This document shows positions 1-64,000 of a DNA stretch of 64,000 bases, piece by piece. The stretch is taken from assembly GCA_964517065.1 (NCBI GenBank), contig CAZFBK010000001.1, positions 41,734 to 105,733 on the forward strand, in the 5' to 3' direction. A model generated the notes under the pieces. It did no database searches, had not been told where the DNA came from, and worked only from the letters and a program-made list of their open reading frames with translations. How positions within the stretch are numbered: the first letter of the stretch is position 1; the number at the start of each line of letters is the position of its first letter. The translations under genes were made by a program, and so were the position numbers. The DNA comes from an uncultured Gammaproteobacteria bacterium. GTDB taxonomy: Bacteria; Patescibacteriota; Patescibacteriia; UBA1558; 2-01-FULL-52-15.

Positions 1-187
1 TCATACTAAGCCAGCCCAGACCGATAGGATTGGGATATCTGACCGTATCGCTGCTGACAATGGCATTCCAAGACCATTTACGAATATTATCATCACTACC
101 GCCCCAGGCCAGTCTGCCCACAGCTAATAATCCTAGTCCAACGACGAGGCCTGAAATAATAACGATGGTAAATCTAAAATGTTTCAT
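1..187 (-). CDS. Partial (C-terminus off window) hypothetical secreted/membrane protein. N-terminus MKHFRFTIVIISGLVVGLGLLAVG. Fourth member or neighbour of the tandem secreted-protein array.
   Basis: Reverse-strand ATG at 185-187 overlapping the stop of the upstream gene (TGATG). Hydrophobic signal-like N-terminus. ORF continues to the window edge. Confidence 0.4.
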   Translation of the reverse strand, partial: MKHFRFTIVIISGLVVGLGLLAVGRLAWGGSDDNIRKWSWNAIVSSDTVRYPNPIGLGWLSM

Positions 188-1707
188 CAGCATCCTCCTC
201 CATTATTGCGGCAGGCAGTAATTATATTTTGCAAATCAGTACTGTTCAAGCGCGTACCGCCGATCGTGATACCAGTAGCGCTGACCGTAATCTCACCATC
301 AATCTGAACGCCGGTAATACTGTTTAATGTGATATTGCCACCAATACGCAAATCATTACCGATCTGCAGTTCATTATTGATTGTAGCAGTACTGAGTAAC
401 AATGTCCCCAAATAACCACCCGTAGCACGCGTCAGACCCGTTACCTGAAGCTGATAGTCAGGAGCTGTCACGCCGATACCGACATTAGTCCGAGCTGCAT
501 CCGAGACATTGCTGGCCTGATAGTAGACGGTTTGTCCGTTGAGAAGCCATTGACTGACTACGGGCACACCGGCCTGAGTCTGCCAGCCGCAATTATCTTT
601 ATCTTTGTCACAGAGCAATCGATCACCCCAGTAAAGAGAATCAGCCGATGGGATCATGCCAGCTGAAGTCGTAGCGGACTGTAAACTGTTGTGACGCAGA
701 CCAACTCCTGCGATCGGACCGAAATTGATATATTGATCAGTTGCTGTCTGGTTTTTCATACTATTGAAACGACCATGAATTTCTACCGGTGTGCCATTGG
801 CTGAGGCGGCCAAAATACCTGGGCCAGTACCACCATGCAGACCATAGATACCCGACCAGAGACTATTGGCTGACTTGGCTTCACCATAGAGCGCCACCGG
901 CGTACCGATATGACTACCGCCGCCGTTAGAAACAATCACCGCTGGAGCCTGACCGGTCTGAGTGGCAGCCGGTGTGCTGGTGCTGTAGCTGGCCACGACA
1001 TTGATAATTCTGTTGCCATTCATATTCAAATTCATACCAGCAGTATGCGGCTTGATGAGACCCAAATTATCCGCCACGAAAGAGCCAGTCAACGCAAAAC
1101 CACAATTTGGCAGCGTATTATCGCATAGAAGCGATGAGCCATAATACAGTGATCTAGTAGCAGCTTGGCTGGCAGCAGTTGTGCCCAGTACATTACCCTG
1201 TGTCGCTAGAGCATTCTGACCAAGTTGCAATTGCGGATTCTGCGTACCTTGTCCCTCAAGTACCAGCGTGTCATAGAGCTGGGCGCTGATCGCACCGGTG
1301 CTATTGGTCACGAGACCGTAGCCGTTCGTACCGCCCGTACCACGGTTAAAAGCTCCAACAGTAGCTCTACCAGAGCCAACGTCAGTAGAGCTCTCAGCAT
1401 ACAAACCAAGCTGAGTACTATCTATATCTAGACCAAGTCCTGCTCCTGTGGCTGCAGCGCTTAAGCTTGGGCTGGTACCGCCGGACTTAGTGCCGATACC
1501 CATGATCGGCCAACCATTCATATTGAGATTAAACTGCGCCTGATGATTACCAAGATTATCTCCGGCCAAGGTAGTAATATTCGGAATCTGACTTTTCGGC
1601 GGGGCGAAGCTCGGATCGGTCCAGGTCTGAGCACTGATCCATTGAGCCAAGCCAAAACAAGCTATGAGACTGAGCGTGCTGATGATGGGGAAACGATAGC
1701 TTGTCAT
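187..1707 (-). CDS. Secreted repeat protein, paralog 1. Signal peptide. Repeated LYWG-x2-LLCD-x4-NCGW and DNLGNHxAxFNLNMNGxxI modules.
   Basis: 506-aa ORF. N-terminal signal peptide MTSYRFPIISTLSLIACFGLAQWISAQ. The two motifs occur twice within the protein and again in the two downstream paralogs. Confidence 0.7.
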   Translation of the reverse strand: MTSYRFPIISTLSLIACFGLAQWISAQTWTDPSFAPPKSQIPNITTLAGDNLGNHQAQFNLNMNGWPIMGIGTKSGGTSPSLSAAATGAGLGLDIDSTQLGLYAESSTDVGSGRATVGAFNRGTGGTNGYGLVTNSTGAISAQLYDTLVLEGQGTQNPQLQLGQNALATQGNVLGTTAASQAATRSLYYGSSLLCDNTLPNCGFALTGSFVADNLGLIKPHTAGMNLNMNGNRIINVVASYSTSTPAATQTGQAPAVIVSNGGGSHIGTPVALYGEAKSANSLWSGIYGLHGGTGPGILAASANGTPVEIHGRFNSMKNQTATDQYINFGPIAGVGLRHNSLQSATTSAGMIPSADSLYWGDRLLCDKDKDNCGWQTQAGVPVVSQWLLNGQTVYYQASNVSDAARTNVGIGVTAPDYQLQVTGLTRATGGYLGTLLLSTATINNELQIGNDLRIGGNITLNSITGVQIDGEITVSATGITIGGTRLNSTDLQNIITACRNNGGGC

Positions 1708-1708
1708 A

Positions 1709-4138
1709 TTAACTGTTGGACCAAGTGATTAATGTTTGCAATAGGCCTCTATCTAACTTCACACCTCCAATATTGATGATGCCAACGCCGGAATTCAGAG
1801 TACCTACGGTCAAAGTAACATCGCCGCGAACGGAAAGACCGCTACGAAGATATATATTGCCGTTATTAGTCATGTCACTAGAAACAACCACTGAGTCCGT
1901 TAGGGCATATCCAAGATTTAAATTTTGAAATGATGCCGCAGAAGATAAAGGACCAAAAACAAAGAGATCGTCGTTACCGTTACCACTAGCATCATCATTA
2001 TATGCATATCCATACGGTCCTCTAATTGCTAAACTATAAAGTCCATAATTACCGAAATCCTTACCCACGACCAAAGCCATATTTGCCGGATTATTAATGT
2101 CAATAATATCTAGGTCATGGAATGTCCCATTTCCAGTATTTCCTGAGGCTGTCGCATGTGTGATATAAGCATACCGACCAACCAAATAGATACTGGAAAT
2201 ATGGGTCCCCGAGAGTAACTCGGTCACATCGACAGAGTCGAGCTGAGTTGGACTTGAAGGATTTGAGGCATCCCAAGACTGTATCTTGGCGGAACTTGGG
2301 CTAAATATACTACAACCGATAAACAAAATGTTGCCACGAACAGCTATTGTATCGGTTGCTAAACCACCACATTTATTGGATTTCGACATTAGAAGCGGCA
2401 AAGCGGGGTTACTCAAACTCACAATACCATCAAGTGAGTACAAATAGTCTCCTTCGATTACCATATCAGCCGTATTTATCGTTGTGATGGACTCATCAAC
2501 TAAGACAGGTACTGCTGGATTTGTAATATTTACAACTGAAAGCTTCGATCCTCCGATATACGCATATTGCCCTTTAACAATAACTCTAATAGTCCGGCTA
2601 TTATTTACTAAATTGAATGATGTTACAATAGTAGAATTTTGAATATCTACAATGATAAGTGACGTATCAGACCCGAAGCCACTAGTGCCATGCGCAATAT
2701 AAGCGTAAGAACCGACTACATCAATGGAGGCTGTATCTGTATCAAAAGTTGCTGGGCTCAAATTGATTGATCTTACAAACGAGGGCACTCGCGGATTAGC
2801 AAGATTATATATATTAATACCTTCTTTTGTTAGAACATACAGCACTCCATCTTCGATATCTGTCATATCACTACCAAATGAATATTGTCCGCCTCCATCA
2901 CCGCCAGCTACACCTAATGAGATGTTCTGTGTCGATAAATTAAAGTCAAAAGGACTTAAAACTTCTAACTTTGCTTGCTGACCAATACCGCCAATACTCG
3001 TAATCCTGTCGTTAAATAGATTACCGCCGATCAGAGTCCAGAGACTTGGCGTACCGGCAACGGCGCTCCAGCCACAATTTGATTTACTGCTATCGCACAA
3101 CAGCTTATCACCCCAATAGAGATTCTGATCTGCTGCTGAGATCGGCGTCAGAGCCAAACTAGCATTGTGAACCGGTTTACCGAACGTCAATTGAGGTAAA
3201 GTTGTACTAGCTGCTTCTGTCAGGAGCTTCATCCGGCCATAGAGCGAGATACCAGGTCCAAAGATCGACTGACCAGTGACACCATAGCCTGTCCCGCTGT
3301 TGTAGCCCGAGGCAGCCACGGCCGGAGCAGCGATAGTATTGATCGCCACGATGCCGTTGACATTTTGCGAGACAGCGCTCAAGCCAGGACCAAAGTTGGA
3401 AGCACCGATACCGACATGAGTGAGCTGCAGGCTGCTGGTCGCCAGGACAGTCCCTATTTTATTTTGCAGGTTGATCAAGCTATGCTGCATCATGTTGAGG
3501 TTGAACTGAGCAGTATGATTACCGAGATTATCACCGAGTGAAGCTTTGACCCGACCACAATCAGCCTGACCCATATCGCACAATGGCATCATGCCCCAAT
3601 ACAAGCTACCGGCAGCAGCCGATCCAGCGCTAGCGGTACTGAGATAGTTGGTACTACCGGTGCCCCATTGGACTCGAGCCGGTATACCGATACTGCTGGT
3701 CGCCAATTGTAGCGCTTGGCCAAATTGCGCTGCCCATCCTCGCGTAGAACTTGCCATCAGCGCGTAGCCAGTACCAAGATTGCGCGCGAGGACAGCAGGC
3801 TGATCATTGGCCTGAGATTGTACTTCGGTACCGAAATTATTACTAGCGGTGATCAACGCGGCGATTGTTGAGTTGGAGGAAGTGGCTGTCAGAGCCCGAT
3901 CCGTACCATGATTATTCACGCCATAGAGACGATGACCTGTCAGATTCAAATCCATCCTGGCCTGATGATCACCCAGACCATCGTAGCCGCCAGCACTCAA
4001 GACATCGATGTCGCCGTTATTCGGTGGCGTAGCTGTCGGATTGATCCAAGTCGTAGCCATAGTCAAACCAATACCGCCAAACACGGTCAGGATACTGCTG
4101 ATGATATATGTTAATGCTTTGACGTGTTTCATGGACAA
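1709..4138 (-). CDS. Secreted repeat protein, paralog 2, with the same Cys-motif modules plus LVIVD-type beta-propeller repeats in the C-terminal half.
   Basis: 809-aa ORF. Signal/TM N-terminus. Motifs LYWGMMPLCDMGQADCG, LYWGDKLLCDSSKSNCGW, DNLGNHTAQFNLNM. C-terminal repeats of the form YAYIA..G..IVDI.N (LVIVD-like). Confidence 0.7.
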   Translation of the reverse strand: MSMKHVKALTYIISSILTVFGGIGLTMATTWINPTATPPNNGDIDVLSAGGYDGLGDHQARMDLNLTGHRLYGVNNHGTDRALTATSSNSTIAALITASNNFGTEVQSQANDQPAVLARNLGTGYALMASSTRGWAAQFGQALQLATSSIGIPARVQWGTGSTNYLSTASAGSAAAGSLYWGMMPLCDMGQADCGRVKASLGDNLGNHTAQFNLNMMQHSLINLQNKIGTVLATSSLQLTHVGIGASNFGPGLSAVSQNVNGIVAINTIAAPAVAASGYNSGTGYGVTGQSIFGPGISLYGRMKLLTEAASTTLPQLTFGKPVHNASLALTPISAADQNLYWGDKLLCDSSKSNCGWSAVAGTPSLWTLIGGNLFNDRITSIGGIGQQAKLEVLSPFDFNLSTQNISLGVAGGDGGGQYSFGSDMTDIEDGVLYVLTKEGINIYNLANPRVPSFVRSINLSPATFDTDTASIDVVGSYAYIAHGTSGFGSDTSLIIVDIQNSTIVTSFNLVNNSRTIRVIVKGQYAYIGGSKLSVVNITNPAVPVLVDESITTINTADMVIEGDYLYSLDGIVSLSNPALPLLMSKSNKCGGLATDTIAVRGNILFIGCSIFSPSSAKIQSWDASNPSSPTQLDSVDVTELLSGTHISSIYLVGRYAYITHATASGNTGNGTFHDLDIIDINNPANMALVVGKDFGNYGLYSLAIRGPYGYAYNDDASGNGNDDLFVFGPLSSAASFQNLNLGYALTDSVVVSSDMTNNGNIYLRSGLSVRGDVTLTVGTLNSGVGIINIGGVKLDRGLLQTLITWSNS

Positions 4139-6597
4139 GGGTTAGTGGCTACTGAACGGCACTTAGTGAAAATTTTATCAAGCGCAGTTTTGTCCAGCGC
4201 CAAATCCTGTAGTTGCAATCCGCTGGCGTTCAGATCCACGCTCCCCATCACCGTCAGTCCACGGACACCGACGCCGATTGATTTGGCGGTGACATTGCCG
4301 GCGATATCCATATTACCAAGCACTGACAGTGTGTCGAAGGTACCGTTAGTAGCAACAGCGGAGCTCACTTGGAGACCTTGATTGTTACGTATTGATAATT
4401 GATTATTAGTGCGATCGGCCAGATAGAGCCAGCGACCAGCTATAGCTAATTTGCCGGCATCTCCAGCATCATAGGGATTAATCGTATTATTGATTCTATA
4501 CATACCAGTATTTGCAGGATCATTAATATTAAAAATCTGCAGCCCATCAGACAAAACATAAGCATAGTCATCTATCACCTGCAGGCCGTATGCCGGCGTA
4601 TTAAAATCATCAGAGAATCTTCCTGCAGCAACTCCGTCACTTAGATTAAATACATACAAACTATCTCCCGCTCCATAGATATATGAACCTCGAATCACAA
4701 CCGATGATAGCGTCGACGGAGTTGAGAGACGAGGAGCTGGACTCGGCTGACTCGGGTCAAGCAGATCAGACAGCCTGTAAACTTTCAGACCAAATAATGT
4801 ATCAGCGATCGCCACGTCATTACCCAAGATTGACAAACCTCGTGGCTGATCCAGATTAGCACTCGAGTTCATGGTTTTCTTAACGACAGGAGCGCTTGGT
4901 TTAGTAATATCGATGACCTGTAGACCTCCTCCACCAACAGTCAGATCATACAACAAAATAGCGTAGTGTCCGACAACCTGCACATCGGTAGCATAGAGAC
5001 TAGCACTGACGCCGGCCAAGGCTGCAGATGAACCGACTGGTGTCGGAAGACTAGGATTATAAATATCCACGACCCGCAGACCTATAGTTGTAGCTAGGTA
5101 AGCATAACGACCACTCACGGTCAGTCCCCAAGTCGGACTTGGTATTGCAACTCGACCAATCGAAACCGGCGCACCAGCGACACTGATATTATAAATTTGC
5201 AAACTATTACTGGTAGCCACATAGGCTGTGCTATCACGGACAACCACCGCATTCACGGTGCCACTTGTCGGAGTGATATCACTCAGATTATAGCGGCTAC
5301 TCGGCTCACCAGAGACATAGCTATGGCCGATATCAAGCTTGGTAGCGACACTCGTATCTGCTGCGCGTCCTATCAGCACACCTTTCGTACTATCCACACC
5401 ACTCGGATCAGCTGGATAATGAATACCCTTGGGATTATCTTCCCATTTCCCAGGCGTACCTGACCCTTGAGCCCAGCCACAGTTCACTTTACTAGCGTCA
5501 CACAGCAAAGCATTACCCCAATACAAATTTGACGTTGGGTTACCAGCCAGAGCCGAGACGTTAAGATTATTTTTGCTGTCAGGTCCGAACTGAATCTGAG
5601 CTTTGACGCTGGTAGTACCGTTATAATTCATAATCTCCAGAGGACCATAGGACCGTCCACCGTTGCCCAGCGTTGATGCTCCCAGCAAGGCCAGACCAGT
5701 TTTGGTACTGGTAGCATAGAGACCGGCGTGAGCAGATGTCCCGGCTGTTGATTGGGTGAAAATACCATGCTGATCAGCAGAAATAGCACTAATGGTGGTA
5801 CTAGCTAGTGTACCAGTGGCGATAATTGCAGCATCAGCGCCATTTAGTGAATTAGATCCGATATTAAAAATAGTTTTACCACTCATATTCAGCGTCTGTG
5901 TAGCGATATGATTACCCAGACCATCACCCGCAGCTCCCGCCAAAATCCAACCACAATTCGGCAAAGTCACATCACACAGGAGATTGCTACCCCAATACAG
6001 ATTATTTTCAGCGTTATTTGTTTGAGCGTTGGCTGACAGTAGATTATTGAGATTATTACCAAAAATTAAACCTGAGCTGACGTTGGTCAACCCAAATAAT
6101 TGGGCACTCAGGTGGGAGGCTGAGTCAGCGATCAGACTAGGATACCCCTGACCGTTACCCGTATGCAGTCCACTATATGCCGAATTATTAGACAGCGTGA
6201 CACTTTTCAAAGCAAAAAAATCTGTGGCCCCCAGAGAAACCCCCATCTTATCACTACTGACCTGGAGTGCGGGATCTGCCCCCGAATCTCCAATGCCATA
6301 GATGCGATATCCGGGATTCGTATCAGGGCTCAATCGCAAAAGTTTCCCCGCTTCATGAGGATTGTTCAAACCAAGGTTATCACCACTGCCTGATTGAATA
6401 GTCTGGACGGTGGTGTTGTCCGGCGGTGGACTGGGAGACATAATCCAGGTTTGCGCGCTGACAACTACCCAGCTACCGACGATAGTGATACTGACAGAAA
6501 AAACAATGAGTGCGATAAATCCAGCACCAGATTCACTGGAAGTCTGACGTTGAAAAAAAACTTTGCAAATAGCTTGAATCTTTTTAATTATAGACAT
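4129..6597 (-). CDS. Secreted repeat protein, paralog 3, with Cys-motif modules plus LVIVD-type beta-propeller repeats.
   Basis: 822-aa ORF. Motifs LYWGSNLLCDVTLPNCGW, LYWGNALLCDASKVNCGW, GDGLGNHIATQTLNM. Repeats YAYLAT..GLRVVDIYNPSLP, LQVIDITKPSAP, YAYVLSDGLQIFNINDP. 10-bp overlap with the upstream gene. Confidence 0.7.
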   Translation of the reverse strand: MSIIKKIQAICKVFFQRQTSSESGAGFIALIVFSVSITIVGSWVVVSAQTWIMSPSPPPDNTTVQTIQSGSGDNLGLNNPHEAGKLLRLSPDTNPGYRIYGIGDSGADPALQVSSDKMGVSLGATDFFALKSVTLSNNSAYSGLHTGNGQGYPSLIADSASHLSAQLFGLTNVSSGLIFGNNLNNLLSANAQTNNAENNLYWGSNLLCDVTLPNCGWILAGAAGDGLGNHIATQTLNMSGKTIFNIGSNSLNGADAAIIATGTLASTTISAISADQHGIFTQSTAGTSAHAGLYATSTKTGLALLGASTLGNGGRSYGPLEIMNYNGTTSVKAQIQFGPDSKNNLNVSALAGNPTSNLYWGNALLCDASKVNCGWAQGSGTPGKWEDNPKGIHYPADPSGVDSTKGVLIGRAADTSVATKLDIGHSYVSGEPSSRYNLSDITPTSGTVNAVVVRDSTAYVATSNSLQIYNISVAGAPVSIGRVAIPSPTWGLTVSGRYAYLATTIGLRVVDIYNPSLPTPVGSSAALAGVSASLYATDVQVVGHYAILLYDLTVGGGGLQVIDITKPSAPVVKKTMNSSANLDQPRGLSILGNDVAIADTLFGLKVYRLSDLLDPSQPSPAPRLSTPSTLSSVVIRGSYIYGAGDSLYVFNLSDGVAAGRFSDDFNTPAYGLQVIDDYAYVLSDGLQIFNINDPANTGMYRINNTINPYDAGDAGKLAIAGRWLYLADRTNNQLSIRNNQGLQVSSAVATNGTFDTLSVLGNMDIAGNVTAKSIGVGVRGLTVMGSVDLNASGLQLQDLALDKTALDKIFTKCRSVATNPCP

Positions 6598-6716
6598 AGC
6601 TTACGTGTGAAACTGGTGCTGGATAAAACGTCGCAGAGATAAAAATCAAATAAAATATACTTCTATATTTTACCATAAAATTGACTGAATAACCAAGTAT
6701 CAACTATAATGAACTC

Positions 6717-7193
6717 ATGAATTCATCTCACAAAAAAATCATTCTCTGGAGCTTAGCTGTCATTGTCATACTGATCAGCCTTGTCACCGTCTACCTAAGA
6801 CAAAAAAAAGCCTCCACTCCACCGGCTCATCCACCTATTGATGAACAGCTAAAAAGCATCGGACAACTACAACCTTTAGAACCAAATGAAATTTTCGCGA
6901 CGACAGGACAGATCAAGCAGATCTCTGGTGATCGCACCACACTCCTTGTAGCGACGACCCGAGGTGATAAGACGGTAACACTGTCATCAAATACTATCCT
7001 GCAACGAGAAACGAATAATGGTAGACCATCTAGCCCTCCTCCGGCACTTTCAGACCGTGACACCCCACCTCAGACCACACAGACTGTCTCTACCAAGGAT
7101 CTACAGGTCGGCCAAGGTATCAAAGTCGAGAGCTTGACGAATATCAGCGGTTTAAGTACATTTACGGTTAATAAGCTAACTATTATTTACTAA
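6717..7193 (+). CDS. Hypothetical membrane-anchored protein
   Basis: 158-aa ORF with an N-terminal TM segment (ILWSLAVIVILISLVTVYL) and a Pro/Thr-rich region. Confidence 0.45.
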   Translation: MNSSHKKIILWSLAVIVILISLVTVYLRQKKASTPPAHPPIDEQLKSIGQLQPLEPNEIFATTGQIKQISGDRTTLLVATTRGDKTVTLSSNTILQRETNNGRPSSPPPALSDRDTPPQTTQTVSTKDLQVGQGIKVESLTNISGLSTFTVNKLTIIY

Positions 7194-7197
7194 TTCT

Positions 7198-7752
7198 ATG
7201 ACTATCCCTTATATCATCGTTGGCCTAATCGTTTTGGTCCTTTTATGGCTCATAATGACCTATAATGGCCTGATTCAGAAGAAAAACCAGGTACACGAAG
7301 GCTGGTCCGACATCGATGTCCAGCTCAAACGTCGCTATGACCTGATCCCAAATCTAGTACAAGCAGTCAAAGGCTACATGGGTCATGAAGAGGGTGTGCT
7401 CACCAAAGTAACTGAAGCACGCAACATGGCCATGAAAGCTGACAGCGCCGGAGCCAAATCTGATGCAGAGAATGCCTTATCCGGCACACTGAAAACTCTC
7501 TTCGCGGTGGCTGAGCAATATCCAGACCTCAAAGCCTCGACTAACTTCGCTCAGCTACAGGATGAACTATCTGACACTGAGAACAAAATTCAGGCAGCGC
7601 GTCGCTTCTATAACGGTCAGGTGCGCGACTTCAACACCGCTATTCAGGTCTTCCCTACCTCTCTCTTCGCCTCAATGTTCCAGATGAAATCCTTCGATTT
7701 CTTTGGACTAGCGAATGAAACTGAACGTGAGAACGTCAAGGTACAGTTTTAG
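7198..7752 (+). CDS. lemA: LemA family protein
   Basis: N-terminal TM, then the characteristic LemA sequence (NGLIQKKNQVHEGWSDIDVQLKRRYDLIPNLV...). Adjacent to an HtpX-like protease, which is the usual pairing. Confidence 0.85.
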   Translation: MTIPYIIVGLIVLVLLWLIMTYNGLIQKKNQVHEGWSDIDVQLKRRYDLIPNLVQAVKGYMGHEEGVLTKVTEARNMAMKADSAGAKSDAENALSGTLKTLFAVAEQYPDLKASTNFAQLQDELSDTENKIQAARRFYNGQVRDFNTAIQVFPTSLFASMFQMKSFDFFGLANETERENVKVQF

Positions 7753-7845
7753 CAGAAGCAAGGGATCCTATCTCCAAGGTTTCAGTTAGACTATCACCGA
7801 GGTCTGCCCTTACTACCTACTTCTTACTACTTACTACAATCTATA

Positions 7846-8754
7846 ATGTATAACCAAATCGCCGCTAATAAGCGTCAAAGTTTTTTCTTAATGATTCTCT
7901 TCGCTGCTGTGGTCATCGGCTTGGCTTATTTTTTCAGCTGGTATCTGCAGTCTGGCTATGGTCTCGTTGTAGCAGCTGTTGGTTTCTCACTGGTGAGCTC
8001 ACTGATCAGCTTTTACGCCAGTGACAAAATTGCACTTGGCATTGCAGGAGCAAAAGCTATCCAACAGCAGGACAACCCGTATGTCTATCGTTTGGTGGAA
8101 AATCTGGCCATCACCGCCGGCATTCCTGCGCCCAAAATCTACCTGATCCCTGATACAGCTTTGAATGCGTTTGCCACGGGACGTGATCCGCGCCACGCCT
8201 CTATTGCGCTGACGACTGGTATCGTGGAGGCTCTGAAAAACGAAGAGCTCGAAGGCGTCATCGCTCATGAACTATCGCATATCAAAAACTTCGATACGCG
8301 ACTGATGACCGTCGCCATCATCTGCGTCGGTATCGTCACATTATTGGCCAACATCATGAGCAGAAACATGATGTGGGGCGGACGGCGCCGATCCAATAAT
8401 GATAACTCGCTCGGTGGGGTTTTGATCATTGTCGGTATCATTCTGGGAATCCTCGCTCCTCTCTTTGCCAAACTACTACAACTAGCAGTCTCACGTCAGC
8501 GAGAATATCTAGCTGACGCTTCCGGTGTGCTCCTCACGAGATATCCTGAAGGCTTGGCGAGTGCTTTGGAAAAAATCAGTCACAGCGAACCTATTCAACA
8601 TAATAATCAAGCCACCGCTCATCTGTATATTTCTGAACCAACTGGAGAGCCATTACCAACAGAAGGCAGCAAAAAATCGCGTGGTTTTTCCAGCTTATTC
8701 TCCACTCACCCTCCTATTGCTGATCGCATCAAACGGTTACGAACGATGGGCTAA
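7846..8754 (+). CDS. htpX: Zinc metalloprotease HtpX-like (peptidase M48)
   Basis: HExxH motif HELSHIKNFD. Multiple TM helices. M48 architecture. Confidence 0.85.
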   Translation: MYNQIAANKRQSFFLMILFAAVVIGLAYFFSWYLQSGYGLVVAAVGFSLVSSLISFYASDKIALGIAGAKAIQQQDNPYVYRLVENLAITAGIPAPKIYLIPDTALNAFATGRDPRHASIALTTGIVEALKNEELEGVIAHELSHIKNFDTRLMTVAIICVGIVTLLANIMSRNMMWGGRRRSNNDNSLGGVLIIVGIILGILAPLFAKLLQLAVSRQREYLADASGVLLTRYPEGLASALEKISHSEPIQHNNQATAHLYISEPTGEPLPTEGSKKSRGFSSLFSTHPPIADRIKRLRTMG

Positions 8755-8903
8755 GTAATAAAGTAAAAATCAAAATGCAAAAATAAAGAGCAAAAATAAT
8801 AAATCTATTCGCGAGACCTTTTTTAATTTTAATTTAAAATTTTTGCATTTTGCAATTTGATTTAGTCTTGACCGAACACATTTTTTCTGATTAAAATAAA
8901 CTC

Positions 8904-11393
8904 ATGCTCGACAACCTTCTCGATAAATTCACTACCCACTTCAAACAAATCTTGATCCGAGCACAAAACGTTGCTTGGCAAAAGAGCTCTGATGCTATCG
9001 AGCCAATGCATCTACTTTTTGCTTTGTTACAGCAAAAAGGCTCCATCGCAGCGGAAATCCTGTCCAAACAAAACCTGCATGCTGACGATCTACAGCTTAA
9101 TATGTCCTCGCCTCTGAATACCGACCGTCTATTGTCAACGAACCCTTGGGATTTACCCCAGCCCAACGAAGCTAGCCAGAGCATCATCGAGCGTGCAGTC
9201 AAAACTGCCTACGAATACAACCATAAATATATTGGTAGTGAGCATCTTTTGGCTAGTCTCATCAATCATAGTGACCGGGAAATCCAATCTATTTTCTTAC
9301 GGTTTAATATTGATGTGAAAAGAATCAGCCAACAGTTGGAGCTCATCTTGCGTGGTACTGCCAAATTTACCTCCTTCCAGCCATCAGCCCAGCCTCAAGA
9401 TATGTTGGATGGTAATTTCTCCGATGGCGCCCCGCGCGAAACAGCTTTAGAACAATTTACCATTGATCTGACCAGCCCAGAAGCACAGAGCAAAATTGAC
9501 CCTGTCATCGGTCGTAGTCAGGAGATTGAACGGCTGATACAAATCCTCTCACGCCGGACAAAAAATAACCCTGTCCTCTTGGGTGATGCTGGCGTAGGTA
9601 AAACTGCTATCATTGAAGGCTTAGCCAAAAAAATCGCTCTCGGTGATGTGCCGGATGTATTATTGGACAAAAAAATTCTAAATCTTGATCTCTCCTCAGT
9701 TCTGGCCGGCACCATGTATCGCGGTGAATTTGAAGCCCGGCTAAAGCAAATCGTCGAGGAAGTCACTAATGACTCCAATATTATTCTATTCATTGACGAA
9801 ATTCATAATCTGATTGGCGCCGGATCTACCAGTGGCTCTATGGACGCTGCTAATATACTCAAACCGGCGTTGGCACGTGGTCAGCTACGCTGTGTCGGTG
9901 CTACCACCCGAGAAGAATACAAGAAGTTCATCGAAAGTGATAAAGCGCTGGAGCGACGCTTCCAACCGATCCTAATCGAAGAAGCCTCAGAAAGTGAGAC
10001 ACTAGAGATATTGAAAGGCATTAAGAGTAACTACGAAACCTATCATCGGGTCAATTTCACTCCTGAAGCTTTGGAAACCTCTATTGTCCTCAGTCAGCGC
10101 TACATGCCGGACAAGAAACTTCCGGACAAAGCCATCGACTTACTCGATGAAGCTGCTTCGAGTCTAAAAGTAGCCAAGGAAAAAAATCGCTTCAGCAAAT
10201 CTATGCGTGATTTGGAGCAGAAACTAGCGGGCATCAAGAAGGCTAAACAGCAAGCTATCAGTGACGAGCAGTACGCTGCTGCCATCAGCTTCAAGGATCA
10301 AGAAGAAATTATCATCCAAGAGCTACAACAACTCAAGGTCAGTCAGTCCAAAGAAAAAATCAGTATTCTCGGCATCATCACGGCGGAACGTATCGCTGAG
10401 ATCGTAGCGAAAGCGACTGGTATCCCTGTCACTGACATTCTGCAATCAGAAAAAAGAAAATTACTTCAACTTGAAAAATATCTGCAACGAGACATTGTCG
10501 GTCAGGATGATGCTTTGAAAACTATTAGTGAGGCAATTCGTCGCGCACGAGCTGGCTTAGCCGATCCGAATAAACCTTTAGCTTCTTTCATCTTCCTCGG
10601 ACCGACCGGTGTCGGCAAGACAGCCACAGCCAAACTGCTAGCTCAGCTGATGTTTGATAATCCAAATAATCTCATTAAAATTGATATGTCGGAGTATAAT
10701 GAGAGTTTCAACGTTTCGAAACTAATCGGCGCTCCTGCTGGCTATGTCGGCTACAAAGATGCTAACGTCCTGACTGATGCTGTCAAAAGCAAACCTTACA
10801 GTGTCATCCTGCTGGATGAGATTGAGAAAGCACACCCTGATGTTTTCAACCTGCTCCTACCGGTCCTCGAAGAAGGCCGACTGACCGATGCTGCCGGTCG
10901 TACCGTCAATTTCCGTAACACTATCATTATCATGACTTCCAATATTGGCTTGGACCAATTCAAAGCTCAAGCTGTTATTGGCTTTACCTCTGAGGAGTCA
11001 GCTGCCGAACAGGCTGATAAGTCTTTCGAAAAAACCAGTCAAGGCATCAAGCAATCACTGCGCGATTATTTCCGACCGGAGTTTTTGAATCGTATTGATA
11101 AGGTAGTAATCTTCCGACCGCTGAGCAAATCCGTAGCTAAGAAAATCATTTACCGTGAATGTGAGTTATTGAACCAGCGCCTCGCAGCCAAAGGTCGCAA
11201 GATTCAGCTGGATGCAGCCACCGTCAATTATCTCGTCAATCGTGGATTCAATGTCGATGAAGGTGCCCGTTCGCTCAAGAGGTTTTTCCAAGAACAAATT
11301 ACTAATCCATTGGCAGAAGCTATTCTGAAAGACGAAATAACTACCGAGTTCTCAACCGCTATGAAAGACCATCAGGTCGTACTGCAGCATTAA
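8904..11393 (+). CDS. clpC: ATP-dependent Clp chaperone, ClpC/ClpB family (two AAA+ modules with Clp_N repeats)
   Basis: Clp N-domain repeats. Walker A GDAGVGKTAI (D1) and GPTGVGKT (D2). 829 aa fits ClpC-like. Confidence 0.9.
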   Translation: MLDNLLDKFTTHFKQILIRAQNVAWQKSSDAIEPMHLLFALLQQKGSIAAEILSKQNLHADDLQLNMSSPLNTDRLLSTNPWDLPQPNEASQSIIERAVKTAYEYNHKYIGSEHLLASLINHSDREIQSIFLRFNIDVKRISQQLELILRGTAKFTSFQPSAQPQDMLDGNFSDGAPRETALEQFTIDLTSPEAQSKIDPVIGRSQEIERLIQILSRRTKNNPVLLGDAGVGKTAIIEGLAKKIALGDVPDVLLDKKILNLDLSSVLAGTMYRGEFEARLKQIVEEVTNDSNIILFIDEIHNLIGAGSTSGSMDAANILKPALARGQLRCVGATTREEYKKFIESDKALERRFQPILIEEASESETLEILKGIKSNYETYHRVNFTPEALETSIVLSQRYMPDKKLPDKAIDLLDEAASSLKVAKEKNRFSKSMRDLEQKLAGIKKAKQQAISDEQYAAAISFKDQEEIIIQELQQLKVSQSKEKISILGIITAERIAEIVAKATGIPVTDILQSEKRKLLQLEKYLQRDIVGQDDALKTISEAIRRARAGLADPNKPLASFIFLGPTGVGKTATAKLLAQLMFDNPNNLIKIDMSEYNESFNVSKLIGAPAGYVGYKDANVLTDAVKSKPYSVILLDEIEKAHPDVFNLLLPVLEEGRLTDAAGRTVNFRNTIIIMTSNIGLDQFKAQAVIGFTSEESAAEQADKSFEKTSQGIKQSLRDYFRPEFLNRIDKVVIFRPLSKSVAKKIIYRECELLNQRLAAKGRKIQLDAATVNYLVNRGFNVDEGARSLKRFFQEQITNPLAEAILKDEITTEFSTAMKDHQVVLQH

Positions 11394-11429
11394 TACTAAT
11401 CTACCATAACTCAAAAACAGGCATACACT

Positions 11430-12086
11430 ATGTCTGTTTTTAATACTATAATTGCCTTCCTTCTCGATCTGCTCTTCCCACGCGTCTGCGTGGGTTGCGG
11501 TGCCATGGATACACTTCTCTGCTCTGCCTGCCAGAGCTCGATCATAATCGAGCCTCAGACAAGCTCTTCCACCGCGGTTCAGAGCATACTGATTGCCAGT
11601 GACTATCAACAGCCGCTCATTCAAAAAATCATCAAAAATTTCAAATACCATAATTTGCCACAGCTGGCTGAGCCACTAGCGCAAATCCTCATCAGGGTCT
11701 TGGATACACAGCCAAACCTGCCATCATATATTCTGATCCCCATACCGCTCCATCAGAAACGACAGCGTCAACGTGGGTATAACCAAAGTGAGTTACTCGC
11801 CCAACGTCTCAGTGAGGACTATGGCTGGCCGATTGGTGAAAACATTCGTCGAATTATTAATACAGAACACCAAGCTGGTTTGAGCAGAGAGCAACGGTTA
11901 AAAAACCTGGACAATGCGTTTACATATAGAGGTCCAAGTTTGAAAGGAAAACATATATTACTGGTTGACGATGTAGTAACAACCGGTACTACTATACAAT
12001 CTGCGGCGGAAGCTCTGCTGCCGGCCGAGCCTGACTCTATCTGGGCTATTGCGGTGGCGAGAAACAGGGAAAAGGATAAAAGTTAA
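11430..12086 (+). CDS. comFC: ComF family protein / phosphoribosyltransferase (ComFC-like)
   Basis: N-terminal Cys cluster CVGCG..C..C and PRTase motif LLVDDVVTTGTT. Confidence 0.8.
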   Translation: MSVFNTIIAFLLDLLFPRVCVGCGAMDTLLCSACQSSIIIEPQTSSSTAVQSILIASDYQQPLIQKIIKNFKYHNLPQLAEPLAQILIRVLDTQPNLPSYILIPIPLHQKRQRQRGYNQSELLAQRLSEDYGWPIGENIRRIINTEHQAGLSREQRLKNLDNAFTYRGPSLKGKHILLVDDVVTTGTTIQSAAEALLPAEPDSIWAIAVARNREKDKS

Positions 12087-12235
12087 AACCAACAGTAAGG
12101 TATTTTTTAAATCAAAAAGGAGAATGCAAAAATGTAAATTAAAATTCAAAAATACTATCCGAATTTATTATTTTTGCATTAAATTTTTGCATTTTGCTCT
12201 TTTACTTACTCACGAACCTATCGAACCCCGTCGTC

Positions 12236-12952
12236 TTATCTAACGGTGGGCCACTTATCCACCGGCCGACCTGATAAGGCCATGATGGCATTGACCGACC
12301 AGAGCCACATAATTTTTGGATAGCCCACCTTACGGTAACGTCGCGGTGATTCATAAATATCAATAGGCAGGCAGCGTATCGTACCTACTTTCGCTAGGCG
12401 GCCAAATAATTCGAAATCCTCCCCCGCTCCCAGACTATCTTTATACCCTTTCAATTTTTTGAAAACACTGCGTCTGATAATCTGACATTCGCCTTTGGCA
12501 GCTCCGCGCTTGATCAGGTTGAGAAAAATAACATACCACCAGAAAAATTTGGCGAATATTCTATCGGCGAGGATCCGTTCCTCCGGATAGACTCCGGTGC
12601 GGGCTGTACCGGCGACAACCGACTGATCGCGAAACGTCAGCTCAATAGCTTGAAGCAATAACGGTAAGCTAGAGACGATGATATCAGCATCAAAAAAAAT
12701 AAGCACATCTCCCGTAGCAAGTGTAGCTCCCCTATTGCGCCCGTGGGCTATCGTCTCGACTGCTTTCTCTTTCTTATAAGCTATCTGATCCGCATACTTC
12801 TCAGCAATCTTCAGCGTCCCGTCAGTACTACCACCATCAGCCACGATCAACTCCAGATCAAAATGATCTTTAACTTTGGCATACTGAGGCAGTGTCTTGG
12901 CTACAACCCTAGCTTCATTGTAGGTGGGGATGATGATACTGAATTTCATCAA
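12236..12952 (-). CDS. Glycosyltransferase family 2
   Basis: MMKFSIIIPTYNEA... GT2 N-terminal fold. DxD-like FFDAD. Confidence 0.75.
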   Translation of the reverse strand: MMKFSIIIPTYNEARVVAKTLPQYAKVKDHFDLELIVADGGSTDGTLKIAEKYADQIAYKKEKAVETIAHGRNRGATLATGDVLIFFDADIIVSSLPLLLQAIELTFRDQSVVAGTARTGVYPEERILADRIFAKFFWWYVIFLNLIKRGAAKGECQIIRRSVFKKLKGYKDSLGAGEDFELFGRLAKVGTIRCLPIDIYESPRRYRKVGYPKIMWLWSVNAIMALSGRPVDKWPTVR

Positions 12953-12958
12953 ATCAGA

Positions 12959-13993
12959 TTAATTATAACTCCATGACGCTCCTTGAGAATTGGTATTGAT
13001 AGCTCTACATTTATCTATTTGACCATGGATATGTCCTATTTTCCCATATCTCGTAGGGCCGTTATAATTATTATCTATATCTTTGCCCGTGGCGCAATCT
13101 AATTTATCATTACAACGCGATCCTGACCCAAAGCAGGTTTCCTCACACTGCACGTAGGTAAAACCACTTTCGGTCATTTTGAGCTCTAGCTGATGATAAT
13201 TAATACCAACCGCAGCCGGTATGGCTAAATCAACCGCACATGACTTAGGAGGATGATCTTTATTAAAAGCCCATAGATTATTAGGTCCTCCATAGTGATA
13301 CTCTCCTCCATGACTGCAACCAGATTTGACACCTCCATTTTTTAACCTGTTACAATTTCCTGTGTAGATTCGGTCGTCCGTCACAGAATTCAACACAACT
13401 GACCACAACTTTGGTACAGTATAATCAAGCCGTGAAAAAGCATTTAATAAATCTGGATGCATATCTTGAAGCTGTTTCGGATTAACACCTGTCTTGTTAA
13501 TACCAGATATGTTGCTTTCTAATGGTTGTACGACCGTATCAATCGGTAAAATGATAGGTTGTACCTGAGTGATATTCAAATCCTGCAACTCCACCAGCTT
13601 ACTATTGATCTGAGCAAACAACAGATATGAAGTCAAAGCTAATATCAGACCAAAGATAGCAGCCGAAATAGTAGACTTAGCTTCAGAAATCTTGCTGCTG
13701 TTACCGGCTGCTAGGAGCCATTGGAAACCACCAAACATGATCATGACCACAGCCAATACGATCGCCCCTTGGACGAAGAAACTATAAAGCGCAGCGATAT
13801 AACAACCGAGGAAGCTGCCGTCCATCTTAGCCGTGCAATGCAGGGCATTGAGATAGGGATCAAGCCCGATCGAGGAGTTGAACTGAACCTTTTCAACTGT
13901 GGGCGGCTGATTATTAACAAACTGATTAAGACCGTTGTACCAAGGATCGGCAGCGTGGGCTACCGCGATAAATTTATAAAATAATGCGTTCAT
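12959..13993 (-). CDS. Secreted/membrane protein. Signal peptide plus a two-TM hairpin reminiscent of VirB2/TrbC pilins, followed by a Cys-rich C-terminal domain with a possible peptidase-like SHGG...AVDLA motif.
   Basis: Signal peptide cleavage site AHA/AD. Two long hydrophobic helices separated by a short loop. About 200-aa Cys-rich C-terminal domain. The assignment is topology-based only. Confidence 0.35.
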   Translation of the reverse strand: MNALFYKFIAVAHAADPWYNGLNQFVNNQPPTVEKVQFNSSIGLDPYLNALHCTAKMDGSFLGCYIAALYSFFVQGAIVLAVVMIMFGGFQWLLAAGNSSKISEAKSTISAAIFGLILALTSYLLFAQINSKLVELQDLNITQVQPIILPIDTVVQPLESNISGINKTGVNPKQLQDMHPDLLNAFSRLDYTVPKLWSVVLNSVTDDRIYTGNCNRLKNGGVKSGCSHGGEYHYGGPNNLWAFNKDHPPKSCAVDLAIPAAVGINYHQLELKMTESGFTYVQCEETCFGSGSRCNDKLDCATGKDIDNNYNGPTRYGKIGHIHGQIDKCRAINTNSQGASWSYN

Positions 13994-14622
13994 AGTATGA
14001 ATGATGAGTCAATTATTTGGCGCCATTGTGACAGTGAGATGTCTTCAGCCACTCGGATCGTACCATTCAGCTCGAAATATGGGATCGAGGGTATCCCAGC
14101 AGTAGTAGCATCAGCGATATCCTGCTCTATCAGCGACAGCGTCGCACGGTCATTGAGACAACGGGAAAATAGTGCTCGATCTAAGTGTAAATCATCTGCA
14201 ATAGATATCCAAATACTAGCGTCGTCTGTCAAACGAGTTTGTCGTGCAAAAAGCTCATCATGATACTGCCAAAACTTTCCTTGCAGCTGGGCGCACCGTG
14301 CAGCCAGAGCTGCTGTCCGAGCATTATCAGTATCAAGTGGCAAATCCTTGCGTACTATTCTGACTTTATCGCCATAGATCGCCCGTAGTTGGTCCAAGGT
14401 CAAAGCGGACGTACGGCAGGCAGGACAGGTGAAACTACTAAAATACACCAAGGTCGTCTTGGCTGTGACGGGACCAACTGCAGGATCTTCAGCTCGCAAC
14501 GGCACCGCAATAAAAGCCTGACCAACGCTGCCAGGTATTATTCTGTTTCTGACCGTAATATAATAAAACACGATACCGCTCAGTATCAGTAATGCTAACA
14601 AGCTAAAGCCAAATAATTTCAT
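13990..14622 (-). CDS. DsbA-like thiol-disulfide oxidoreductase (thioredoxin fold, membrane anchored)
   Basis: N-terminal TM. CxxC active site FTCPACRTS. 4-bp overlap with the downstream gene. Confidence 0.7.
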   Translation of the reverse strand: MKLFGFSLLALLILSGIVFYYITVRNRIIPGSVGQAFIAVPLRAEDPAVGPVTAKTTLVYFSSFTCPACRTSALTLDQLRAIYGDKVRIVRKDLPLDTDNARTAALAARCAQLQGKFWQYHDELFARQTRLTDDASIWISIADDLHLDRALFSRCLNDRATLSLIEQDIADATTAGIPSIPYFELNGTIRVAEDISLSQWRQIIDSSFIL

Positions 14623-14629
14623 CGTTAAT

Positions 14630-15886
14630 TTATTTCAAACGAATACTATGCAGGGTACCCGTGGCACGGTCGACGAAATACAGTATCGACTGATCGGGTG
14701 ACAGTGAGACTGACTGAGCAGTATAGCTCTGCTGACTGCCAACCGGCAAAGCTAATGGTACTTTGTTGCCGGAGATCAGATCGATACGATAGAAGACATC
14801 AGGTGTAGTATTCGCCAGATCAGGGTAGAGACCAGAACCCTGCGACAGCTCGATCGGCACAGCACAATAGATCGAGCTCTCCGTCTGATCGAAGGCACAC
14901 TTATCTGGCCACGTATTCAGCTGCAAATCAGTCTGACTATAGCCTATATCTCCTGTCCTGCCCTCTGTCAGCCACAGTCGCGGCTGATAGCCATCTGAAG
15001 CACTAGCAGTACTATAGAGGAGATATGATCCTCCCGGAGACCAGGAGCCGGTGAATTTCAAACCGTCGACATTGAAGGACTGGAACTGCTCTTGATTGCG
15101 TCCGATCGGCACCACCTCTTGCCCATCAGTACCTGTGGCTTTGCGATAGAGTGCTACTACTTGATTGTCCGGTGAGACATTGACCGCGACATTGAGCTCA
15201 CGATCTCCGACTGGCTCGACTATCTTGATATCACTCCCGTCTGCCGAGCCTGCCATCAGCCAGGTCGTATCAGGTTTACCGCCATTCCAGATAGCCGCGA
15301 ATGACCGGCCATTAGAATCCAGCGAAAACTTCTCCAGCTCCTTCGGCAGACTGACCTGTTTACCTTTATTGAAATCATACAGAATATTTGATCCGTCAGG
15401 ATATTCCAAAATTGCCACACTCTTATTGGCGGCCCAGGTAACGTCTGAGACATTATAAAATTTCTCCGTCCCCAATGTCGTCACGGTACCGTCAGATGTC
15501 AACGTCTGAAAGACAGATAAATCAGGATTATAATAGGTCAAACCATTGGTAGTCGGCACAGCAAACTCCACTTTGGTAGTTCCATAATCAGTGACTGCTG
15601 TCTGGCCACCTTGAGCCACCTCGTCGATACCGGTCGTACCGCCAAACTGAGGTAAGCCACCATTGCTATTCGGAACATTTACCACTGGAATATTTCCTTG
15701 ATTAATATTGGGCAGTTGACCAGTGCCGGTATTAGTATTTTGATTGCCTGATTTTGGCACCAGACTGCCAAATATGATCGTAATCAAGGCCCAGGCTAGT
15801 AAGAGTACCACTACGACGAATCCTATAATTAAAAATAGACGTTTTCTTTCCATATTATTGTGAACAAGAATAAATTTGACAACCAA
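14630..15886 (-). CDS. Secreted TolB-like / WD40-like (PD40) beta-propeller protein
   Basis: N-terminal TM. Repeated SPD(G/N)..(V/L)(A/L)(Y/F) blades (SPDNQVVALYR, SPGGSYLLYS, SPDQSILYFV). Confidence 0.5.
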   Translation of the reverse strand: MVVKFILVHNNMERKRLFLIIGFVVVVLLLAWALITIIFGSLVPKSGNQNTNTGTGQLPNINQGNIPVVNVPNSNGGLPQFGGTTGIDEVAQGGQTAVTDYGTTKVEFAVPTTNGLTYYNPDLSVFQTLTSDGTVTTLGTEKFYNVSDVTWAANKSVAILEYPDGSNILYDFNKGKQVSLPKELEKFSLDSNGRSFAAIWNGGKPDTTWLMAGSADGSDIKIVEPVGDRELNVAVNVSPDNQVVALYRKATGTDGQEVVPIGRNQEQFQSFNVDGLKFTGSWSPGGSYLLYSTASASDGYQPRLWLTEGRTGDIGYSQTDLQLNTWPDKCAFDQTESSIYCAVPIELSQGSGLYPDLANTTPDVFYRIDLISGNKVPLALPVGSQQSYTAQSVSLSPDQSILYFVDRATGTLHSIRLK

Positions 15887-16373
15887 GATCTTTCAGCCAA
15901 GAAAAAACTACCTCCAGTCCTAGGCGTAGCAACATACCGGGCTGCAGGAAGACCATTAAGGTGACACTAATGATAAAGACGATAAGCAACAATCCATGAG
16001 TACCAAACATCACCCAACGCTCTATCTTGCTAACTTTCTGCCAAACACCGGGCCACTCGAATCCCATGATATTAGCCGTCAGATAACGCAAGGTGGTCTC
16101 CAGCACGTACCAGATAAAAGTCAACGGATTCAAGGCTGTGACGAGACGAAAAAGACGGATAGTTGAATCTGTTTCTTGACGCAGCGCCTGAATGCTGCCA
16201 CCCTGTTGATCTTCTTGCTGTTCTACTGCCTGCTTGGTTTCCATCCGATCCTGCAACCGTTGCTGTTCGAATTGTTGCTGATACCGTTCCTCACGTTCCG
16301 CCGTATCATCAGCGAGTCCCAAGCTGGGCATTTGTAATACCTGTGCCATATTATTGCCATTCTGCTCGGTCAA
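15855..16373 (-). CDS. Hypothetical Gln-rich protein with C-terminal TM segments
   Basis: 172-aa ORF in the operon with the VirB4-like gene. No recognisable domain. Confidence 0.4.
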   Translation of the reverse strand: MTEQNGNNMAQVLQMPSLGLADDTAEREERYQQQFEQQRLQDRMETKQAVEQQEDQQGGSIQALRQETDSTIRLFRLVTALNPLTFIWYVLETTLRYLTANIMGFEWPGVWQKVSKIERWVMFGTHGLLLIVFIISVTLMVFLQPGMLLRLGLEVVFSWLKDLGCQIYSCSQ

Positions 16374-16956
16374 CCAACCAATGGTCGCCCGATTTTACTA
16401 ATGAAACTATAATATCTTGATAGTACTCGTTGATTTTTAAATCTGCTTTGCGTTCACTGCGCTGCGTCTTGACTGTCAGACGTGCTTCCGAAGCTGTTTG
16501 TGACACCAGCTTAATGCTAATGACGTGAGTTTCGATACCGGTATAAGCCTGAGCTGTATCTTGGCGCTTAGAAAAATCAAAACGACCTTGAAATGCTGGT
16601 GTGACCATAGACCAGACATCGCGGATATTTTGCTGGTTACTTTGGTTGGAGAAGCTGCCATAGCGTTCGACGAAGGTCCGCGTCACCACCGACAGCTCAG
16701 CACCAGCCGGTGCAGTGATCGGTAGCACTTGATTGACGTTTGTATTAGCAGCATTATCTGGTGTCACTGATTGAGGTTGTAATACTACCGGCGCTAATGT
16801 TCGTTGAGACAAAAACCACCAAAACCAAATCCCCAGACCAATGAGAACGACAACGACACCAATACTCAGCCACACTTTCGGTCGTGAAAAAATATTAGCC
16901 AGCGGCATTGATTTGGGCGTTAGTTTTCTCAGCGAAGTCGCGTTTGGCCTGTTCAA
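16351..16956 (-). CDS. Hypothetical membrane-anchored protein (N-terminal TM)
   Basis: 201-aa ORF. TM segment VVVLIGLGIWFWWFL. Overlaps the upstream gene, so the true start may be the internal Met near 16908. Confidence 0.45.
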   Translation of the reverse strand: MNRPNATSLRKLTPKSMPLANIFSRPKVWLSIGVVVVLIGLGIWFWWFLSQRTLAPVVLQPQSVTPDNAANTNVNQVLPITAPAGAELSVVTRTFVERYGSFSNQSNQQNIRDVWSMVTPAFQGRFDFSKRQDTAQAYTGIETHVISIKLVSQTASEARLTVKTQRSERKADLKINEYYQDIIVSLVKSGDHWLVDRAEWQ

Positions 16957-18790
16957 TCTCGAGGAGCTGTTTTGGATCTGAGGTGATCAGCTGATCCTCG
17001 GTATACGAAGCCATTATTTTGATGGCAGCATGCTTGGCACCGGCGAAAAATATTCCCTCTCCCACGGCACTCTCCAGCAGTAGATATTTCTCTCCTTCGG
17101 TTAATAAGAAAGTCTTTTGAATATTATTAATAGCTGCCGGTGATTGCTTCAATAGCATTTGCATGGACGAATTGGTAACGATCGCCTGTCCGTAGGGCGA
17201 CAGTAAGAAGTCATTAACATCCTGAGTAATAGTCGTGATACCAAGGTAATATTTACGACAACGTTTGACTAAGGCGTAGATGAACTTGGCACTATCTTCG
17301 TGTTGCATCAGCCACCAGGCTTCGTCGATTATCAGTAGACGCTTCTTGACGGAAGAGCGAACAATATTCCAGATATAGTTAATAACTGTGTAAATGGCGA
17401 TTGGTCGCAGCTCATCTTCCAGATCTCGGACACTGAAGACCACCAATTGATTATCCGTATTTACATTCGTCGGATTATTAAACAAACCAGCAAAGGTACC
17501 TTGAGTATACTTTTTGATGCGCAGCGCAATATCTTCGCCGCCCACCATACCCATCAGCACTTCTTCGAAATCAGACATCAGCGGCATGCTGGCTCGCGTC
17601 CAATCTGAGCTAGCATTGATATCTTTCTTGGCATAGGTTTCGAGCAAGGCCCGATCAACGATGGAGTCCTCCTCATTGGTCAGATCACCGACCATCAGAC
17701 GGATCAGTCCTTTCAGAGTAATGACAGCGCTGCGAAGAATATCTTCCGGCCGGGCGTCTCCTACCTTACGGGGCAAATCAAAAGGATTTAATTTACTTTC
17801 AGAATTCAATGAGAGGTTAATGTAGGCACCACCGACCGAATCAGATAAATGCAAATATTCTTTCTCCGGGTCGATAATAATAATCTCCATACCCAACATC
17901 ATACTACGCAGGACTTCTAGTTTCACCGCGTAGCTTTTGCCGGCACCTGAGGTAGCGAAAACCACTGAATTAGCATTCTGCAGACTGAAACGATCAAAAA
18001 TAATTAAACTATTATTGTGACGGTTAATGCCGTACATGATACCGTTATCAGAAGTTAATTCTGAGGATACAAACGGGAACGAAGCTGCCGCTGGCGAGCT
18101 ACTCATATTAGCAGCGACAAAGAGCTCGTCGTTGCCTAATGGCAATGTCGAGTTGAAACCCTGTTCAGATTGATAAAAAGCCCGACGTGACATCACCAGA
18201 TGAGCGCCGAGCAGATTTTCAATTTTGTCTGAAGCAGAGTCCAGCTGTTCTTTGTTCTCAGCGTAGACCGTGATATAGAGGGCATATTGGAAAAACCGCT
18301 CAGTACCCTGACTGAGACTGTCGCGCAAACTTTCGATATCGCCCAAAGCAGTTTCTTGTACTGGATCACGCGGAGCACCCTTCTCTCTGTCCGAAATAAT
18401 CTGTGATTCGATGACACCGACTTTTTTCTTCAACTGCTTCAAGACTGCGGTGCTGTCAATCGGATAAAAAAACATAGCAATATCCAACGGTAAGCTATAG
18501 TTGATGATCGGGGCAAACCAGCTGATCGTGACGTAGCGCGGATAGGCAATGACAAAAATAGTCCGAGCATAGAGCGGTCCCAGCTGGACATAGCTGACGT
18601 CGACTTTGAACGATGAAGGCGCGATCAGATCACGGATACTGACGACACCTTCGCGGAAAACCTTCTCCGCTTCCAGGACAGTAATATCTTCTTCAGTTCG
18701 TTCTCTCAGCTGTTGCTCTTGCTGCGCCAAACCAACGCGCTGCTCGTCATCGTTGGGGAAATTACTAGTAACTTGTTGGGGTTTAAACAT
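16895..18790 (-). CDS. VirB4/TraC-like type IV secretion ATPase
   Basis: Walker A FATSGAGKSYAVK. Walker B LLIIDEAWW. About 630 aa. The N-terminal portion may be encoded by the adjacent upstream 248-aa ORF. Confidence 0.7.
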   Translation of the reverse strand: MFKPQQVTSNFPNDDEQRVGLAQQEQQLRERTEEDITVLEAEKVFREGVVSIRDLIAPSSFKVDVSYVQLGPLYARTIFVIAYPRYVTISWFAPIINYSLPLDIAMFFYPIDSTAVLKQLKKKVGVIESQIISDREKGAPRDPVQETALGDIESLRDSLSQGTERFFQYALYITVYAENKEQLDSASDKIENLLGAHLVMSRRAFYQSEQGFNSTLPLGNDELFVAANMSSSPAAASFPFVSSELTSDNGIMYGINRHNNSLIIFDRFSLQNANSVVFATSGAGKSYAVKLEVLRSMMLGMEIIIIDPEKEYLHLSDSVGGAYINLSLNSESKLNPFDLPRKVGDARPEDILRSAVITLKGLIRLMVGDLTNEEDSIVDRALLETYAKKDINASSDWTRASMPLMSDFEEVLMGMVGGEDIALRIKKYTQGTFAGLFNNPTNVNTDNQLVVFSVRDLEDELRPIAIYTVINYIWNIVRSSVKKRLLIIDEAWWLMQHEDSAKFIYALVKRCRKYYLGITTITQDVNDFLLSPYGQAIVTNSSMQMLLKQSPAAINNIQKTFLLTEGEKYLLLESAVGEGIFFAGAKHAAIKIMASYTEDQLITSDPKQLLEIEQAKRDFAEKTNAQINAAG

Positions 18791-18791
18791 A

Positions 18792-19538
18792 TTAGTCTAC
18801 CGCTAAATTATTGATATCTTCCAAAGGCTGACTCTGATACATCGTAGGGTTGTAGCTGTTATAATACAGCTCAATCAGGGCTTGAGTATTCAACCGTTGT
18901 ACCTGCAAACCCATGCTGGTCAGGCCTGAAGAAATAAAAATTGAACGTTTGGTTAATTCGCGAGAATATTTTTCAAATTTTTCCTTACCAACGATAACCT
19001 TACGGGCAGCGGTGAAAACATCAAGTAAACGGTCAGAATATTTACGTTTCTGATCATTGATCGGATTATAGTTAACTACAACATAAAAACGCTTACTCAT
19101 GATACTTTCCAGCTCCAGCAGTTCCGAGACAAAATTACGATAATCGGCAGTCTGCATTCTCAGGAGCTCATTGGTGTGCTCTCGCTCGGTCTTCTTCAGA
19201 CGTTCCAGATAGTCGTCAATATTGAGCGGACGTGATTGAATAACAATTTGTAAAGGAAATGACAAGGAATTCAAGAAAGTGACATAAGCCCCGACCATAG
19301 AAGCTTGCTCGTCTTCTGACTTCAGATCGAAGTTGATAGACGAGACGATCAAAACTGCTCGTAACGTACCGTCACGCATCAAGGCTACGTCTTCTTTGAT
19401 CTCGGCAATATCCAAATACTTCTGCGCCGACGGCAGGTGATGTTTCGGCTTCTGGTGCTCTGGTTTATTTTTGGCCATAGACAGCGTTATGAATAAAATT
19501 TGCTTCTTGCTCGCCTTTATAAATACCACCGGTATCAA
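18792..19538 (-). CDS. Hypothetical protein immediately upstream of and abutting the VirB4-like gene. Possibly a split VirB4 N-terminal domain.
   Basis: Stop at 18792 lies two bases from the VirB4-like start at 18790. Combined length of about 880 aa equals a canonical VirB4. No motif of its own was recognised. Confidence 0.4.
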   Translation of the reverse strand: MIPVVFIKASKKQILFITLSMAKNKPEHQKPKHHLPSAQKYLDIAEIKEDVALMRDGTLRAVLIVSSINFDLKSEDEQASMVGAYVTFLNSLSFPLQIVIQSRPLNIDDYLERLKKTEREHTNELLRMQTADYRNFVSELLELESIMSKRFYVVVNYNPINDQKRKYSDRLLDVFTAARKVIVGKEKFEKYSRELTKRSIFISSGLTSMGLQVQRLNTQALIELYYNSYNPTMYQSQPLEDINNLAVD

Positions 19539-19923
19539 CGATCAGAGCCAACTCTGATAGTTTAGAAGCTGTCAGATGTTGTTTTGGGATGAAAATCTCT
19601 TCCTGATGTTTATTCTCGTCTTTCGCTTTGACCTCTAATAACAGCTCCTTTTGCCAGACTCTGAGCTCCGGCTTACGCAGACGTGAGATATAGTTCAAAG
19701 CAAAAATATGAAAGGGCGCACCGTTAATTTTCAGAAAGGCCACTGTACCACCGACTAACAAAAGAAAGCTGCCTTGAAACAAAAATAAATTGAATGGCGA
19801 TAAACGATAGGACAAGAAAACTAATAGTCCAGTGATGATAACGATGACGAATTGTCGAGTGGTAATAGCCCCAATAATTTTGTCTTCGATATCAATGAAT
19901 TGTGGCACGATAAACTTGCGCAT
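19465..19923 (-). CDS. Small two-TM membrane protein, VirB3/PrgI-like by position and topology
   Basis: 152-aa ORF with two adjacent hydrophobic helices (FVIVIITGLLVFLSY ... LLLVGGTVAFL), located just upstream of the VirB4-like region. Confidence 0.35.
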   Translation of the reverse strand: MRKFIVPQFIDIEDKIIGAITTRQFVIVIITGLLVFLSYRLSPFNLFLFQGSFLLLVGGTVAFLKINGAPFHIFALNYISRLRKPELRVWQKELLLEVKAKDENKHQEEIFIPKQHLTASKLSELALIVDTGGIYKGEQEANFIHNAVYGQK

Positions 19924-19926
19924 AGT

Positions 19927-21165
19927 TTAAAATCTCAGATGCTTATTGAGATCAGTAATAGCTTCAAACTCATCGACTGTGAGAGCCTCCTGCCCGCCTG
20001 TCTGTAGAGCAGTAATTGCCTGATTGATATCCATATTTTGTTCTAGACTCTGATGACCGATAGCGAGATACATCTGATAGACTTCATTCTTCCTCCAGCC
20101 ATCGATACCTTGAGCCCGTCGCAACAGTGACTCTTTGCCTAAGTTAACAATACGTTGAAGAATTTTTGCCACCCGCATACGAGGATCAGGGTCTAAAGCG
20201 CGGAAATCTTGCAAGGACATAGTAGAGAGTTCATCAACCTTGCCTAGAATACGATTATTCGGACGTTTCACCTTGGGCAGTTGATCGACCATGGCGCTGA
20301 CATCGGTCATTGGTCGACTGACCTTCGGTAGGTCGCCAGCGGAACGGATCATCGGCTCTGCTAATGCACCTGACGGAGTGACCTCCGGCACCACACTGAC
20401 AGGCTTCTCGGGCTGCGCTGGCACTGAGGGTTCTACTGGTTGAACGGGGCCTACCTCGCGCTTTGCCGAGGATAGCTCGTCAGACATTGGTTGGAAATCA
20501 CCCTTTACTGATAACGGTTTGGATAAAATGTCCGCAATTGGTTTCGGCGTTGACTCTGTCTCAGGTGCACTCATGCCTCGTTCTCCTCCTGCTTCCACCA
20601 CTACACCATCGACACTCTCTATCTTCTCTTTCAAACTTCGAGCTATCAGCATGACCTTATCAGCAATAGCAGGATCAAGGCCAAAACCGACAACACCAGT
20701 ATCAGCTAATAAACCTCTCATCTGAACGAAGCTACGCGCCTGACGAAAGAATGACAGCAAAGATTTGACGAAACGGGCGTACTGCTCCGGTGAGAACTTT
20801 AGTTCGTTTTTTTCTACCAGTTTCTCAGCAATTTTTTCTACGCTATATTTTTTGCGCTCATTGGCAGACAGATAGGAGTTGATTTTCTCCAGCTCAGAAG
20901 CTATATCCTGCTGATCGTCTGGATGAAAATGAAAATCAGCTTTTGAGCCTGGATCTGGAGCAACTTGTGGCGCTGGTACGAAATGCTCATCAGTCGGAAC
21001 CACAGCTGGAAGAGCAGCCGCTGGTAACGGATTTACTGATGTCGTGATTTGGGCACTGATATCGCCAGAACTAGACGACAAAGTACCATCCTGAAACGGC
21101 TTAAACTGGCCGTTACTATCTTTAATCAAAATATTATTATCAAGTTCGGTTTGTGATAAGGCCAT
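19927..21165 (-). CDS. Hypothetical Pro-rich low-complexity protein
   Basis: 412-aa ORF. PxxP-rich segments (PVEPSVPAQPEKPVSVVPEVTP). First gene of the minus-strand cluster. Confidence 0.45.
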   Translation of the reverse strand: MALSQTELDNNILIKDSNGQFKPFQDGTLSSSSGDISAQITTSVNPLPAAALPAVVPTDEHFVPAPQVAPDPGSKADFHFHPDDQQDIASELEKINSYLSANERKKYSVEKIAEKLVEKNELKFSPEQYARFVKSLLSFFRQARSFVQMRGLLADTGVVGFGLDPAIADKVMLIARSLKEKIESVDGVVVEAGGERGMSAPETESTPKPIADILSKPLSVKGDFQPMSDELSSAKREVGPVQPVEPSVPAQPEKPVSVVPEVTPSGALAEPMIRSAGDLPKVSRPMTDVSAMVDQLPKVKRPNNRILGKVDELSTMSLQDFRALDPDPRMRVAKILQRIVNLGKESLLRRAQGIDGWRKNEVYQMYLAIGHQSLEQNMDINQAITALQTGGQEALTVDEFEAITDLNKHLRF

Positions 21166-21463
21166 AGAACAAAAAACCAGTAAATAAAGTGATTATCAGT
21201 AAATAATTTCTACTAAATTATACCATAATATCGTAAAAGACCAAAGTCTTTCACGATATTAAATTCTAAGTTCAAAACCCTAAGTTCAAAACAATTTCAC
21301 CCGTCTCGCCACAGGCGAAGCCGAGACGGAAATATCAAATAATAAAATTCCAAACGACGAACCTCTTTCCCTATAGCGTGTTTGGCTGTTGTTTTGAAAT
21401 TCGTAATTTGAAACTTTGAGCTTGTTTCGGATTTAGAACTTAGTGCTTAGAACTTATGCTCTT

Positions 21464-22678
21464 TTAGAGTTTCTCCCACACTACTATCTCCCGTGCCACT
21501 GCCTGATCCTGACGGTGATACCACAGCGTCCCCCGCTCCGTCAGCTCCGAAGCCAAGCGACTGTGCCGAATAGCCGGCATCAGAGGTCGAAATCCTAATT
21601 TGGCCACCTCAGTCATAATAGGCATAAGTTCATAATCTCGTCCTCGCTGATACATCGGCCAGACCATGACGACTCGACCGCCAGATTTCACAACTTTGGT
21701 GAACTGACCAAAAGCCTGCAGATACAGCTGACTGACCTCGGTGACAATTTGTTGGCGTCGGGTCTCTGACAGAGAACGCTGCAGCTCACGCGCCGGCCCG
21801 AGGTACGGCTCAGTGACTACTGCGTCAAATATTGGCTGGTCATATATCTTGGTTAGACTCTGAACAGGGGTAACGGTAAATCGAACCTGCTCTGCTTCCT
21901 TATCTTTGATCAACCACTGAATATTTTTCTTCGCCTGTTCGACAGCCACAGCGTCGTTATCACTGCACACTATCTGCCAGTCTCGATCCATCTGCCAGGC
22001 TTCCTGTGCTACAGTGCCCAAACCACAGAAGGGATCTAAGACAGCACCATGCTCTGGTATCTGGGCTAGATTAATCATCATCTGCGCCACCTTCGGCGGC
22101 AACATACCACGCGCACTGTCACGCTCCGGACGTCCATAGTCACGCTGTCCGTAGCTTTCAAAATCTTGAACGGCTTCGGTCAGACCCAGATATAGTTCTG
22201 ACGCCGATCCTTTGATGATTAATAATTCTGAACCAATCAAATCATTTTTCTGGACCGCTACTGATGATAGCTGACCTTCTTTATTAGCCATTAGGCGGGC
22301 ATTATACCCTTCAGCTTTAAGCAATTTTTTCACTTTCAAGCCAACCCCCTGCAGTGCATAGGCAGACTTAGGTAATCCGTACTGACTGAACCCAAAAATA
22401 ATTTTTTTAGCTTTATCTGCGTCTAAACTCAATGATTGACGCCAAACTTCCGGTGTTAGCTGACTGATACCTGACATCGTCCTTAGGAGACGTCCGATTT
22501 TGATAGTGCCGCCGAGACGGGACAAGAGATCAACCGGAGCAAACTCCTCTGCAGTGCTGACAATAGCAAAATCCGGTCCTACGTCCGTGACAGCATCCAT
22601 CGTACAGCCCAAAACGGTGAGAATCTCTTCTACTGACAAAGCCGGGTTGGTCCCGAGAATAAATATCCAAGAAATCAT
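21464..22678 (-). CDS. SAM-dependent RNA methyltransferase, THUMP/RlmL-Trm14-like (N2-guanine class)
   Basis: Motif I VLDPFCGLGTVAQEA. Motif IV VVTEPYLGP (NPPY-like). N-terminal THUMP-like region. Confidence 0.6.
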   Translation of the reverse strand: MISWIFILGTNPALSVEEILTVLGCTMDAVTDVGPDFAIVSTAEEFAPVDLLSRLGGTIKIGRLLRTMSGISQLTPEVWRQSLSLDADKAKKIIFGFSQYGLPKSAYALQGVGLKVKKLLKAEGYNARLMANKEGQLSSVAVQKNDLIGSELLIIKGSASELYLGLTEAVQDFESYGQRDYGRPERDSARGMLPPKVAQMMINLAQIPEHGAVLDPFCGLGTVAQEAWQMDRDWQIVCSDNDAVAVEQAKKNIQWLIKDKEAEQVRFTVTPVQSLTKIYDQPIFDAVVTEPYLGPARELQRSLSETRRQQIVTEVSQLYLQAFGQFTKVVKSGGRVVMVWPMYQRGRDYELMPIMTEVAKLGFRPLMPAIRHSRLASELTERGTLWYHRQDQAVAREIVVWEKL

Positions 22679-22800
22679 AATGAATCAATTATAGCCGTTT
22701 ATAGTAAACCTGGCTATCAAAAGTAACACCGACCGACTTAAATAGTTATTCCTTTTGTTCGTGCTATACTAAACTTAGTTCGTATATACATAGTTTATAT

Positions 22801-23484
22801 ATGTGGCTTTTTACAGACCAGGAAAAATCACTAATCCGCTCTCTTCTCGAAAAAGGGAAAATAGAGCAGGAAAAGAACAAAAAATTCGCTATAATCGATT
22901 TTGATGTTTTTTGTCGTTTATTTACACCAAAAGAAGTAACCATGTTCAAAAAATATCTCGCAATCGACCCACAAAAGATAGGTTACAAACTCCCTTTTAT
23001 TGGTATGGGGCAAAATACAGATAACCTTGTAGCAATTGAAGGACAATTATTTCTTGACGCTAATGGAGAGAAAAAGAATATACCCTGTCAGTATCTTCCG
23101 CCAGAAACTTACGAAGCCTATATCCAATTAAACAAAGCTTTGGAAGGTGACATTAGTAAAAAACTACTCATACAATATGGCCACCGTTCCCTCGCACGCC
23201 AAGTCTTCATATTTTTTGATATTTTAGAAAGGATTTATGACTTTGATTTTGACCAGACAATAAAAAGAGTCTGTTTCCCAGACTATAGCGAACACGTCTG
23301 CATGAAACAGCAAGCTATAGATTTTAAAACGGAAGATGGGGTCAAAAGTGAAGACTTCTATCAGACAAAGGAGTACGAATGGTTGAAAAAGAATGCGATG
23401 AAATTTGGGTTTTATGAGTCTTACCCCAAAGATAATATAATGGACATGATGTATGAACCCTGGCATTGGCATCATGAGAGTTGA
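22801..23484 (+). CDS. Peptidase M15 family (VanY-like D-Ala-D-Ala carboxypeptidase) cell-wall hydrolase
   Basis: C-terminal EPWHWHHE motif and an upstream AIDFK, typical of M15. Confidence 0.5.
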   Translation: MWLFTDQEKSLIRSLLEKGKIEQEKNKKFAIIDFDVFCRLFTPKEVTMFKKYLAIDPQKIGYKLPFIGMGQNTDNLVAIEGQLFLDANGEKKNIPCQYLPPETYEAYIQLNKALEGDISKKLLIQYGHRSLARQVFIFFDILERIYDFDFDQTIKRVCFPDYSEHVCMKQQAIDFKTEDGVKSEDFYQTKEYEWLKKNAMKFGFYESYPKDNIMDMMYEPWHWHHES

Positions 23485-23616
23485 AATAGGCATAATTGAC
23501 AAAAAAGCCCCATCATGATAAGTTTTGACCACTTAAATTGTTACTTACAACTGACGATTTTAAGCCATATTCCATGGTGAAAGCCATGAGAATCCTTATC
23601 AATTAAGGTTAAAACC

Positions 23617-24108
23617 ATGTCTCATTACGAGCTGACCTATATCATCTCAGCGGCTATTGCTGAGACTGAATACCCAAGTATTCAGCAGAAAATCAACGAC
23701 TTAATCAAAACAACCTTCAGTGGTACCATTACCTCTGAGGTTTCTTTGGGTCGTAAAAAGCTGGCCTATCCTATCAACAAGGAGAAATACGGCCACTACA
23801 TTACCGAGGAACTCGATCTGGAACCACAGCATTTGAAACAGCTCGACACCGAGCTAAAACTGAACGCTTCACTGCTGCGTCACCTGATCGTCAGTAAGCA
23901 ACTACTGACACCAGAGCAAGTCGAGAAAGAAGCGGCTACTCAGATGAAGATCCGAGCCAAGAAGGCGAACGCCAAGGCTGCGATCTCATCAGCTGCCGAC
24001 AAACGTATGGCTGAAGCTTCCGCTCCTGTCGTACCAGCTGCGCCAAAGATTACTTTGGACAAGTTGGACGAGAAGCTAGACGAAATCCTCGATCAAGAAA
24101 TTAAATAA
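23617..24108 (+). CDS. rpsF: 30S ribosomal protein S6 (with C-terminal extension)
   Basis: MSHYELTYIIS... S6 N-terminus. Conserved rpsF-ssb-rpsR order. Confidence 0.85.
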   Translation: MSHYELTYIISAAIAETEYPSIQQKINDLIKTTFSGTITSEVSLGRKKLAYPINKEKYGHYITEELDLEPQHLKQLDTELKLNASLLRHLIVSKQLLTPEQVEKEAATQMKIRAKKANAKAAISSAADKRMAEASAPVVPAAPKITLDKLDEKLDEILDQEIK

Positions 24109-24201
24109 AAATCAGGGTCAGGATAAAGGGTCAGGGAGTCCAAATTCTCTATCCTTATCTTCAAACCCTGACCCCGACCCTAATCCCTAACCCTTAATAC
24201 T

Positions 24202-24660
24202 ATGGATCTCAACAAAGTCATGTTAATCGGCAACGTTGTCCGCGATCCAGAGATGCGCACCACTCCCACCGGCCAACAAGTAGCCTCCTTCGCGATTGCC
24301 ACCAACCTGGTCTGGACAGATAAAAACGGCCAGAAGCAAAAGAAAGCCGAGTTCCACAACGTCGTGGCTTGGCGCAAACTAGCAGAGATCATCGGACAGT
24401 ATGTGAAGAAAGGCAGCAAAGTCTATATGGAAGGCCGTTTGGAAACACGTAGTTGGGACGATCAGAATGCTGTCAAGCATTACCGAACTGAAATAGTAGC
24501 TGACAATCTTATCCTACTCGATCGAGCAGGCAGCGTACCACAAGGTCAGACCCCGACTACGGACAATAGCCAACCAACCTATAGTCCTATTCCTCAGACA
24601 GCTCCTGCTCCTGAAGACGTCGGTAGCCAAGAAATCAGTGTAGATGATATACCGTTTTAA
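24202..24660 (+). CDS. ssb: Single-stranded DNA-binding protein
   Basis: OB-fold N-terminus MDLNKVMLIGNVVRDPEMRTTPTG. Acidic C-terminal tail ending DDIPF. Confidence 0.9.
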   Translation: MDLNKVMLIGNVVRDPEMRTTPTGQQVASFAIATNLVWTDKNGQKQKKAEFHNVVAWRKLAEIIGQYVKKGSKVYMEGRLETRSWDDQNAVKHYRTEIVADNLILLDRAGSVPQGQTPTTDNSQPTYSPIPQTAPAPEDVGSQEISVDDIPF

Positions 24661-24759
24661 TAAGCAGGGACAGGGTCAGAATTAAGGGTCAGAAGGCCCT
24701 CACATTCACCTACTCAAACCCTGACCCCGACCCTAATCCCTAACCCTAATAAATTACTT

Positions 24760-24978
24760 ATGATCGATTCCAAAGAAAAAAAATATTGCTTCTTCTGCGT
24801 TAATTCTGTTAATCATATTGATTATAAGAATACTCAGATGTTGCAGCGATTCTTGTCTTCTTATGCCAAGATCGTGCCAAAACGCCGCAGTGGTGTCTGC
24901 TCCAAGCATCAGCGTAATCTAGCACAAGCTATCAAACGCTCTCGTTTCTTGGCGTTGCTCCCCTACGTCGCGAAGTAA
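24760..24978 (+). CDS. rpsR: 30S ribosomal protein S18
   Basis: CFFC...IDYKN..LL.RF.S..GKI.PRR.SG.C.K.QR.L..AIKR.R.LAL.P conserved S18 sequence. Confidence 0.9.
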   Translation: MIDSKEKKYCFFCVNSVNHIDYKNTQMLQRFLSSYAKIVPKRRSGVCSKHQRNLAQAIKRSRFLALLPYVAK

Positions 24979-25110
24979 ATTAGAAGCAAGCAATAAATAG
25001 TAAGGAGTAAGGGTCTACCCAACTCACCTTAGCTGTTTACCCATACTTCTAACTTCTTACTCCTTTCTCCTACCCTAGCTCCCTACTCCTAACTTCTAAT
25101 CCCTACCCAA

Positions 25111-25668
25111 ATGTTAAGTTTAAGCGAAATCAAACTCGGCACCGTCGTGTCGATCAATAACGAACCGTATCAGGTCGTCTTCACCCAACATATCAAAGTA
25201 GCCCGCGGAGGTGCCACCCTGCGTACCAAGATGAAAAACCTCATTACCGGCTCAACCTTAGAGAAATCTTTCTCAGGCTCAGACAAAGCCGAGGAAGCAG
25301 ACCTGGAGCGCACCGAAGCCAACTATCTCTATCAACAAAATGGCAACGCTGTCTTCATGGATAATGTCAATTTTGAACAGTATGAATTCCCCAGCGATGG
25401 ACTCGGCGAGATGCTGCCCTATCTGAAAGAAGGTCAGACTGTTGATGTTATGATTTATAATGGCAAAGCAGTCACCGTTGCCTTACCGAAGAAAATTACC
25501 CTTCTTGTCACCTCTGCTCCTCCCGGAGTCCGTGGCGATACTAGCGGCTCAGCCACCAAGACCTGTACGGTAGAAACCGGACTGGAAATCCGCACCCCAC
25601 TTTTCATCAAAGAAGGCGACTCTATCGTCATCAACACTGAAACCGGTGATTACGTAGAGCGAACTTAG
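25111..25668 (+). CDS. efp: Elongation factor P
   Basis: 185 aa. EF-P N-terminal KOW-like region and OB domains. Typical length. Confidence 0.9.
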   Translation: MLSLSEIKLGTVVSINNEPYQVVFTQHIKVARGGATLRTKMKNLITGSTLEKSFSGSDKAEEADLERTEANYLYQQNGNAVFMDNVNFEQYEFPSDGLGEMLPYLKEGQTVDVMIYNGKAVTVALPKKITLLVTSAPPGVRGDTSGSATKTCTVETGLEIRTPLFIKEGDSIVINTETGDYVERT

Positions 25669-25724
25669 GTGAGCTCGGAGTAGCCTGTCCCGAGCTTGTC
25701 GAGGGATAGAAAGAGTAGCCGCCT

Positions 25725-25771
25725 AAAATAACAAAAAACTGTTCCCCTTGGAAACAGTTTTTTGTTATTTT
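25725..25771. terminator. Bidirectional rho-independent terminator between efp (+) and a convergent minus-strand operon
   Basis: About 19-bp perfect stem AAAATAACAAAAAACTGTT ... AACAGTTTTTTGTTATTTT. Confidence 0.7.
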
Positions 25772-25912
25772 AGGTAAACCCTAAACTCGAAATTCTAAAC
25801 GCCAGGACCAAACGCCCCAGAGCCCCTCTTCGCCAAGAGGGGGTATCCGATGAAATATTTTACTATATACAATCTGCAGAATATCTTGGAAAAAATAAAA
25901 TTTCGCAATACC

Positions 25913-25986
25913 GCCCACTACCTGGTTTCTGCGAGACTTGTACTCAAGGCAAAGCAGTCCAGTTATTATATTGAGTAGTTTCTATA
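25913..25986. repeat. About 70-bp dispersed repeat, copy A (GGTTTCTGCGAG...GCAGTCCAG...TATATTGAGTAGTTT)
   Basis: Shares about 75% identity with 40325-40390. The two copies bracket the giant-protein operon. Confidence 0.6.
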
Positions 25987-26010
25987 CCGACAAACATTTT
26001 GTATTACTAT

Positions 26011-27273
26011 TTATAACAACACAAAACGCTTGTCGGTATACTGTACCTGTCGCCAGCGCCACTGACCCGCTGCCACATCAATATACACCGGCGGTGTGGG
26101 CAGCTTCATCACCTGACTGAGGTATTCTGCTGCCATAGCAGAGTCTGCCGGCTGCAGCTGTATTTTGTCTTCAAGTAATAATTGCAAAAATAATGTCCAA
26201 TTGACCGCTGACCATTCACTCTGCCACAACGTTTTGGCCCGATCACCGAAGCGTACATTGATATAGCGACGAAGAATTCCGATATAACGCTGATCTGAAC
26301 GTAATAATTCGGATAGGTATTGCTTCTCAGCCAAAAGCGTCAGAGCCACCAGAGCACGTTCATGTTCGCTTAGACCAATAGCATTCCACAGGAGATCAGC
26401 CAGACGACTCCCCTCTCCACCACTCTCGACCGTCAGTCCATCCTGCAAACGATCAACCTGTAGCTGTAACTTGGCTACATACTGATGGTATTGATCCATA
26501 AGATCATCGACATCAGCAACTTGACTCATCTGCATCCGCGGTTGCGCCTCACCGACTTCGGCAATATTCAAGAAATTCTCAGTCATCGTCAGACGCATCG
26601 GACGTGCTTCATTGTATGAAGCCAGGAAATTCAGCAAGTTATCTTTCTCATCTTGTGACAGACGTTTCGCGTTGACACTGCGGACTAAATATTGACTACG
26701 GATGAGATTATCAGAGGCTTCAGCTCCGGCGAAGTGCAAATAATCCTTCAGCCAGTTTTCCAGCGTCGGCTCGATCTGTCTACCCGCCTCGTCTGTAATA
26801 TAATTCTTGGTCAGGAACAAATCTTTGTTGGCAACATTCTCCCCCATGAAATCCCTTATGGGTTGGATCACAGCGTCATCATCCGGTTGTTCTATCAGCT
26901 CAGCTTCTGGACTGGACGTCGGCGGAGCCTTCAGTTCTGGCACTACTGCCGGCACTTTACCGCCGAGACGCAGGATCAATCTGTCAACGTCACCAAGATA
27001 TATTTGCAATGGCCAGAGACGGAGATAGGCGAAATCACGTGCTAACTCCAAAATATCAATGTTCTTTAGATCTAATTTTGATAGAGCTACGTGAAACTCA
27101 AGTACGGGGATCTCCTTGGTAATTACTGATATCAGAACTTGCAATACCTGCTGCAATTGGGATGGTGTCAGATGATATATAGTAGCAATAGTATGATTGA
27201 TGTCAGTGCTACGCTCAGCAAAAACAACAGCTTGAACTTCTGGTGGTAGACTTTGTAATGTTTGAGGCGACAT
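26011..27273 (-). CDS. Hypothetical protein, paralog of the adjacent 144-aa protein (shared about 85-aa N-terminal domain)
   Basis: N-terminus LQSLPPEVQAVVFAERSTDINHTIATIYHLTPSQLQQVLQVLISVITKE aligns with the 27280-27714 product. Confidence 0.5.
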   Translation of the reverse strand: MSPQTLQSLPPEVQAVVFAERSTDINHTIATIYHLTPSQLQQVLQVLISVITKEIPVLEFHVALSKLDLKNIDILELARDFAYLRLWPLQIYLGDVDRLILRLGGKVPAVVPELKAPPTSSPEAELIEQPDDDAVIQPIRDFMGENVANKDLFLTKNYITDEAGRQIEPTLENWLKDYLHFAGAEASDNLIRSQYLVRSVNAKRLSQDEKDNLLNFLASYNEARPMRLTMTENFLNIAEVGEAQPRMQMSQVADVDDLMDQYHQYVAKLQLQVDRLQDGLTVESGGEGSRLADLLWNAIGLSEHERALVALTLLAEKQYLSELLRSDQRYIGILRRYINVRFGDRAKTLWQSEWSAVNWTLFLQLLLEDKIQLQPADSAMAAEYLSQVMKLPTPPVYIDVAAGQWRWRQVQYTDKRFVLL

Positions 27274-27279
27274 AAATAA

Positions 27280-27714
27280 CTATTTCTCTTGCGGTAGCGT
27301 ACCACCAAGAGATTGTAATAAGATTTCGACCCCACCGATCCATTCCCGAAGCGGCCAGAGACGCAGATATACCAAATCAAGCATTAATTGTTCGAGATCT
27401 ACCCCTGGCAAATCTAGTGTTGCTATAGCTTCCTTAAAATCACTAGCCGGTAACTCTTTAGTAATCACAGCAATAATAATCTGCAATATCTGCTGTAATT
27501 GAGCGCTTGTCAACCTATGAATTACTGCAATGTTATGATTTATATCAGACGTACGTTGCTGAAAAACCACTGATTGAATCTCCTCCGGTAATGTCTGCAG
27601 TGTATAAGATATTCTAGATTCTTTCATGTTATTATGTAGCTTTCGTAGGTCTAACCTGGGGTTTCTTTGGAAGTTTCGGCGGTGTCTTGCCACCAGCATG
27701 GAAAACCGAAGCAC
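27280..27714 (-). CDS. Hypothetical protein, short paralog of the 420-aa protein
   Basis: LQTLPEEIQSVVFQQRTSDINHNIAVIHRLTSAQLQQILQIIIAVITKE. Same domain as the neighbour. Confidence 0.5.
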   Translation of the reverse strand: MLRFSMLVARHRRNFQRNPRLDLRKLHNNMKESRISYTLQTLPEEIQSVVFQQRTSDINHNIAVIHRLTSAQLQQILQIIIAVITKELPASDFKEAIATLDLPGVDLEQLMLDLVYLRLWPLREWIGGVEILLQSLGGTLPQEK

Positions 27715-30118
27715 CGGCTTCTGCGTAATACTGATTTCTTTCTATCTGAGCGTTATCATACGCCTCAGCTAGATTTGAAATCGTTTCCCATTCCTTCTCC
27801 ATCGTGGCTAAATTTTTGTCACCGCTTGCATTGACACGGGCATCGGCGAAAGTATCAGCTTCCATTATCTGCTTAACCACACGTGGATCAGCCGCTTTGG
27901 CGTGTTTGATGAGTATTTCCCTTTGTGTCACGTTGCCCATCTCACCAGCACCTTTTATCTGAGTGTGACTTAACTCTGGAGCGATAACCTTTAGTTGCTC
28001 TGGGTCTAACCTGACAATTTGTTCAGCTTTCAAAATACCGACAGTGTTCTTAACCGCAGGGTCCTTAGGGTTTGCAGCTAAGAGCGTCTGAGCCTGTTTT
28101 ACAAACTCATCAGCATCTAATCTCGCCATTATACCCAATGACTTCTCATTATTATGATAGGTTTTAGCATATGCCTTGGAAAACGTCTTTTGAGCTTCTT
28201 TTGTTTGTCTCTTAATACCTTTTTCTATATCATCACTCGAACCACCTGCTGCACTGAACCCATCCAAAATAGACTTCCTCATTGTATCTGGTAATTTCTC
28301 AAAGGAATCCGCGTGAATACCTGCAATCAGTTTATCCGCTTCCCCCTTAGCTACTGACGCCACAGCGATTTCATTTCGGGTCTTCTCATTACTAATACGA
28401 CTCCAATTCTGTTGTTCGAAGTTCTCCAAATCTTTCTCCATAGTTTGACCTCCCGCTTTCAGAGCCTCATGAGCAGCATCAACATATTGTTCATTTTTCC
28501 CATTCTTGAATTCGCCGTCAGATACGAGATTAGCCACAGCCGCAGCCGCCCCATTGCGATCCACATCATGTATAGCATTTAGTCTCGTCTGCACCGGATC
28601 ATATTTCATAGCTTTACGCTTAGCCTCAATATCCTGGGCCTTCAGAGTGGAATCCATACGAGCAAACTCTCGAGCAGCCCGATGAGCTGGATTCAGCGCC
28701 GCACCACCCATGACTTGGATTGTACCCTTAGCCACAGTCCTCGTCACATCACCAGCAAAACGTCCAACCTTTTCACCTGCTACTGAGCTCACTCCTCTCT
28801 GAACATTACTGGCCAGTCTACCGGTAACCATATTCGTCAACTGATTACCCCTATCAAGCAGATTTGCTGCCCCACCGATCGGCATAGCAGCCAGTGACCG
28901 AGCTGTACCAACGAGTCCGCCAGCGCCTGAGCGACCCACCAAAACCGACTTACCGATACCGGTCAGCTTACCAGAAGCTTTCTTGGAAATACCAGCACCG
29001 ACAGTACCAAGCTTGCCCGCCATCATCAGAGAACCAAACAGTAAAGAAATAGCCACAAAGAAACGAATCAGACTTTTGGCCGCTGAAGTATTCGAAGCGC
29101 TTGATGGAGCGTTGGTCGTGCTGTCTGTCACTACACTGACAGATGAAGAGCTGCTATCGGTGGCACGGTCACTGATCGTTCCAGAGAGCACTCCCGGTCC
29201 GCCTTCATTCACCACCGCGAAGCTCAACCAGAGGAAAAAAGCCAAGGTCGGTCCGAGAACGAGGTATTTCGATAAATTATCCCACCACTCCAGATAATAT
29301 TTGCTGGCTGTCGGTAAGGTACTGCAAAGGAAGGCTACTGGAGACAGGATGATGATAAAGACAAACATGATGATACGCATCAGGAAGAGGAAGGTAATGA
29401 CACTGACCACTACTAAGGTGACGAGAAGCATGATCCCACCGAGACCAATCTGAAGCAGAACCGTCAAAATATTGGCCTGAGGGAAATCAGAGCCCTGCCA
29501 CAGCGTCATCCAACCGGTCAATCCTAATAATTTCGGGAAGCCTCCCTGGATAGCATCGAGGAAGGCATTGACGAAGGTCAGCGTCACCGCCTGAGAAAGA
29601 TCAATGAAGAATAAGGTAATTGTTTTGCTGAAATTAATCAAAATAGCCATCAGGATCAAACGACGAAGATTCTGCTGATAGCCATACCGACCACTTTTCA
29701 CAATCGTACCGACCGCCACTACTACCAGGATGAGGATGAAGAACATATTACTGAGATCACGCAAAACCGTCCAACCTTTGGTGACGATAGCCTCATCACC
29801 AAAACCCTGATAACTCAAGACCCATACCATGACATTCGTCACGAGGGCGAGGATCCAACCCGGAATATAGATAAAGGCTAAATAAAATATGAATGCTAAT
29901 CCCTTTGCTACAAATGATAATGGACCAGCGCCGTCTTGTACCGCAGTGGCGGTCGCACTACCGACTGGAGCACCGGTATCCACATCCTGAGCCCACACCA
30001 CCCGCACAAAAACTAATCCAACGAGACAGATAAATAAACCTAAGCCCAACCAGTACTTACTTGTTGGCTTTTGTGTCCAGGTACGGATAGCGTGGAATGT
30101 TGCAGTGAAAAATTTCAT
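27632..30118 (-). CDS. Polytopic membrane protein. Signal peptide, about 7 TM helices and a long soluble C-terminal region. VirB6/TrbL-like topology.
   Basis: 828-aa ORF. Hydrophobic helices across residues about 70-370. Start codon overlaps the giant gene's stop (TAATG). Confidence 0.5.
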   Translation of the reverse strand: MKFFTATFHAIRTWTQKPTSKYWLGLGLFICLVGLVFVRVVWAQDVDTGAPVGSATATAVQDGAGPLSFVAKGLAFIFYLAFIYIPGWILALVTNVMVWVLSYQGFGDEAIVTKGWTVLRDLSNMFFILILVVVAVGTIVKSGRYGYQQNLRRLILMAILINFSKTITLFFIDLSQAVTLTFVNAFLDAIQGGFPKLLGLTGWMTLWQGSDFPQANILTVLLQIGLGGIMLLVTLVVVSVITFLFLMRIIMFVFIIILSPVAFLCSTLPTASKYYLEWWDNLSKYLVLGPTLAFFLWLSFAVVNEGGPGVLSGTISDRATDSSSSSVSVVTDSTTNAPSSASNTSAAKSLIRFFVAISLLFGSLMMAGKLGTVGAGISKKASGKLTGIGKSVLVGRSGAGGLVGTARSLAAMPIGGAANLLDRGNQLTNMVTGRLASNVQRGVSSVAGEKVGRFAGDVTRTVAKGTIQVMGGAALNPAHRAAREFARMDSTLKAQDIEAKRKAMKYDPVQTRLNAIHDVDRNGAAAAVANLVSDGEFKNGKNEQYVDAAHEALKAGGQTMEKDLENFEQQNWSRISNEKTRNEIAVASVAKGEADKLIAGIHADSFEKLPDTMRKSILDGFSAAGGSSDDIEKGIKRQTKEAQKTFSKAYAKTYHNNEKSLGIMARLDADEFVKQAQTLLAANPKDPAVKNTVGILKAEQIVRLDPEQLKVIAPELSHTQIKGAGEMGNVTQREILIKHAKAADPRVVKQIMEADTFADARVNASGDKNLATMEKEWETISNLAEAYDNAQIERNQYYAEAGASVFHAGGKTPPKLPKKPQVRPTKAT

Positions 30119-33100
30119 TAGTTTGTCGGTGCTTTAATTTTGATAACATCGTCACTTCCTCCGCCACCATAGACTACATCTGCCGAGCCAGAGCAACCGC
30201 TACCTACCGCGCTCCAGAGATTATTAGCACACCAGCCCCAATTGTCTTGAATACTAACTCTCGGTTTGAAGCAAGCATAGCCAGCCTCACAACCAGCGGT
30301 ATAGTTCGAATCATAATGATAGACATGGAAGTAGTTGCGAATACCTTCTTCACAGGCTTGTGGTGTACCGGCGAAATCCAGAGTACTGCCGTTGCCCCAG
30401 GTATAGTTGAAAGCTAATGGTTGGAAATTCGAAATTGTACTAGTGGTCAAAGCTAAGGCAGGATCGCACTGGGGCCAGTTATTCTTATACAATCCAATGT
30501 TACTCTGCACCGAGCCATCACCCCAATCAATCTTGATACTACGGATCGGCATATGATCTTTGTAGGCCATGGCGAAGAAACTAATATTGGCTAACAAATT
30601 TGGCTTCTTATCTTCTGTGATCGTGCCGTTGGTCTGTCCATTGACGGTGAAATTACCAACTTTGCCGAGTGTACACTGACCGGAGTCAGAAGCACAAATG
30701 GCTTCAGCGATGATAGGACCGAAGTTAGTATCAGCATAATATTTGGAATCGTGTGATTGCGTGCCCTGCGCTGAAGATGATGGCATAGTAGCATCCAATG
30801 GTAAAGCCTTCGAGGCCACAGCATTCGCACTTCCATAATCACAGTTTGGGTCAGTGTCTGGATTACATAATTTCTTATACGTGTCTGGTTGGAAGGTACA
30901 ATACGGCTGACCTTCACATGTCTGTCCATTCAGACAGTCAGCATCGATAGAACAGGTTGTTTTCGAAATGGAGCAACGTTTATCTGCATAAGTTGTAACT
31001 TGACTTGCAAGCTTACATTTAGCATCTGGAGCCTGACAAATTTGATTTCCGCTATTATCAGTCTTATAACCATCGAGCTTCTGTCCCAGTGCATTGGTAG
31101 TGTCATCGTAGCAATCCTGAGGGTTTTTGAACCAACGATTAGCGGCATTCTCATCAAAAGCAGGGCCGACACAAAGATGCGCATTCGCTGGGGCACAGAA
31201 GGTCGCTTTATTCAAAGTTGGTATTTTAGAAGTACAATCACTCACCGTACTACATTCTATTACTGTCCAACCATTACCACCAAGCACTGTGTCATGACAC
31301 AAATCTTTACCACGACCATTGTCAGCGCACTCCATGTGAGCTGTCGAAGCTTGACAGACAGTTGTTGAGCTTGGGGGCACATAAGCACAAGTGTAACGAT
31401 TGTTCTCAACTACCGAGCAATCCTTTTGTGCCACCACTGTTCTATTAGATTCGGTCATATAGGGTGTACAGGCTGACAAACAGGACAATTCGTTAGAGAA
31501 CGTCGCTTCGCATTGACCATTCGAATTAGCAATAAATCCCGAGGCACAGGTGATGCCACATGATCTATTACCCCAGGGTGAATTAATACAATTTGAAACT
31601 GCAGTACATTTATTTTCTTCCTTCGATATAACACAGGCACTATCATTAGAACAATTCTCTCCGCCGTATAATTTACTATCACAAACACTATAGACACAGG
31701 TGTTACCGAGTGTATAACGATAAACCCCGAAAACTCGCTGGAATATTGAACGTAAGTTTATGATACCGTCGGCGTAGGTCTGGTATGGTTGATCCACCTT
31801 ACCAAACTTCCCTGGCGTCATCCACCCATCAACATAAACCCGACTACCCTTCTGACCTAATAACCCGCAAATACCGTCATCGTTTGCACAGACATAGGGA
31901 CTACCCGCTCGCGGTACGGTTCCGATCGATTTCAAATCTAAACGAGGGAAATCAGAGGGTTCAAGGCCAGATGATGGTACAGCTGAGCCAAAAGGAGCTG
32001 CGTCTTGATTTAAAGTGTAATTTGGAGCGCCGCTTGTTCGGGGGTCAGAACTAATTTTATAAGTATCGCCGTTAGCCAATTTGAAATCACTCCAGAAAAG
32101 ATTCGTAATAGCAGCATTGTCACCCCGAGGAGTTACAGCTTGAGCCAGATAGCTACAAGCGGCATACGGCTCAGAATCACCAAAGAATGTTCGACCAAGC
32201 AGTTGCGAGTGATTATTAGCGTCAGTGTATTGAATACGTAATGTTTCACGATCATAATCAGCCTCACACTGGTCTGTTAGTCTATATCGATTACCGTCGA
32301 ACCCATCTTTGACATCGACGATATTACCAACACAATTATCGACTGTTCGCCAACCGCTGCCGTCATTAATTTGAGAAATTGGTAACACAGCAACCGGATG
32401 GTCAATGCCACTGAATATGCCTCCTCCGCAGTTCTGACCTAGCTCATATGCAAAATACTTACCGTCAATTACACGACGTTGATCCTTCAGGCCGGCCCCA
32501 TGAACAGTTGGATCTTCTGTTGAGTTACTATCTAATGCTTGCCCATTTGCATCCACTTTAATGAAAGTTCCCGGTTTTTCAATATCCGAAGCACTATCAA
32601 GACAATCAATTGTAAACTTTCGACGAATTTCTTTGACACCTACTTCAGCACAATAATAGGCCGGAGCTTTATAGGAATAACCTGCTTCACGGTATTGATT
32701 AAAGTAATCTGTACCTCCCGGTGCGATATCGACTGGCAACCAAGACAAACAAGCGTACTGTGTCGGAGAAGCATTGATATGGGTACTGGTATCTGGCTCC
32801 AGACAATATCCCGGCCAGTTCAGATAAACATCGCTACGTCGCAGTTGAATAGGGTTACCGCCCGGACATTGGGTATCAATCGAGGTGGTATTAGTTTTGT
32901 CATTAACATTCTCAACTGTTTTGCAGGCAGAACCATCCAAACTTCCGCCGTCGCAAATACAGGTCGGTACTTCGGTACCGCCCAGAGGACCATTGATAGA
33001 ATAATATCTGACAGCTGATGTTCCTCCATACTGCATTTTGTAATACCCTGTCTCACAGGAAGCGACGGAGCTGTCGCAGATGTTGGCCTGCTGAAATCCA

Positions 33101-36100
33101 AAAGTAACTTTCCTGGTGGAGCTCTGTGCCCCACTGGACAAGCTCTGGGGGAAAGGGGCATCTTGCTCAGCATAAGCGCGGGTAGAAACTTTCAGCACGA
33201 ACGGTGAGATCGGATCAAACCTACTACCGTCAATACCGACAGCACATTCGGCCTTATCATTATGATTGAAGACTCTACCGATATCTCCGGGGCCGCATTT
33301 GGCATAGCCGGTGTCTCCATACTGACTGCCTGAGCCATTCGGATCTGTACAAGCACCAGTACTACTGACACAGTCAACGAACTTGACTAGGCGATAGTCA
33401 GGCTTGAGAGGATCCGGTCCGTCTTTTTTGGCATTGATACTGATATCCAATAAATGCATATTATCTACCGGGTAGCGATTGTACATCGACATACCAGAAT
33501 AATCAGTTGCCTGATAGCGGGTATCGCGAGTGACATAGCTAGCATAATCCAGCTTGGTCTGACTCTCCGGTAGCCAGTTGGCACAATTCAGTAGATCGCC
33601 GCTGGTACTATACTTATCGCATAGTCCAACTTCTGAGCAAATCTGTCGGTAGCCTTTGGTCTGCGGGTCAAAGATCTGGGAGCTACTCTTGCAAGCCAGC
33701 CACTGTGAACATTCACGATCACGATTAACTTTGATCACCCTGTTTGCATCATTGGTACAATCATGGAGTTGCTGATCCGAGGAGCTCTGATCACAGACAA
33801 CAGGACTGACAGGCTTACCGCCGGCCTTATCGCTAGCCAGATAGGTCAGGTAGCTGTTGTACGTTTTGTTGCTGTCATTGACATCGTCAAACAAGATACA
33901 GCCATTATTTTTACTGACCTGACCATTGCAGGTACTGTCATCGATATTGTCATTATTGAGGTAGAAATAAGATTTGACCTTTCGCAGACTGACATTCGAG
34001 AACTCTACCTTCGAGGCGCCACCGCAGGTACCACCACTGCAGGCGGTCAAGACAGGATTACAAGACTGACCACTATTGGTACAGGCCGTATTGAAACAGT
34101 TAGGATTGTTCTCGTTATTCGCACCGGCTGGACAGCCAGTATTTGACTGCTGATAATAACCACTGGAGACACGGAAGGTTGGCTCGCAGTAGATCAGCTC
34201 ATCCCCTTGTGAATCAGAGCCAATGTTCGCCACGACGTTCAGACTTTGAATACCGTCTCGCTTCTTGATATCGGCCCCGACATAGTACTCTGTCAGATGA
34301 TCACGACGATTGTTTTGTGAATCGGTTGATTGGTAGCCAAAGTTCGTTTCGCAGGTATAGCCGGCTCCCAGTGAGGAACAACGACTGTTATTGGTACAAG
34401 CTACATTGGTTTTATCAGTATTGCTCTGACAGTAGCCTTGCGCTGCTTTGTAACAGAAGTTATTACCGCCACCACACTGGTCACTAGTAGTACAAGGCTT
34501 GGTATAGTCTACTGTTACATCAAAGCCAGTGCCAACGATACCGCAATAATCCTGATCATAGGGACTATCCCAGACACAGCGCATCACAGCCTGTACAGCA
34601 CCACCGGATTTGTCATCGGCGAAAAAATTATCTATCCTGACGTCCGCACTGAGATTGTAGGTCTCAGTATTCTGCATCTTCAGATTGGTCTGCGGATCCT
34701 GAGTGAACAGTCTCTGGAAAAACAATCCCGTGCCCGTTGGATTGGTAGTAATAGTGGCAGTACCCCCATTGGCATTGAAGGTGGCAGCACTGTTCAACGT
34801 GTTTCCATAAGCACTCCAACTAGCCCAACCGGCGACACCGTTAGCAAAGGTGGCATTGGCAAAAAGATTCTCCCCGTCAGTAGCCTGCGTATCCACGAAT
34901 TCTGAACATTGATTCTGACTAGCAGGGCAGGTGCCGACCCAACCGCCGTAGAGTGGGTCTGCCGTCGGATGAATTACAAACTGATCTTCGGTGAATGGAG
35001 GGATACCTTGGGAATAACAACCAATCGGTGTCTGACCCGGTAGCAGACTCTCAGTCTGGAACCAGCCATTGAAAGACACCCCCTGAATACTGACGCCTTC
35101 TTTATAGGTACAGGTACGATTGTAGGGATCACGGTAGAAGGCCGATTGACCGCTGGCATCAGAATATTCTTGGCAGAACAATCCAGAATCCTGACATAAC
35201 TGCTGATCATAGCGATCAGGATCATTGATTTGGAAGACAGGGGTATATGATCTCACATAGTCTGGATCAGTCTCTGGTAGATCACGGTTAAAGGTCGGCC
35301 TACCCATCAGGGTACAGCCTTGATAGCTAGCTGAGCAGGATTTCTTCTGATCTATGACAACGTACTCCAACGCATCTGCCGGTACGGTGATCTGAGATTT
35401 GTCACCAGCATGATACATCTGCTGATAGGGAGAATTAGAGTTCTGGGTATTGACCACAGCCTGACAACCGACTGCCTCCTGACGACAAATCTGTGAGAAC
35501 GTACGGAGCGTCACGGTAGAATTATTCGGTCCTTTATACTCCTGACATCCCAGATTGGCTCCGACGAACGGTTGGTCACAGCTGGCAGGTGTGCTCCAAC
35601 TATTAGCCACCACAGTGAGGTTGCTGACCGATTCTTTCAAAATAATATTATCGACAAACACCTTCGGGCTGGCTTCCAGCTGCAACAACACCGCGTCGCT
35701 GGCCATAACTTCATCAACTTGAAGCGGTCCAAGCTGATATGGCTGCCAGCCAGTCGTCGGCTGGATCGGACTGACATTGGCAGCAGTGAATTCGCAGACG
35801 CCACCGTTACATTTGGTCTGACTGCCGTCAAACTTACCGAGGAAAGCTTTGAACTCTGTACCGGCTGTCTCAGCTTTGAGCCAGAAGCTAAGATAATATT
35901 CTCGTCCCGGAACTATTGAAGTGCCTTCGGAACGACTGACAACACCGGAAGTCCAGGACATGGAATGTCCGCCGGAATTGGTTGATTCAGCTGAGTATAT
36001 AGGAGTAACTGTTCCAGCCTGCCACGGTTGATATGAACCAGACTCAAAGGTGTCATTACTGACCTGACGCAGATTGTTGCCTTGGTTACCGCGGAATTCG

Positions 36101-39100
36101 GTACAACCGACGGCAGCTGCCGAGCAGGTTCGGCTTTCTTTATCCAGACCACTATACACTACTCCGCTACTACGGCGTAATGGATGACAGTTGCTATCAG
36201 CGAAAATAACTTTATCCTGCAAACGGAATTTGGAAACACCATCAGTGTCGAAGAATTCACGACAGTTTGGATCGGTACTGACATCGCCAGCCTGACAAGT
36301 CGCCTGTGTCGCTGCTGTGTCCTGACAGGTGGTGCCGCCGGGTGCCACGTTGGTACACGGACCGCCGTCAAGATTGCTCTTCAGTACCTGCCAGGTGCGG
36401 ACTTGGAAACCACTGGTATCACTACCTTCGAGTGTATAATAAGTAATACCAAAATTAGCAGCTACACACTGACGCAAGAAGCTATAGTAATGTTTACCCT
36501 CGCCACCAGCAGCTACTTCGTCCAAATTAGTGAAAGCACTACAACCAATATCAGTGGCGTTACATTGTTTGGCGCTACTAGCAATAAAGTTTACATTAGT
36601 CGAAGCTGCCGTTGGCTGCTCCATGGTTTCAAAAGCAGTTGGTAACTGTATATAGGTCTGATAGCCGACACATTCGGCGGGACAACGATCAGCATTCGTC
36701 ACGACACCCGGCACAGTAGGGCCGCCATTTGTTGGGCTGTACAGATTACAGCCAACTTCTTCAGCTTTGCAGCTGAAACGAGTACCATTGAGATACACTT
36801 TGCCTGCGCTACCATAATCATTGTAATTCGATGGGCTTGATCCCGGCTCAACTTTGACACCATCGATGTAGAGAGCTCCACAGCCAGCCAGTGATCCGAG
36901 GAAGACGGTCAACTGTTGATCAGGATTATCGAGATCAAAAGTATGCGTCAACTGAAAGCGTTGCCAATCGCCGGTATAATTCACCTGAGCACTGACTGCT
37001 GAGGTACTCTGAGAACCAAGTGCTGCATTCGCAGTACAGGCTGTCGTAACCTTACCATACCAAGAGAGCGTATAAGTGGCGCCAACCAGACGACCAGCGA
37101 CTGCCGTAGCAGATAGCTGTCCATCACCAACAAGCTTAATCGCCGAAGATCCAATATAGGAGTTATCCCCTGCAACGGTATAGGCATTAAAGTTTGTACC
37201 ATTAGCCGTCCAACCGCTGAAGCTGTCAGGCAACGTATCATTGATATAGTCACCGTTGGTTTTGTCGGTATCAATATTCAGCTGATAAGTATCAAAATTA
37301 CCGTTGGCCAAGAGATTGATACCGCCTGTCTGCGGATTGATAAACTCCTGACAGCCGGCATCCTGCTGGGAACAACTGGTTACTTTGTTATTGAGATAAA
37401 TACGGTCATTAGGATTCCACTGGTAATTTGGGTTAGCAGCTGTACCGGTATTTTCCTGATTGAGACTGTACCATGAGCAACCTGCCTGTCCGGCGTCGCA
37501 AGATTCCAAAGTATTCTGCAGATAGCTGTATTTGGCGCCATTATCACGACGAGTGAAAACCTGACAGGATGAATACTGCTCCTGACAGGACTCACCGCTG
37601 AAGCGCCAGATATTACGCTCTTGGGTACAATAGCCATATCCCCCAACGCAATTACCTTTGCTATCTTGTGCCAGACACGAAGGACGATCGACACAGACTT
37701 GCTGACGTTGATTACTAGTGACATCTTCCAATGTCGGACCGTATACCAGAGCTTTGCATTGGGTGGATGGCGCTGTCAGTACCCAATTTGGATCAATCAA
37801 ATGATAGAAAATATTAGCAACTGGGTCGAGGATACATTTCGGTCCATTATCGAAACAGTTCACGACCTCACCGAGTGTCACCGGCCGAGAGACAGGACTG
37901 AGGGCAGCAGCAATCTCCCAACCGAGTGGTAAGATACGATAACTACGCAGACGGGCAATATTTCCATAACAATAGCCATTTTGGAAACAGCTCTTATCTC
38001 CATTCTGTGAAGCGTTGAGATAGGATATCAATGGACGATCGGCTTGCAGATGTCCCTGAGCCAGAGCCTGAGCAACTGTTTCTTTATTATTAATGGCCGC
38101 CAAAAAGGTATTATCAATTGTACAATTATCCGGCTGAGCCAGTTTGCGATCTGGCGGACAGGCGGTCAAATTTTGCAAATAATCGAATTCGTCAATTTGC
38201 TCCACGTTGACTGTTTTCAAATCAGCGAAAAGCTCAGAGGCGGAGCCGAAGCGACGTAAATCAACTTTATTACGCAACTGGTTGATCAAAGAATCGCGTA
38301 GATTGGTCGTTCCGCCACCGTAGAGGTTTGATAATGACCAACTACCACTAATATATTTATTTAATAACTTAGCCGTTAATGATCTCGAAAATAACTTGGC
38401 GGCATTGATAAAGACGTCTTCTGTTTTGATCAATGAAGCTTCTAATAAAGCATCTCGATAGGCGTTCTCATCGATACCCATGACCTTCGCGCAGTGGACC
38501 AAAACATCATCAGAGATCTTAGCTCCTTTATCTTTGTATCCTTTGCAGGTCTGCTCGCTAATCTTGGCTACATCCGCTGCTAATTGAGCTCGTCGGTCAG
38601 CCTCACCGGTCAACTGCAAAAAAATCCCCAGATCATTTTGGTTCGGATCCACCAGCATACCGAGCAGACCTGTTCGCTGATTGGTCGACAAACCAACCAT
38701 AGCCTGTGCTAGCCATTGTCCTGAATCAAGTGACTGACCAAATTTTTTCCAATTTTCTTTAATCTGATTCAGTTCACATTTTGGCGGTTTCGGTGCCTGA
38801 CCGCCAATGTCAGAGATCACTCCTAAGGTGATATTCACCTGAGTATCAAGTGACGGAGCGCAGAGGTTCAAACCTGATCCTTTGAAAAAATCTTCTGACA
38901 AATTACCAATGAAATCACCGTAAGCAGCATCCCGTGAATCGTTCAGAACGCGCGCAAATTCTTTGGTTCTGACCAAAGGCTTCAGACCCACCCCTCCCTG
39001 AGCAATGAAGGTGGCAGTGTTATAAGCTAGATTATTTAGATACGTTTGCAAGGTAGTCTGAAACAGACTCTGGCCAATGATTTTATAATTACGCTCAAAA

Positions 39101-39318
39101 ATTGCAGAAATTTTATCAAACAGAACTTGCATCCGGTCTTGAGTCGGTATACCGCCAGGAGCCGAAGCGCCCAATGCTCCAAGAGCTCCGGATAGATTCG
39201 TGCCAGAATCTAAGGGAGGTGGAAGTCCCACCTGAGCTAAGGCCGGCGAGTAACTTAAGCCAACTAGAAAAAAACTGAGAATGAATACTAGGCTAGTAAA
39301 CTTAGAAAATAATTTCAC
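30118..39318 (-). CDS. Giant (3066 aa) secreted cysteine-rich repeat protein. Probable surface adhesin or host-interaction protein.
   Basis: Uninterrupted 9.2-kb ORF. Signal peptide MKLFSKFTSLVFILSFFLVGLSYSPALAQV. Hundreds of Cys in recurring C-x(4-8)-G-C-x-(E/W)-(F/Y) modules (for example CDAGQAGCSWY, CSAAAVGCTEF, QQDAGCQEF, CRQEAVGCQAV). No catalytic motif recognised. Confidence 0.75.
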   Translation of the reverse strand: MKLFSKFTSLVFILSFFLVGLSYSPALAQVGLPPPLDSGTNLSGALGALGASAPGGIPTQDRMQVLFDKISAIFERNYKIIGQSLFQTTLQTYLNNLAYNTATFIAQGGVGLKPLVRTKEFARVLNDSRDAAYGDFIGNLSEDFFKGSGLNLCAPSLDTQVNITLGVISDIGGQAPKPPKCELNQIKENWKKFGQSLDSGQWLAQAMVGLSTNQRTGLLGMLVDPNQNDLGIFLQLTGEADRRAQLAADVAKISEQTCKGYKDKGAKISDDVLVHCAKVMGIDENAYRDALLEASLIKTEDVFINAAKLFSRSLTAKLLNKYISGSWSLSNLYGGGTTNLRDSLINQLRNKVDLRRFGSASELFADLKTVNVEQIDEFDYLQNLTACPPDRKLAQPDNCTIDNTFLAAINNKETVAQALAQGHLQADRPLISYLNASQNGDKSCFQNGYCYGNIARLRSYRILPLGWEIAAALSPVSRPVTLGEVVNCFDNGPKCILDPVANIFYHLIDPNWVLTAPSTQCKALVYGPTLEDVTSNQRQQVCVDRPSCLAQDSKGNCVGGYGYCTQERNIWRFSGESCQEQYSSCQVFTRRDNGAKYSYLQNTLESCDAGQAGCSWYSLNQENTGTAANPNYQWNPNDRIYLNNKVTSCSQQDAGCQEFINPQTGGINLLANGNFDTYQLNIDTDKTNGDYINDTLPDSFSGWTANGTNFNAYTVAGDNSYIGSSAIKLVGDGQLSATAVAGRLVGATYTLSWYGKVTTACTANAALGSQSTSAVSAQVNYTGDWQRFQLTHTFDLDNPDQQLTVFLGSLAGCGALYIDGVKVEPGSSPSNYNDYGSAGKVYLNGTRFSCKAEEVGCNLYSPTNGGPTVPGVVTNADRCPAECVGYQTYIQLPTAFETMEQPTAASTNVNFIASSAKQCNATDIGCSAFTNLDEVAAGGEGKHYYSFLRQCVAANFGITYYTLEGSDTSGFQVRTWQVLKSNLDGGPCTNVAPGGTTCQDTAATQATCQAGDVSTDPNCREFFDTDGVSKFRLQDKVIFADSNCHPLRRSSGVVYSGLDKESRTCSAAAVGCTEFRGNQGNNLRQVSNDTFESGSYQPWQAGTVTPIYSAESTNSGGHSMSWTSGVVSRSEGTSIVPGREYYLSFWLKAETAGTEFKAFLGKFDGSQTKCNGGVCEFTAANVSPIQPTTGWQPYQLGPLQVDEVMASDAVLLQLEASPKVFVDNIILKESVSNLTVVANSWSTPASCDQPFVGANLGCQEYKGPNNSTVTLRTFSQICRQEAVGCQAVVNTQNSNSPYQQMYHAGDKSQITVPADALEYVVIDQKKSCSASYQGCTLMGRPTFNRDLPETDPDYVRSYTPVFQINDPDRYDQQLCQDSGLFCQEYSDASGQSAFYRDPYNRTCTYKEGVSIQGVSFNGWFQTESLLPGQTPIGCYSQGIPPFTEDQFVIHPTADPLYGGWVGTCPASQNQCSEFVDTQATDGENLFANATFANGVAGWASWSAYGNTLNSAATFNANGGTATITTNPTGTGLFFQRLFTQDPQTNLKMQNTETYNLSADVRIDNFFADDKSGGAVQAVMRCVWDSPYDQDYCGIVGTGFDVTVDYTKPCTTSDQCGGGNNFCYKAAQGYCQSNTDKTNVACTNNSRCSSLGAGYTCETNFGYQSTDSQNNRRDHLTEYYVGADIKKRDGIQSLNVVANIGSDSQGDELIYCEPTFRVSSGYYQQSNTGCPAGANNENNPNCFNTACTNSGQSCNPVLTACSGGTCGGASKVEFSNVSLRKVKSYFYLNNDNIDDSTCNGQVSKNNGCILFDDVNDSNKTYNSYLTYLASDKAGGKPVSPVVCDQSSSDQQLHDCTNDANRVIKVNRDRECSQWLACKSSSQIFDPQTKGYRQICSEVGLCDKYSTSGDLLNCANWLPESQTKLDYASYVTRDTRYQATDYSGMSMYNRYPVDNMHLLDISINAKKDGPDPLKPDYRLVKFVDCVSSTGACTDPNGSGSQYGDTGYAKCGPGDIGRVFNHNDKAECAVGIDGSRFDPISPFVLKVSTRAYAEQDAPFPQSLSSGAQSSTRKVTFGFQQANICDSSVASCETGYYKMQYGGTSAVRYYSINGPLGGTEVPTCICDGGSLDGSACKTVENVNDKTNTTSIDTQCPGGNPIQLRRSDVYLNWPGYCLEPDTSTHINASPTQYACLSWLPVDIAPGGTDYFNQYREAGYSYKAPAYYCAEVGVKEIRRKFTIDCLDSASDIEKPGTFIKVDANGQALDSNSTEDPTVHGAGLKDQRRVIDGKYFAYELGQNCGGGIFSGIDHPVAVLPISQINDGSGWRTVDNCVGNIVDVKDGFDGNRYRLTDQCEADYDRETLRIQYTDANNHSQLLGRTFFGDSEPYAACSYLAQAVTPRGDNAAITNLFWSDFKLANGDTYKISSDPRTSGAPNYTLNQDAAPFGSAVPSSGLEPSDFPRLDLKSIGTVPRAGSPYVCANDDGICGLLGQKGSRVYVDGWMTPGKFGKVDQPYQTYADGIINLRSIFQRVFGVYRYTLGNTCVYSVCDSKLYGGENCSNDSACVISKEENKCTAVSNCINSPWGNRSCGITCASGFIANSNGQCEATFSNELSCLSACTPYMTESNRTVVAQKDCSVVENNRYTCAYVPPSSTTVCQASTAHMECADNGRGKDLCHDTVLGGNGWTVIECSTVSDCTSKIPTLNKATFCAPANAHLCVGPAFDENAANRWFKNPQDCYDDTTNALGQKLDGYKTDNSGNQICQAPDAKCKLASQVTTYADKRCSISKTTCSIDADCLNGQTCEGQPYCTFQPDTYKKLCNPDTDPNCDYGSANAVASKALPLDATMPSSSAQGTQSHDSKYYADTNFGPIIAEAICASDSGQCTLGKVGNFTVNGQTNGTITEDKKPNLLANISFFAMAYKDHMPIRSIKIDWGDGSVQSNIGLYKNNWPQCDPALALTTSTISNFQPLAFNYTWGNGSTLDFAGTPQACEEGIRNYFHVYHYDSNYTAGCEAGYACFKPRVSIQDNWGWCANNLWSAVGSGCSGSADVVYGGGGSDDVIKIKAPTN

Positions 39319-39321
39319 AAC

Positions 39322-40110
39322 CTACTGTAAACTCTTAATTAAATCTTTCAGATCACTCGGAGGCAAGCGGTTCACTTCACTTTCTTTCAGACCTGCTTGT
39401 ACCAGAAATGTCCGCATGTCAGCCTCACTCAAACTATCGACATCAATAGGCTCTGACTGTAGATCAGCTGCTCGCACGATAGCGTCCATATAGACCAAAA
39501 GCGTATCATCGCTCAAATCATCCAAGGTCGCCTGATCCATACCGCTCTGGAGTAAAATACCGCGGAACTCTTTCAACGTTGCGTCTTTCAGACTTTGATT
39601 GGCGGGGCTGAATTCGGGTAATAAATCCGATAGTTTAGTATCAGGATTGATGAGACGAATCGTACGACAAGTCTCTCCGGTCTTACAGTTAGGATCTGTG
39701 CCTTTTTTGATCTCTGAGCCATCGGGAATACCGTCGCCATCAGTGTCTTTGAGATACGGACTGGTGTTATAGGTATAGACTTCATCATAATCACTTAAGC
39801 TATCGCCGTCAGTGTCCTTCTGCTTCAAAGCATCGGTGATCGCTGGATCAGTGGAGCTGGCCGTGGCGGCGATTTGCTTGATGTCAACTTTGAAAGGGCT
39901 AGTAATACCGTTGGTAATCAGCCAGCCTGCCAGTACCAGTGAGCTGAATCCGCAAAGACTGATCAGGAAAATAATAATTTTGGTGCCTCGATCCATCGGA
40001 GCGCGTCCTCTGATCTGAAGATATGAAGAACCACCTTCCTCAGTCTGGGGTGTGACTTCCTCAGGAATTAATTCTGCCTCTACTTGATTTGTTGGCGACA
40101 TGGAAACCAA
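39322..40110 (-). CDS. Membrane-anchored calcium-binding protein with thrombospondin type-3-like repeats (DxDxDGxxDxxE)
   Basis: TM segment IIFLISLCGFSSLVLAGWLI. DTDGDSLSDYDEV and DTDGDGIPDGSEI repeats. First gene of the operon, 4 bp upstream of the giant gene. Confidence 0.6.
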   Translation of the reverse strand: MVSMSPTNQVEAELIPEEVTPQTEEGGSSYLQIRGRAPMDRGTKIIIFLISLCGFSSLVLAGWLITNGITSPFKVDIKQIAATASSTDPAITDALKQKDTDGDSLSDYDEVYTYNTSPYLKDTDGDGIPDGSEIKKGTDPNCKTGETCRTIRLINPDTKLSDLLPEFSPANQSLKDATLKEFRGILLQSGMDQATLDDLSDDTLLVYMDAIVRAADLQSEPIDVDSLSEADMRTFLVQAGLKESEVNRLPPSDLKDLIKSLQ

Positions 40111-40123
40111 AAGTGTGTTTACC

Positions 40124-40232
40124 CCGCACCACTTTCGCTCAGCACTTTCAATATATTAGCGAAAACGATTGGAGCTTTACTTAAAATAATATCTCTACAT
40201 AACAGTCGGCAGTAGAAAGGTGGTGCGGGGTT
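40124..40232. promoter_or_regulatory. Long inverted repeat (15-bp arms CCCCGCACCACTTTC / GAAAGGTGGTGCGGGG) in the leader of the TSP3/giant-protein operon
   Basis: Perfect 15-16-bp arms separated by about 75 nt, immediately upstream of the start codon at 40110. Confidence 0.4.
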
Positions 40233-40324
40233 AAAAAATCTTTTATATTATAGCATGTTTCCGTCGCCACTGCCAAATATTTCACTACATGGGCGTAATA
40301 CGTAATTCGTAATACTAAGTTAGC

Positions 40325-40390
40325 ACCCACTTGGTTTCTGCGAGCCGCACTGGGCGAAGCAGTCTAGTCTATATATTGAGTAGTTTTTAT
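40325..40390. repeat. About 70-bp dispersed repeat, copy B
   Basis: ACCCACTTGGTTTCTGCGAG...GCAGTCTAG...TATATTGAGTAGTTT matches 25913-25986. A TTTCGCAATAACC 13-mer at 40428 matches TTTCGCAATACC at 25901. Confidence 0.6.
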
Positions 40391-40489
40391 AAGGAGGTTA
40401 TTAGAGATTGCTTCAATCGAGTACGAGTTTCGCAATAACCAGGACTGGGCCATAGTTTTGAATTTCTATATTTGAACTTGTTTACCCGC

Positions 40490-40526
40490 CCGCCTGCGAA
40501 GCGCAGCGAGTCGGGCGGGGAACTTA
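40490..40526 (-). terminator. GC-rich hairpin downstream of ksgA
   Basis: CCCGCCCG..CTGCGAAGCGCAG..CGGGCGGG nested hairpin directly after the ksgA stop. Confidence 0.5.
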
Positions 40527-40537
40527 GGATTTTGAAC

Positions 40538-41380
40538 TTAGAGTTTCTTGTTTACACTCAGAGTTATCCAATCAGATAACTCTAAATCCTGCGCCCTTAT
40601 CTTCACCGAAAGTTTACAAGCTAATAGCCACTCCTCCACCTCGGGCTTGGCTAATTTCAACCCAGCTGAGAGATTATTTACGAGAGTTTTGCGCCGTGAG
40701 CTGAAGCCAATACGGATCAGCTGCCAGACTTCTTCCTCGGGCGCTTGATAGTTCCAATGATGAAGCTGCTCGATGACCAACAAAGCAGAATCAACAGCTG
40801 GTGCAGGCCAGAAAGCCTTGCGTGAGACGATACGAGCGACCTTCGCCTGTCCGTAGAACTGTACTCCCAGAGACTGCTTGCTGTGATCACCGGCTTTGGC
40901 GACTATTTTCTCGGCTACTTCTTTTTGTACCAATAAGACAATAGTTGTAGGCAGCTGTTCAAATGAAAATAACTGACTAATAATCTTGCCTGTGATGTAA
41001 TACGGGATATTGGCGACAACTTTATAGCTCTGATTCTGCCTCAGAGCCAAAGCCTGATACAGCTCTGCCGGTTCAAGCTTGAGAAAATCATTTTTAATCA
41101 CTGTCAGATTTTCGTACTCTTCCGTTAACGAATCTAACAAAGGAAAAAGTCTGCGGTCCGACTCAATTCCCACGACCCGCGCTACTCGACGCGCCAGAGC
41201 AGTCGTCAGCGTACCCAGACCACTGCCTATTTCTAAAACAGTATCTTCAGGCTTAATCCCACCGACACGCAAACTATCCGCCACTACTGTCTCGTCAATC
41301 AAAAAATTCTGACCGCGATCAGTATCTGGCCGTAGTCGATAACGCTTGGCTAATAGCTGTGTTTCTTCTAATAAGCTCAT
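40538..41380 (-). CDS. rsmA: 16S rRNA (adenine1518/1519-N6)-dimethyltransferase
   Basis: GQNFLIDETVV and VLEIGSGLGTLT motifs. Confidence 0.85.
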   Translation of the reverse strand: MSLLEETQLLAKRYRLRPDTDRGQNFLIDETVVADSLRVGGIKPEDTVLEIGSGLGTLTTALARRVARVVGIESDRRLFPLLDSLTEEYENLTVIKNDFLKLEPAELYQALALRQNQSYKVVANIPYYITGKIISQLFSFEQLPTTIVLLVQKEVAEKIVAKAGDHSKQSLGVQFYGQAKVARIVSRKAFWPAPAVDSALLVIEQLHHWNYQAPEEEVWQLIRIGFSSRRKTLVNNLSAGLKLAKPEVEEWLLACKLSVKIRAQDLELSDWITLSVNKKL

Positions 41381-42543
41381 AACAATAAATAAAGGAAGGA
41401 AGCTAGCCCCGCAACAATGAAGCTAATAGCAAAAGCCGACTGAACATCAGTCACAAACATAAAGATAACCGACAAAAGCATGATGATGAGCAACTTACCA
41501 ACTACCAGACCAGATTCAAACTTTACAATACTTTCTAAAATACTTGTGCGCTTGGCTCGACTATAAGTAATGGAGGTCAGGGTGACAGAGATAATATTTT
41601 TAGCCAGCCACGACAGTGAGCCAGCCAGAAATACTCCTGTAACCGTTCGCACGATCAGCTTGATAAACCAACTAAAAGCATAGATGACGGTACCAAGTCG
41701 CAAAACTGGATGGCGATGATGATGATCTGACCACCTACCTGCTATCATTGTCACGGCGACAGAGACCAAAACGGTAGCTCCGATGACTACACCGACATCA
41801 AATTCATTAACGATCATTATAGAGATAAAAATCGGCCACAGAACTAGAGCTACAAACTCTTCGGCAAATCCCATGTAGGCAAACAGCTGTCGACGATTAG
41901 CCACAGAAAATAGCTCTATAAATGAATGACGGTAGGAAAAGCTCGTTGGCTGGAATTTTTCGGGTGAGCTGAGTAAGGGAATATTTGATAATAAAAAGAT
42001 GATGGAAACAACGAGGAACATTAGAGGATAGCCGCCCAATAAAATCAGTACGCCAGCCGCGACAGGCCCAAGAATGAATAATAACGAGGTTGCTACCGTC
42101 AGCGTGCTGATCTCCCGAGCGTTCTCTATCTCTTTTATGTTCTGAGCAAAATCAGCATGAAAAGCGGGCCAATAAAACATTTTTTGTAGGGCATAAAGTA
42201 ACGCAGCTACATAAAAAAGTGGCGCATAGACAGGTATAGCAAATAAAGATAGGTAGAGCGCTACCATGAACACCGTACTTATAACAATGCTCTTTTCATT
42301 ACCATAGCGAGCAGTAAACTTCGCACCCAATGGAATCAACAAGAGATACAAAGCGTAGACAATGCCATAGAATAATAAAATCCACTGTAAATCATAGCCA
42401 ATACTATAAAGGTAGATCGGTTCAAACATCTGCACCATGGCCAAACCAAGGTTCATCAAAATAGTAGAGAGGTAGAGTTCTTTCACCTCTCGGCGCATTT
42501 GGTGTGGTAGAAAGGTGCCGAGATAACGGATTCTACGATGCAT
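41377..42543 (-). CDS. Multi-pass membrane transporter, MFS-like
   Basis: 388 aa with about 10-12 predicted TM helices. No specific signature identified. Confidence 0.5.
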   Translation of the reverse strand: MHRRIRYLGTFLPHQMRREVKELYLSTILMNLGLAMVQMFEPIYLYSIGYDLQWILLFYGIVYALYLLLIPLGAKFTARYGNEKSIVISTVFMVALYLSLFAIPVYAPLFYVAALLYALQKMFYWPAFHADFAQNIKEIENAREISTLTVATSLLFILGPVAAGVLILLGGYPLMFLVVSIIFLLSNIPLLSSPEKFQPTSFSYRHSFIELFSVANRRQLFAYMGFAEEFVALVLWPIFISIMIVNEFDVGVVIGATVLVSVAVTMIAGRWSDHHHRHPVLRLGTVIYAFSWFIKLIVRTVTGVFLAGSLSWLAKNIISVTLTSITYSRAKRTSILESIVKFESGLVVGKLLIIMLLSVIFMFVTDVQSAFAISFIVAGLASFLYLLL

Positions 42544-43159
42544 AGTATGATTTCGGGATGATAATGCTACCTGCGCGCAGGATCTCTAAACCACTATCGC
42601 TAATCCTGACAATGGTGCTCGCCGGCTGTTTTATTAATTCACCGGCATCGATGATCAGATCGGGTACGGATGATCTATTGGACAGCTGTGCGATCATATC
42701 TTTAACGCTATAAACGGCTGGTTGGCCGGCAATATTTGCAGAAGTAGAGATCAATGGCCGTGCCACAATACGAGACAAATCATGAGCCAGTGGATGTGAA
42801 GAAATACGCAATGCCAAAGAATCTGAACTAAAAAAACAATTAATCGTCAAAAATTGCAGGGGTAAGACCAAAGTCAATGGACCGGGCCAAAACTTCTGAG
42901 CCAACCGATCGGCTACCGGCGTAAACCTCACCAAGACACGCGCTTGATGTTCTGTACCAACGATAACTGGGAAAGACTTGTCTTTGGGGCGAGATTTGAT
43001 CGCCAAAATTCTTTTGTAGGCTTTGTCAGAAAAAAAGTCACCACCAAGCGCGTAAGAAGTCTCTGTCGGGTAGACTACCGTACCACCACGCTCGATCACT
43101 TCCTGTGCCATAGCCAATACCTGCGGGCGGTTATTAGAATTTAGTTTGATAATCTGCAT
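42533..43159 (-). CDS. tsaC: L-threonylcarbamoyladenylate synthase TsaC/YrdC family
   Basis: VVYPTETSYALGGD motif. Start trimmed to the internal Met (MQIIKLNS...), so the ORF no longer overlaps tsaE. Confidence 0.75.
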   Translation of the reverse strand: MQIIKLNSNNRPQVLAMAQEVIERGGTVVYPTETSYALGGDFFSDKAYKRILAIKSRPKDKSFPVIVGTEHQARVLVRFTPVADRLAQKFWPGPLTLVLPLQFLTINCFFSSDSLALRISSHPLAHDLSRIVARPLISTSANIAGQPAVYSVKDMIAQLSNRSSVPDLIIDAGELIKQPASTIVRISDSGLEILRAGSIIIPKSYYAS

Positions 43160-43226
43160 GAAAAAAAGTTCGGGCGATTCATGAATCTCCCTAATAGTAT
43201 AGCATGTCTCTCTTATTTTTGATTTT

Positions 43227-43655
43227 TCAATTGAGCAAAATTGCCCGCTCCGTCTCACTGCGTTGTTCCACTTGAATACGGATCACCCCATGCGGCAAAA
43301 TCTCCTTCACGGTATCACCCCACTCGATGAGCACCACGGTATCAGGCTGTCCTAGATAATCTCCCAGACCAATATTTAATAATTCTGCATGTCCAGCCAG
43401 ACGGTAAGCATCGACATGCACCAGATTTTGGATCTTACCCCTACGACGAACTGGGTACACCTTCATCAAAACGAACGTCGGACTGTTGACCACTTCTGTC
43501 ACGCCTAAACCTTTGGCGATCGCTTTGCTGATCACCGTCTTGCCAGCACCAAGATTACCTTCCAAAGAAATAACCTCCCCACCTTTCAAGGTGATAGCGA
43601 ATTTCTTGGCCCAGGCGATCGTGGCTTTTTCTGATGGTGAAATAAATTTATTCAT
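43227..43655 (-). CDS. tsaE: tRNA threonylcarbamoyladenosine biosynthesis ATPase TsaE
   Basis: P-loop GNLGAGKTVISKAIAKGLGV...VNSPTF. Confidence 0.8.
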   Translation of the reverse strand: MNKFISPSEKATIAWAKKFAITLKGGEVISLEGNLGAGKTVISKAIAKGLGVTEVVNSPTFVLMKVYPVRRRGKIQNLVHVDAYRLAGHAELLNIGLGDYLGQPDTVVLIEWGDTVKEILPHGVIRIQVEQRSETERAILLN

Positions 43656-43732
43656 ATTGTTCCCGTAGGGACAGGTCCTCGCCTCGCTAAAGCTTAGGCG
43701 CAGCGGGGCGGCCTATCCCTACAAAATGCAGT

Positions 43733-44788
43733 TCATGAATTGCCCAAACGCATTTGTGGATTAAATCGCAACGTCTTCCAATTAGTTTTCTGACCTTTAT
43801 CCTGACGATGGTAATAAGCCGCAGCAGCGATCATTGCAGCGTTATCACCGGTGAATTCTAATCGCGGAATCAGAACGGGCAATTCATGAATTGCCCCGAG
43901 CGCGCGCATCCTATTTCCTAATTCCTTATTGGCACTAACACCACCAACAACCATCAATGATTTTACCTGATACTTCAACGCTGCTTTTTCTGCTTTTTTT
44001 ACCAAGACATCACAGACAGCTGCTTGAAATGAGGCACAAATATTATTAATCTCCGGCACGGGCAATTCATGAATTGCCCCGCCGTTTTTCACCTGCTTCT
44101 GCACATAATACAGAACCGCTGTCTTCAGCCCCGCGAAACTAAAATCAAAATTATTCTTATTCAACATCGGCCGTGGGAAATCAATCGCCGTCGGATCACC
44201 GTCCAATGCCCGTTTGGAAACAATCGGTCCACCCGGATATCCAAGATTCAGGATCTTCGCCACCTTGTCGAAAGCTTCACCAGCCGCATCATCCAGTGTC
44301 TGCCCTATCAATTGATACTGCCCATGACCCTTCATCAAAACTAATTCTGTGTGTCCGCCAGAAACAACTAAGGCTAACGACGGAAATATCTTCTTATCCT
44401 CTTTGAATAGCTCCAGATAGGTCAGCCAGTTGGCATAGATATGCGCTTCCATATGATTGATCGGCTGTAGTGGTTTGTTCAATGCTAAGGCTAAAGCTTT
44501 GGCTGTCTCAGTACCGACCATCAGCGACGTGATCAAACCGGGTCCGGCCGTGACGGCGAAAAGATCCGCCTGCTTGATAGCTTTCAGTCCGATACTTTTG
44601 TCTAACAATGGCAATAGAACTTCTAAATGCATACGCGCTGCCATTTCTGGCACTACTCCACCGTATTTCGAATGAGTCGTAGCCTGTGAGGCGATGATAT
44701 GTTGCTGCAAATCAAAACCAACCTTAGTGACATTCAATAAAGCAAAAGATGTTTCATCACAGGATGTCTCGATAGCAAATATCTTCAT
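43733..44788 (-). CDS. tsaD: tRNA N6-adenosine threonylcarbamoyltransferase TsaD (Kae1/YgjD family). Carries in-frame palindromic insertions.
   Basis: MKIFAIETSCDETS N-terminus, FSFAGLKTAV, and C-terminal EFTGDNAAMIA. Start set at the internal Met; the ORF extends upstream to 44950. Two GAIHELPV insertions are encoded by a 20-bp palindrome. Confidence 0.8.
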   Translation of the reverse strand: MKIFAIETSCDETSFALLNVTKVGFDLQQHIIASQATTHSKYGGVVPEMAARMHLEVLLPLLDKSIGLKAIKQADLFAVTAGPGLITSLMVGTETAKALALALNKPLQPINHMEAHIYANWLTYLELFKEDKKIFPSLALVVSGGHTELVLMKGHGQYQLIGQTLDDAAGEAFDKVAKILNLGYPGGPIVSKRALDGDPTAIDFPRPMLNKNNFDFSFAGLKTAVLYYVQKQVKNGGAIHELPVPEINNICASFQAAVCDVLVKKAEKAALKYQVKSLMVVGGVSANKELGNRMRALGAIHELPVLIPRLEFTGDNAAMIAAAAYYHRQDKGQKTNWKTLRFNPQMRLGNS

Positions 44789-44864
44789 CAGAGAATAATA
44801 ACAGTTTTTAAAAAAGAAGTCCCCCGCCGTGATGCTGGCGGAGGACTTGTGGACTAGTGAACGC

Positions 44865-45140
44865 TCAGCACGTCGCATTGCGCCGATTGCACTGAACGGT
44901 GCCGTCGAAAACTTCGATGAACCCGCCCACCTTGAGCTCATCCAGATCAACCTGCATCAGACCAGACAGTATATCATCTTGGCCGTCGGTCGTGATGTAG
45001 ACTTGATCAAGTCCCTCATGTTGTGAGCGGGAATTGACCAGATAAGCCACCACTTCACCGATAAAAACCGGACGTCGTGGTGTCAGTGTTTGGATGACCG
45101 CCAACAACTTTTGCTGGCGGTCTTTCACGGGATTGGTCAC
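44865..45140 (-). CDS. Hypothetical small protein (GC-rich island, translationally coupled to the upstream ORF)
   Basis: 91-aa ORF. Local GC clearly above the genome background. ATGA overlap with the 135-aa ORF. Confidence 0.3.
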   Translation of the reverse strand: MTNPVKDRQQKLLAVIQTLTPRRPVFIGEVVAYLVNSRSQHEGLDQVYITTDGQDDILSGLMQVDLDELKVGGFIEVFDGTVQCNRRNATC

Positions 45141-45544
45141 GCTGTCTCTCCTGATGTAGAGGTCCTCCTCCGAACCTGCGGTCTTGTCAGTCGCCTAGAG
45201 GCCTTGATACAAGCCAATAGTTGTTTGACTAACTCCTCAAACCCTGCGACGAGTGGAACATCTTTGGCCGCCAGCTGCCCCATCTCGGTCGACGTCAGTG
45301 GCAGATCATGCCGCCATTCAAGATGCCCCACCGCAGGTTGCCGCAGACTAGTGACAGCACTCATAACCCGTGCTTGATTCATTTGGAGCGGCGGCGACTG
45401 ATGCGACAGAATCTGAGCAATCTGAGCACTTGTCGGATTTCTACCCTCCTGCTCGCAGGCAATCACGAGCTGCAAAACGAACATATCCCGATCCACTAAA
45501 ACAGTCGGCTGTGACGCCTTACCTGCCGCATCGTCGTTCTTCAT
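45137..45544 (-). CDS. Hypothetical small protein (GC-rich island)
   Basis: 135-aa ORF. No recognisable motif. Coupled to the 91-aa ORF. Confidence 0.3.
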   Translation of the reverse strand: MKNDDAAGKASQPTVLVDRDMFVLQLVIACEQEGRNPTSAQIAQILSHQSPPLQMNQARVMSAVTSLRQPAVGHLEWRHDLPLTSTEMGQLAAKDVPLVAGFEELVKQLLACIKASRRLTRPQVRRRTSTSGETA

Positions 45545-45670
45545 CAGACTCAGACCTCCAGATTATTGGACGCTCTCCCAAAAGGGAATAGTAAACGCAA
45601 AATGAACTTCGTAAGACCCTGCACTATACCCAAATAATCGCTCCGAGTCAAGCTGTGCTAGAATATCCCT

Positions 45671-46204
45671 ATGTCTGAAATAATCCCCTATCAAATCAAA
45701 CGAAGCAGCCGAGCGCGTCACGCTCGACTGACGATAACGGCTGATAAGAAATTAACCGTAACACTGCCGTTACGGGCGCCACTGTCATTGGCCGAGACCT
45801 TAGTAGCTCAGCACAGAAACTGGATTATCAAACATCTTTTGCGCACGCGACCGGAACGAATCAGCCTGCCGAGCGGACGCGCTGACTATCTGCAAAATAA
45901 ACATCAGGCACTCTCTCTGGTACGAGAACGCTTACACTTTTTCAATCAGCATTATGGCCTGCATTGGAAAAGCATCTCAATCAAAAATGCCACCACCCGC
46001 TGGGGCAGCTGCTCACGATTGAAAAATCTTAATTTCAATTATAAAATTGTCTATCTGCCGTCGGAGCTGCAGGACTATCTGATCGTGCACGAGCTCTGTC
46101 ATTTACAGGAAATGAACCACGGCAGGAAATTCTGGAACTTAGTCAGAGAAATGATACCCGATCACGTCAGACGCAGACAGGCCATGAGAAAATATTCATT
46201 ATAA
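45671..46204 (+). CDS. YgjP-like metal-dependent hydrolase (DUF45 / WLM-like HExxH)
   Basis: YLIVHELCHLQEMNHGRKFW motif characteristic of DUF45. Confidence 0.7.
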   Translation: MSEIIPYQIKRSSRARHARLTITADKKLTVTLPLRAPLSLAETLVAQHRNWIIKHLLRTRPERISLPSGRADYLQNKHQALSLVRERLHFFNQHYGLHWKSISIKNATTRWGSCSRLKNLNFNYKIVYLPSELQDYLIVHELCHLQEMNHGRKFWNLVREMIPDHVRRRQAMRKYSL

Positions 46205-46268
46205 AAAAGGTCCCCGCTCCACCGAGATGGACGAGGACCGTGTGACACGCGTAGCAGGTGAGGCTGCA

Positions 46269-46904
46269 TCACTTCAGCTTGGTGACATCGACGCGTTCAA
46301 TGCCCACATGATGCACTGGCGTCGGTGAATAGGATCTTTTCATCCGGCGAATCAGCTGAGGCACCACGTAGTTGAAGGTTAGAGGCAAAGCGCCAAACTG
46401 ACTCCGATACGCAGCCGAGCCGGACTTGCGTATCATCAATCCGTTATCCGGTCTTTGTACGATTATGCCCTGAGCGATCAAAAATTCCAAATCGCTCAAG
46501 AAGAGCTGAGTTGGTATAACGGTGAGAAAATAGTCAGACGGAAAGAACGACTGAACCAGACCCTTTTGTAGTCTCAAAGCGCACCACAGATGGGCCGTGG
46601 AAACAAACCTACCGGTTGACAGCGAGTATTCCTTCTCTACCACTTCGAGTATCAGAAAGAGAACCTGAGCCGAAGTCAGGTTTGGCTGCATGACAGACTC
46701 CTGATGGACAGCTGCCGGCGCAGATCCTGATGCACCTATCTGCAAAAACACCTTCCTACGTTGGACCTCGCCATCTTGGGGTATCATCGCTACACCTCCG
46801 GTTGATACAACGAACTGACTGCCATGAGCTGACTCTTGGCGTTTCAAGCTGAGCGTATGATAAGCGATGATGACTGTCAACAATAAGGAAGGCTCTTGTT
46901 TCAT
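46269..46904 (-). CDS. Hypothetical secreted protein
   Basis: 211-aa ORF with an N-terminal hydrophobic segment. GC elevated. No motif. Confidence 0.35.
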   Translation of the reverse strand: MKQEPSLLLTVIIAYHTLSLKRQESAHGSQFVVSTGGVAMIPQDGEVQRRKVFLQIGASGSAPAAVHQESVMQPNLTSAQVLFLILEVVEKEYSLSTGRFVSTAHLWCALRLQKGLVQSFFPSDYFLTVIPTQLFLSDLEFLIAQGIIVQRPDNGLMIRKSGSAAYRSQFGALPLTFNYVVPQLIRRMKRSYSPTPVHHVGIERVDVTKLK

Positions 46905-47005
46905 CTGACAACATTGACTATTAGTCAGTTTTATTTTATGCTAGCTGGGATTTTCACCGGCTAACGAGCAGTTTATTAGCGAAAAATCATCATAATCGCC
47001 GCTAA

Positions 47006-47080
47006 GGCCCTATCGTCTAATGGTTAGGACACCAGGTTTTCATCCTGGCAATGGGGGTTCAATTCCCCCTGGGGTCACCA
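47006..47080 (+). tRNA. tRNA-Glu (anticodon TTC), CCA encoded
   Basis: Acceptor stem GGCCCTA/TGGGGTC. T-arm GGGGGTTCAATTCCCCC. Anticodon loop TTTTCAT. 75 nt. Confidence 0.8.
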
Positions 47081-47244
47081 CCCTGCGCTCGCAGAGCGAG
47101 CTTCGGGTGGCTTGTAGCCACACGATGAAGCGGAGCTTCAAGCAGGGTAGTCACCTGAAGCTTTAGCGAAAGGTGACAATATAAAAAAGCCATATAGGCT
47201 GTTTTTTTGTTGCAGTCCATAGTGATTTACTCTATAATAGAGCC

Positions 47245-47853
47245 ATGTTCAAAAAGAAAAAAGATAAAAAAATAGCCAAAGAAACGTTGCCTGAGATGAC
47301 CACTGCTTCTGGTGAGGAGCGCGATTTTTTCTATAACCTAGACGAGATCGAGGCCGAGACTGACCGCAAGAAACGCGAAGCAGTACCGGCTGAAGACGAA
47401 TCCGACGAGGAAATTATCGTAGAAGAAGTCACTCCTCGAGAGGAGATAATAGAGGCCAATACAGACTTACCCGTATCAGATGATTCAGACGACGGAGATG
47501 AACAAGATTGGGTGACCGAAGATGATAAGCTCCCTATTGATGTCTATCAGGATCATTACAATATCTACATCATGTCTCCTATGCCCGGCGTAGAGACAGA
47601 TGATATTGATGTTAATATCAATAACGACATGGTCACTATCCGAGGACGACGTCGCGAGCAGACAGAGACTCATGAAGATGATTTCTTTTTCCGTGAATGC
47701 TATTGGGGTAATGTCAGTCGTTCAGTGATACTACCGGTAGAGATAGATCCGGAGAAGGTTGAAGCTACTTTGAAAAACGGTATCTTAACCGTCACCCTAC
47801 CAAAAGTAGGCACGGGGCGCGATATAACAATTAACGTTAGAAGTGAGGATTAA
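47245..47853 (+). CDS. Hsp20/alpha-crystallin family small heat-shock protein with an acidic N-terminal extension
   Basis: DVYQDHYNIYIMSPMPGVETDDIDVNINNDMVTIRG ... GILTVTLPK alpha-crystallin domain. Confidence 0.8.
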   Translation: MFKKKKDKKIAKETLPEMTTASGEERDFFYNLDEIEAETDRKKREAVPAEDESDEEIIVEEVTPREEIIEANTDLPVSDDSDDGDEQDWVTEDDKLPIDVYQDHYNIYIMSPMPGVETDDIDVNINNDMVTIRGRRREQTETHEDDFFFRECYWGNVSRSVILPVEIDPEKVEATLKNGILTVTLPKVGTGRDITINVRSED

Positions 47854-48073
47854 TCCTATGCTTATCCGCAATATTAAATTAACCGTAGATGCCAGTTCCA
47901 ACAGCAAAGAAACTATCTTAGTGACTGAGCTGAATCAAAAAGTAATCATCAATGCTGATCTAGCTGAAGGTTTACAATCTGGCGACACTGTCTTCCTTTG
48001 TGCTGACCGTCAGCCCATCAATGTCTCCGAACAATTAGCCAAAGACGTACTCAATGAACTCATTAACGAATAG
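47843..48073 (+). CDS. Small hypothetical protein
   Basis: 76-aa ORF overlapping its neighbours by about 10-20 bp. No motif. Confidence 0.3.
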   Translation: MRINPMLIRNIKLTVDASSNSKETILVTELNQKVIINADLAEGLQSGDTVFLCADRQPINVSEQLAKDVLNELINE

Positions 48074-49916
48074 GTTGCCACTGAAAAATCACAAACTCTG
48101 GTCGTGGCTGCTCATCGCGGTAGCCAGTGTTGTTTTACTCTGCTTACTTCTCCTGATCACCGCCTGGCTGTTGCAGTTAACCTATCGTGATCGCTTCTGG
48201 CCTAGTATCCATGTCGCCAACGTCAAACTAGGCGGTTTGGAATATCGCCTCGGATCAGAACAACTCCAGCAAAAAATTGATAGCGTCAATAATCACGGCT
48301 TCGTCTATACCAGTGACGTCAAAACTATCAAAATCTACCCAACTACCGTAGCACCAGGTGATCCTGATGTCTCGCATCAGCTTGTTAGCTGGCATACCCA
48401 GCAGGCACTAGATCAGGCTTGGGCTGTGGGCAAAAGCTCTAATCCTCTTGTGACTATTCGCGATGCCTTTGGTTTGATCACCGGACGTTCCTTTGACGTG
48501 CCCTATGATTGGAATCAAGGAGAATTCATGTCCGCTTTGCGCGACAGCTTCAGCGGTACCGTGACGGAGAAAAAAGAAGCAACTCTTGTCTTCGATCAAG
48601 GTCAACCGACTATCACCAGTGAAGCTACCGGAGTCACCTTTAGTTTCGATCAAGCTTTGAAACAAACAGCCGATCAGATTGGCCAACTTGATACGCGTGA
48701 GATTCGTCTAGAGAAAAAAATTGAACAACCTTCCATGACTCGAGCGAAGCTGTTGCCCCTGTTACCGCAAGTCACTACTGCCCTAAACTTTTCTGAATAC
48801 GCTCTAACGAATGACAAAAGTCGCTACCTGATCACCCCGACAGTACTCCGACGTTGGTTGACCTTCCTGCCGGATGATCACGGACAACCGTATCTCACTA
48901 CCAGTTTAGCTAATATGGATGAGTGGCTCGGAGCAATCCGTACGGAAGTGGAGAAGCCAGCTCAAAACGCCAAATTCGCCATTAATAATGGTAAAGTCAC
49001 AGAATTTCAGGCTAACCAAGATGGCATCAGTATTGATACTGATCAACTGCAAAAAAACCTCACACAGAATCTCCCCTTCCATCAGGACGTAACGTTGCCA
49101 ATCAAGACAGAAAAGGCGCAAAACACTGTTTCGCAAGCCAATGATTTAGGGATCACTACACTCCTCGGCACAGGTACGTCTGATTTCTCCGGAAGTCCGA
49201 AGAATCGTAGACACAATATCCAAGTGGGAGCAGCCGCAGTCAACGGATCTCTGGTAGCACCGGGGGAAGAATTTTCTTTATTAAAAACTCTCGGCACCAT
49301 TGATGGTACTACGGGCTATCTTCAGGAACTAGTGATCAAAGGTGACAAGACAACGCCAGAGTATGGAGGAGGCTTATGCCAGATCGGGACTACTACCTTC
49401 CGCGCTACCATGGCCGCTGGTCTGCCGGTGACTGAACGGCGCAATCACTCCTATCGAGTACGGTATTATGAACCGGCTGGTACTGATGCTACCATCTATG
49501 ATCCCGCTCCTGATTATAAATTCAAAAACGACACCGGCCACTACATCCTGATCCAAACCCGAGTAGATGACGAGCACAGTAAATTATATTTCGATGTTTG
49601 GGGTACTCCGGATGGACGCAGTATCACCCAAACAGAGCCGGAAATCTACAACATCGTATCACCAGGACCTGGCAAACTGATCGAAACGTTGGATCTGCCG
49701 GTCGGTACCAAAAAATGCACCGAGGTAGCCCACAGCGGCGCTGATGCCAAATTCGACTACACCATCAAATACGCCGATGGCAACGTCGATGCCACCACCT
49801 TCAAGAGCCACTATGTGCCCTGGCAAGAAGTCTGTCTCATCGGTGTCGATCATCTCAGTGCCACCACCACACCAGCAGGACCTGATGGCGGCGTGATTAT
49901 TAATTCTCTCAATTAA
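48054..49916 (+). CDS. VanW family protein (N-terminal TM)
   Basis: GGGLCQIGTTTFRATMAAGLPVTERRNHSY VanW signature. N-terminal TM LLIAVASVVLLCLLLLITAWLL. Confidence 0.7.
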   Translation: MNSLTNRLPLKNHKLWSWLLIAVASVVLLCLLLLITAWLLQLTYRDRFWPSIHVANVKLGGLEYRLGSEQLQQKIDSVNNHGFVYTSDVKTIKIYPTTVAPGDPDVSHQLVSWHTQQALDQAWAVGKSSNPLVTIRDAFGLITGRSFDVPYDWNQGEFMSALRDSFSGTVTEKKEATLVFDQGQPTITSEATGVTFSFDQALKQTADQIGQLDTREIRLEKKIEQPSMTRAKLLPLLPQVTTALNFSEYALTNDKSRYLITPTVLRRWLTFLPDDHGQPYLTTSLANMDEWLGAIRTEVEKPAQNAKFAINNGKVTEFQANQDGISIDTDQLQKNLTQNLPFHQDVTLPIKTEKAQNTVSQANDLGITTLLGTGTSDFSGSPKNRRHNIQVGAAAVNGSLVAPGEEFSLLKTLGTIDGTTGYLQELVIKGDKTTPEYGGGLCQIGTTTFRATMAAGLPVTERRNHSYRVRYYEPAGTDATIYDPAPDYKFKNDTGHYILIQTRVDDEHSKLYFDVWGTPDGRSITQTEPEIYNIVSPGPGKLIETLDLPVGTKKCTEVAHSGADAKFDYTIKYADGNVDATTFKSHYVPWQEVCLIGVDHLSATTTPAGPDGGVIINSLN

Positions 49917-49936
49917 CCCTGCTACGAAGTTAATCT

Positions 49937-50611
49937 ATGATTGTCTGGAGTAAAATAATATTTGGTTTCAGTCTATCCATTTTCATTTCTATCATCATTC
50001 TTACTATTGGTGAATCCATACCTCGAACAGTAGCTTTGGTATTAGCTGGTCTATTGATCGTCATCATGATCTCGATTAAATTTATCTTCTTGAGCAAAAT
50101 AATGCAGTCAGCGTTCTTCTATAAATCATTATCAAATCAAACTTGGGATTATACTCAAAGAAAATTTCTCAAAACCCAACCCGCCGATCCCGTAGCTGAT
50201 CAACAATTCGCAACTGCCAAGAATGAGTCTATCGATCAGCAACGTAAATTTGACGTAATAAGAAATTTATTGGGAGTTATCATTGCCTTACCTACGATTG
50301 CTCTCTTCATTATTACCTTGCCTGATTATAAGTATCGACTTCAAAATGCTTCACTAGACAATTCTAGTAGCGGTTATTTGATCATATTTGTGCCTCTGCT
50401 AATTATTGGAGTAGTGTTGCTTAAGGTTATTTCCTATAAGGCCTTCAAAGTTCGCTGGCAACCCGGTAAAATAGCTCTAGAAAATCGTGGTGACGAAAAA
50501 GAACAACTGGCAATTGACTATCGCAAAATGCCCCTTTGGCTTCAGGTGACGATCTGGCTCATCATGATTGGGCTCATGATTATCTCGATTAGTCTCAAAA
50601 TGACACGATAA
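49937..50611 (+). CDS. Hypothetical integral membrane protein
   Basis: 224 aa with about 4-5 TM helices. Confidence 0.45.
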   Translation: MIVWSKIIFGFSLSIFISIIILTIGESIPRTVALVLAGLLIVIMISIKFIFLSKIMQSAFFYKSLSNQTWDYTQRKFLKTQPADPVADQQFATAKNESIDQQRKFDVIRNLLGVIIALPTIALFIITLPDYKYRLQNASLDNSSSGYLIIFVPLLIIGVVLLKVISYKAFKVRWQPGKIALENRGDEKEQLAIDYRKMPLWLQVTIWLIMIGLMIISISLKMTR

Positions 50612-50776
50612 CCATCGGACTCCAGATGGCACACCGCCGGTTGTAAATTCGTTTAATTAACCCCTAGCTAACTTAATCACAACAGTTTGACAACAGTCTG
50701 ATACTAACCTAGTATAAGGCTGTTTTCGTTCGTTCGGTGCGACACAAACTCACCTACAACCAATAAGGAGAGCGCC

Positions 50777-51310
50777 ATGTCCGATAAAGCGGTGGCTATT
50801 GACCGCAGTATCATTGAAAAACAGGCTCTAATACGCTTCTGTCTCAACCAGTCGGGAGATTCTCCGTTTGATAACGTCAGGGCAGCCGTTCGCATCGTCA
50901 CGGTATCTCCGCAGCGCACCTTTATTCAGGTCCGCTACAGTTCTCTCAGCCCCTTCATGGCTCAGGGAGGAGAAGATCTTCATCTAGAAACCACCAGACA
51001 AGTTGCTGTGAAGACAAGACAGTGGTTTGAGGGCGATGACTGGAGCATCGCATTCAAAGCGTACCCGCTTATGAAAGAGAACTTAGCCTTACCGTGGCTA
51101 GGTATATATGAGCCATATTTTAGCGCCACTAAAAAAATCAACCCCCAACATCATCTGGCTATGCTGTACCTTACCCGGGTACACACCTTACTTCTGGCAA
51201 CTGTCGCCGATATTCCCGCCAACTTGAAGGTAAGGCGCCAAGATGTTGCTACGGTCGCAGAGAGATTTCAGGCGTTCATGACGGCAACGCTGCAGAGCTA
51301 TCAACCGTAG
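50777..51310 (+). CDS. Hypothetical protein
   Basis: 177-aa ORF. No motif. Confidence 0.4.
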   Translation: MSDKAVAIDRSIIEKQALIRFCLNQSGDSPFDNVRAAVRIVTVSPQRTFIQVRYSSLSPFMAQGGEDLHLETTRQVAVKTRQWFEGDDWSIAFKAYPLMKENLALPWLGIYEPYFSATKKINPQHHLAMLYLTRVHTLLLATVADIPANLKVRRQDVATVAERFQAFMTATLQSYQP

Positions 51311-51506
51311 CTCGTCGCGCTGCCATCTCCACACTGCCCCCGACCACCACTGGTCGGGGGCTCCGTTTTTTATCAGCGCTGAAAATGCAAGCTTCTATCT
51401 ATATCCGTTGGTCTACGATGAGCAAGGTATTCTTCATACCTCATACGTCCTACCTAATACTTTTCTGGTACTTTACACTTAAGACTTTCAACTTTATACT
51501 ACTCCC

Positions 51507-52517
51507 ATGGAAACCTCCCACGCCAAACGCACCATCATCCTCATTGTCAGCTTATTTGTCGCACTGATCCTGCTGGCTATTGCCTGGGAAGTGAAAAAAT
51601 ACGCCAATAGTCTACCACCCCCTATTCCCAACTATCAGGTCAACAGGGTAACAATAACCGACCAGACTGATGGTGCAAAAATATTGCCAAGCGAACTCAT
51701 CCCTGCCTGCCAAGGTCAGGATTGTATCGCTTCACTTGATCATCCGCAGTTCGAAACAGCCACCTCAGTCAGTACTTGGCTCAATGATGATGACCGTGTT
51801 TTTGGCCTATCTTATAATGGTGTCGTGCGTGCCTATCCGGAGAGAATCATCGCCTGGCATCTGGTCATCAATGATCAGATCAAAAATCAACCCATCATCG
51901 TCACCTATAGTCCTCTGACGGGTAGCGCGTCAGCCTATAAACCACTTGTAAATAGCATTAATACTCAATTCGGTGTCTCCGGTCTGGTGCGCGAAAGCGG
52001 CATCATACTCTATGATCGCTTGCAGGGAAATCTCTGGGAACAGCTGACTGGTCAGGCTATACTCGGTGCAGCTGCGCAAGCCAACGAGACACTCACTCCT
52101 CTGCCGGTCAGCCTGACTACATGGAAACTATGGAAAGAAGCGCATCCTGACACCGAGGTGTTAAGTAAAATTACAGGCTACAAAGGATCATACGCCAAAA
52201 CTCCTTATGACACCTATCTCGACACTGATAAGCTACTCTTGCAGGCAACATCAACCAATAAAACTCTACCAAATAAAACCTTAGTCTACGGCTTAGAGCT
52301 GGGAGGTACCAGCAAAGCCTATCCGGTCACAAGTCTGAAAACAACAGCTATCACCGATCGTATCGGCAGTGATACTATTACTATCCAACGACAAGCAGAC
52401 GGCCTAGTGACCGCAGTCAATACCAAAACCAATGAACCAATTCGCGTCACACCGGTGTATTGGTTTGCTTGGTCGTATTTCCACCCCGAGACAACTATTT
52501 ATTCAACCAAGCGTTAA
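51507..52517 (+). CDS. DUF3179 domain protein (N-terminal TM)
   Basis: LSYNGVVRAYPERIIAWHLVINDQIKNQPIIVTYSPLTGS matches the DUF3179 core. Confidence 0.6.
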   Translation: METSHAKRTIILIVSLFVALILLAIAWEVKKYANSLPPPIPNYQVNRVTITDQTDGAKILPSELIPACQGQDCIASLDHPQFETATSVSTWLNDDDRVFGLSYNGVVRAYPERIIAWHLVINDQIKNQPIIVTYSPLTGSASAYKPLVNSINTQFGVSGLVRESGIILYDRLQGNLWEQLTGQAILGAAAQANETLTPLPVSLTTWKLWKEAHPDTEVLSKITGYKGSYAKTPYDTYLDTDKLLLQATSTNKTLPNKTLVYGLELGGTSKAYPVTSLKTTAITDRIGSDTITIQRQADGLVTAVNTKTNEPIRVTPVYWFAWSYFHPETTIYSTKR

Positions 52518-52706
52518 CTACTGCTTTTTTCTATCATCAGTCTTAAAGATAACGTGAAAACAAAAATAAGAAACCTGCCCTGACTTCTTCAAACTGCTAG
52601 CTTCCAACTCCAAACTTCTAGCTTCTAACCAACACTACAGCCTGTAGTTTACAATCAGCCTCAGAAGCTCTATACTACTGCTATCTATCATTAACTATCC
52701 ACAATC

Positions 52707-53489
52707 ATGCGAACCCTATCCGCACGTCTCCCTCTGGCTATCTTCGGAGTACTCCTCCTTGGAGGCTGCAACCTCTTTAGTTCACCGGCACCAAAGCCAA
52801 TAGCCCCAGAGCCAACTCCTGTAGTCCAACCCGCCAGCGTCACCGTCACCGGACAAGATGTCATTGATAATGTCGTAACCGTGGCCAGCGTGGTCTCCAA
52901 AGGTCCGGGTTGGATGACGATCCATGCCGATCTCGATGGTGCTCCTGGTGCTGTCATTGGCTACACGCCAGTTATGAATGGCGAGAATACTAATGTCAAA
53001 GTAACCATCGATCCAGCCAAAGCTACACCAACAATGTACGCTATGCTCCATATCGACTCTGGTATCCTCGGTACCTACGAATTCCCTGGTGCTGACGTCC
53101 CCGCCAAAGATGATGCCGGCATGATGATCTCCCCTAGCTTCATGATGACCAATGCAACTATCAGCACCTCCACAGCTACCAGCACTACCAAGACAACTAC
53201 TCCTGTCAAACCAGCTACCAAAACTTTCAATGTCAAAGGTTTAAATTTCAGCTTCGACACGAAAGAAATCAAGGTGAATAAAGGTGATACCGTAGTGATC
53301 AAATTCACCAACACCGAAGGTTTCCATGATTGGGTGATCGATGAATTCAATGCCCGAACCAAACAAATCGGCGAAGGCAAATCAGAAACCATAACCTTCG
53401 TGGCTGATAAAGCTGGCACCTTTGAGTATTACTGCAGTGTCGGCAAACACCGCGCTATGGGGATGAAGGGAAACCTTATCGTTCAATAG
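52707..53489 (+). CDS. Lipoprotein with C-terminal cupredoxin (plastocyanin/azurin-like blue copper) domain
   Basis: Lipobox LLLGGC. Cupredoxin ligand pattern GFHDW ... [13 protein letters not shown] (His, Cys, His, Met). Confidence 0.75.
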
Positions 53490-53506
53490 AATACCACCCA
53501 AACAAA

Positions 53507-53535
53507 AAACCGCCCAGTATCTGGTCGGTTTTTTG
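53507..53535 (+). terminator. Rho-independent terminator after the cupredoxin gene
   Basis: AACCGCCCAG-TATC-TGGTCGGTT hairpin followed by TTTTTG. Confidence 0.55.
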
Positions 53536-54048
53536 TTTGTAAAATAATCAATATTCAATGATCAAATTTCAAACAATAATCAATCATTAATATCAAATAT
53601 TCAAACATCTACCGCAGTATGCGTTTCGATATTTGAACTTTTATATTTGATATTGTTTAGTATTTAGTGCTTGGTTATTCGTTATTGATTTTTTATTTTC
53701 CGAAGGAAAATAAAAAATCCCCAACAAACTGCACCCAAGAAAACTTGTCATAGTAGTTTTCCAGCCTGAGCCGGAAAAAAACTAGAGACAAGTCCCCATG
53801 CTTGTCGTGGATGCAGATTGTTAGGGACGTCCCATGTGGGATTTACTATACTAGCATAGGCATAGGTTCCTGTCAATAGCCGGCAAAGACCCGATTTATC
53901 CCCATTTTATGCACCGTTCCTTGACTAATCAGGCACTATTGTATATGATTGTCCCATCATTTAGGCGGTTGAAATATCACCTACAGTGTTCGGGCAATCC
54001 AGAGGATCGCCCCTACCAACTACTAACTACCAACTACTAACTACCCCT

Positions 54049-54309
54049 ATGGGACTACCAGGAAAAAGACGTACTACCTCCTCGGGCCGCCGACGCGCTG
54101 CCCACTTCGCACTGACGAAGCCTGCTATTATGAGCTGTCAGAAATGTGGCAAGCCAAAAAAACCGCACTATGCTTGTCGCTTCTGCGGCTACTACCGTGG
54201 CACTGAGGTTGTAAATACGCTCCACCGTGCAACCAAACGTACTACTCGGAACGCTCAGCGTTCCACGCAGGCTAAGCGTGCGACAAAGAATACCAACGCC
54301 GCTAAATAA
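54049..54309 (+). CDS. rpmF: 50S ribosomal protein L32 (with C-terminal basic extension)
   Basis: KRRTTSSGRRRAAHFAL...CQKCGKPKKPHYACRFCGYY Zn-ribbon. Start placed at the internal Met of the longer ORF. Confidence 0.7.
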   Translation: MGLPGKRRTTSSGRRRAAHFALTKPAIMSCQKCGKPKKPHYACRFCGYYRGTEVVNTLHRATKRTTRNAQRSTQAKRATKNTNAAK

Positions 54310-54349
54310 GGGCGTTGTCTTTGTAATTTTGTTCTTTCAGTATTAAATT

Positions 54350-55234
54350 ATGGCCAACAGACATTTAGCTCGTACCTTAACCTTACAAAGTTTATTCGAA
54401 TGGGATTTCTACCAGGGCAAGGTTGAAATTGCCGAAGTTTTGGAAAACAATCGCAAAGAGTTCGCGCCAGAATTCGAAGATCAAGGCTTCAGTCTCCGCC
54501 TACTGGAAGAAGTCATTGATAACCACCTTATTATAGACAAACTGATTGCCAAATTCGCGCCCGAGTGGCCACTCGATCAGATCACCCTCGTCGATCGCAA
54601 TGTGTTGCGCATCGGCATCTATGAACTAAAATTTGATAATACTATCCCGCCGAAAGTAGCCATCAATGAAGCTATCGAATTAGCTAAAACCTATGGTGGC
54701 GGTTCTTCCGGTAAATTTGTTAATGGCGTGCTGGGCAGTATTTATAAAGAAATGGTTAAGCGCGGAGAGAAACAAAGCTTAGTCAGCCAAGGCATCAAAG
54801 AAGAATCCAGCGGTGGCATCGTCTATCGCCGTGAAGGCGCGGAATACAAATTTGTCCTGATCATGGACGCCTATGGCAAATGGACTTTCCCCAAAGGCCA
54901 CGTTGATCAAGGTGAGCGACCGGCTCAGGCTGCAGCGCGCGAGATCCGCGAAGAATTAGGCTTGGTTAATTTAGATGAGATTGATTATCTCGGTGATATC
55001 CAATTAAAAGTACACAAACCAGAGCAGGCTGCCTTCCGCAAATTAGTTCACATCTATTTATTTGAAACTACGGATACCGAGCTGCATATTCCCCAAGTTG
55101 CCGAGCTTAAAGATGGCAAATGGTTCTCAGCCGAAGAAGCTGTCGAGGCTATCGGCTATGAAGAAACTCGAGCTATATTTCAACAAGTCGTACAACGATT
55201 ACACAATCCCAATGAAGGACAGCAATCAGCTTGA
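54350..55234 (+). CDS. nusB: NusB-like antitermination domain fused to a C-terminal NUDIX hydrolase domain
   Basis: MANRHLARTLTLQSLFEWDF NusB N-terminus. Nudix box GHVDQGERPAQAAAREIREELGL in the C-terminal half. Confidence 0.7.
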   Translation: MANRHLARTLTLQSLFEWDFYQGKVEIAEVLENNRKEFAPEFEDQGFSLRLLEEVIDNHLIIDKLIAKFAPEWPLDQITLVDRNVLRIGIYELKFDNTIPPKVAINEAIELAKTYGGGSSGKFVNGVLGSIYKEMVKRGEKQSLVSQGIKEESSGGIVYRREGAEYKFVLIMDAYGKWTFPKGHVDQGERPAQAAAREIREELGLVNLDEIDYLGDIQLKVHKPEQAAFRKLVHIYLFETTDTELHIPQVAELKDGKWFSAEEAVEAIGYEETRAIFQQVVQRLHNPNEGQQSA

Positions 55235-55901
55235 GACCAGCCTCGGGCTTAAATTCAAAAATAAAGATCTCCTCCGTAGCGCACTGACGCATCGGTCGTA
55301 TTTGAACGAGCACAAAAATCTCGGCATTGATCATAATGAACGCCTAGAATTCCTCGGTGATGCTGTCTTGGAATTAATCGTGACGGAATTTCTCTTTCTC
55401 AACTATCCCAACCCAGAAGGCGAGCTGACCAACTGGCGATCAAGCCTCGTCAACGCCAATACGCTCGGTGATCTGGCTGAAGAGCTCGGTATCTATCCCT
55501 ATCTCTATCTCAGCCGTGGCGAAGCTAAAGATGATAACGCCAAAGCGCGCAAATATATCCTTGCTAATGCTATGGAAGCTCTCATCGGAGCTATCTATCT
55601 GGATCAGGGATTAGCCAAGACGGAGAAATTTATCACCGATACGGTACTGGTTAAACTCGATCATATCTTGAAAAAGCATTTATATATTGATCCCAAGAGT
55701 AAATTCCAAGAAAAATCACAAGAACTCTACGGCACGACTCCCCACTACAAAGTCATGACCGAGACAGGACCGGATCATCACAAACGGTTTGTCGTTGGTC
55801 TCTATATTGATAAAGAATTAATTGCTGAAGGCGAAGGTTTCTCCAAGCAGGAAGCGCAGATTACGGCTGCGGCTGAGGGACTGAAGCAGAAACGGTGGTA
55901 A
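55212..55901 (+). CDS. rnc: Ribonuclease III
   Basis: ERLEFLGDAVLELIVTEFLF RNase III signature and C-terminal dsRBD. Start at the internal Met overlaps the nusB-nudix end by 23 bp. Confidence 0.85.
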   Translation: MKDSNQLETSLGLKFKNKDLLRSALTHRSYLNEHKNLGIDHNERLEFLGDAVLELIVTEFLFLNYPNPEGELTNWRSSLVNANTLGDLAEELGIYPYLYLSRGEAKDDNAKARKYILANAMEALIGAIYLDQGLAKTEKFITDTVLVKLDHILKKHLYIDPKSKFQEKSQELYGTTPHYKVMTETGPDHHKRFVVGLYIDKELIAEGEGFSKQEAQITAAAEGLKQKRW

Positions 55902-56008
55902 GTTAGTTACCACGGAGTCAGTAGATATCCACGGTCGTAAGGGTGGGTTTGAAACCCACCCCGACGGGACAGCGACGCTGTCCCTCAGCCGCTCAATAAA
56001 AATAAACT

Positions 56009-57529
56009 ATGAAAAAATTAAATAGCTCCCAATCAAGTCACCAGCTGGTGCCTTTTATTATTTTAATCCTCATCGCTGGACTGCTTAGCGCTGACATCTA
56101 TTTCTACTTCAAAGCTCATAAAGATAACACTGCTACTACCCTACCAACTGTCGCGACAAGCGATAACTGGAAAACCTACACCGACAGTGGCTTAGGTTTT
56201 CAGATTGATTATCCCGCTGACCAACCGATTGAATCCTATTTTAAAGACAATATCTTCTACACAGTTATAGGCACGATGCCCTATGAACCAGCTCCGGGAC
56301 TATTTACTATTGGGATGAAAAAAAATACCAGTGCAGAAGAGTACCTAGTACAAACGCAGAAAGATACCTCAGGTTGTAGCAAGTCAGAAGTTGTAACACT
56401 TAATAATCGTGATGCGATTTTTTATACCTGCGTCTCAGAATTCGCTGGCGACACTGTCGACAATTTCGTCATTGCCAGAAACAATAACATCTACCACCTT
56501 AGCTTCATGCTAGTACCACAAGGAACAACGGCCGAAAGCGTGAAGTTTGTCATTAGTCCGAATGATCAAAAAATGTTGGATAGCTTCAGTATAACTGAGC
56601 GCCTGACAGACTGGCAGTTGTATACCAACAGTGACTATGGTTTCAGTTTGCAATATCCTCAAGATTGGAAGCAAGAGAACTTCAAAGGAGGTATATCTGG
56701 CTGCTGCTTTACCGGCTCTGGTGTGGTTGCTATTGACTCGATAGAACAGCGACCTGGTGTTCATGAGGGCGAAGGTGAAGCATTGAGAATTTATTTAAAA
56801 GATATAACCCCAACTCAATACGCCACCGAATATAATACATTCAATAGAGTAGGTCTCAAAGATGCCGATTTTGTTGAGAAAAAACAGACAGAAACCTTAG
56901 CAGGTGTTGAAGTTACTCATTTAAGACTTGGCACTCCTATGGGCAGTTATTTCGAAGTTATCTTCTTTAAACAAGGCGTGCTGAAGCCTTTCTATATTGA
57001 ATACGATGATAATGATCCACTTCATCAGCAAATTCTTTCCACCTTCCGCCTCACTGACGATATGAGCGGATGGCAAACATATACGAATGAAAAATATGGT
57101 TTTAATTTTCAATATCCGTCTAATTGGAAGCAAATTAATTCGCCGACTTTTCTTCTTAATCTCTCGGAAAATGATCCATACAGTTACGATTTCAGCGGAG
57201 TGTTCATTAAAACAACAAATCCAACTACTATTGAAGATGCCTTGGCCAAGGCTATCATAGAATATAAGACCAAACTTGATGCTGATCCCGATTATCCTTC
57301 AAGCTATCCTAAATATACTGAACCAAAGGTCGTTGATTTTCATGGCCAGACAGCCATAAAAAGGTCTTATAAGACTTATGAAATAACTCCTCCAGGCACA
57401 GAATATATTTTACCCGAAAAGGGATTGATAATTACCATATCTGATTTATATGGAAATGGAAAAATATCCGTTGAGACAATGTCTACATTAAAGAATCAAA
57501 TCCTCTCCACCTTCAAATTTTTAAAATAA
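56009..57529 (+). CDS. Secreted/TM-anchored multi-module protein, array member 1 (three W.TYTN..YGF.FQYP..W modules, each ending ILSTFRLTDD or ILSTFKFLK)
   Basis: N-terminal TM. Repeated module boundaries at WKTYTDSGLGFQIDYP, WQLYTNSDYGFSLQYPQDW and WQTYTNEKYGFNFQYPSNW. Confidence 0.6.
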   Translation: MKKLNSSQSSHQLVPFIILILIAGLLSADIYFYFKAHKDNTATTLPTVATSDNWKTYTDSGLGFQIDYPADQPIESYFKDNIFYTVIGTMPYEPAPGLFTIGMKKNTSAEEYLVQTQKDTSGCSKSEVVTLNNRDAIFYTCVSEFAGDTVDNFVIARNNNIYHLSFMLVPQGTTAESVKFVISPNDQKMLDSFSITERLTDWQLYTNSDYGFSLQYPQDWKQENFKGGISGCCFTGSGVVAIDSIEQRPGVHEGEGEALRIYLKDITPTQYATEYNTFNRVGLKDADFVEKKQTETLAGVEVTHLRLGTPMGSYFEVIFFKQGVLKPFYIEYDDNDPLHQQILSTFRLTDDMSGWQTYTNEKYGFNFQYPSNWKQINSPTFLLNLSENDPYSYDFSGVFIKTTNPTTIEDALAKAIIEYKTKLDADPDYPSSYPKYTEPKVVDFHGQTAIKRSYKTYEITPPGTEYILPEKGLIITISDLYGNGKISVETMSTLKNQILSTFKFLK

Positions 57530-57533
57530 ACCT

Positions 57534-58622
57534 ATGCTCAACAAAAAATTCCAACATGGCAACACCTTCCTACCCTATCTCATCCTCGTCGTCATAGCCG
57601 GACTGGTCACGACCAATCTGTGGCTGTACTTCTGGAATCAGAAAGAGATAACTCCGTCACAACCCCAGTCGGTTGTTACTACAACCGATCCGCTGGCTGG
57701 TTGGCAGACGTATACGAACGGCCAATATGGGTTCAACATTAAATACCCGTCCAACTGGGTGGCCAAAGAAATTCCAAATCAAGAATACGGCGGAGTTGTC
57801 AATTTTTTCCAATCAGGTTCCAAAACATATCCTGAGCAGGGAGGTAGTCAGCCAATTGGGGAAAATTTAGTCACCTTATCTCTATTAAAAAACCCAAATG
57901 ATCTAACCCTACAACAGATATTTAACAACAATTACAATAAGTGTCTGCAGGAACCTAATAACGATTTTGGATGTCCGAGTCCGCAAAACACAGAGTCTTG
58001 GCAAACCATAACTGTTGATGGAGCAAAAGCCTGGCGAACCGGTGATACCGGCATACCTGAGGGACCGGGGGCGGATACGTTGTATATCAAACAAGACGGT
58101 TATTATATCGAGATGACATTAATGTTGTTCGAACCAGTCCGAAAAAATATTGATACAGCCATATTAGATCGAATGATTTCCACCTTCCGCTTCACTGATG
58201 ATATGAGCGATTGGAAGATTTATAAAAATGAGAAGCTCCACTACCAAATACAACTCCCAACTGGCTGGTGGATCAACGAACAAAAAGATTTTACCCAAAT
58301 CCTACCACCATCAATCGAAAAAGAAGTTTTACCTTCTGGAGCTGGCTTTGGAGGTGCGCAAAGTGATCAGCCAATTATAACTATCTCTCGTGTTGTGGAT
58401 CTGGAGCTCGGTGAGACGATGCACAATATTCAAGATGAAAGAAAAATTACGATCGATTCTATTGAGTCAAGCCAAAGGCAAGAGAATGGAAGTTTTGGTA
58501 ATAGTATAAATACCTACATCCCTCTAGGTAAAAACTATATAAAATTTAGCTGGGATTTAATTTCAAAACCTAGTGACCCTGCTCTAGAACAAATCCTCTC
58601 CACCTTCAAATTTATAAAATAA
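57534..58622 (+). CDS. Array member 2 (two modules)
   Basis: WQTYTNGQYGFNIKYPSNW and WKIYKNEKLHYQIQLPTGWW. Ends ILSTFKFIK. First 60 codons about 90% nucleotide-identical to member 3. Confidence 0.6.
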   Translation: MLNKKFQHGNTFLPYLILVVIAGLVTTNLWLYFWNQKEITPSQPQSVVTTTDPLAGWQTYTNGQYGFNIKYPSNWVAKEIPNQEYGGVVNFFQSGSKTYPEQGGSQPIGENLVTLSLLKNPNDLTLQQIFNNNYNKCLQEPNNDFGCPSPQNTESWQTITVDGAKAWRTGDTGIPEGPGADTLYIKQDGYYIEMTLMLFEPVRKNIDTAILDRMISTFRFTDDMSDWKIYKNEKLHYQIQLPTGWWINEQKDFTQILPPSIEKEVLPSGAGFGGAQSDQPIITISRVVDLELGETMHNIQDERKITIDSIESSQRQENGSFGNSINTYIPLGKNYIKFSWDLISKPSDPALEQILSTFKFIK

Positions 58623-58626
58623 ATCT

Positions 58627-60234
58627 ATGCTCAACAAAAAATTCCAACATGGCAACACCTTCCTCCCCTACCTGACTCTGGTCGTCATCGCCGGACTGGT
58701 CACGACCAATCTGTGGTTGTACTTTTGGGGTCAGAAGGAAATAACTCCTTCACAACCCCAGTCGGTTGTTACGACGATTGATCCACAGGCTGATTGGCAG
58801 ACATATACAAATACTGACTATGGCTTTAGTTTCCAATATCCAGCAGATTGGACTGAAAAAAAAGACAACCTACCAGATTCAATAAAAAAAGATGAGGGAG
58901 GTGTGCCGACTCAAAGCCTTGCATTGTCTACACTTAACGGCGAGACTCAATTTTCTCTTCTAATAGATCCACTCGGTTTTGGTCCTTTCTTTCCAGATAT
59001 GTTTCTAACTGTGGCCAAAAAAAATGGCGGCTTAGCAATAACCCAAAGGCAAAACTCGGAGTCGAATAAAGATAATAAACCGAATGAATATAGTTTAATT
59101 ATTTCTAGCATCGATAACGAGTCGCCTCGGTTTTGGATGTATGCCAGTTCACCAGCAGTCGAAAAAGATAAACTTATAGCTCAGCTAGATAAGCTAATTG
59201 CCACCTTCCGCTTCACTGATGATATGAGTGATTGGAAAACGTATAACACAACTCAATATAGTTTACAATTTAAATTTCCCAGTGACTTAGTTTATCTTGG
59301 TCCTGAAGGAGGCGATTTTATCGGACCATTATCATCACCGAAAGCGATCAAATATGCGCCTGATCTTGTCGTAGGCACACCAGAAAACGAATTAATCTTT
59401 ACGCTTGATATCATCCCGACTAGCGACAATGATGGTAATTTTTATGTGCTTAATCACATCCAACAAGTCTTCTCTAGAGATACATCAAAATATAGCAAAT
59501 CAACTGTCTCAATTGATAATATTGCATACGATAAATATAGCCGCCTACAGAATCGACAACCTGATAATCATACACAGATAAAGGATGTTTACATTACCTC
59601 CCAGAATGGTTTTACTTATATAATAACGTTGTACGGCCTGCAGATTGGAGAAAAAATCCTCTCCACCTTCCGCTTCACTGATGAACCCGTCATAAAAATT
59701 CCTGATGATTGGAAAAACTATACTGACAGCCAAGTAGGCTTTTCATTTGCTTATCCAAATCCCTGGAAACTCACAACCGAAAATGGAGACCCGTCCGTTA
59801 TTGCCAGTCTCTTTTATCAACCAATCGAAGAGGCCTATAACTTAGATGGCGGTATTAGCGTCTATGTCCGTATTCATGAAAGTAATGGCTTATCTTTGGC
59901 AGACTGGTTTCATAAAAATGCTGAATATTCTAAAGAGAAAATTCAGCAACGTGTTGACTATATGAAACTAGAGGGCAGCGGTTCACTAATAGCTTCTGAT
60001 ATCATCACTAATTTCCAGAATATTACTATTGACTCAACGCCGGCAATCGCTCAGTACACCAAAGAGCTAAAACCAACCTATATTGAAGGCGGAGCTTCCA
60101 CGCGTAAGGAATATTATTTCAAGAAAGGTGATAAAATAATTTCTATTATCGGGCAAACCTCCACCGGGTCTCAAGCCCAAGGGATGCTAAACCTTTTTGA
60201 TCAATTCGTCGCCACCTTCAAATTCAATAAATAA
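58627..60234 (+). CDS. Array member 3 (three modules)
   Basis: WQTYTNTDYGFSFQYPADW, WKTYNTTQYSLQFKFPSD and WKNYTDSQVGFSFAYPNPW. Ends VATFKFNK. Confidence 0.6.
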   Translation: MLNKKFQHGNTFLPYLTLVVIAGLVTTNLWLYFWGQKEITPSQPQSVVTTIDPQADWQTYTNTDYGFSFQYPADWTEKKDNLPDSIKKDEGGVPTQSLALSTLNGETQFSLLIDPLGFGPFFPDMFLTVAKKNGGLAITQRQNSESNKDNKPNEYSLIISSIDNESPRFWMYASSPAVEKDKLIAQLDKLIATFRFTDDMSDWKTYNTTQYSLQFKFPSDLVYLGPEGGDFIGPLSSPKAIKYAPDLVVGTPENELIFTLDIIPTSDNDGNFYVLNHIQQVFSRDTSKYSKSTVSIDNIAYDKYSRLQNRQPDNHTQIKDVYITSQNGFTYIITLYGLQIGEKILSTFRFTDEPVIKIPDDWKNYTDSQVGFSFAYPNPWKLTTENGDPSVIASLFYQPIEEAYNLDGGISVYVRIHESNGLSLADWFHKNAEYSKEKIQQRVDYMKLEGSGSLIASDIITNFQNITIDSTPAIAQYTKELKPTYIEGGASTRKEYYFKKGDKIISIIGQTSTGSQAQGMLNLFDQFVATFKFNK

Positions 60235-60244
60235 TTCAAAAGAC

Positions 60245-61369
60245 ATGACAACAAAAACTATAGCCACCATCGTGATCTGTGGCATCCTGATCGTAGTCGG
60301 TCTCGCTTGGAGTCACGTGCCACCGTTTAAGGGCTTGATACCAACTACTGCCCCAACTCCGCAGCCAACAAATACCGTGAATGAGGTTATTCCAAACAAT
60401 AAACCGGCCACTGGTAAAATTATCCCCGAAACCTACACCAGCACCTCTCTTGGTTTCTCCATCCAGCATCCTGTTGGTTGGAAGGTTGACGATACCTCTA
60501 CACCAAATAAAGTTTGGTTCAACCCAGTAGAAACAGAAGCTGTTGATAGTATAGAAGTCGAGAATGGCACACTGACCAGTTGGCTCAAAGCGTTCGAAAA
60601 CGATATCTCAACTCAAACTGATCTAACGGTAGATGGCTACCCAGCTAAGCAGATTGATCTGAACAGTTTTAATCTGCAAATGACTGCTGTCGAGAAAGAC
60701 GGAAAGCTCTACGTCATCACATCCAATCGGGATATTAAAAAATTGGGACTTGCCTCAACCTTTAGGTTCACATATGCTACCCCACCCTACACGTACTCCG
60801 TCGTACAATTCGTTAATTCTAAACCTTCCCCAGGCTCAGCAGATACCAAGCTTGTCAGATCTGACAACACAGTGATTATTCCTAGCTTACGGCAAGCTTC
60901 AGGTGTATATTTAGATGCTTTCAGTCTACCAACTCAAGGCGACCAGCTCTACTTTAGGTCTGCCCTTCCAGAATCAGACAACGCTGCTGGACAAATATAC
61001 TCCTACAGTTTAACCGAGAAAAAATTTACAAAGCTCAAAAACCTGAACTCACTCTTTAGTGGCTGGGGCGGTGTAAAAATCAACCCTAATGGCTATATGA
61101 TAGCTTTTGTCCGTGATACCTACTTCGAAAACCCAGTTGCTGGTTTGGATCAGAAACTATATATATTTGACCTCGGCCAAGATACATTGATAAAGACAAT
61201 CACTCTATCTGGAACTGAAACTTTTAATTCTGGTTACGGTGCTCTATCGAGCGACTATTATCTCAAATGGGTTGATCAAAACACCCTAGAATATAAGGTC
61301 TATAAAAACTCTACCCCTGAGAAAGAAAAAGCAATAATACGAACAGAGCAATACACATTATTCGATTAA
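60245..61369 (+). CDS. Array member 4, a divergent single-module relative (YTSTSLGFSIQHPVGWKV)
   Basis: N-terminal TM. Related module opening. Start placed at the internal Met; the ORF extends to 60197. Confidence 0.5.
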   Translation: MTTKTIATIVICGILIVVGLAWSHVPPFKGLIPTTAPTPQPTNTVNEVIPNNKPATGKIIPETYTSTSLGFSIQHPVGWKVDDTSTPNKVWFNPVETEAVDSIEVENGTLTSWLKAFENDISTQTDLTVDGYPAKQIDLNSFNLQMTAVEKDGKLYVITSNRDIKKLGLASTFRFTYATPPYTYSVVQFVNSKPSPGSADTKLVRSDNTVIIPSLRQASGVYLDAFSLPTQGDQLYFRSALPESDNAAGQIYSYSLTEKKFTKLKNLNSLFSGWGGVKINPNGYMIAFVRDTYFENPVAGLDQKLYIFDLGQDTLIKTITLSGTETFNSGYGALSSDYYLKWVDQNTLEYKVYKNSTPEKEKAIIRTEQYTLFD

Positions 61370-61381
61370 AGAAATTCTAAA

Positions 61382-61414
61382 AGGCGCCGTCGTGCTGACG
61401 AGCGCCTTTTTTTG
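61382..61414 (+). terminator. Rho-independent terminator closing the paralog array
   Basis: AGGCGCCGTCGTGCTGACGAGCGCCT hairpin plus TTTTTTTG. Confidence 0.75.
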
Positions 61415-61427
61415 TTCTTTCCCTCCT

Positions 61428-61955
61428 CTAACATTGAAGTGGTCGCGTGAGCTGGCTGATGCGAACTGTGTCAGCCGTGGTCAGAGGCGTGCATCCCTGA
61501 AGCCAATCCAGATCAAGACACAGTCCAGTCAGATCCACGCGCGAAACTGCCGGAGTTGAGACCAACATCTCAAAGGCGGATATTCTGCCTTGAAACTCGG
61601 CCTTGGAATACAGTGAATCCGCCCTGATCTCGAGTTCCATAACTCGTTTCAGGAGAATACGTGCAAAACCGACAGACACATGCGAAGCATCAGCGACCAG
61701 CAGCCCATGAGCCAGCAAACCCTGCTGGACAATAACCCCCAGTGAGCTGTATTCGTGGTCATCTACCTGACAAACATGACATCGCGGGAAACAAAATCCC
61801 CACCGGTGACGCTTCGGCTGTGACGCCAATTCCTTCCTTCGCGCTTTGGCTCGCTCCGCCATTGCCTGCAACACTCGCGCAGCTCGCTGTGTGACGGCTT
61901 TACGTCTTCTCTCCTGCAACCTATGCGGCAAACCCACCTCCTCGTTAGAATACAA
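61428..61955 (-). CDS. Hypothetical Cys-containing protein on a GC-rich islet
   Basis: 175-aa ORF. GC clearly above background. Alternative overlapping ORFs exist on other frames, so the call is weak. Confidence 0.25.
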   Translation of the reverse strand: MYSNEEVGLPHRLQERRRKAVTQRAARVLQAMAERAKARRKELASQPKRHRWGFCFPRCHVCQVDDHEYSSLGVIVQQGLLAHGLLVADASHVSVGFARILLKRVMELEIRADSLYSKAEFQGRISAFEMLVSTPAVSRVDLTGLCLDLDWLQGCTPLTTADTVRISQLTRPLQC

Positions 61956-62065
61956 ATAACATATAACGATTCATTTAAGCACTATGAACATGCTGTGTCA
62001 ATTAATTATCTCTACTTTGACAAACTTACTACCTTTGCTCGGGTAACAATGGCACCTAGAAACGG

Positions 62066-62416
62066 GTGGCCAGAAGGGAGGTTGCCATGGACCATGGTAA
62101 TCTTGCAGTGGTAGATCAGGGAAAGTTCCCTGAACGCATCTGTGCTCATGGTAATTGCTACCAGCACGATCCGGTGATGAAGCGAATCGGTGAAAAACAA
62201 CAGCTTCCCAACCCAACGTTCTTTGGACTGCTCACCGTCTTTCTGTTCTGGCGACACTGCGGTCGTCCGTTGAGACGATACAAAATCGTACAACGTTACC
62301 AATGCCAGAAATGCGGTCGGATTGAGGATCAAGTCGACAATGATCGTTTGGGTGTCTGTCAGTGCTGTGGATACCATACGACCGTTCCTCGATACAACCC
62401 AGGACCGCGCGGATAA
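62066..62416 (+). CDS. Hypothetical small protein with a TM segment and C-terminal CxxC...CxxC zinc-ribbon
   Basis: CQKCGRIEDQVDNDRLGVCQCCGYH. Divergent from the 175-aa ORF across an AT-rich spacer. Followed by a terminator. Confidence 0.3.
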   Translation: MARREVAMDHGNLAVVDQGKFPERICAHGNCYQHDPVMKRIGEKQQLPNPTFFGLLTVFLFWRHCGRPLRRYKIVQRYQCQKCGRIEDQVDNDRLGVCQCCGYHTTVPRYNPGPRG

Positions 62417-62436
62417 TCAATTCAACAACCCTACTC

Positions 62437-62475
62437 AGAGCCGCGAGAGATTACTCTCGCGGCTCATTCTTTTTT
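62437..62475 (+). terminator. Rho-independent terminator
   Basis: GAGCCGCGAGAGATTACTCTCGCGGCTC hairpin plus TTCTTTTTT. Confidence 0.7.
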
Positions 62476-62545
62476 AAATCTTTAAAAAACGGCTCTCCCT
62501 CATAAAAGAGTGGAGCAAAACAACATTTTACTAATGAATATATTA

Positions 62546-63664
62546 CTAAAGTTTCAGAACAATTAATCCGTTCTGATCATTAGCTAAATACGTATATCCA
62601 TTATGAACTGCTACGCCCCACGTATAGCCTGGGAAACCAGCTCCCTGCTTGAGATCCTGAATCTTATCTCCGCTAATATCATATTTACTGACTCCACCGC
62701 TGGAACGCATAAAGGCAGTTTCCCCAACCAAAACTCCAGCATCCATTCCGATAAACGGTCTGTCTTCCGTATATTCGGTAGCCAAAACTTTCGGTACTTC
62801 CTGTTTGGTGACATCCAAAATCGTTAACCCTAGACCTTCCTTATCTGCAACATACAATTTATTGCCACGAGCCACCACACCTTCAGGATACCCTTTGGTG
62901 TCATACGCGCCTTTATAGTTGGGGTTTCTGGGATTAGAAACATCCAAGATGAGCACTCCGGGCATTCCACTAGCTATATAGAGATATTCTCCCACCATAG
63001 CCATCTCCCGCATATTCGTTGAAGGATCAGGATGTGTGTATTGAGCAATCTCCGTGGGGGATGCAGGATTAGAAATATCCAGGACATGAAGTATCGGTGT
63101 GTCTAGTAGAAAAAGTGTATTTCCATGAACGTAACTTGGACCAACCGTCAACAAGCCAAAATTTTTATCACCTTGAAATCTTCCTATTTCTTTTGGTGTA
63201 GTTCGGTCATTAATATCATAGATGCGGAAATCCGGCTTGTACGGGAGACCACCAATGCCAACATATGCCCGATTGCCGAACAACAGGATAGAATCAACCG
63301 TTGAATCAACCTTAACATAGCCAACTGGCGTCGGCAGTTTTGGATCACTAATATCTAAAATACGGAATCCACTATGATCATCAACAATATAAGCGTAGTC
63401 ATCTATGATAGATACCAGGCTGACCCCTGGCTTGGCATAGCGACCCACCACAGGCGTTTTGGGATCATAGGTAAGACTGGTAATAGTGGCAGGATCATAA
63501 GGTGTCGGTAATCCAAACGATTGAGTTGTTTTTTCAGGCTGCGTTATTAGTGGACCGTTATCAGGAAATGGACTGCCTTTCATGCTCGAAAAATACTGAT
63601 AACCAAAAAACCCTCCAATGCCCAGAATCAAGAGCGCTACTATAGATAAAATTATATTTTTCAT
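62546..63664 (-). CDS. Secreted LVIVD-repeat beta-propeller protein
   Basis: Signal peptide. Repeats YAYIVDDHSGFRILDISDPKLPTP, YLYIASGMPGVLILDVSNPRNP, KLYVADKEGLGLTILDVTKQ, YTYLANDQNGLIVLKL. Confidence 0.7.
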   Translation of the reverse strand: MKNIILSIVALLILGIGGFFGYQYFSSMKGSPFPDNGPLITQPEKTTQSFGLPTPYDPATITSLTYDPKTPVVGRYAKPGVSLVSIIDDYAYIVDDHSGFRILDISDPKLPTPVGYVKVDSTVDSILLFGNRAYVGIGGLPYKPDFRIYDINDRTTPKEIGRFQGDKNFGLLTVGPSYVHGNTLFLLDTPILHVLDISNPASPTEIAQYTHPDPSTNMREMAMVGEYLYIASGMPGVLILDVSNPRNPNYKGAYDTKGYPEGVVARGNKLYVADKEGLGLTILDVTKQEVPKVLATEYTEDRPFIGMDAGVLVGETAFMRSSGGVSKYDISGDKIQDLKQGAGFPGYTWGVAVHNGYTYLANDQNGLIVLKL

Positions 63665-63781
63665 CCTATTATTATTTAGTTAGATACCATTACTATAGCA
63701 CAAACCAAATAATTACTATAAAAAAAAAATACCGACTCCCCCTCGTGAGAGAGAGCCGGCCGAGTACAAGCGACGCGTGAT

Positions 63782-64000
63782 CTAGCAGTCAATCGGTGCG
63801 TCAGCCAGAGTTTCCCTGACCAGAATGTAGTCTTCGAGACTCGTGCTGAGCTGCCCGCCGTAACCGGGCCACAGCGCCTTCTGCCAGAAGGTCAGGTGAC
63901 CTTTGCCCCAGCGGAACTCCGTGGCAGCCCACTTCTGAATTGCGACTCTGACACGACGATCTTCAATCATGTTGAACAGCTTACGAGCGGCTTCAGCCTT
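63782..64000 (-). CDS. Partial hypothetical protein (GC-rich, runs off the window end)
   Basis: ORF open to the window edge. No motif. Elevated GC. Confidence 0.2.
   Translation of the reverse strand, partial: KAEAARKLFNMIEDRRVRVAIQKWAATEFRWGKGHLTFWQKALWPGYGGQLSTSLEDYILVRETLADAPIDC

Follow-up and report, generated by a model that had tools for sequence, protein, structure and literature searches.

Three paralogous proteins with tail-fibre-type motifs as candidate host adhesins at the head of a type IV pilus gene cluster in a CPR bacterium

Introduction

What do three adjacent genes for modular, secreted proteins contribute to an ultra-small CPR bacterium? The genes, here named A, B and C, lie at the edge of a 64,000-nt stretch of DNA (the window). 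The contig was followed past the window edge into the pilus genes, and the array, together with a fourth gene, D, heads a cluster of type IV pilus (T4P) genes that begins just beyond that edge. The initial annotation of the window did not mention this cluster. We propose with moderate confidence that A, B and C are pilus-associated, tail-fibre-like host adhesins, analogous to PilY1 or PilX2 without being members of either family. Encoded directly in front of the pilus genes, A, B and C are strong, though still unproven, candidates for gripping the host cell.

Results

Organization of the array and identity of gene D

The features of the array are as follows.

4129..6597, minus strand: gene A, an ORF of 822 aa
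5422..6453, minus strand: mature N-terminal region of gene A, aa 49-392, from motif positions and module alignment
4363..5280, minus strand: LVIVD beta-propeller region of gene A, about aa 440-745 (PF08309)
4132..4335, minus strand: C-terminal tail of gene A, common to A, B and C, with a beta stretch and an amphipathic helix (...LDKTALDKIFTKC....C)
1709..4132, minus strand: gene B, 807 aa from the ATG at 4132, identical to database protein P0001
1964..2866, minus strand: LVIVD beta-propeller region of gene B (PF08309)
187..1707, minus strand: gene C, an ORF of 506 aa
1..193, minus strand: 5' end of gene D (first ~64 codons), the rest lying outside the window
6598..6716, no strand: AT-rich divergent intergenic region between gene A and the oppositely oriented orf158-LemA-HtpX-ClpB

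The three complete genes stand back to back on the minus strand, as first annotated. The start of B overlaps the stop of A as ATGA, the B/C junction reads TAAtATG, and C and D overlap by 1-7 nt. The longest ORF call for gene B begins at a TTG at 4138 (1709-4138), and the true start is probably the ATG at 4132. The divergent layout of gene A relative to orf158-LemA-HtpX-ClpB is kept in related genomes, and the intergenic region is probably the promoter region of the A-D unit, judging from consensus promoter-like hexamers, a weak kind of evidence.

The partial fourth gene had been counted as a member of the same family, a claim that does not survive comparison. BLASTP of D against A, B and C gave nothing better than E = 3.4. 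At full length, D has 666 aa. It begins with a putative Sec-type signal and contains 24 conserved Cys and three W.W...GLGW(L/V)xF/N motifs, and its C-terminus is likewise conserved (...ADGRLQANPPAG...LPKFNFSF). Judged by its sequence, D represents a 24-Cys family distinct from that of A/B/C.

Modular architecture of A, B and C

Composition-adjusted BLASTP yielded E-values of 5e-39 for B/A, 1e-28 for C/A and 8e-28 for C/B. These pairwise alignments are highly significant and, therefore, the repeated motifs are not low-complexity artefacts, the explanation against which the annotated modules had to be checked. By the same alignments, A, B and C are true paralogs. Each protein has a putative Sec-type signal, two modules of ~150-170 aa and a common C-terminal tail. 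One module comprises a GDNLGNH..NLNM motif, a beta-rich stretch and a LYWG..LLCD....NCGW Cys loop, and both the D(N/G)LG..H..NLNM motif and the LY(W/Y)G..LLCD....(N/D)CG(W/F/R) loop occur exactly twice per protein. Among 22 family members compared, four Cys columns are at least 90% conserved.

The motifs start at aa 50/187/213/358 in C, 53/179/203/340 in B and 73/200/225/358 in A, and are thus almost in register. The domain order, initially described as differing between the paralogs, is identical in all three, and the propeller insert is their only architectural difference. In gene A, module 1 has DNLG at aa 73 and its LYWG-Cys loop at aa 200-216, and module 2 has DGLGNH at aa 225 and its loop at aa 358-374. 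A conserved AQTW..P..PP box separates the signal of A from the modules; such an N-terminal box (..A-Q-x-W-x-P-x-x-x-P-P/G), directly after the signal peptide, is present in 45 of 49 superfamily members. The tail of A ends in a Cys pair, and aa 755-815 of A align with aa 445-501 of C at E 2e-5 (C versus B, 0.006). Gene C represents the minimal architecture (signal, AQTW box, two modules, NVGIG..P.YQLQV junction and tail with Cys pair, without a propeller), and its orthologs measure 483-524 aa in all related genomes.

Residues 49-392 of A gave no sequence match in Pfam, NCBIfam, PHROG or PDB. The A/B/C family is currently unannotated, its N-terminal 390 aa and tail belonging to no described family. 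AlphaFold2 modelling reached only low confidence (pLDDT 40 and 52.5) and yielded no fold match, so that the proposal of a fibre-like stalk is a motif-based one.

LVIVD propellers and accessory heads

The two larger genes do encode LVIVD propellers, as annotated. PF08309, with a Pfam gathering score of 20.2 bits, matches A at 3e-13 (49.3 bits) and B at 2.9e-11 (43 bits, three stretches), and the Pfam scan found no LVIVD match in C. About seven YAY...(V/I)(V/I)D(I) blade-like units can be counted by eye in the propeller of A, and the family profile matches the PDB propellers 5hrm and 5m11 only via the LVIVD region.

Does the family reappear at 62546-63664, as had been suggested? This ORF scores 107.6 bits for LVIVD, above the Pfam threshold; it contains zero Cys, and the motif scan found no DNLGNH or LYWG motif in it. 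Its best local alignment with A (E 3e-8) has the LVIVD propeller as the sole common part, and the A/B/C family thus does not reappear there. Some A/B/C orthologs carry lectin-like domains (Laminin_G_3, DUF2341) and an extra insert of ~330 aa. These accessory domains fit variable binding heads on a conserved stalk.

Relation to phage tail fibres

The NLNM motif had been tentatively likened to fibre repeats, a hunch that profile searches bear out at the motif level. The family profile finds 258 proteins, many with GDNLGNHxA..L.M....I.N repeats in up to 16 copies, the strongest repeat-protein match (2.6e-61) being summed over 16 repeats. These GDNLGNH-repeat proteins match tail-fibre PHROG families (1e-52) and Peptidase_S74. 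In one metagenome locus (L107), the single cassette protein ends in Peptidase_S74, a tail-fibre chaperone domain, at 3e-11. A, B and C themselves matched no PHROG family at E<=1 and neither Phage_T7_tail (PF03906) nor Peptidase_S74 (PF13884), and their link to phage tail fibres is only a transitive one, through shared motifs.

Export, disulfides and divergence

A, B and C look secreted. By inspection, their N-termini show an n-region, a hydrophobic segment and an A-x-A-like junction with small -3/-1 residues (VSA before Q, ISA before Q and TMA before T), at which signal-peptide cleavage may be expected. Their G+A+S+T (GAST) content is 39-43%, compared with 25-28% for the cytoplasmic PilB, PilM and ClpB; the GAST index has also been applied to pilins (PMC11623550). 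The conserved Cys pairs are plausible disulfides, a DsbA-like gene lies within the window, and DsbA/DsbB genes are found in the neighbourhood. These observations support the annotated secretion and make the annotated disulfide pairs plausible.

The same features would suit substrates of a secretion machine. Substrates of a T2SS typically have Sec signals, disulfides and genes linked to those of the machine. A to D could, accordingly, be cargo that a T4P-like machine, acting as a T2SS pseudopilus, pushes in folded form through the wall or S-layer to become free or wall-bound adhesins, and the N-terminal box could be the recognition signal. However, the operon encodes PilT and genuine prepilins, like that of a retractile T4aP, neither a secretin nor a T2SS-specific component was detected, and three co-linear paralogs resemble assembly parts more than independent cargo. 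We consider the cargo role improbable.

The rapid evolution initially ascribed to these proteins is apparent in their divergence: dN is 0.34-0.57 for A/B/C and 0.06-0.07 for PilM and PilB, and identity to orthologs is 26-58% versus 70-92%. However, the diversification is not recent. A, B and C fall into three clades of orthologs that each follow the species tree, and are retained 1:1:1 in seven other genomes. The triplication is ancient, and the array is thus not copy-number variable. Fast divergence and tail-fibre-type motifs could also suggest a recently duplicated, fast-diversifying antigen or adhesin array or the remnant of prophage tail fibres. Neither origin is credible to us, given the shared species topology, the constant copy number in seven genomes, the lack of phage genes nearby and the lack of a PHROG match.

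Divergence at this rate is not peculiar to the cassette, since PilN, PilO and x113, which are extracytoplasmic too, diverge at similar rates. A to D might, then, be structural extracytoplasmic parts of the pilus machine, such as a conduit or collar that crosses the wall or S-layer in a monoderm cell lacking a secretin, and the near-universal position of D directly before pilM would agree with such a role. The number of A/B/C-like genes, however, varies from 0 to 3 by lineage and their heads are swapped (LVIVD, S74, LamG), which is unexpected for core parts. A structural role, which suits D better than A, B and C, is very improbable for the set.

Conservation next to the type IV pilus genes

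On the contig, A-B-C-D-pilM-pilN-pilO-x113-pilB-RR-pilT-pilC follow one another on one strand, pilB encoding MshEN and T2SSE. The order from A to D and into the pil genes is kept in seven other species-level genomes, including a MAG named Candidatus Komeilibacteria; the window's own contig was recovered as L001/L028. In the distant relatives L029 and L030, the operon begins with three secreted paralogs and D and goes on with N_methyl prepilins and a prepilin peptidase, and a profile from the L029 trio matches the C-type profile (hhalign probability 93%, E 3e-7).

With PilM alone as the query, 51 CPR metagenome loci were recovered (43-91% identity). In 44 of them, the gene immediately before pilM is a D-family ORF on the same strand, at a median distance of 120 nt. 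Where the upstream flank is complete, D is preceded by 0-3 secreted ORFs, many of which match the A/B/C-superfamily profile. Three loci (L087, L093 and L098) have D without an A/B/C-like gene; thus, A, B and C are dispensable for the pilus machine.

A, B and C were also considered as type IV (minor) pilins and rejected, having no class III signal motif (G|F-T-L-I-E) and no N_methyl (PF07963) match; a Pro-rich box directly follows their hydrophobic segment. No cassette protein carries a prepilin motif, and no prepilin-motif ORF was found upstream of pilM in the window, the related loci or the metagenome loci; all 44 lie downstream of it.

Does the neighbourhood reflect a common function? LemA-HtpX-ClpB, on the opposite strand, is almost as syntenic in the clade as the pilus genes, and adjacency alone is therefore weak evidence for A/B/C and stronger evidence for D. 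Because the whole ClpB-HtpX-LemA-orf158 flank is syntenic in the same genomes, neighbourhood conservation here needs no common function, and A, B and C could be pilus-independent surface fibres or adhesins, or be associated with the envelope or S-layer. The D-pilM spacer (94 nt) contains a hairpin, then a T run, plus promoter-like hexamers; with this possible terminator and promoter, A-D could form a transcript of their own. Repeats of the LYWG-Cys loop are also found in giant CPR proteins encoded away from T4P genes (L016, L019 and L022), and LVIVD proteins are generic at the cell surface (PMC2447325). However, A/B/C are tightly packed with D on its strand, and D stays at pilM in 44 of 51 loci even where the other flank changes, including metagenome loci that lost LemA/HtpX. 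Moreover, every A/B/C-superfamily ORF upstream of pilM shares its strand and stands just ahead of D; this holds in L096 too, where the flank has no LemA-sized gene. Independence from the pilus is, on balance, unlikely, although it deserves serious weight.

Discussion

We favour a role of A to D as an extracellular accessory set for the T4P of this CPR bacterium, which resembles Komeilibacteria. In this reading, A, B and C would leave the cell through Sec, be stabilised by disulfides outside it and follow the plan of phage tail fibres: two modules made of tail-fibre-type motifs (GDNLGNHxA..NLNM.G..I.N and NVGIG..P...L.V) would form a stalk and, in A and B, an LVIVD beta-propeller the distal head. 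All four proteins, including the Cys-rich D, would be exported by Sec and oxidized by the DsbA/DsbB system. They may attach to the pilus or its exit site via D and/or the N-terminal box, as tail fibres attach N-terminally, which would leave the propeller heads to bind a host-cell surface structure. Pilus extension and PilT-driven retraction would then pull the epibiont onto its host.

A more specific and rather doubtful version holds that A, B and C form an A:B:C heterotrimeric tail-fibre-like stalk that, with D, takes the place of the canonical minor-pilin/PilY1 tip complex across a large clade of the CPR. It draws on the motifs in register, the common C-terminal tail as a possible trimerisation element and the common N-terminal AQxW..P..PG docking box. 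If it is true, a phage-receptor-binding-protein architecture is mounted on a retractile pilus for host capture, and lineages with a single cassette gene (e.g. L107 with its S74 chaperone) use a homotrimer.

How does the proposed adhesin set compare with known systems? Like A/B/C, tail-fibre-like repeat proteins (GDNLGNHxA..L.M....I.NL, NVGIGT..P..KL.V), which include phage fibres and 'tail fiber domain' surface proteins and often end in Peptidase_S74, have a DNLGNH..NLNM..I.N motif of ~35-50 aa and, by eye, a NVGIG..P...L.V junction; the Peptidase_S74 protein of L107 even occupies the same genomic position as A/B/C. In contrast to those proteins, A/B/C have two motif copies only, each paired with a Cys loop that is absent there, and are chromosomal genes in a pilus operon rather than phage genes. 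LVIVD-repeat cell-surface proteins (PF08309; Adindla et al. 2004, PMC2447325) share bona fide LVIVD with A, B and the ORF at 62546-63664. Unlike in plain LVIVD surface proteins, however, LVIVD is only a head domain in A and B, and C lacks it.

PilY1/PilC of type IVa pili (Pseudomonas, Neisseria and Myxococcus) is a non-pilin protein that serves as tip adhesin and priming factor; it is exported by Sec, has a propeller and sits at the pilus tip. Its extreme C-terminus is functionally important, and it makes the pilus adhesive (10.64898/2026.09.18.752573; PMC7541494). It resembles A and B in its large size, beta-propeller and T4P-cluster gene, and its type I (Sec) rather than prepilin signal has a putative counterpart in them (10.64898/2026.09.18.752573; PMC7541494). 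PilY1/PilC is further characterised by a Ca-binding loop and by a C-terminal plug for docking onto a minor pilin; A, B and C share a conserved C-terminal tail, and D has a conserved extreme C-terminus. However, the PilY1-type propeller (PF05567/IPR008707) had no match in A, B or C in the Pfam scan (E<=1), and the conserved part is the N-terminal stalk in A/B/C, whereas the N-terminus of PilY1 is variable. Three paralogs and D stand here in place of one PilY1 protein with four minor pilins. PilY1 is encoded among core minor pilin genes, whereas A-D lie upstream of pilM, where no prepilin-motif ORF was found, and the organism here is a monoderm-type CPR bacterium, unlike the bearers of PilY1/PilC.

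PilX2 of the Saccharibacteria T4P-2 in Nanosynbacter lyticus TM7x is needed for efficient host binding and is a proposed tip adhesin (PMC11623550). This Patescibacterial T4P-locus protein has a seven-bladed beta-propeller, no PilD-type signal and high GAST (PMC11623550). A and B likewise combine a T4P locus and a propeller with the lack of a prepilin motif, a likeness of architecture and proposed function. The description of PilX2 is that of a pilin-like protein with a lollipop N-terminal helix and an RCC1-type propeller, whereas in A and B a Pro-rich box comes straight after the hydrophobic segment, the modules are of the tail-fibre type and the propeller is LVIVD. Thus, A-D may fulfil in this lineage a function that parallels that of PilY1/PilC in diderm bacteria and of PilX2 in Saccharibacteria.

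Paralogous, probably secreted proteins A, B and C

At its start, the window holds three paralogous genes (A, B and C) and, truncated to its 5' part, an additional gene termed D.

4129-6597, minus strand, gene A, ORF of 822 aa
1709-4138, minus strand, gene B, ORF whose most likely start is the ATG at 4132, giving 807 aa
187-1707, minus strand, gene C, ORF of 506 aa
1-193, minus strand, 5' end of gene D, cut by the window edge at position 1

The 807-aa product of B is identical to database protein P0001. The gene junctions are tight (A/B, ATGA; B/C, TAAtATG; C/D, overlap of 1-7 nt). The kinship of A, B and C proposed in the initial annotation is genuine: the paralogs share ~30% identity, and composition-adjusted BLASTP aligns B with A at 5e-39, C with A at 1e-28 and C with B at 8e-28. 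The low-complexity artefact named there as the refuting outcome is thereby ruled out.

Each N-terminus consists of an n-region, a hydrophobic segment and a small-x-small junction (VSA/QTW, ISA/QTW or TMA/TTW). A stalk of two tandem modules, ~150-170 aa apiece, is present in each protein. The module starts with GD(N/G)LG(N/D)HxA..(N/D)LN(M/L).G..I.N, continues with a beta stretch rich in Gly, Ala, Ser and Thr, and ends with the Cys loop LY(W/Y)G..LLCD....(N/D)CG(W/F/R); the Gly, Ala, Ser and Thr content of the proteins is 39-43%. Among the three proteins, only A and B carry the LVIVD propeller noted earlier, which a Pfam search detects significantly (PF08309; 3e-13 and 2.9e-11); its ~seven blades were counted by eye, and regex counting undercounts them. 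A C-terminal tail of ~60 aa is common to A, B and C (E 2e-5 and 0.006). Because the motif positions are almost in register, the domain order is the same in all three paralogs, contrary to the earlier suggestion that it differs. Conservation of the four Cys columns in the loops reaches at least 90% across 22 family members, a DsbA-like gene lies inside the window and a DsbB gene occurs in one related locus; putative disulfides between the loop Cys pairs are therefore plausible.

The stalk region matches nothing in Pfam, NCBIfam, PHROG or PDB sequences, and protein C has no PDB match in sequence or profile searches. The family profile matches PDB entries 5hrm and 5m11 solely via the LVIVD region.

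Protein D and other features of the window

Gene D in full encodes 666 aa (5367-7367 of L001, the locus from the window's own contig), window positions 1-193 on the minus strand being its 5' part. D contains 24 invariant Cys residues and three W.W...GLGW(L/V)x(F/N) motifs, and its very C-terminal end, LP(K/R)F.F.F, is conserved. It was first taken for a partial fourth family member, but in BLASTP it aligns with none of A, B and C at better than E 3.4, and D represents a separate 24-Cys family with no match in PDB, NCBIfam or Pfam. The reported reappearance of the family near the far end of the window is likewise not upheld.

62546-63664, minus strand, stand-alone LVIVD propeller protein of 372 aa (PF08309, 1.8e-31)

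This ORF has an N-terminal hydrophobic anchor and a weak choice-of-anchor-B match. It contains no Cys, DNLGNH or LYWG motif, is unrelated to the stalk and has only LVIVD repeats in common with A.

Three other regions hold secretion, surface or tandem genes.

12959-21165, minus strand, Patescibacteria-type (monoderm conjugation-like) T4SS cluster with T4SS_pilin PF18895, a DsbA-like thioredoxin, a VirB4/TraG P-loop ATPase and PrgI
27632-40110, minus strand, candidate surface-protein operon with a giant 3066-aa ORF (30118-39318) carrying one CBM_4_9 domain
56009-61369, plus strand, four tandem ORFs (506, 362, 535 and 390 aa), the first three with PsbP_2-like domains

The monoderm-type T4SS cluster (PF18895 pilin, PrgI, VirB4), which also holds several ORFs without a Pfam match, and the housekeeping genes fit a Patescibacterium. 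The 3066-aa ORF has a 262-aa TSP3_bac-repeat protein and an 828-aa ORF with no Pfam match as neighbours, and the region is probably another surface-protein operon. The four tandem ORFs look like a second paralog array; translations alone served to judge the fourth ORF and whether the four are secreted.

Genomic association with a type IV pilus operon

What is the genomic setting of A-D? On the window's contig (loci L001 and L028), one strand carries A-B-C-D-pilM-pilN-like-pilO-like-x113-pilB (MshEN and T2SSE)-response regulator-pilT-pilC. Seven further species-level genomes show the identical A-to-pilC order, and upstream of A their opposite strand carries orf158-LemA-HtpX-ClpB. In one of the seven, a Candidatus Komeilibacteria genome, the A-D counterparts are all annotated 'hypothetical protein'. 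The small ORF x113 (L001 10751-11092 and orthologs) is found between the pilO-like gene and pilB in every locus and encodes 111-120 aa with an N-terminal TM and a C-terminal ..R.NPFLP(L/I); it matches no family searched and may be a PilP-like machine component.

Homologs of D at 28-31% identity identify two further loci, L029 and L030, whose operons start likewise with three secreted paralogs and D. The L029 operon runs on past pilC to N_methyl prepilins and a prepilin peptidase, and the L030 operon extends to one N_methyl prepilin. The L029 trio has a shorter Cys loop and shares with A/B/C the AQxW..P..PG box, the NPM.EDLNL.G..I motif and the IYY..GNVGIG..P...L.V junction; hhalign relates the two sets with a probability of 93% (E 3e-7).

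Metagenome contigs scanned with PilM as the sole query yielded 80 loci (43-91% identity), 51 of them with at least 1.8 kb upstream. A same-strand D-family ORF directly precedes pilM in 44 of these 51 CPR loci (median 120 nt), also where the LemA flank is absent, and D is therefore a candidate new conserved T4P component. In the loci of this sample with a complete upstream flank, D is preceded by zero to three secreted ORFs and never by more than three, and these ORFs match the A/B/C-superfamily profile in many loci. Prepilin-motif ORFs lie downstream of pilM in all cases (44 of 44 ORFs). Promoter and terminator scans gave signals near background and carry no weight here; the D-pilM spacer may separate two transcripts.

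In many CPR lineages, the superfamily is genetically linked to the T4P operon. Two further readings concern the pilus machine itself: that A-D are cargo of its T2SS-like action is unlikely, and that they are structural parts of it is quite improbable. A pilin identity for A-D was separately considered and rejected, as they carry no class III signal.

Age and divergence of the triplet

A neighbour-joining tree of the N-terminal regions resolves clades A, B and C; every genome contributes one member to each clade, and the species branch alike in all three. The triplication is therefore older than these species and has been kept 1:1:1, without copy-number variation (a check among strains had been proposed). 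Even so, divergence of the proteins is fast: A, B and C are 26-58% identical to their orthologs versus 70-92% for PilM and PilB, and in the comparison with the close relative L003 their dN is 0.34-0.57 versus 0.06-0.07 for PilM and PilB. Since dS is saturated even against L003 (2.2-2.8 for A, C and D; incalculable for B, PilM, PilN, PilO and PilB) and the paralogs share so little identity, only dN is comparable and dN/dS is not obtainable.

Rapid diversification thus stands as fast protein divergence and falls as a recent, variable array. The initial annotation over-interpreted A-C in the latter respect, and it underestimated their significance because A-D head a T4P operon that is conserved in many lineages of CPR. 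The reading as an array of recent diversification or prophage origin is contradicted by the three-clade tree and is very improbable, for all the speed of protein change.

Relatives, exchangeable heads and the N-terminal box

A word-indexed homolog search with the N-terminal alignment as query returned nothing. Exhaustive profile searching of 1.8 billion representatives recovered 258 proteins, of which 29 score E<=1e-30 and ~20 have the full A/B/C architecture. All superfamily members looked up are named 'hypothetical protein', and A/B/C represent a superfamily previously without annotation. One group of relatives has up to 16 GDNLGNH..L.M....I.N copies without the Cys loop, and these repeat proteins match phage tail-fibre PHROG families (down to 1e-52), with a weak match to the end of Phage_T7_tail and Peptidase_S74 in one case. 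A second group comprises giant proteins with 4-10 Cys-loop motifs and without DNLGNH, some traced to CPR genomes. The fibre-like resemblance suspected earlier thus holds at the motif level; membership in a tail-fibre family is unsupported because A, B and C themselves match no tail-fibre model. A prophage origin of A-C was also considered and rejected, with no phage genes and no PHROG matches.

In Candidatus Dojkabacteria (CP129477.1; L016 8516-20409), a 1700-aa LYWG-Cys-loop protein adjoins a 2199-aa protein, part of which is D-like (E 7e-36). The flanks of this pair contain no detected T4P genes, and A/B/C-type and D-type modules therefore co-occur outside pilus operons too.

Head domains are swappable on the conserved stalk and N-terminal box, differ from lineage to lineage and include LVIVD, Peptidase_S74 and LamG-type domains. 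LVIVD is essentially limited to the Komeilibacteria subclade. Peptidase_S74, a chaperone of trimeric tail fibres, ends the single cassette protein of locus L107, and Laminin_G_3 and DUF2341 occur in one A ortholog and in D orthologs. B-type orthologs reach ~1115-1150 aa in four genomes (L005 10001-13396, L010 6574-9954, L011 6478-9924 and L006 6625-9969). In three of the four, the Cys loops are ~500 aa apart versus the usual ~160, implying an insert of ~330 aa between the two modules; by eye, this insert has a Kelch-like appearance, as of a second propeller. Single-copy cassette proteins upstream of D at L073 5025-7478 and L074 1432-3378 contain long runs of a ~14-residue GG..N.(I/V)..... repeat, which has no Pfam match and by eye resembles a YadA head or beta-roll.

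The N-terminal box, (V/Y)-x-A-(Q/A)-(x)-W-x-(D/E)-P-x-x-x-P-(G/P), directly follows the signal-type hydrophobic segment in A/B/C and in loci L029-L107.

6450-6470, minus strand, hydrophobic-segment/box junction in A
4050-4060, minus strand, hydrophobic-segment/box junction in B
1620-1630, minus strand, hydrophobic-segment/box junction in C

Of 49 superfamily members whose N-terminus is intact, 45 have the box. Conservation of this kind at the signal-peptide junction, the Sec cleavage region, is unusual and hints at a functional mature N-terminus. The box may be a docking or sorting signal.

Proposed role and comparison with known systems

In the model best supported here, A, B and C would be adhesins resembling tail fibres, their heads exchangeable, and together with D would form the extracellular accessory set of the type IV pilus, the heads mediating attachment to the host cell. 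We give this model about an even chance because the pilus link is purely genomic, synteny is almost as strong in the opposite LemA-HtpX-ClpB flank, two transcripts may be split at the D-pilM spacer and structure prediction was unsuccessful. A, B and C could instead be surface fibres independent of the pilus, a reading that we consider possible but doubtful. We also tentatively raise a rather unlikely reading, in which an A:B:C heterotrimeric fibre with D would substitute for the minor-pilin/PilY1 tip complex and single-gene lineages would use a homotrimer, given that the motifs are in register, the C-terminal tail is shared and the cassette count in the sampled loci never exceeds three.

CPR bacteria (Patescibacteria) are obligate epibionts, and to our knowledge their host-recognition molecules are largely unknown beyond a few cultivated Saccharibacteria. 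Should A, B and C prove to be adhesins carried on the pilus, host range in uncultivated CPR would be directly predictable from their heads. In CPR cells of monoderm type, D would count as a new, conserved component of the T4P.

In cultivated Saccharibacteria, type IV pili and the propeller-bearing PilX2 are implicated in host recognition; PilX2 has no PilD signal, and binding to the host requires it (PMC11623550). PilY1/PilC proteins are Sec-exported, propeller-bearing and tip-mounted via the C-terminus (10.64898/2026.09.18.752573; PMC7541494). The role proposed for A/B/C would parallel PilY1/PilC and PilX2 in function, and their Gly, Ala, Ser and Thr content resembles the value reported for exposed pilins (PMC11623550). 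Membership in the PilY1 family fails on propeller type and gene neighbourhood, and membership among pilins fails on the signal. On the proposed model, A/B/C would be a variant form among non-pilin, propeller-bearing pilus-associated adhesins.

Follow-up and report, generated by a model that had tools for sequence, protein, structure and literature searches.

A run of nine minus-strand ORFs, neighbours overlapping or abutting, occupies positions 12959-21165 of the window (the whole 64-kb stretch of DNA analysed) and had been read in the initial annotation as a type IV secretion (T4SS)-like locus with a possibly split or frameshifted VirB4. This raises the question of whether the locus encodes an intact machine, to which class it belongs and what it might do. 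The ORF list bears out nine co-directional genes of 412, 152, 248, 631, 201, 172, 418, 210 and 344 aa from the first operon gene to the last (Table 1); the longest-ORF starts are probably too long for several of them, and orthologue lengths point to starts at 19478, 16908, 16349 and 15853. Family models (VirB4, PrgI, T4SS_pilin) uphold the T4SS assignment, and we conclude that this is very probably a chromosomal T4SS of the Patescibacteria clade, related to Gram-positive conjugation machinery (MPF-FATA class). The source organism is nearest to Candidatus Komeilibacteria (class ABY1), and this T4SS type has already been published as typical of ultrasmall Patescibacteria (CPR) (Wang et al. 2023, Cell, PMC10633639; Quiñonero-Coronel et al. 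2025, Microb Genom, PMC12102498). The comparison set comprised 82 related loci, whose records are titled Komeili-, Falkow-, Magasanik- or Parcubacteria. The order g1-PrgI-TrsD-VirB4-VirB8-like, g1 being the first operon gene, is conserved across this set, with median identity to the window proteins falling from VirB4 (70%) through TrsD (52%), PrgI (45%) and the VirB8-like protein (32%) to g1 (29%).

Table 1. Features of the T4SS locus and its linked genes, with positions in the window.
Feature	Position	Strand	Length (aa)	Description
g1	19927..21165	-	412	Soluble, no Cys, no TM; conserved core partner directly upstream of PrgI
PrgI	19465..19923	-	152	PrgI family (VirB3-like), two TM helices
TrsD/TraC-like	18792..19538	-	248 (ORF)	Stand-alone homologue of VirB4 N-terminal domain
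VirB4-type ATPase	16895..18790	-	631	Lacks N-terminal domain; NCBIfam, Pfam and PDB matches
Walker A	17933-17947	-		GAGKS, aa 282-286
Walker B	17312-17332	-		IIDEAWW, aa 487-493
VirB8-like	16351..16956	-	201 (ORF)	Bitopic, one TM helix, predicted NTF2-like C-terminal domain
Small membrane protein	15855..16373	-	172 (ORF)	Charged cytoplasmic N-terminus, two TM helices, fast-evolving
Beta-propeller	14630..15886	-	418 (ORF)	Membrane-anchored, extracytoplasmic; PD40-like blades, two invariant Cys
DsbA-like	13990..14622	-	210 (ORF)	Membrane-anchored thiol-disulfide oxidoreductase
CPAC motif	14416-14427	-		aa 66-69 of DsbA
Pilin-peptidase fusion	12959..13993	-	344	VirB2-like T4SS pilin module (with signal peptide), predicted C-terminal Hedgehog/DD-peptidase-fold (LAS) zinc domain
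Pilin TM1	13703-13813	-		
Pilin TM2	13601-13675	-		
LAS domain	12989-13501	-		Predicted fold
VirB6-like	27632..30118	-	828	Putative; polytopic, ~6.5 kb from the operon's upstream end
VirB6-like companion	26011..27273	-	420	Soluble
ComF/GntX-type	11430..12086	+		Double zinc ribbon and phosphoribosyltransferase (Pfam DZR_2, Pribosyltran)

VirB4 and TrsD are encoded by separate genes

Both Walker motifs ascribed earlier to a VirB4/TraC-like ATPase were located in the 631-aa protein, which passes the cut-offs of NCBIfam conju_CD1110 (Gram-positive CD1110 type; 367 bits, cut-off 325) and CagE_TrbE_VirB (23.1 bits, cut-off 21). It also matches P-loop_TraG (E 6.7e-26), and its best solved relative in a PDB search is 4ag5, the VirB4 C-terminal domain (E 2.6e-44). 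With the curated VirB4 equivalog cut-off passed and 4ag5 as the best structure, membership of FtsK/HerA was rejected. The best VirB4 database homologues among the matches listed, from Patescibacteria and with 70-97% identity, are all ~630 aa long.

The 248-aa ORF upstream probably starts at the ATG at 19478, giving ~228 aa, and its orthologues, which bear Pfam PF26593 (TraC-like), typically have 224-229 aa. It matches NCBIfam TrsD/TraD (E 1.4e-8) and positions 96-241 of the VirB4_plasma model (E 4.6e-8); on this 894-position Mycoplasma VirB4 model the 631-aa protein covers 292-893. A single base separates the TrsD stop from the ATPase start (...GTA GAC TAA T ATG TTT...), and the frames differ.

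Two ORFs in different frames, one nucleotide apart and together spanning a full-length VirB4 model, could be what is left, by decay or frameshift, of a conjugative element that had integrated from a Gram-positive bacterium, with its VirB4 broken in two. The nearest non-patescibacterial relatives do lie on Firmicutes plasmids, and the window holds neither a coupling protein nor a relaxase. The data already contradict this reading, however, and we regard it as extremely improbable. TrsD is a gene of its own in 82/82 related loci, with VirB4 at 621-690 aa in all 82 and the TrsD-to-VirB4 spacing ranging from -47 to +498 nt. The Geobacillus plasmid pGspE55-1 matches the window locus in gene order: PrgI and a TrsD-like gene stand before a 636-aa DUF87 gene, after which come a 907-aa protein and an M23 peptidase. 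Because the split recurs at variable spacing in every related locus and on this plasmid, and homologues are ~630 aa, it is not an artefact. The initial annotation was thus right about the split and the kinship of the 248-aa ORF with the VirB4 N-terminal part, and its frameshift reading was rejected; the two-gene arrangement is ancient and conserved. Across the 82 loci, VirB4 shares 65-97% identity with the window protein, which indicates strong purifying selection, and the Walker motifs of the window protein are intact.

The genomic setting also speaks against a remnant. The flanks consist of housekeeping genes (ClpB-like, S6-SSB-S18, EF-P, TsaD/E) whose synteny around the operon is kept in related loci, G+C is uniform across the region, and no compositional anomaly, integrase, flanking tRNA or repeat signal was found at the locus. 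Scans of the ORFs of the 64-kb window found no relaxase, VirD4 or integrase, as the initial annotation had noted for the first two. Given these flanks, the even G+C and the absence of all three genes among the window ORFs scanned, the setting of the locus is chromosomal and core-like.

The order VirB3-like, TrsD-like, ~630-670-aa VirB4 is shared with the MPF-FATA systems of Firmicutes (trs of pGO1/pSK41, TrsC-TrsD-TrsE; the CD1110 type of Clostridioides CTn elements), in which the membrane partners are likewise VirB6-like and VirB8-fold proteins and a peptidoglycan hydrolase is dedicated to the system. In contrast to the present locus, those systems are carried by mobile elements that also encode a relaxase and a coupling protein (VirD4 or TcpA). 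They rely on surface adhesins, have no pilin, and encode their hydrolase as a protein of its own (lytic transglycosylase, CHAP or M23) rather than as a pilin fusion.

Membrane components of the machine

The 152-aa two-TM protein in the VirB3-like position proved to be PrgI/VirB3 by Pfam PF12666 (30.4 bits, cut-off 27), with TM segments predicted at about aa 16-39 and 44-66, and lies directly upstream of TrsD in 76/82 related loci. Together with the VirB4 equivalog match, this family assignment runs counter to the reading set up for refutation, an FtsK/HerA-like ATPase beside small membrane proteins lacking T4SS homologues. Upstream of PrgI, g1 has a homologue in 71/82 related loci and in all 48 of those whose upstream flank reaches 9 kb or more; its direction is always that of virB4, from which it lies at about -2.7 kb; the window protein had no match in Pfam, NCBIfam or PDB sequences.

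Downstream of the ATPase two small membrane proteins had been described. Both are membrane proteins, and one of them is VirB8-like, which had been missed. The 201-aa ORF probably starts at 16908, giving a 185-aa product identical to a database protein (P0121). Its AlphaFold2 model (pLDDT 83.7) retrieves TrwG/VirB8 of R388, CagV, PrgL and TcpC as top Foldseek matches in the PDB (E 3.5e-5 to 8e-4, probability 1.0), so that the protein is predicted to have a VirB8 fold. The gene lies directly downstream of virB4 in 73/82 related loci; VirB8 homologues have been reported almost only in ABY1 (PMC10633639, PMC12102498). The 172-aa protein had no family match in Pfam or NCBIfam scans and is not pilin-like. 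Only two of its orthologues are detectable by BLASTP, and positional orthologues from 14 related loci could be aligned and share the same architecture.

A further membrane protein of 828 aa, overlooked in the initial annotation, is encoded outside the operon, from which a block of ribosomal-protein and methyltransferase genes separates it here. At least six TM helices are predicted in its first 370 aa, followed by a long hydrophilic tail. The window protein itself had no family match, but 6/21 members of its family match Pfam TrbL/VirB6 (best E 1.6e-4), alongside weak NCBIfam matches to CD3337/EF1877 and MMCAP2_0566, which are conjugative membrane proteins; when profiles were compared, a Firmicutes plasmid protein reached a probability of 7.9%. 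Homologues lie upstream of the operon and co-directional with it in 30/48 loci, often adjoining it, and by these comparisons the protein appears VirB6-like and to belong to the T4SS despite its displacement. The accompanying 420-aa protein, for which no family match was found, has homologues between the VirB6-like gene and g1 in 20/48 loci.

The only pilin carries a predicted peptidase domain

The last gene of the operon had been described as a VirB2/TrbC-like pilin fused to a Cys-rich domain. This description holds: aa 70-122 match T4SS_pilin at the cut-off (26.6 bits), and the protein contains ten Cys. Eight of these lie in the C-terminal domain, six being invariant among family members. No second pilin turned up when all ORFs of the window were scanned with HMMs.

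The C-terminal domain had no Pfam match, including the M15 and HH_signal models. A structural model built from nine sequences (pLDDT 77.9, pTM 0.74) gave Hedgehog N-terminal domains as all of its top 38 PDB fold matches, at a Foldseek E of only ~1e-2, and hhalign against Shh-N aligned the H/HYxG/AVD/E/HIH motifs (probability 77.7%, E 1.9e-5). The residues H228, H233, D255, E284, H321 and H323 do not vary among 15 homologues. In the alignment this zinc and catalytic constellation matches H135, H141, D148, E177, H181 and H183 of Shh residue for residue. The domain is thus predicted to adopt the fold common to the Hedgehog signalling domain and the bacterial M15 (LAS) DD-/LD-peptidases, with all zinc and catalytic residues conserved. 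Unlike those domains, it sits behind a two-helix T4SS pilin module, holds eight Cys and has an insertion of 20-30 residues between the HYGG and AVD motifs. Pilus polymerisation may not tolerate a 200-aa domain on the only pilin, in which case the protein could serve as a membrane anchor instead of a fibre subunit.

A LAS-type domain, predicted to be catalytically intact, at the extracellular end of the window's single pilin-like protein could suggest an antibacterial or host-lysing weapon, comparable to Xanthomonas-type T4SSs that deliver peptidoglycan hydrolases. Tubular structures at a parasite-host interface, suggested to be T4SS pili, have been described (2026 preprint, 10.64898/2026.06.21.733656). 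We consider this quite improbable. The peptidase domain is confined to very few lineages (15 representative clusters in a set of 1.84 billion proteins) and pilins of related loci bear other Cys-rich C-terminal domains, and therefore the peptidase cannot account for what the system does in general. The domain could just as well remodel the cell's own wall, in the role of VirB1, and no immunity gene is evident. The fusion is a fresh detail, a small lineage-restricted variant, without mention in the available parts of the text of PMC10633639 and PMC12102498.

DsbA and a beta-propeller within the operon

The DsbA CxxC oxidoreductase was confirmed (Thioredoxin_4, 81 bits; DSBA, 40 bits; both over the cut-offs), with the motif CPAC and a TM anchor predicted at aa 1-26. 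It lies within the T4SS cluster in 29/44 loci with enough downstream flank. The F-type T4SS helpers TraF and TrbB, and plasmid-encoded Dsb proteins, offer a parallel, being thioredoxin-fold proteins encoded in a T4SS operon beside Cys-rich extracytoplasmic components. Matches to the Pfam and NCBIfam TraF models are weak (E 0.02-0.07), and any kinship with TraF or TrbB is by fold only: the present protein is a membrane-anchored, canonical CxxC DsbA/Thioredoxin_4 protein of a monoderm.

The 418-aa protein had been called a PD40/TolB-like propeller. TolB was rejected (NCBIfam TolB 14.7 bits, cut-off 343); the beta-propeller assignment stands, convincingly so in some family members, with Beta-prop_THOC3 found in 7/18 (best E 3.3e-6) and PD40 in 3/18 (best E 3.8e-5), whereas the window protein alone reaches E = 0.01-0.03. 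An N-terminal TM helix is predicted. Propeller and pilin occur together in 16 loci and are both absent from 26; two loci have the propeller only and none the pilin only.

Comparison with published systems and possible function

Like the published Patescibacteria-clade T4SSs (PMC10633639, PMC12102498), the system is chromosomal with a monoderm-type VirB4. It has a stand-alone TrsD-like protein and PrgI/VirB3, the commonest and next commonest companions (PMC12102498), and a VirB2-like pilin (PF18895), unusual for a monoderm system. It also shares the lack of a relaxase or coupling protein nearby and the comF linkage seen in ABY1. It differs in a single pilin gene fused to the Hedgehog/DD-peptidase-fold domain instead of a short-pilin array, in DsbA and a membrane-anchored propeller inside the operon, and in the displaced VirB6-like gene; the available text of PMC10633639 and PMC12102498 makes no mention of these three features.

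Since no relaxase or coupling protein accompanies the system within the 64-kb window, it would act in the exchange of macromolecules with a host cell on contact, and not in conjugation. The non-conjugative role proposed at the outset agrees with the published view (PMC10633639, PMC12102498); patescibacterial genomes do commonly encode VirD4-like proteins at other sites (PMC12102498), and a saccharibacterium cannot grow epibiotically without the T4SS (PMC10633639). PrgI/VirB3, the VirB8-fold protein and the VirB6-like polytopic protein would form the membrane translocon. At the cytoplasmic face VirB4 and TrsD would dock onto PrgI, where they would drive assembly as well as transport through the VirB6/VirB8 channel. 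DsbA may form the disulfides of the Cys-rich exported parts (pilin domain, propeller and the neighbouring giant protein), in line with the suggestion that a DsbA beside Cys-rich secreted substrates is coherent. The peptidase domain might cut peptidoglycan peptides in place of the missing VirB1, either in the cell's own wall, letting the machine through, or in that of the host.

The neighbourhood invites a different reading, that of a DNA-uptake (competence) machine like Helicobacter ComB or archaeal Ced, passing DNA to ComF, RadA and RecG. ComF lies 0.9 kb from the operon's downstream end and has homologues in 35/82 related loci, 30 of these co-directional with virB4; at least one of ComF, RadA and RecG is found in the downstream flank of 42/44 loci, and the linkage of comF, recG and radA to the T4SS in ABY1 has been noted (PMC12102498). 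The lack of a relaxase or VirD4 in the window fits this reading, and the CedB DNA-import model picks up the ATPase at E 1e-15, though far under the model cut-off. Shared linkage in related genomes does not count as independent evidence, however, RadA and RecG serve in general repair as well, and the window contains no ComEC or ComEA. Moreover, transformation in Saccharibacteria needs type IV pili and ComEC. Cells that lose comEC are no longer transformable but stay viable, whereas they cannot do without the T4SS; the essential role of the T4SS is therefore not ComEC-dependent uptake (PMC10633639 via PMC12857230). We hold competence to be rather unlikely and retain host-cell exchange as the preferred function, with ComF as a linked neighbour of the operon and at most a putative part of the machine.

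A nine-gene operon of the ABY1-class secretion system

The operon is a Patescibacteria-clade type IV secretion system (T4SS) in its ABY1-class form. An MPF-FATA-like VirB4, TrsD, PrgI and a VirB2-like pilin are shared with the systems described previously, as are the lack of a relaxase and the presence of comF nearby (Wang et al. 2023; Quiñonero-Coronel et al. 2025). The initial annotation had proposed nine co-directional genes, and the ORF listing contains nine minus-strand ORFs of exactly the lengths it gave, abutting or overlapping along the whole operon. Judging by orthologue lengths and an identical database protein (P0121, 185 aa), several of the longest-ORF starts are probably placed too far upstream and the real starts probably lie at 19478, 16908, 16349 and 15853; the tight gene packing persists with these revised positions. 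The G+C content of the region is even (0.43-0.47), neither a tRNA nor an integrase flanks the operon, and scans for promoter and terminator consensus sequences gave matches not exceeding shuffled expectation.

We compared the operon with 82 related loci, taken from GTDB species genomes and two metagenome contigs. A core order is common to them, namely the 412-aa protein, PrgI, TrsD, VirB4 and the 201-aa protein, with co-directional genes at fixed offsets; homologues were detectable in 71, 76, 82, 82 and 73 of the 82 loci, respectively. The tail 3' of the 201-aa gene differs, consisting of ComF, of DsbA with RadA, or of the window type, in which a small transmembrane (TM) protein, sometimes a pilin, a propeller, DsbA and a pilin are found. 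Upstream of the 412-aa gene many loci carry a polytopic protein of ~830 aa and a soluble protein of ~420 aa, often directly adjoining (30 and 20, respectively, of the 48 loci with enough upstream flank). In the window, the corresponding VirB6-like and 420-aa genes are parted from the operon by a methyltransferase, a VanY peptidase and an S6-SSB-S18-EF-P block. Context, composition and conservation together rule out a mobile-element remnant. The VanY-type gene is missing from the equivalent position in the related loci inspected, and is therefore probably unrelated to the machine.

Features of the T4SS locus and its surroundings
Feature	Position	Strand	Length	Remarks
LVIVD-repeat proteins	1709-6597	-	~810-820 aa	two, adjacent
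ComF/GntX-type gene	11430-12086	+		double zinc ribbon and phosphoribosyltransferase
Nine-gene operon	12959-21165	-		
g1, first operon gene	19927-21165	-	412 aa	
VanY-type (M15B) D-Ala-D-Ala carboxypeptidase	22801-23484	+		no obvious signal peptide
420-aa protein	26011-27273	-	420 aa	
Short ORF	27280-27714	-	144 aa	partial tandem copy of the 420-aa protein's N-terminal domain
VirB6-like protein (putative)	27632-30118	-	828 aa	long hydrophilic tail after at least six TM helices
Giant secreted protein	30118-39318	-	3066 aa	134 Cys, N-terminal signal/TM segment, one CBM_4_9 domain
PsbP_2-domain paralogues	56009-60234	+		three, consecutive
LVIVD-repeat protein	62546-63664	-	372 aa	

VirB4 is encoded by two genes

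The 631-aa protein passes the cut-offs of VirB4 families (NCBIfam conju_CD1110, 367 bits against a cut-off of 325; CagE_TrbE_VirB, 23.1 bits against 21) and also matches P-loop_TraG. Both nucleotide-binding motifs named in the initial annotation are present and intact, the Walker A GAGKS at residues 282-286 and the Walker B IIDEAWW at residues 487-493. Its closest solved relative is the C-terminal domain of VirB4 (PDB 4ag5, E 2.6e-44), followed by TrwK/VirB4 of R388. An alternative in which the ATPase groups with FtsK/HerA and the small membrane proteins have no T4SS homologues does not describe the locus, as the ATPase is nearest VirB4 and PrgI was found among its neighbours.

The 248-aa ORF ahead of the ATPase matches the NCBIfam TrsD/TraD model at E 1.4e-8 (34.8 bits, below the curated cut-off of 200), and its orthologues are annotated with PF26593 (TraC-like). 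The two ORFs lie in different frames, the first ending in GTA GAC TAA, with a single T between this stop codon and the start codon, ATG, of the ATPase. As the initial annotation had reasoned from their summed length, together they cover one VirB4: on the 894 positions of the Mycoplasma ICE model VirB4_plasma, the 248-aa ORF occupies 96-241 and the 631-aa protein 292-893. That annotation suggested a split or frameshifted gene, of which the split stands and the frameshift does not. A stand-alone TrsD-like gene lies 5' of virB4 in all 82 related loci, where the VirB4 ORF is 621-690 aa long, and the gap between the two genes varies from -47 to +498 nt, so a shared sequencing error is not the cause. 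The best database homologues of the ATPase are all ~630 aa long and 70-97% identical, and are named as Komeili-, Kerfeld-, Falkow- or Parcubacteria. Separate TrsD-like genes are also present on Firmicutes plasmids; on pGspE55-1 of Geobacillus subterraneus the order is PrgI, a 318-aa TrsD-like protein, a 636-aa DUF87/VirB4, a 907-aa protein and an M23 peptidase. These loci and the Firmicutes plasmid rule out a frameshifted or pseudogenised VirB4. A published survey likewise ranks TrsD, a remote homologue of the N-terminus of VirB4, first in abundance among the T4SS companions of Patescibacteria (PMC12102498). For annotators, the two-gene VirB4 is the normal state and calls for no pseudogene flag, which settles the question of a broken VirB4.

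Proposed membrane components of the translocon

The 152-aa protein, placed by the initial annotation in the position of VirB3, is a PrgI protein with two TM helices (PF12666, 30.4 bits against a cut-off of 27). Of the two small membrane proteins described downstream of the ATPase, both are indeed membrane proteins, and the 201-aa one, with a single TM helix rather than two, is more exactly described as VirB8-like. A structure model from a shallow alignment of 22 sequences (pLDDT 83.7) has a TM helix, further helices and a long curved four-stranded sheet, and its best Foldseek matches in the PDB are TrwG/VirB8 of R388 (full-length chains included), CagV, the VirB8 domain of PrgL from pCF10, and TcpC (E 3.5e-5 to 8e-4). 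A sequence profile search of the PDB with the 201-aa family did not find VirB8, which was resolved by fold comparison only. The model thus identifies the protein as a predicted VirB8-like component, bitopic with an NTF2-like domain. This is consistent with the PMC12102498 survey, where VirB8 homologues were found almost only in the class ABY1.

In the 172-aa protein, which is fast-evolving, two TM helices follow a charged N-terminus. It was considered as a second pilin and rejected, given its long charged N-terminus, its lack of a signal peptide and the absence of a match to the pilin HMM.

We assign the 828-aa protein as VirB6-like with moderate confidence. Pfam TrbL/VirB6 was matched by 6 of 21 family members (best E 1.6e-4), a few members weakly match NCBIfam conjugative membrane proteins of Firmicutes and Mycoplasma, and the synteny of the gene with the operon in relatives is supportive; confidence is only moderate because the window protein itself matches nothing. 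Profile comparison of this family with the 907-aa Geobacillus plasmid protein gave a probability of 7.9%. Profile searches of the PDB with the VirB6-like protein, TrsD, the propeller and g1 returned nothing usable. The gene directly upstream of the VirB6-like gene encodes a giant, Cys-rich secreted protein that may be an adhesin or a substrate and is probably a client of DsbA. Related loci likewise have large ORFs ahead of the VirB6-like gene, one of which, in L001, codes for 3341 aa.

For the 412-aa protein (g1) and the 420-aa protein our searches gave no family assignment. Pfam scans of g1 family members produced scattered noise only, the 420-aa family, which travels with the T4SS in relatives, had no family or structure match, and hhalign found no relation between the two (probability 1.6%). 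Distant g1 homologues (loci L013-L046) carry an extra N-terminal domain with the consensus MLxYLxKFNxLPxxLR..., which is lacking in g1 of the window and its close relatives; this short form begins with a (V/I)KDxDGxFK motif. No sign of a loss of the domain by frameshift was seen, as the upstream 300 nt has stops in all frames and close relatives are equally short. The 144-aa ORF and the 420-aa protein have the motif LP.E.Q.VVF..R..DINH...QLQQ.LQ.I..VITKE.P in common.

A pilin module precedes a predicted zinc peptidase domain

VirB2/TrbC pilins have a signal peptide and two hydrophobic helices joined by a short loop, and give a small mature protein (~70-120 aa) that polymerises. The 344-aa protein is far longer than this. 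The pilin topology and Cys-rich domain proposed for it are both borne out: a signal-like N-terminus and two hydrophobic helices (TM helices at residues 61-97 and 107-131) form a pilin module, with PF18895 matching residues 70-122 at 26.6 bits, exactly the cut-off, and a linker leads to a 170-aa Cys-rich domain, within a C-terminal globular part of ~200 aa. By the usual VirB2 topology, this domain would lie outside the cell. It is the only pilin-like ORF detected in the window by pilin HMM scan. In related loci every pilin-like ORF is long (227-693 aa), and the Cys-rich C-termini differ from one to another.

The C-terminal domain goes undetected by Pfam models. The pattern C..C.H....HYG...CA.D...CE...C...H.H..C is invariant over 15 homologues, and its non-cysteine residues include H228, H233, D255, E284, H321 and H323 of the window protein. 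A structure model from a shallow alignment of nine sequences (pLDDT 77.9, pTM 0.74) gave top 38 PDB fold matches that are exclusively Hedgehog N-terminal signalling domains (E ~1e-2, probability ~1, target-normalised TM-score up to 0.52), and weak viral matches of the domain are enriched in M15A/M15B peptidases and endolysins. In hhalign, the family profile aligned with Shh-N at a probability of 77.7% (E 1.9e-5), with H, HYxG, AVD, E and HIH falling on corresponding Shh residues; the C-terminal third of the Shh-N sequence used agrees with the 4c4m chain. The LAS or Hedgehog-DD-peptidase fold (MEROPS M15-like) has His...Asp and His-x-His zinc motifs and a catalytic Glu, and we take the aligned H, D, E and HxH to be these zinc ligands and catalytic residues. 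The C-terminal domain is thus predicted to be a zinc domain of the LAS/Hedgehog-DD-peptidase fold. It is rare, with 15 representative clusters among 1.84 billion proteins, and a pilin module stands in front of it in 9 of the 10 tested.

A bolder reading, which we regard as doubtful, is that the system's only VirB2-like 'pilin' is always fused to a Hedgehog-like (LAS/M15-type) zinc peptidase with an intact catalytic site, and that ABY1 pilins are display scaffolds. On that reading each subunit of the T4SS fibre or membrane stub would carry a cell-wall-cutting enzyme, which may stand in for the missing VirB1 and might breach host peptidoglycan at the epibiont-host contact. The long ABY1 'pilins' with their variable C-termini would then display interchangeable extracellular effector domains, matured by the operon DsbA and assembled with the co-occurring propeller.

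DsbA and a propeller accompany the pilin

The DsbA assignment was upheld, with matches above cut-off to Thioredoxin_4 (81.2 bits) and DSBA (40.2 bits) and a CxxC motif, CPAC, at residues 66-69; an N-terminal TM anchor is predicted at residues 1-26 of this 210-aa protein, as suits a thiol-disulfide oxidoreductase placed outside the cytoplasm. The 418-aa protein had been called a PD40/TolB-like propeller. A TM-anchored propeller with PD40-like blades is retained, as family members match propeller models of the THOC3 type (7 of 18) and PD40 (3 of 18) and an N-terminal anchor is predicted. TolB of the Tol-Pal system joins an N-terminal alpha/beta domain to a six-bladed propeller. The TolB label is dropped, the match to TIGR02800 reaching 14.7 bits against a cut-off of 343 and spanning 84 residues only, with no tol or pal genes near the propeller gene. 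In the 44 loci whose downstream flank reaches at least 6 kb, propeller and pilin are both present in 16, both absent in 26, and found singly as propeller in two and as pilin in none (raw counts, uncorrected for shared ancestry). Co-occurrence this strict suggests that the propeller takes part in handling the pilin.

On pGspE55-1 (35379-51948), which is typed as non-mobilizable, the T4SS genes are adjoined by type II secretion F-family genes and a TlpA disulfide reductase; the association of thiol oxidoreductases with this T4SS type therefore extends beyond Patescibacteria.

The accessible text of Wang et al. 2023 and Quiñonero-Coronel et al. 2025 mentions neither the fusion of a pilin to a Hedgehog-like peptidase nor DsbA and a propeller inside the operon and their tie to the pilin genes. 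The novelty of both is incremental, and the overall picture of the Patescibacteria T4SS is unchanged by this locus. Its value is as a clean example from the ABY1 class in which almost every part has an assignment (VirB3, TrsD, VirB4, VirB8-fold, VirB6-like, pilin, DsbA and propeller). Few machines are known to be essential to the epibiotic way of life of Patescibacteria, which are very abundant and mostly uncultured, and the T4SS is among them.

Proposed function of the system

By analogy with solved T4SSs and Gram-positive systems, VirB4 and its detached N-domain, TrsD, would dock on PrgI/VirB3 at the membrane and energise a VirB6/VirB8 channel. The machine would extract the pilin module from the membrane, DsbA would oxidise the exported Cys-rich domains, and the LAS-type domain may trim peptidoglycan peptides in place of VirB1.

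The initial annotation saw no relaxase or VirD4, and a Pfam scan that took in almost every window ORF of 120 aa or more, the giant gene excepted, likewise found neither a relaxase nor VirD4/TcpA. The relaxase and type IV coupling protein that would accompany the T4SS in a conjugative system were thus not found among the window ORFs scanned. The homologous saccharibacterial T4SS is reported to be essential for epibiotic growth independently of ComEC (PMC10633639; PMC12857230). On these two grounds, transport at the host interface is more likely than conjugation. Import of DNA by the T4SS is a live alternative because of its linkage to ComF, RadA and RecG: at least one of the three lies in the downstream flank of 42 of 44 loci, again a raw count uncorrected for shared ancestry, and in the window ComF is encoded 0.9 kb past the operon end. 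The independence of the saccharibacterial system from ComEC favours the host-interface role.

Among the related loci, many of the TPA metagenome-assembled genomes with this patescibacterial operon bear the title 'uncultured Gammaproteobacteria bacterium', and one that of 'Nanoarchaeota archaeon'; such taxonomic labels are apparently either placeholders or wrong. Elsewhere in the window, the LVIVD-repeat and PsbP_2-domain proteins are expanded families of exported proteins.

Follow-up and report, generated by a model that had tools for sequence, protein, structure and literature searches.

A giant cysteine-rich exported protein encoded beside an extended VirB6 in a Patescibacteria type IV secretion locus

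[quoted passage not shown] Their own T4SSs are widespread, and a recent survey relates their VirB4 to the Gram-positive conjugative class and reports no adhesins or other host-contact component in the T4SS loci (Quinonero-Coronel et al., 2025; PMC12102498). In one species tested the system is essential for epibiotic growth, and its role is described as completely unknown (PMC11665869). Elsewhere, R388 carries trwJ (VirB5), a small eex gene and trwI (VirB6) adjacent in this order, pCF10 carries PrgA/PrgB/PrgC and PrgH-PrgI-PrgJ, and the Rickettsiales possess extended VirB6 paralogues, such as Anaplasma VirB6-4 of up to 4322 aa (PMC7648143).

The window, by which we mean the whole 64,000-nucleotide stretch of DNA analyzed here, carries a locus that shares its core with the surveyed Patescibacteria systems (PMC12102498). 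It encodes a VirB4, a TrsD/TraC-like protein, a PrgI/VirB3, a VirB6 and, near virB4, a VirB2-like pilin, which is the component set of an MPF-FATA-like T4SS; it is chromosomal, Pfam scans of the window ORFs gave no relaxase or VirD4 match within these 64 kb of genome, and its neighborhood is of the ABY1 type, with ComF-like (11430-12086) and KsgA (40538-41380) genes. One arm occupies 12959..21165 on the minus strand and consists, in order, of a 412-aa protein, a PrgI/VirB3-like protein (19465-19923; 30.4 bits against a cutoff of 27), a TrsD/TraC-like protein (18792-19538; NCBIfam E=1.4e-8), VirB4 (16895-18790; P-loop_TraG at E=6.7e-26 plus CagE_TrbE_VirB), a 201-aa candidate VirB8-like protein, a 172-aa membrane protein, a 418-aa protein, a DsbA-like thioredoxin (13990-14622) and a T4SS-pilin-like fusion (12959-13993; T4SS_pilin at 26.6 bits, a score equal to the cutoff). 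The 90%-identity cluster of this VirB4 holds metagenomic proteins only, annotated as 'type IV secretory pathway VirB4 component'. A preliminary description of this DNA had placed a separate VirB4-like locus about 5 kb from the gene cluster described below, and indeed the arm ends at 21165, 4.8 kb away. Between this arm and the VirB6 arm lie S6/SSB/EF-P, VanY-like and methyltransferase genes, an interruption that distinguishes the window from the surveyed systems.

The cluster comprises five minus-strand genes that run in the same direction almost without gaps at 26011-40110, with ORF coordinates identical to those first described: a TSP3 gene (39322-40110, as the 262-aa longest ORF), a giant gene (30118-39318) encoding 3066 aa, an 828-aa VirB6-type gene (27632-30118), a small gene with a longest ORF of 144 aa (27280-27714) and a 420-aa gene (26011-27273). 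As read from the sequence, the TSP3 stop codon TAG is followed after 3 nt (GTT) by the GTG start of the giant gene, and the giant stop overlaps the 828-aa start as TAATG, as originally stated. The overlap, which recurs in related loci L010 and L084, indicates that the giant and VirB6 genes are translationally coupled in the window.

The 828-aa protein is an extended VirB6/TrbL-family protein. It has a VirB6-like membrane domain at aa 66-393, a Gly-rich linker and a predicted alpha-solenoid at aa 480-806, the latter putatively cytoplasmic on our reading. The polytopic, VirB6/TrbL-like topology proposed earlier is upheld by seven to eight hydrophobic segments at aa 23-368, enough for at least five helices, and the AlphaFold model places long helices at residues 66-304 and 345-393 with a pLDDT of about 85-93, making the membrane domain confident. 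Pfam returned nothing for this protein even at E<=1, the gathering score of PF04610 not being reached, and Pfam and NCBIfam together left it, the 420-aa protein and the 144-aa protein without annotation. Among 40 aligned members of the VirB6 family, however, seven match PF04610 (TrbL; best E=6.5e-8), including P0107 (32.6 bits against a cutoff of 25.9, residues 105-294), whose TrbL stretch aligns to residues 76-428 of the window protein with 35% identity (E=7e-62). With hhalign, the family profile gave a weak local match to R388 TrwI at LSPLAFL..P..Y..WW (E=0.009, probability 4.5%), and a profile search against PDB sequences returned coiled-coil noise only, from the C-terminal domain. The VirB6 identity was settled by fold comparison after these sequence-profile comparisons had given little: the 828-aa model has the fold of solved VirB6 structures, and in a Foldseek search R388 stalk complex chains (8rtd_L and 8rt9_F) rank second and third with a probability of 0.89-0.99, the stalk chain 7o3v_F carrying the name TrwI.

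Across related genomes, the VirB6 gene and the 420-aa gene downstream of it are conserved neighbors of PrgI/VirB3, TrsD and VirB4. Sixty-three related loci extend far enough downstream for comparison, and in 50 of these PrgI/TrsD/VirB4 follow on the same strand within 10 kb. In locus L005 the genes for VirB6, a 393-aa protein, a 504-aa protein, PrgI, a TraC-like protein, VirB4, a 206-aa protein and DsbA are all contiguous. The earlier suggestion of a membrane arm belonging to the nearby VirB4 type IV system is supported; many related genomes carry both arms as a single contiguous, co-directional array. In a synteny comparison, a check proposed at the outset, 46/59 VirB6 loci have a same-strand giant homologue no more than 10 kb upstream, and 11-13 of the 59 have none within that distance. 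Of 49 loci, 20 have a gap no longer than 81 nt between the giant stop and the VirB6 ATG, and 12 have 2.5-5.7 kb of other genes there. At 13 VirB6 loci the 10 kb downstream contain no VirB4; a giant is present upstream at 12 of these.

The giant protein itself bears out the expectation of a Cys-rich secreted product: of its 3066 aa, 134 are Cys (4.4%), and a signal peptide occupies aa 1-28 (39235..39318, minus strand; ...SYSPALA|Q), recognized from the sequence and its hydrophobic segment and ending in a typical ALA-Q cleavage motif. A hydrophobic N-terminal segment is common to all full-length homologues. The recurring Cys module noted previously is real, in some 12-14 copies rather than dozens: C-x(3-12)-C-x-[EW]-[FY] occurs seven times against 0.16 expected (maximum 3 in shuffles) and a relaxed form 14 times against 2.1 expected (maximum 8), and Cys-Cys pairs are most often spaced by 7. 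The protein is conserved in three blocks (aa 60-1480, 1780-2230 and 2870-3030) and variable in two others (aa 1500-1780 and 2250-2870).

The preliminary description had recognized no named domain in the Cys modules. Pfam recovers CBM_4_9 (PF02018) from the whole protein at 47.1 bits over three stretches, passing the gathering score. The first CBM_4_9-like beta-sandwich module, at aa 668-808 (36895..37317, minus strand), reaches 30.2 bits alone against a cutoff of 25.9 and has C-x6-GC-x-E-F/Y modules on either side, as judged from motif positions; the second, with approximate boundaries of about aa 1085-1235 (35614..36066, minus strand) from the full-length scan, is bounded by Cys modules at aa 1065 and 1247; and the third, at aa 1484-1563 (34630..34869, minus strand), is partial and below threshold (E=0.002). 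These modules, predicted to bind glycans, are the only recognizable part of the giant, and over 85% of its length has no annotation. Scanning seven separate segments at E<=1 added no domain to CBM_4_9 and no catalytic domain, the precomputed Pfam matches of 28 giant homologues likewise hold no catalytic domain, neither an LPXTG motif nor a C-terminal TM segment was found in the giant sequence, and Pfam gave no adhesin domain for the whole protein or its segments. An AlphaFold run on the N-terminal 598 residues with a 17-sequence alignment yielded a pLDDT of 46.7, confident only at residues ~378-517 of the giant, and Foldseek with this model found no match.

The giant belongs to a large family. 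It has 27 full-length collinear homologues with 100-160 Cys apiece, and some 40 Cys never vary among them; the invariant positions as a whole are overwhelmingly of a structural kind, occupied by Cys, Gly, Trp and Pro. A profile of the N-terminal domain matched at least 1178 cluster representatives (50% identity) at E<=1e-30, nearly all of them 2500-3800 aa long and beginning with this domain. The closest named homologues are from Candidatus Komeilibacteria, within the Patescibacteria group, to which the organism is nearest. With T4SSs of this phylum already surveyed in 2025 (PMC12102498), at least 587 VirB6 relatives among GTDB species representatives and more than 1000 clusters of giants, the system is not lineage-specific and undescribed, as had been thought possible. 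What is new is the giant family and its coupling to VirB6, both absent from PMC12102498 and from the literature found; literature searches for the giant family returned no description, and the survey mentions neither the ~3000-aa Cys-rich family nor the 420-aa partner nor the TSP3 protein.

We consider it somewhat better than an even proposition that the cluster is the VirB6 arm of a chromosomal, conjugation-derived, MPF-FATA-like Patescibacteria T4SS, with the giant as a Sec-exported, disulfide-stabilized, glycan-binding host-contact component. What suggests a role in host contact or adhesion is the combination of a signal peptide, CBM_4_9-like modules, abundant Cys and the place of the gene. 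In such a scheme the giant would be exported via the Sec pathway and its 134 Cys oxidized outside the cell, perhaps by the DsbA-like protein of the VirB4 arm, and it would remain at the extracellular face of the VirB6 channel, where the single-pass TSP3 calcium-binding membrane protein encoded directly upstream may help to retain it. As the host-contact element, it would display its CBM_4_9-like modules between disulfide-clamped C-x6-GC-x-E-F/Y modules and use them to bind host-surface glycans, and its two variable blocks could tune host specificity. The 420-aa protein and its truncated duplicate would act as cytoplasmic accessories that may dock on the VirB6 C-terminal domain.

Among the better-known systems, that of R388 with its TrwJ/TrwI stalk (PDB 7o3v, 8rt9) likewise has the gene for an exported protein directly 5' of virB6, and the giant would thus occupy the gene place of VirB5, an extracellular protein. 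However, the upstream protein is 226 aa in R388 and 3066 aa in the window, where it is Cys-rich with CBM modules, and VirB6 is 342 aa in R388 and 828 aa in the window, with the extra alpha-solenoid domain. The helical N-terminus of the giant was considered as VirB5-like and rejected at the sequence level (hhalign of the N-terminal profile against R388 TrwJ, probability 0.4); by analogy, the giant resembles VirB5 in gene position only. The order in pCF10 is also similar, with large surface protein(s) encoded upstream, followed by VirB6-like, VirB3-like and VirB4 genes, but the giant has no LPXTG or other anchor and no Pfam match to PrgB-type adhesin domains, and hhalign produced no alignment of the VirB6-family profile with pCF10 PrgH. 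The Rickettsiales are likewise obligate host-associated bacteria whose T4SS loci encode extended VirB6 and giant proteins (PMC7648143), although there the giant part is fused C-terminally to VirB6, whereas here it is a separate, putatively Sec-exported protein and the VirB6 extension measures only about 430 aa. Legionella DotA, which with IcmX makes up the Dot/Icm 'protochannel' (PDB 9ngy), belongs to a different class (type IVB), and its partner is unrelated to the giant in size and composition.

A bolder reading, which we hold only tentatively and judge less likely than not, makes the giant the missing extracellular half of the T4SS, that is, a functional replacement for VirB5 and the pilus tip that forms a disulfide-stabilized, glycan-binding stalk or fiber on VirB6 and serves for docking and as a conduit. 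If true, the stalk would dock the ultrasmall cell on its host and provide a path for material, possibly DNA or nutrients, and the two variable blocks would determine host range.

Partnership with VirB6 is what separates these readings from a further one, in which the giant serves ABY1-type Patescibacteria as a general envelope or surface-layer protein, or as an adhesin acting on its own, and sits by virB6 through frozen gene order. Counting against the partnership, KsgA, EF-P and S6 also travel with the cluster in these streamlined genomes, and KsgA, MFS, EF-P, S6 and SSB are equally syntenic with it; the 12 loci with intervening genes and the VirB6 loci without a nearby giant point the same way, as does export of the giant by Sec rather than by the T4SS. 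On the other hand, the overlap or gap of at most 81 nt is kept in 20 loci at VirB6 identities of 26-44%, the genes for the giant, VirB6, p420, p412, PrgI, TrsD and VirB4 are contiguous and co-directional in 14 loci, and Komeilibacteria-type loci never place a housekeeping gene between the giant and VirB6, though insertions split their T4SS arms. We regard the frozen-order explanation as having a minority chance, roughly that of a quarter. It is less probable still that the giant is a secreted host-attacking factor, either a glycan-targeting lytic protein or a toxin, placed in the T4SS locus only for co-regulation. CBM_4_9 modules are typical of carbohydrate-active enzymes, giant genes beside secretion systems of predatory Omnitrophota, for whose products such a role is proposed, have been tied to cell-wall degradation (bioRxiv 10.1101/2023.11.21.568195), and a catalytic domain could hide in the unannotated bulk of the protein; yet neither the seven segments nor the homologues' Pfam matches contain one, and the structural character of the invariant residues argues against it. 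Finally, an assembly or annotation artefact behind the 9.2-kb ORF, whether through a repeat that was collapsed or chimeric or through a fusion of genes, might be suspected from its unusual length, GTG start and scarcity of known-domain matches and is rejected as next to impossible, because 26000-40600 lacks tandem or dispersed DNA repeats, full-length collinear homologues of 3016-3119 aa (44-77% identity) are present in independent assemblies (NCBI, JGI and Logan), and length is similar in more than 1000 cluster representatives.

The host-contact reading matters in that most ABY1-type genomes carry, in physical linkage with virB6, a gene of this very large, conserved, exported family, and the giant is for this reason a concrete host-contact candidate. 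Since more than 85% of each ~3000-aa protein matches nothing, the family merits domain models of its own. A distant locus (L004) encodes a second giant of 2713 aa that was considered as a fused VirB6; with a single N-terminal TM segment and 4 Cys this is unsupported, and BLAST of the protein against the window's giant found no match.

Two more unannotated families that travel with VirB6 are defined by this work, the TSP3 membrane protein and the 420-aa partner. The TSP3 calcium-binding repeat reported initially is confirmed by Pfam TSP3_bac (PF18884; 33.7 bits against a cutoff of 25), with the DxDxDG-type motifs DTDGDSLSD and DTDGDGIPD, in a single-pass membrane protein (TM at aa 45-63) that likely starts at the ATG at 40101. 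A homologue occupies the equivalent position in 22 of the 38 loci where the 5' end of the giant gene is visible. The 420-aa protein is cytoplasmic, without TM segment or Cys, and its gene lies directly downstream of VirB6 throughout the family; its family profile matched no PDB sequence under E=0.3. It is indeed a paralogue of the small protein, as first proposed (53% identity over 104 aa, E=3e-30), and the small gene is a tandem duplicate, specific to the lineage, of the N-terminal domain of the 420-aa protein, a second copy being seen only in the window and its closest relative, L010. The stop of the small gene lies 6 nt before the 420-aa ATG, as described. Its overlap with the 828-aa gene holds for the longest ORF only (GTG at 27714) and not from the ATG at 27627, which lies 4 nt past the 828-aa stop. 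Because alignment of the product with either the 420-aa paralogue or the L010 orthologue starts only past that ATG, the gene probably encodes a small cytoplasmic protein of about 115 aa (27280-27627, minus strand) with no overlap.

Upstream of the TSP3 gene, the top promoter match in the region is TTGGCA-18 nt-(TG)TATAAT at 40247..40276 on the minus strand (11/12 match, extended -10), the probable operon promoter. The interval 40111..40246 on the same strand would then be a probable 5' leader; it matched no Rfam family, and a predicted long-range stem, CCCCGCACCAC...GTGGTGCGGGG (z = -3.1), lies directly upstream of the TSP3 start.

The five minus-strand ORFs of the cluster, encoding a TSP3 protein (39322-40110), the 3066-aa Cys-rich giant (30118-39318), an 828-aa protein (27632-30118), a 144-aa protein in its longest form (27280-27714) and a 420-aa protein (26011-27273), have exactly the coordinates claimed in the preliminary description, and the sequence at each junction agrees with its near gap-free layout: 3 nt separate the TSP3 stop from the GTG start of the giant, the giant stop and the start of the 828-aa gene overlap as TAATG, and 6 nt lie between the 144-aa and 420-aa genes. 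The overlap described between the 144-aa and 828-aa genes holds for the longest ORF, read from an upstream GTG, but not from the ATG at 27627, 4 nt past the 828-aa stop; because all alignable sequence lies downstream of this ATG, the small gene probably encodes about 115 aa. The top promoter-like site of the region, with a near-consensus extended -10 (TTGGCA-18-TGnTATAAT, 40276-40247, minus), precedes the TSP3 gene. Within the cluster, a terminator search gave nothing convincing: its two minus-strand terminator-like sites are at the chance level of shuffled sequences. Judged from sequence, the promoter position and absence of an internal terminator are consistent with a single operon. The leader of ~130 nt after the promoter-like site is predicted to be structured (fold z = -3.1), with an 11-bp, GC-rich stem that pairs distant segments, and has no Rfam match. 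At 427 bp, versus 110-170 bp in two related loci (L001 and L002), the spacer in front of the TSP3 gene is unusually long; promoter-like site and leader lie in its 40111-40300 part (minus).

The 828-aa protein was rightly taken for VirB6. Having no direct Pfam or NCBIfam match of its own, it belongs to a family (221 matches in a first search, all about 800-1400 aa) whose named members are Patescibacteria, candidate-phylum or unclassified, except for one NCBI entry labelled Sediminibacterium sp. Pfam TrbL/VirB6 is matched by 7 of 40 aligned members, some passing the threshold (best E=6.5e-8), and one homologue, P0107, scores 32.6 bits (cutoff 25.9) over residues 105-294, a stretch sharing 35% identity with the 828-aa protein in alignment (E=7e-62). 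AlphaFold (mean pLDDT 73) modelled two parts with confidence, the membrane domain (aa 66-305 and 345-393) and an all-alpha domain at the C-terminus (aa 490-806); in Foldseek searches, chains of the R388 stalk complex ranked second and third (probability 0.89-0.99, E about 0.05-0.09), a weak agreement, and the C-terminal domain matched armadillo and importin-like repeats. Collectively, the family matches, P0107 and the models identify an extended VirB6 with a membrane domain, a Gly-rich linker and a ~330-aa alpha-solenoid domain, the last confidently predicted (aa 480-806; 27701-28681, minus). The canonical VirB6 of R388, TrwI (342 aa), differs in having neither this solenoid nor the basic Pro/Lys tail found beside it on the window protein.

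The TSP3 protein, which crosses the membrane once (TM at aa 45-63), carries two calcium-binding TSP3 repeats and is acidic in its C-terminal region, and a homologue lies upstream of the giant in 22 of the 38 related loci where that position is visible. The 420-aa protein has neither a TM segment nor Cys, and searches of Pfam, NCBIfam and PDB sequences gave it no match; the members of its family are all about 410-420 aa long, and one can be detected immediately downstream of VirB6 in 34 of 67 loci. The claimed paralogy of the two small proteins is borne out by 53% identity over 104 aa, and a counterpart of the 144-aa gene occurs only in the closest relative (L010), which makes it a recent tandem duplicate of the 420-aa N-terminal domain.

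A second gene group at 12959-21165 (minus) encodes, in order, a 412-aa protein (p412) of unassigned function, PrgI/VirB3, a TrsD/TraC-like protein, VirB4, a 201-aa single-pass protein (p201), a 172-aa membrane protein, a 418-aa protein, a DsbA-like thioredoxin and a T4SS-pilin-like fusion, with no VirB6 of its own. To assess its relation to the cluster, we scanned GTDB species representatives with a VirB6 alignment, which confirmed at least 587 relatives, fetched 80 loci and counted neighbors by tblastn with the window proteins. PrgI, TrsD and VirB4 lie within 10 kb downstream of VirB6 on the same strand in 50 of the 63 loci with enough downstream sequence, contiguously in 32 of those 50. A Falkowbacteria locus (L005) has the uninterrupted order VirB6, 393 aa, 504 aa, PrgI, TraC-like, VirB4, 206 aa and DsbA, and in Komeilibacteria (L001-L003), as well as in L006, the two arms flank an inserted block of S6, SSB, S18, EF-P and a methyltransferase. 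The VirB6 identity and the linkage are thus established: this cluster and 12959-21165 are the two arms of a single T4SS, and the earlier idea of a type IV-like membrane arm was correct.

This apparatus as such is already known, since the window loci match the MPF-FATA-like, relaxase-poor, chromosomal T4SS of Patescibacteria, comprising VirB4, TrsD, PrgI, VirB6 and VirB2-like pilins (Quinonero-Coronel et al., 2025; PMC12102498), in component set and in the comF and KsgA neighbors reported for ABY1-type genomes, which the window also contains. The DsbA-like thioredoxin (13990-14622, minus) is membrane-anchored with a CPAC motif and fits a need to oxidize Cys-rich exported components; a homologue lies downstream of VirB4 in 10 of 80 loci (tblastn), and L005 has one by Pfam. 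The 201-aa protein (16351-16956, minus) keeps its post-VirB4 position in many loci, and its L005 counterpart (18656-19276) has a weak NTF2-like match (NTF2_YvbJ, E=2.7e-4); these observations suggest a VirB8-like component, mostly missing according to the same survey. The 344-aa pilin fusion (12959-13993, minus) joins a two-helix T4SS_pilin (VirB2-like) domain, whose score equals the Pfam cutoff, to a ~200-aa C-terminal domain of uncharacterized function, and has 10 Cys in all.

The survey does not mention a Cys-rich giant and detected no adhesins (PMC12102498), and our targeted literature searches found no description of the giant family. Of the 59 loci with enough upstream sequence, 46 have a giant homologue no more than 10 kb upstream of VirB6 and in the same orientation. 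Among 49 loci measured, giant stop and VirB6 ATG overlap or stand no more than 81 nt apart in 20 (L010 and L084 share the TAATG); the gap is 0.65-1.56 kb, space for one small gene, in 17, and 2.5-5.7 kb in 12; in 14 loci giant, VirB6, p420 (the 420-aa family), p412, PrgI, TrsD, VirB4 and p201 form one co-directional array. It is plausible that this neighborhood reflects synteny without a functional link, given that housekeeping genes are syntenic too and that about one-fifth of VirB6 loci have no nearby giant. The T4SS itself is known, contrary to the earlier suggestion that the system may be lineage-specific and undescribed; what had not been described in it is the giant family, with its close association with VirB6. 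In a complete Falkowbacteria genome (L075), a 221-aa membrane protein is encoded between giant and VirB6 (9175-9840); its N-terminus is charged and it has two hydrophobic helices. In the distant relative L004, the giant homologue is followed, instead of by VirB6, by an unrelated 2713-aa giant (18720-26861) that has just 4 Cys and one TM segment, at its N-terminus, and then by a protein of at least 1715 aa rich in LamG and DUF2341 domains.

The giant begins with a typical Sec signal peptide and contains 134 Cys. Its collinear conservation divides it into conserved (aa 60-1480, 1780-2230 and 2870-3030) and variable (aa 1500-1780 and 2250-2870) blocks, and the only recognizable domains are three CBM_4_9-like beta-sandwiches (aa 668-808, about 1085-1235 and 1484-1563). 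The Cys module described earlier is real, in ~12-14 copies rather than dozens (strict form, 7 versus 0.16 in shuffles; relaxed form, 14 versus 2.1), and the commonest Cys-Cys spacing is 7. A C-x6-C-x-E-F module ends 7-10 residues upstream of each CBM (aa 649, 1065 and 1464) and similar modules follow the first two by ~10-40 residues (aa 850 and 1247), an arrangement in which the CBMs appear to be presented between short connectors clamped by disulfides. Neither a C-terminal TM segment nor an LPXTG motif was found, and an IDWGDG motif in the C-terminal block recalls PKD-type domains, without HMM support. A rival reading makes the giant a lytic or toxic factor directed at glycans, the kind of role put forward for the giant proteins of Omnitrophota; the search for a catalytic domain in it gave none.

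Mis-assembly of a repeat, raised in the preliminary description as a possible source of the ORF, is refuted by the absence of tandem or dispersed DNA repeats in the region and by collinear homologues in independent NCBI, JGI and Logan assemblies (44-77% identity over 98-99% of length). The 27 collinear homologues, most of 2300-3700 aa, all carry 61-162 Cys and almost all have a hydrophobic N-terminal segment; ~40 Cys are invariant in an alignment of 26 family members. Run against 1.84 billion cluster representatives, a profile of the N-terminal domain (aa 28-625) matched 1830 proteins at E<=1e-3, 1178 of them with E<=1e-30. Among the best 150 matches listed, about five-sixths are 2500-3800 aa, the shorter ones possibly being fragments, and the domain lies at about residues 30-640 in almost all. 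By sequence comparison, proteins with this domain form a large, coherent family. The domain is predicted to be helical over its first ~340 residues; its model is poor (pLDDT 46.7) and returned no fold match.

Given its export signal, conserved Cys, CBM modules and conserved adjacency to VirB6, all directly observed, the giant may be exported by Sec, be oxidized outside the cell and assemble on the extracellular side of VirB6 as a host-contact element, with the TSP3 protein possibly serving as a calcium-dependent membrane tether. In R388, VirB5 is likewise encoded just 5' of virB6 and forms a stalk on top of the VirB6 pentamer (titles of PDB 7o3v and 8rt9). The giant was rejected as a VirB5 homologue, its N-terminal domain having no similarity to VirB5, and the correspondence is therefore one of analogy only. 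The giant family and its VirB6 link open a more direct way to test what the Patescibacteria T4SS contacts and what it is for.

The closest named homologues are from Candidatus Komeilibacteria (Patescibacteria/CPR group), and the remainder of the window has typical CPR content. Among L009-L088, many MAG records with clear Patescibacteria T4SS loci bear the title "uncultured Gammaproteobacteria bacterium", and one is called "Planctomycetota bacterium"; these titles appear mislabelled. LVIVD repeats, of beta-propeller surface proteins, occur in two adjacent proteins of ~810-820 aa (1709-6597, minus) and in a 372-aa protein (62546-63664, minus). NusB and NUDIX hydrolase domains share a single 294-aa ORF (54350-55234, plus), and three consecutive paralogues of 506, 362 and 535 aa (56009-60234, plus) each carry a PsbP-like domain, unexpected for a non-photosynthetic CPR genome.
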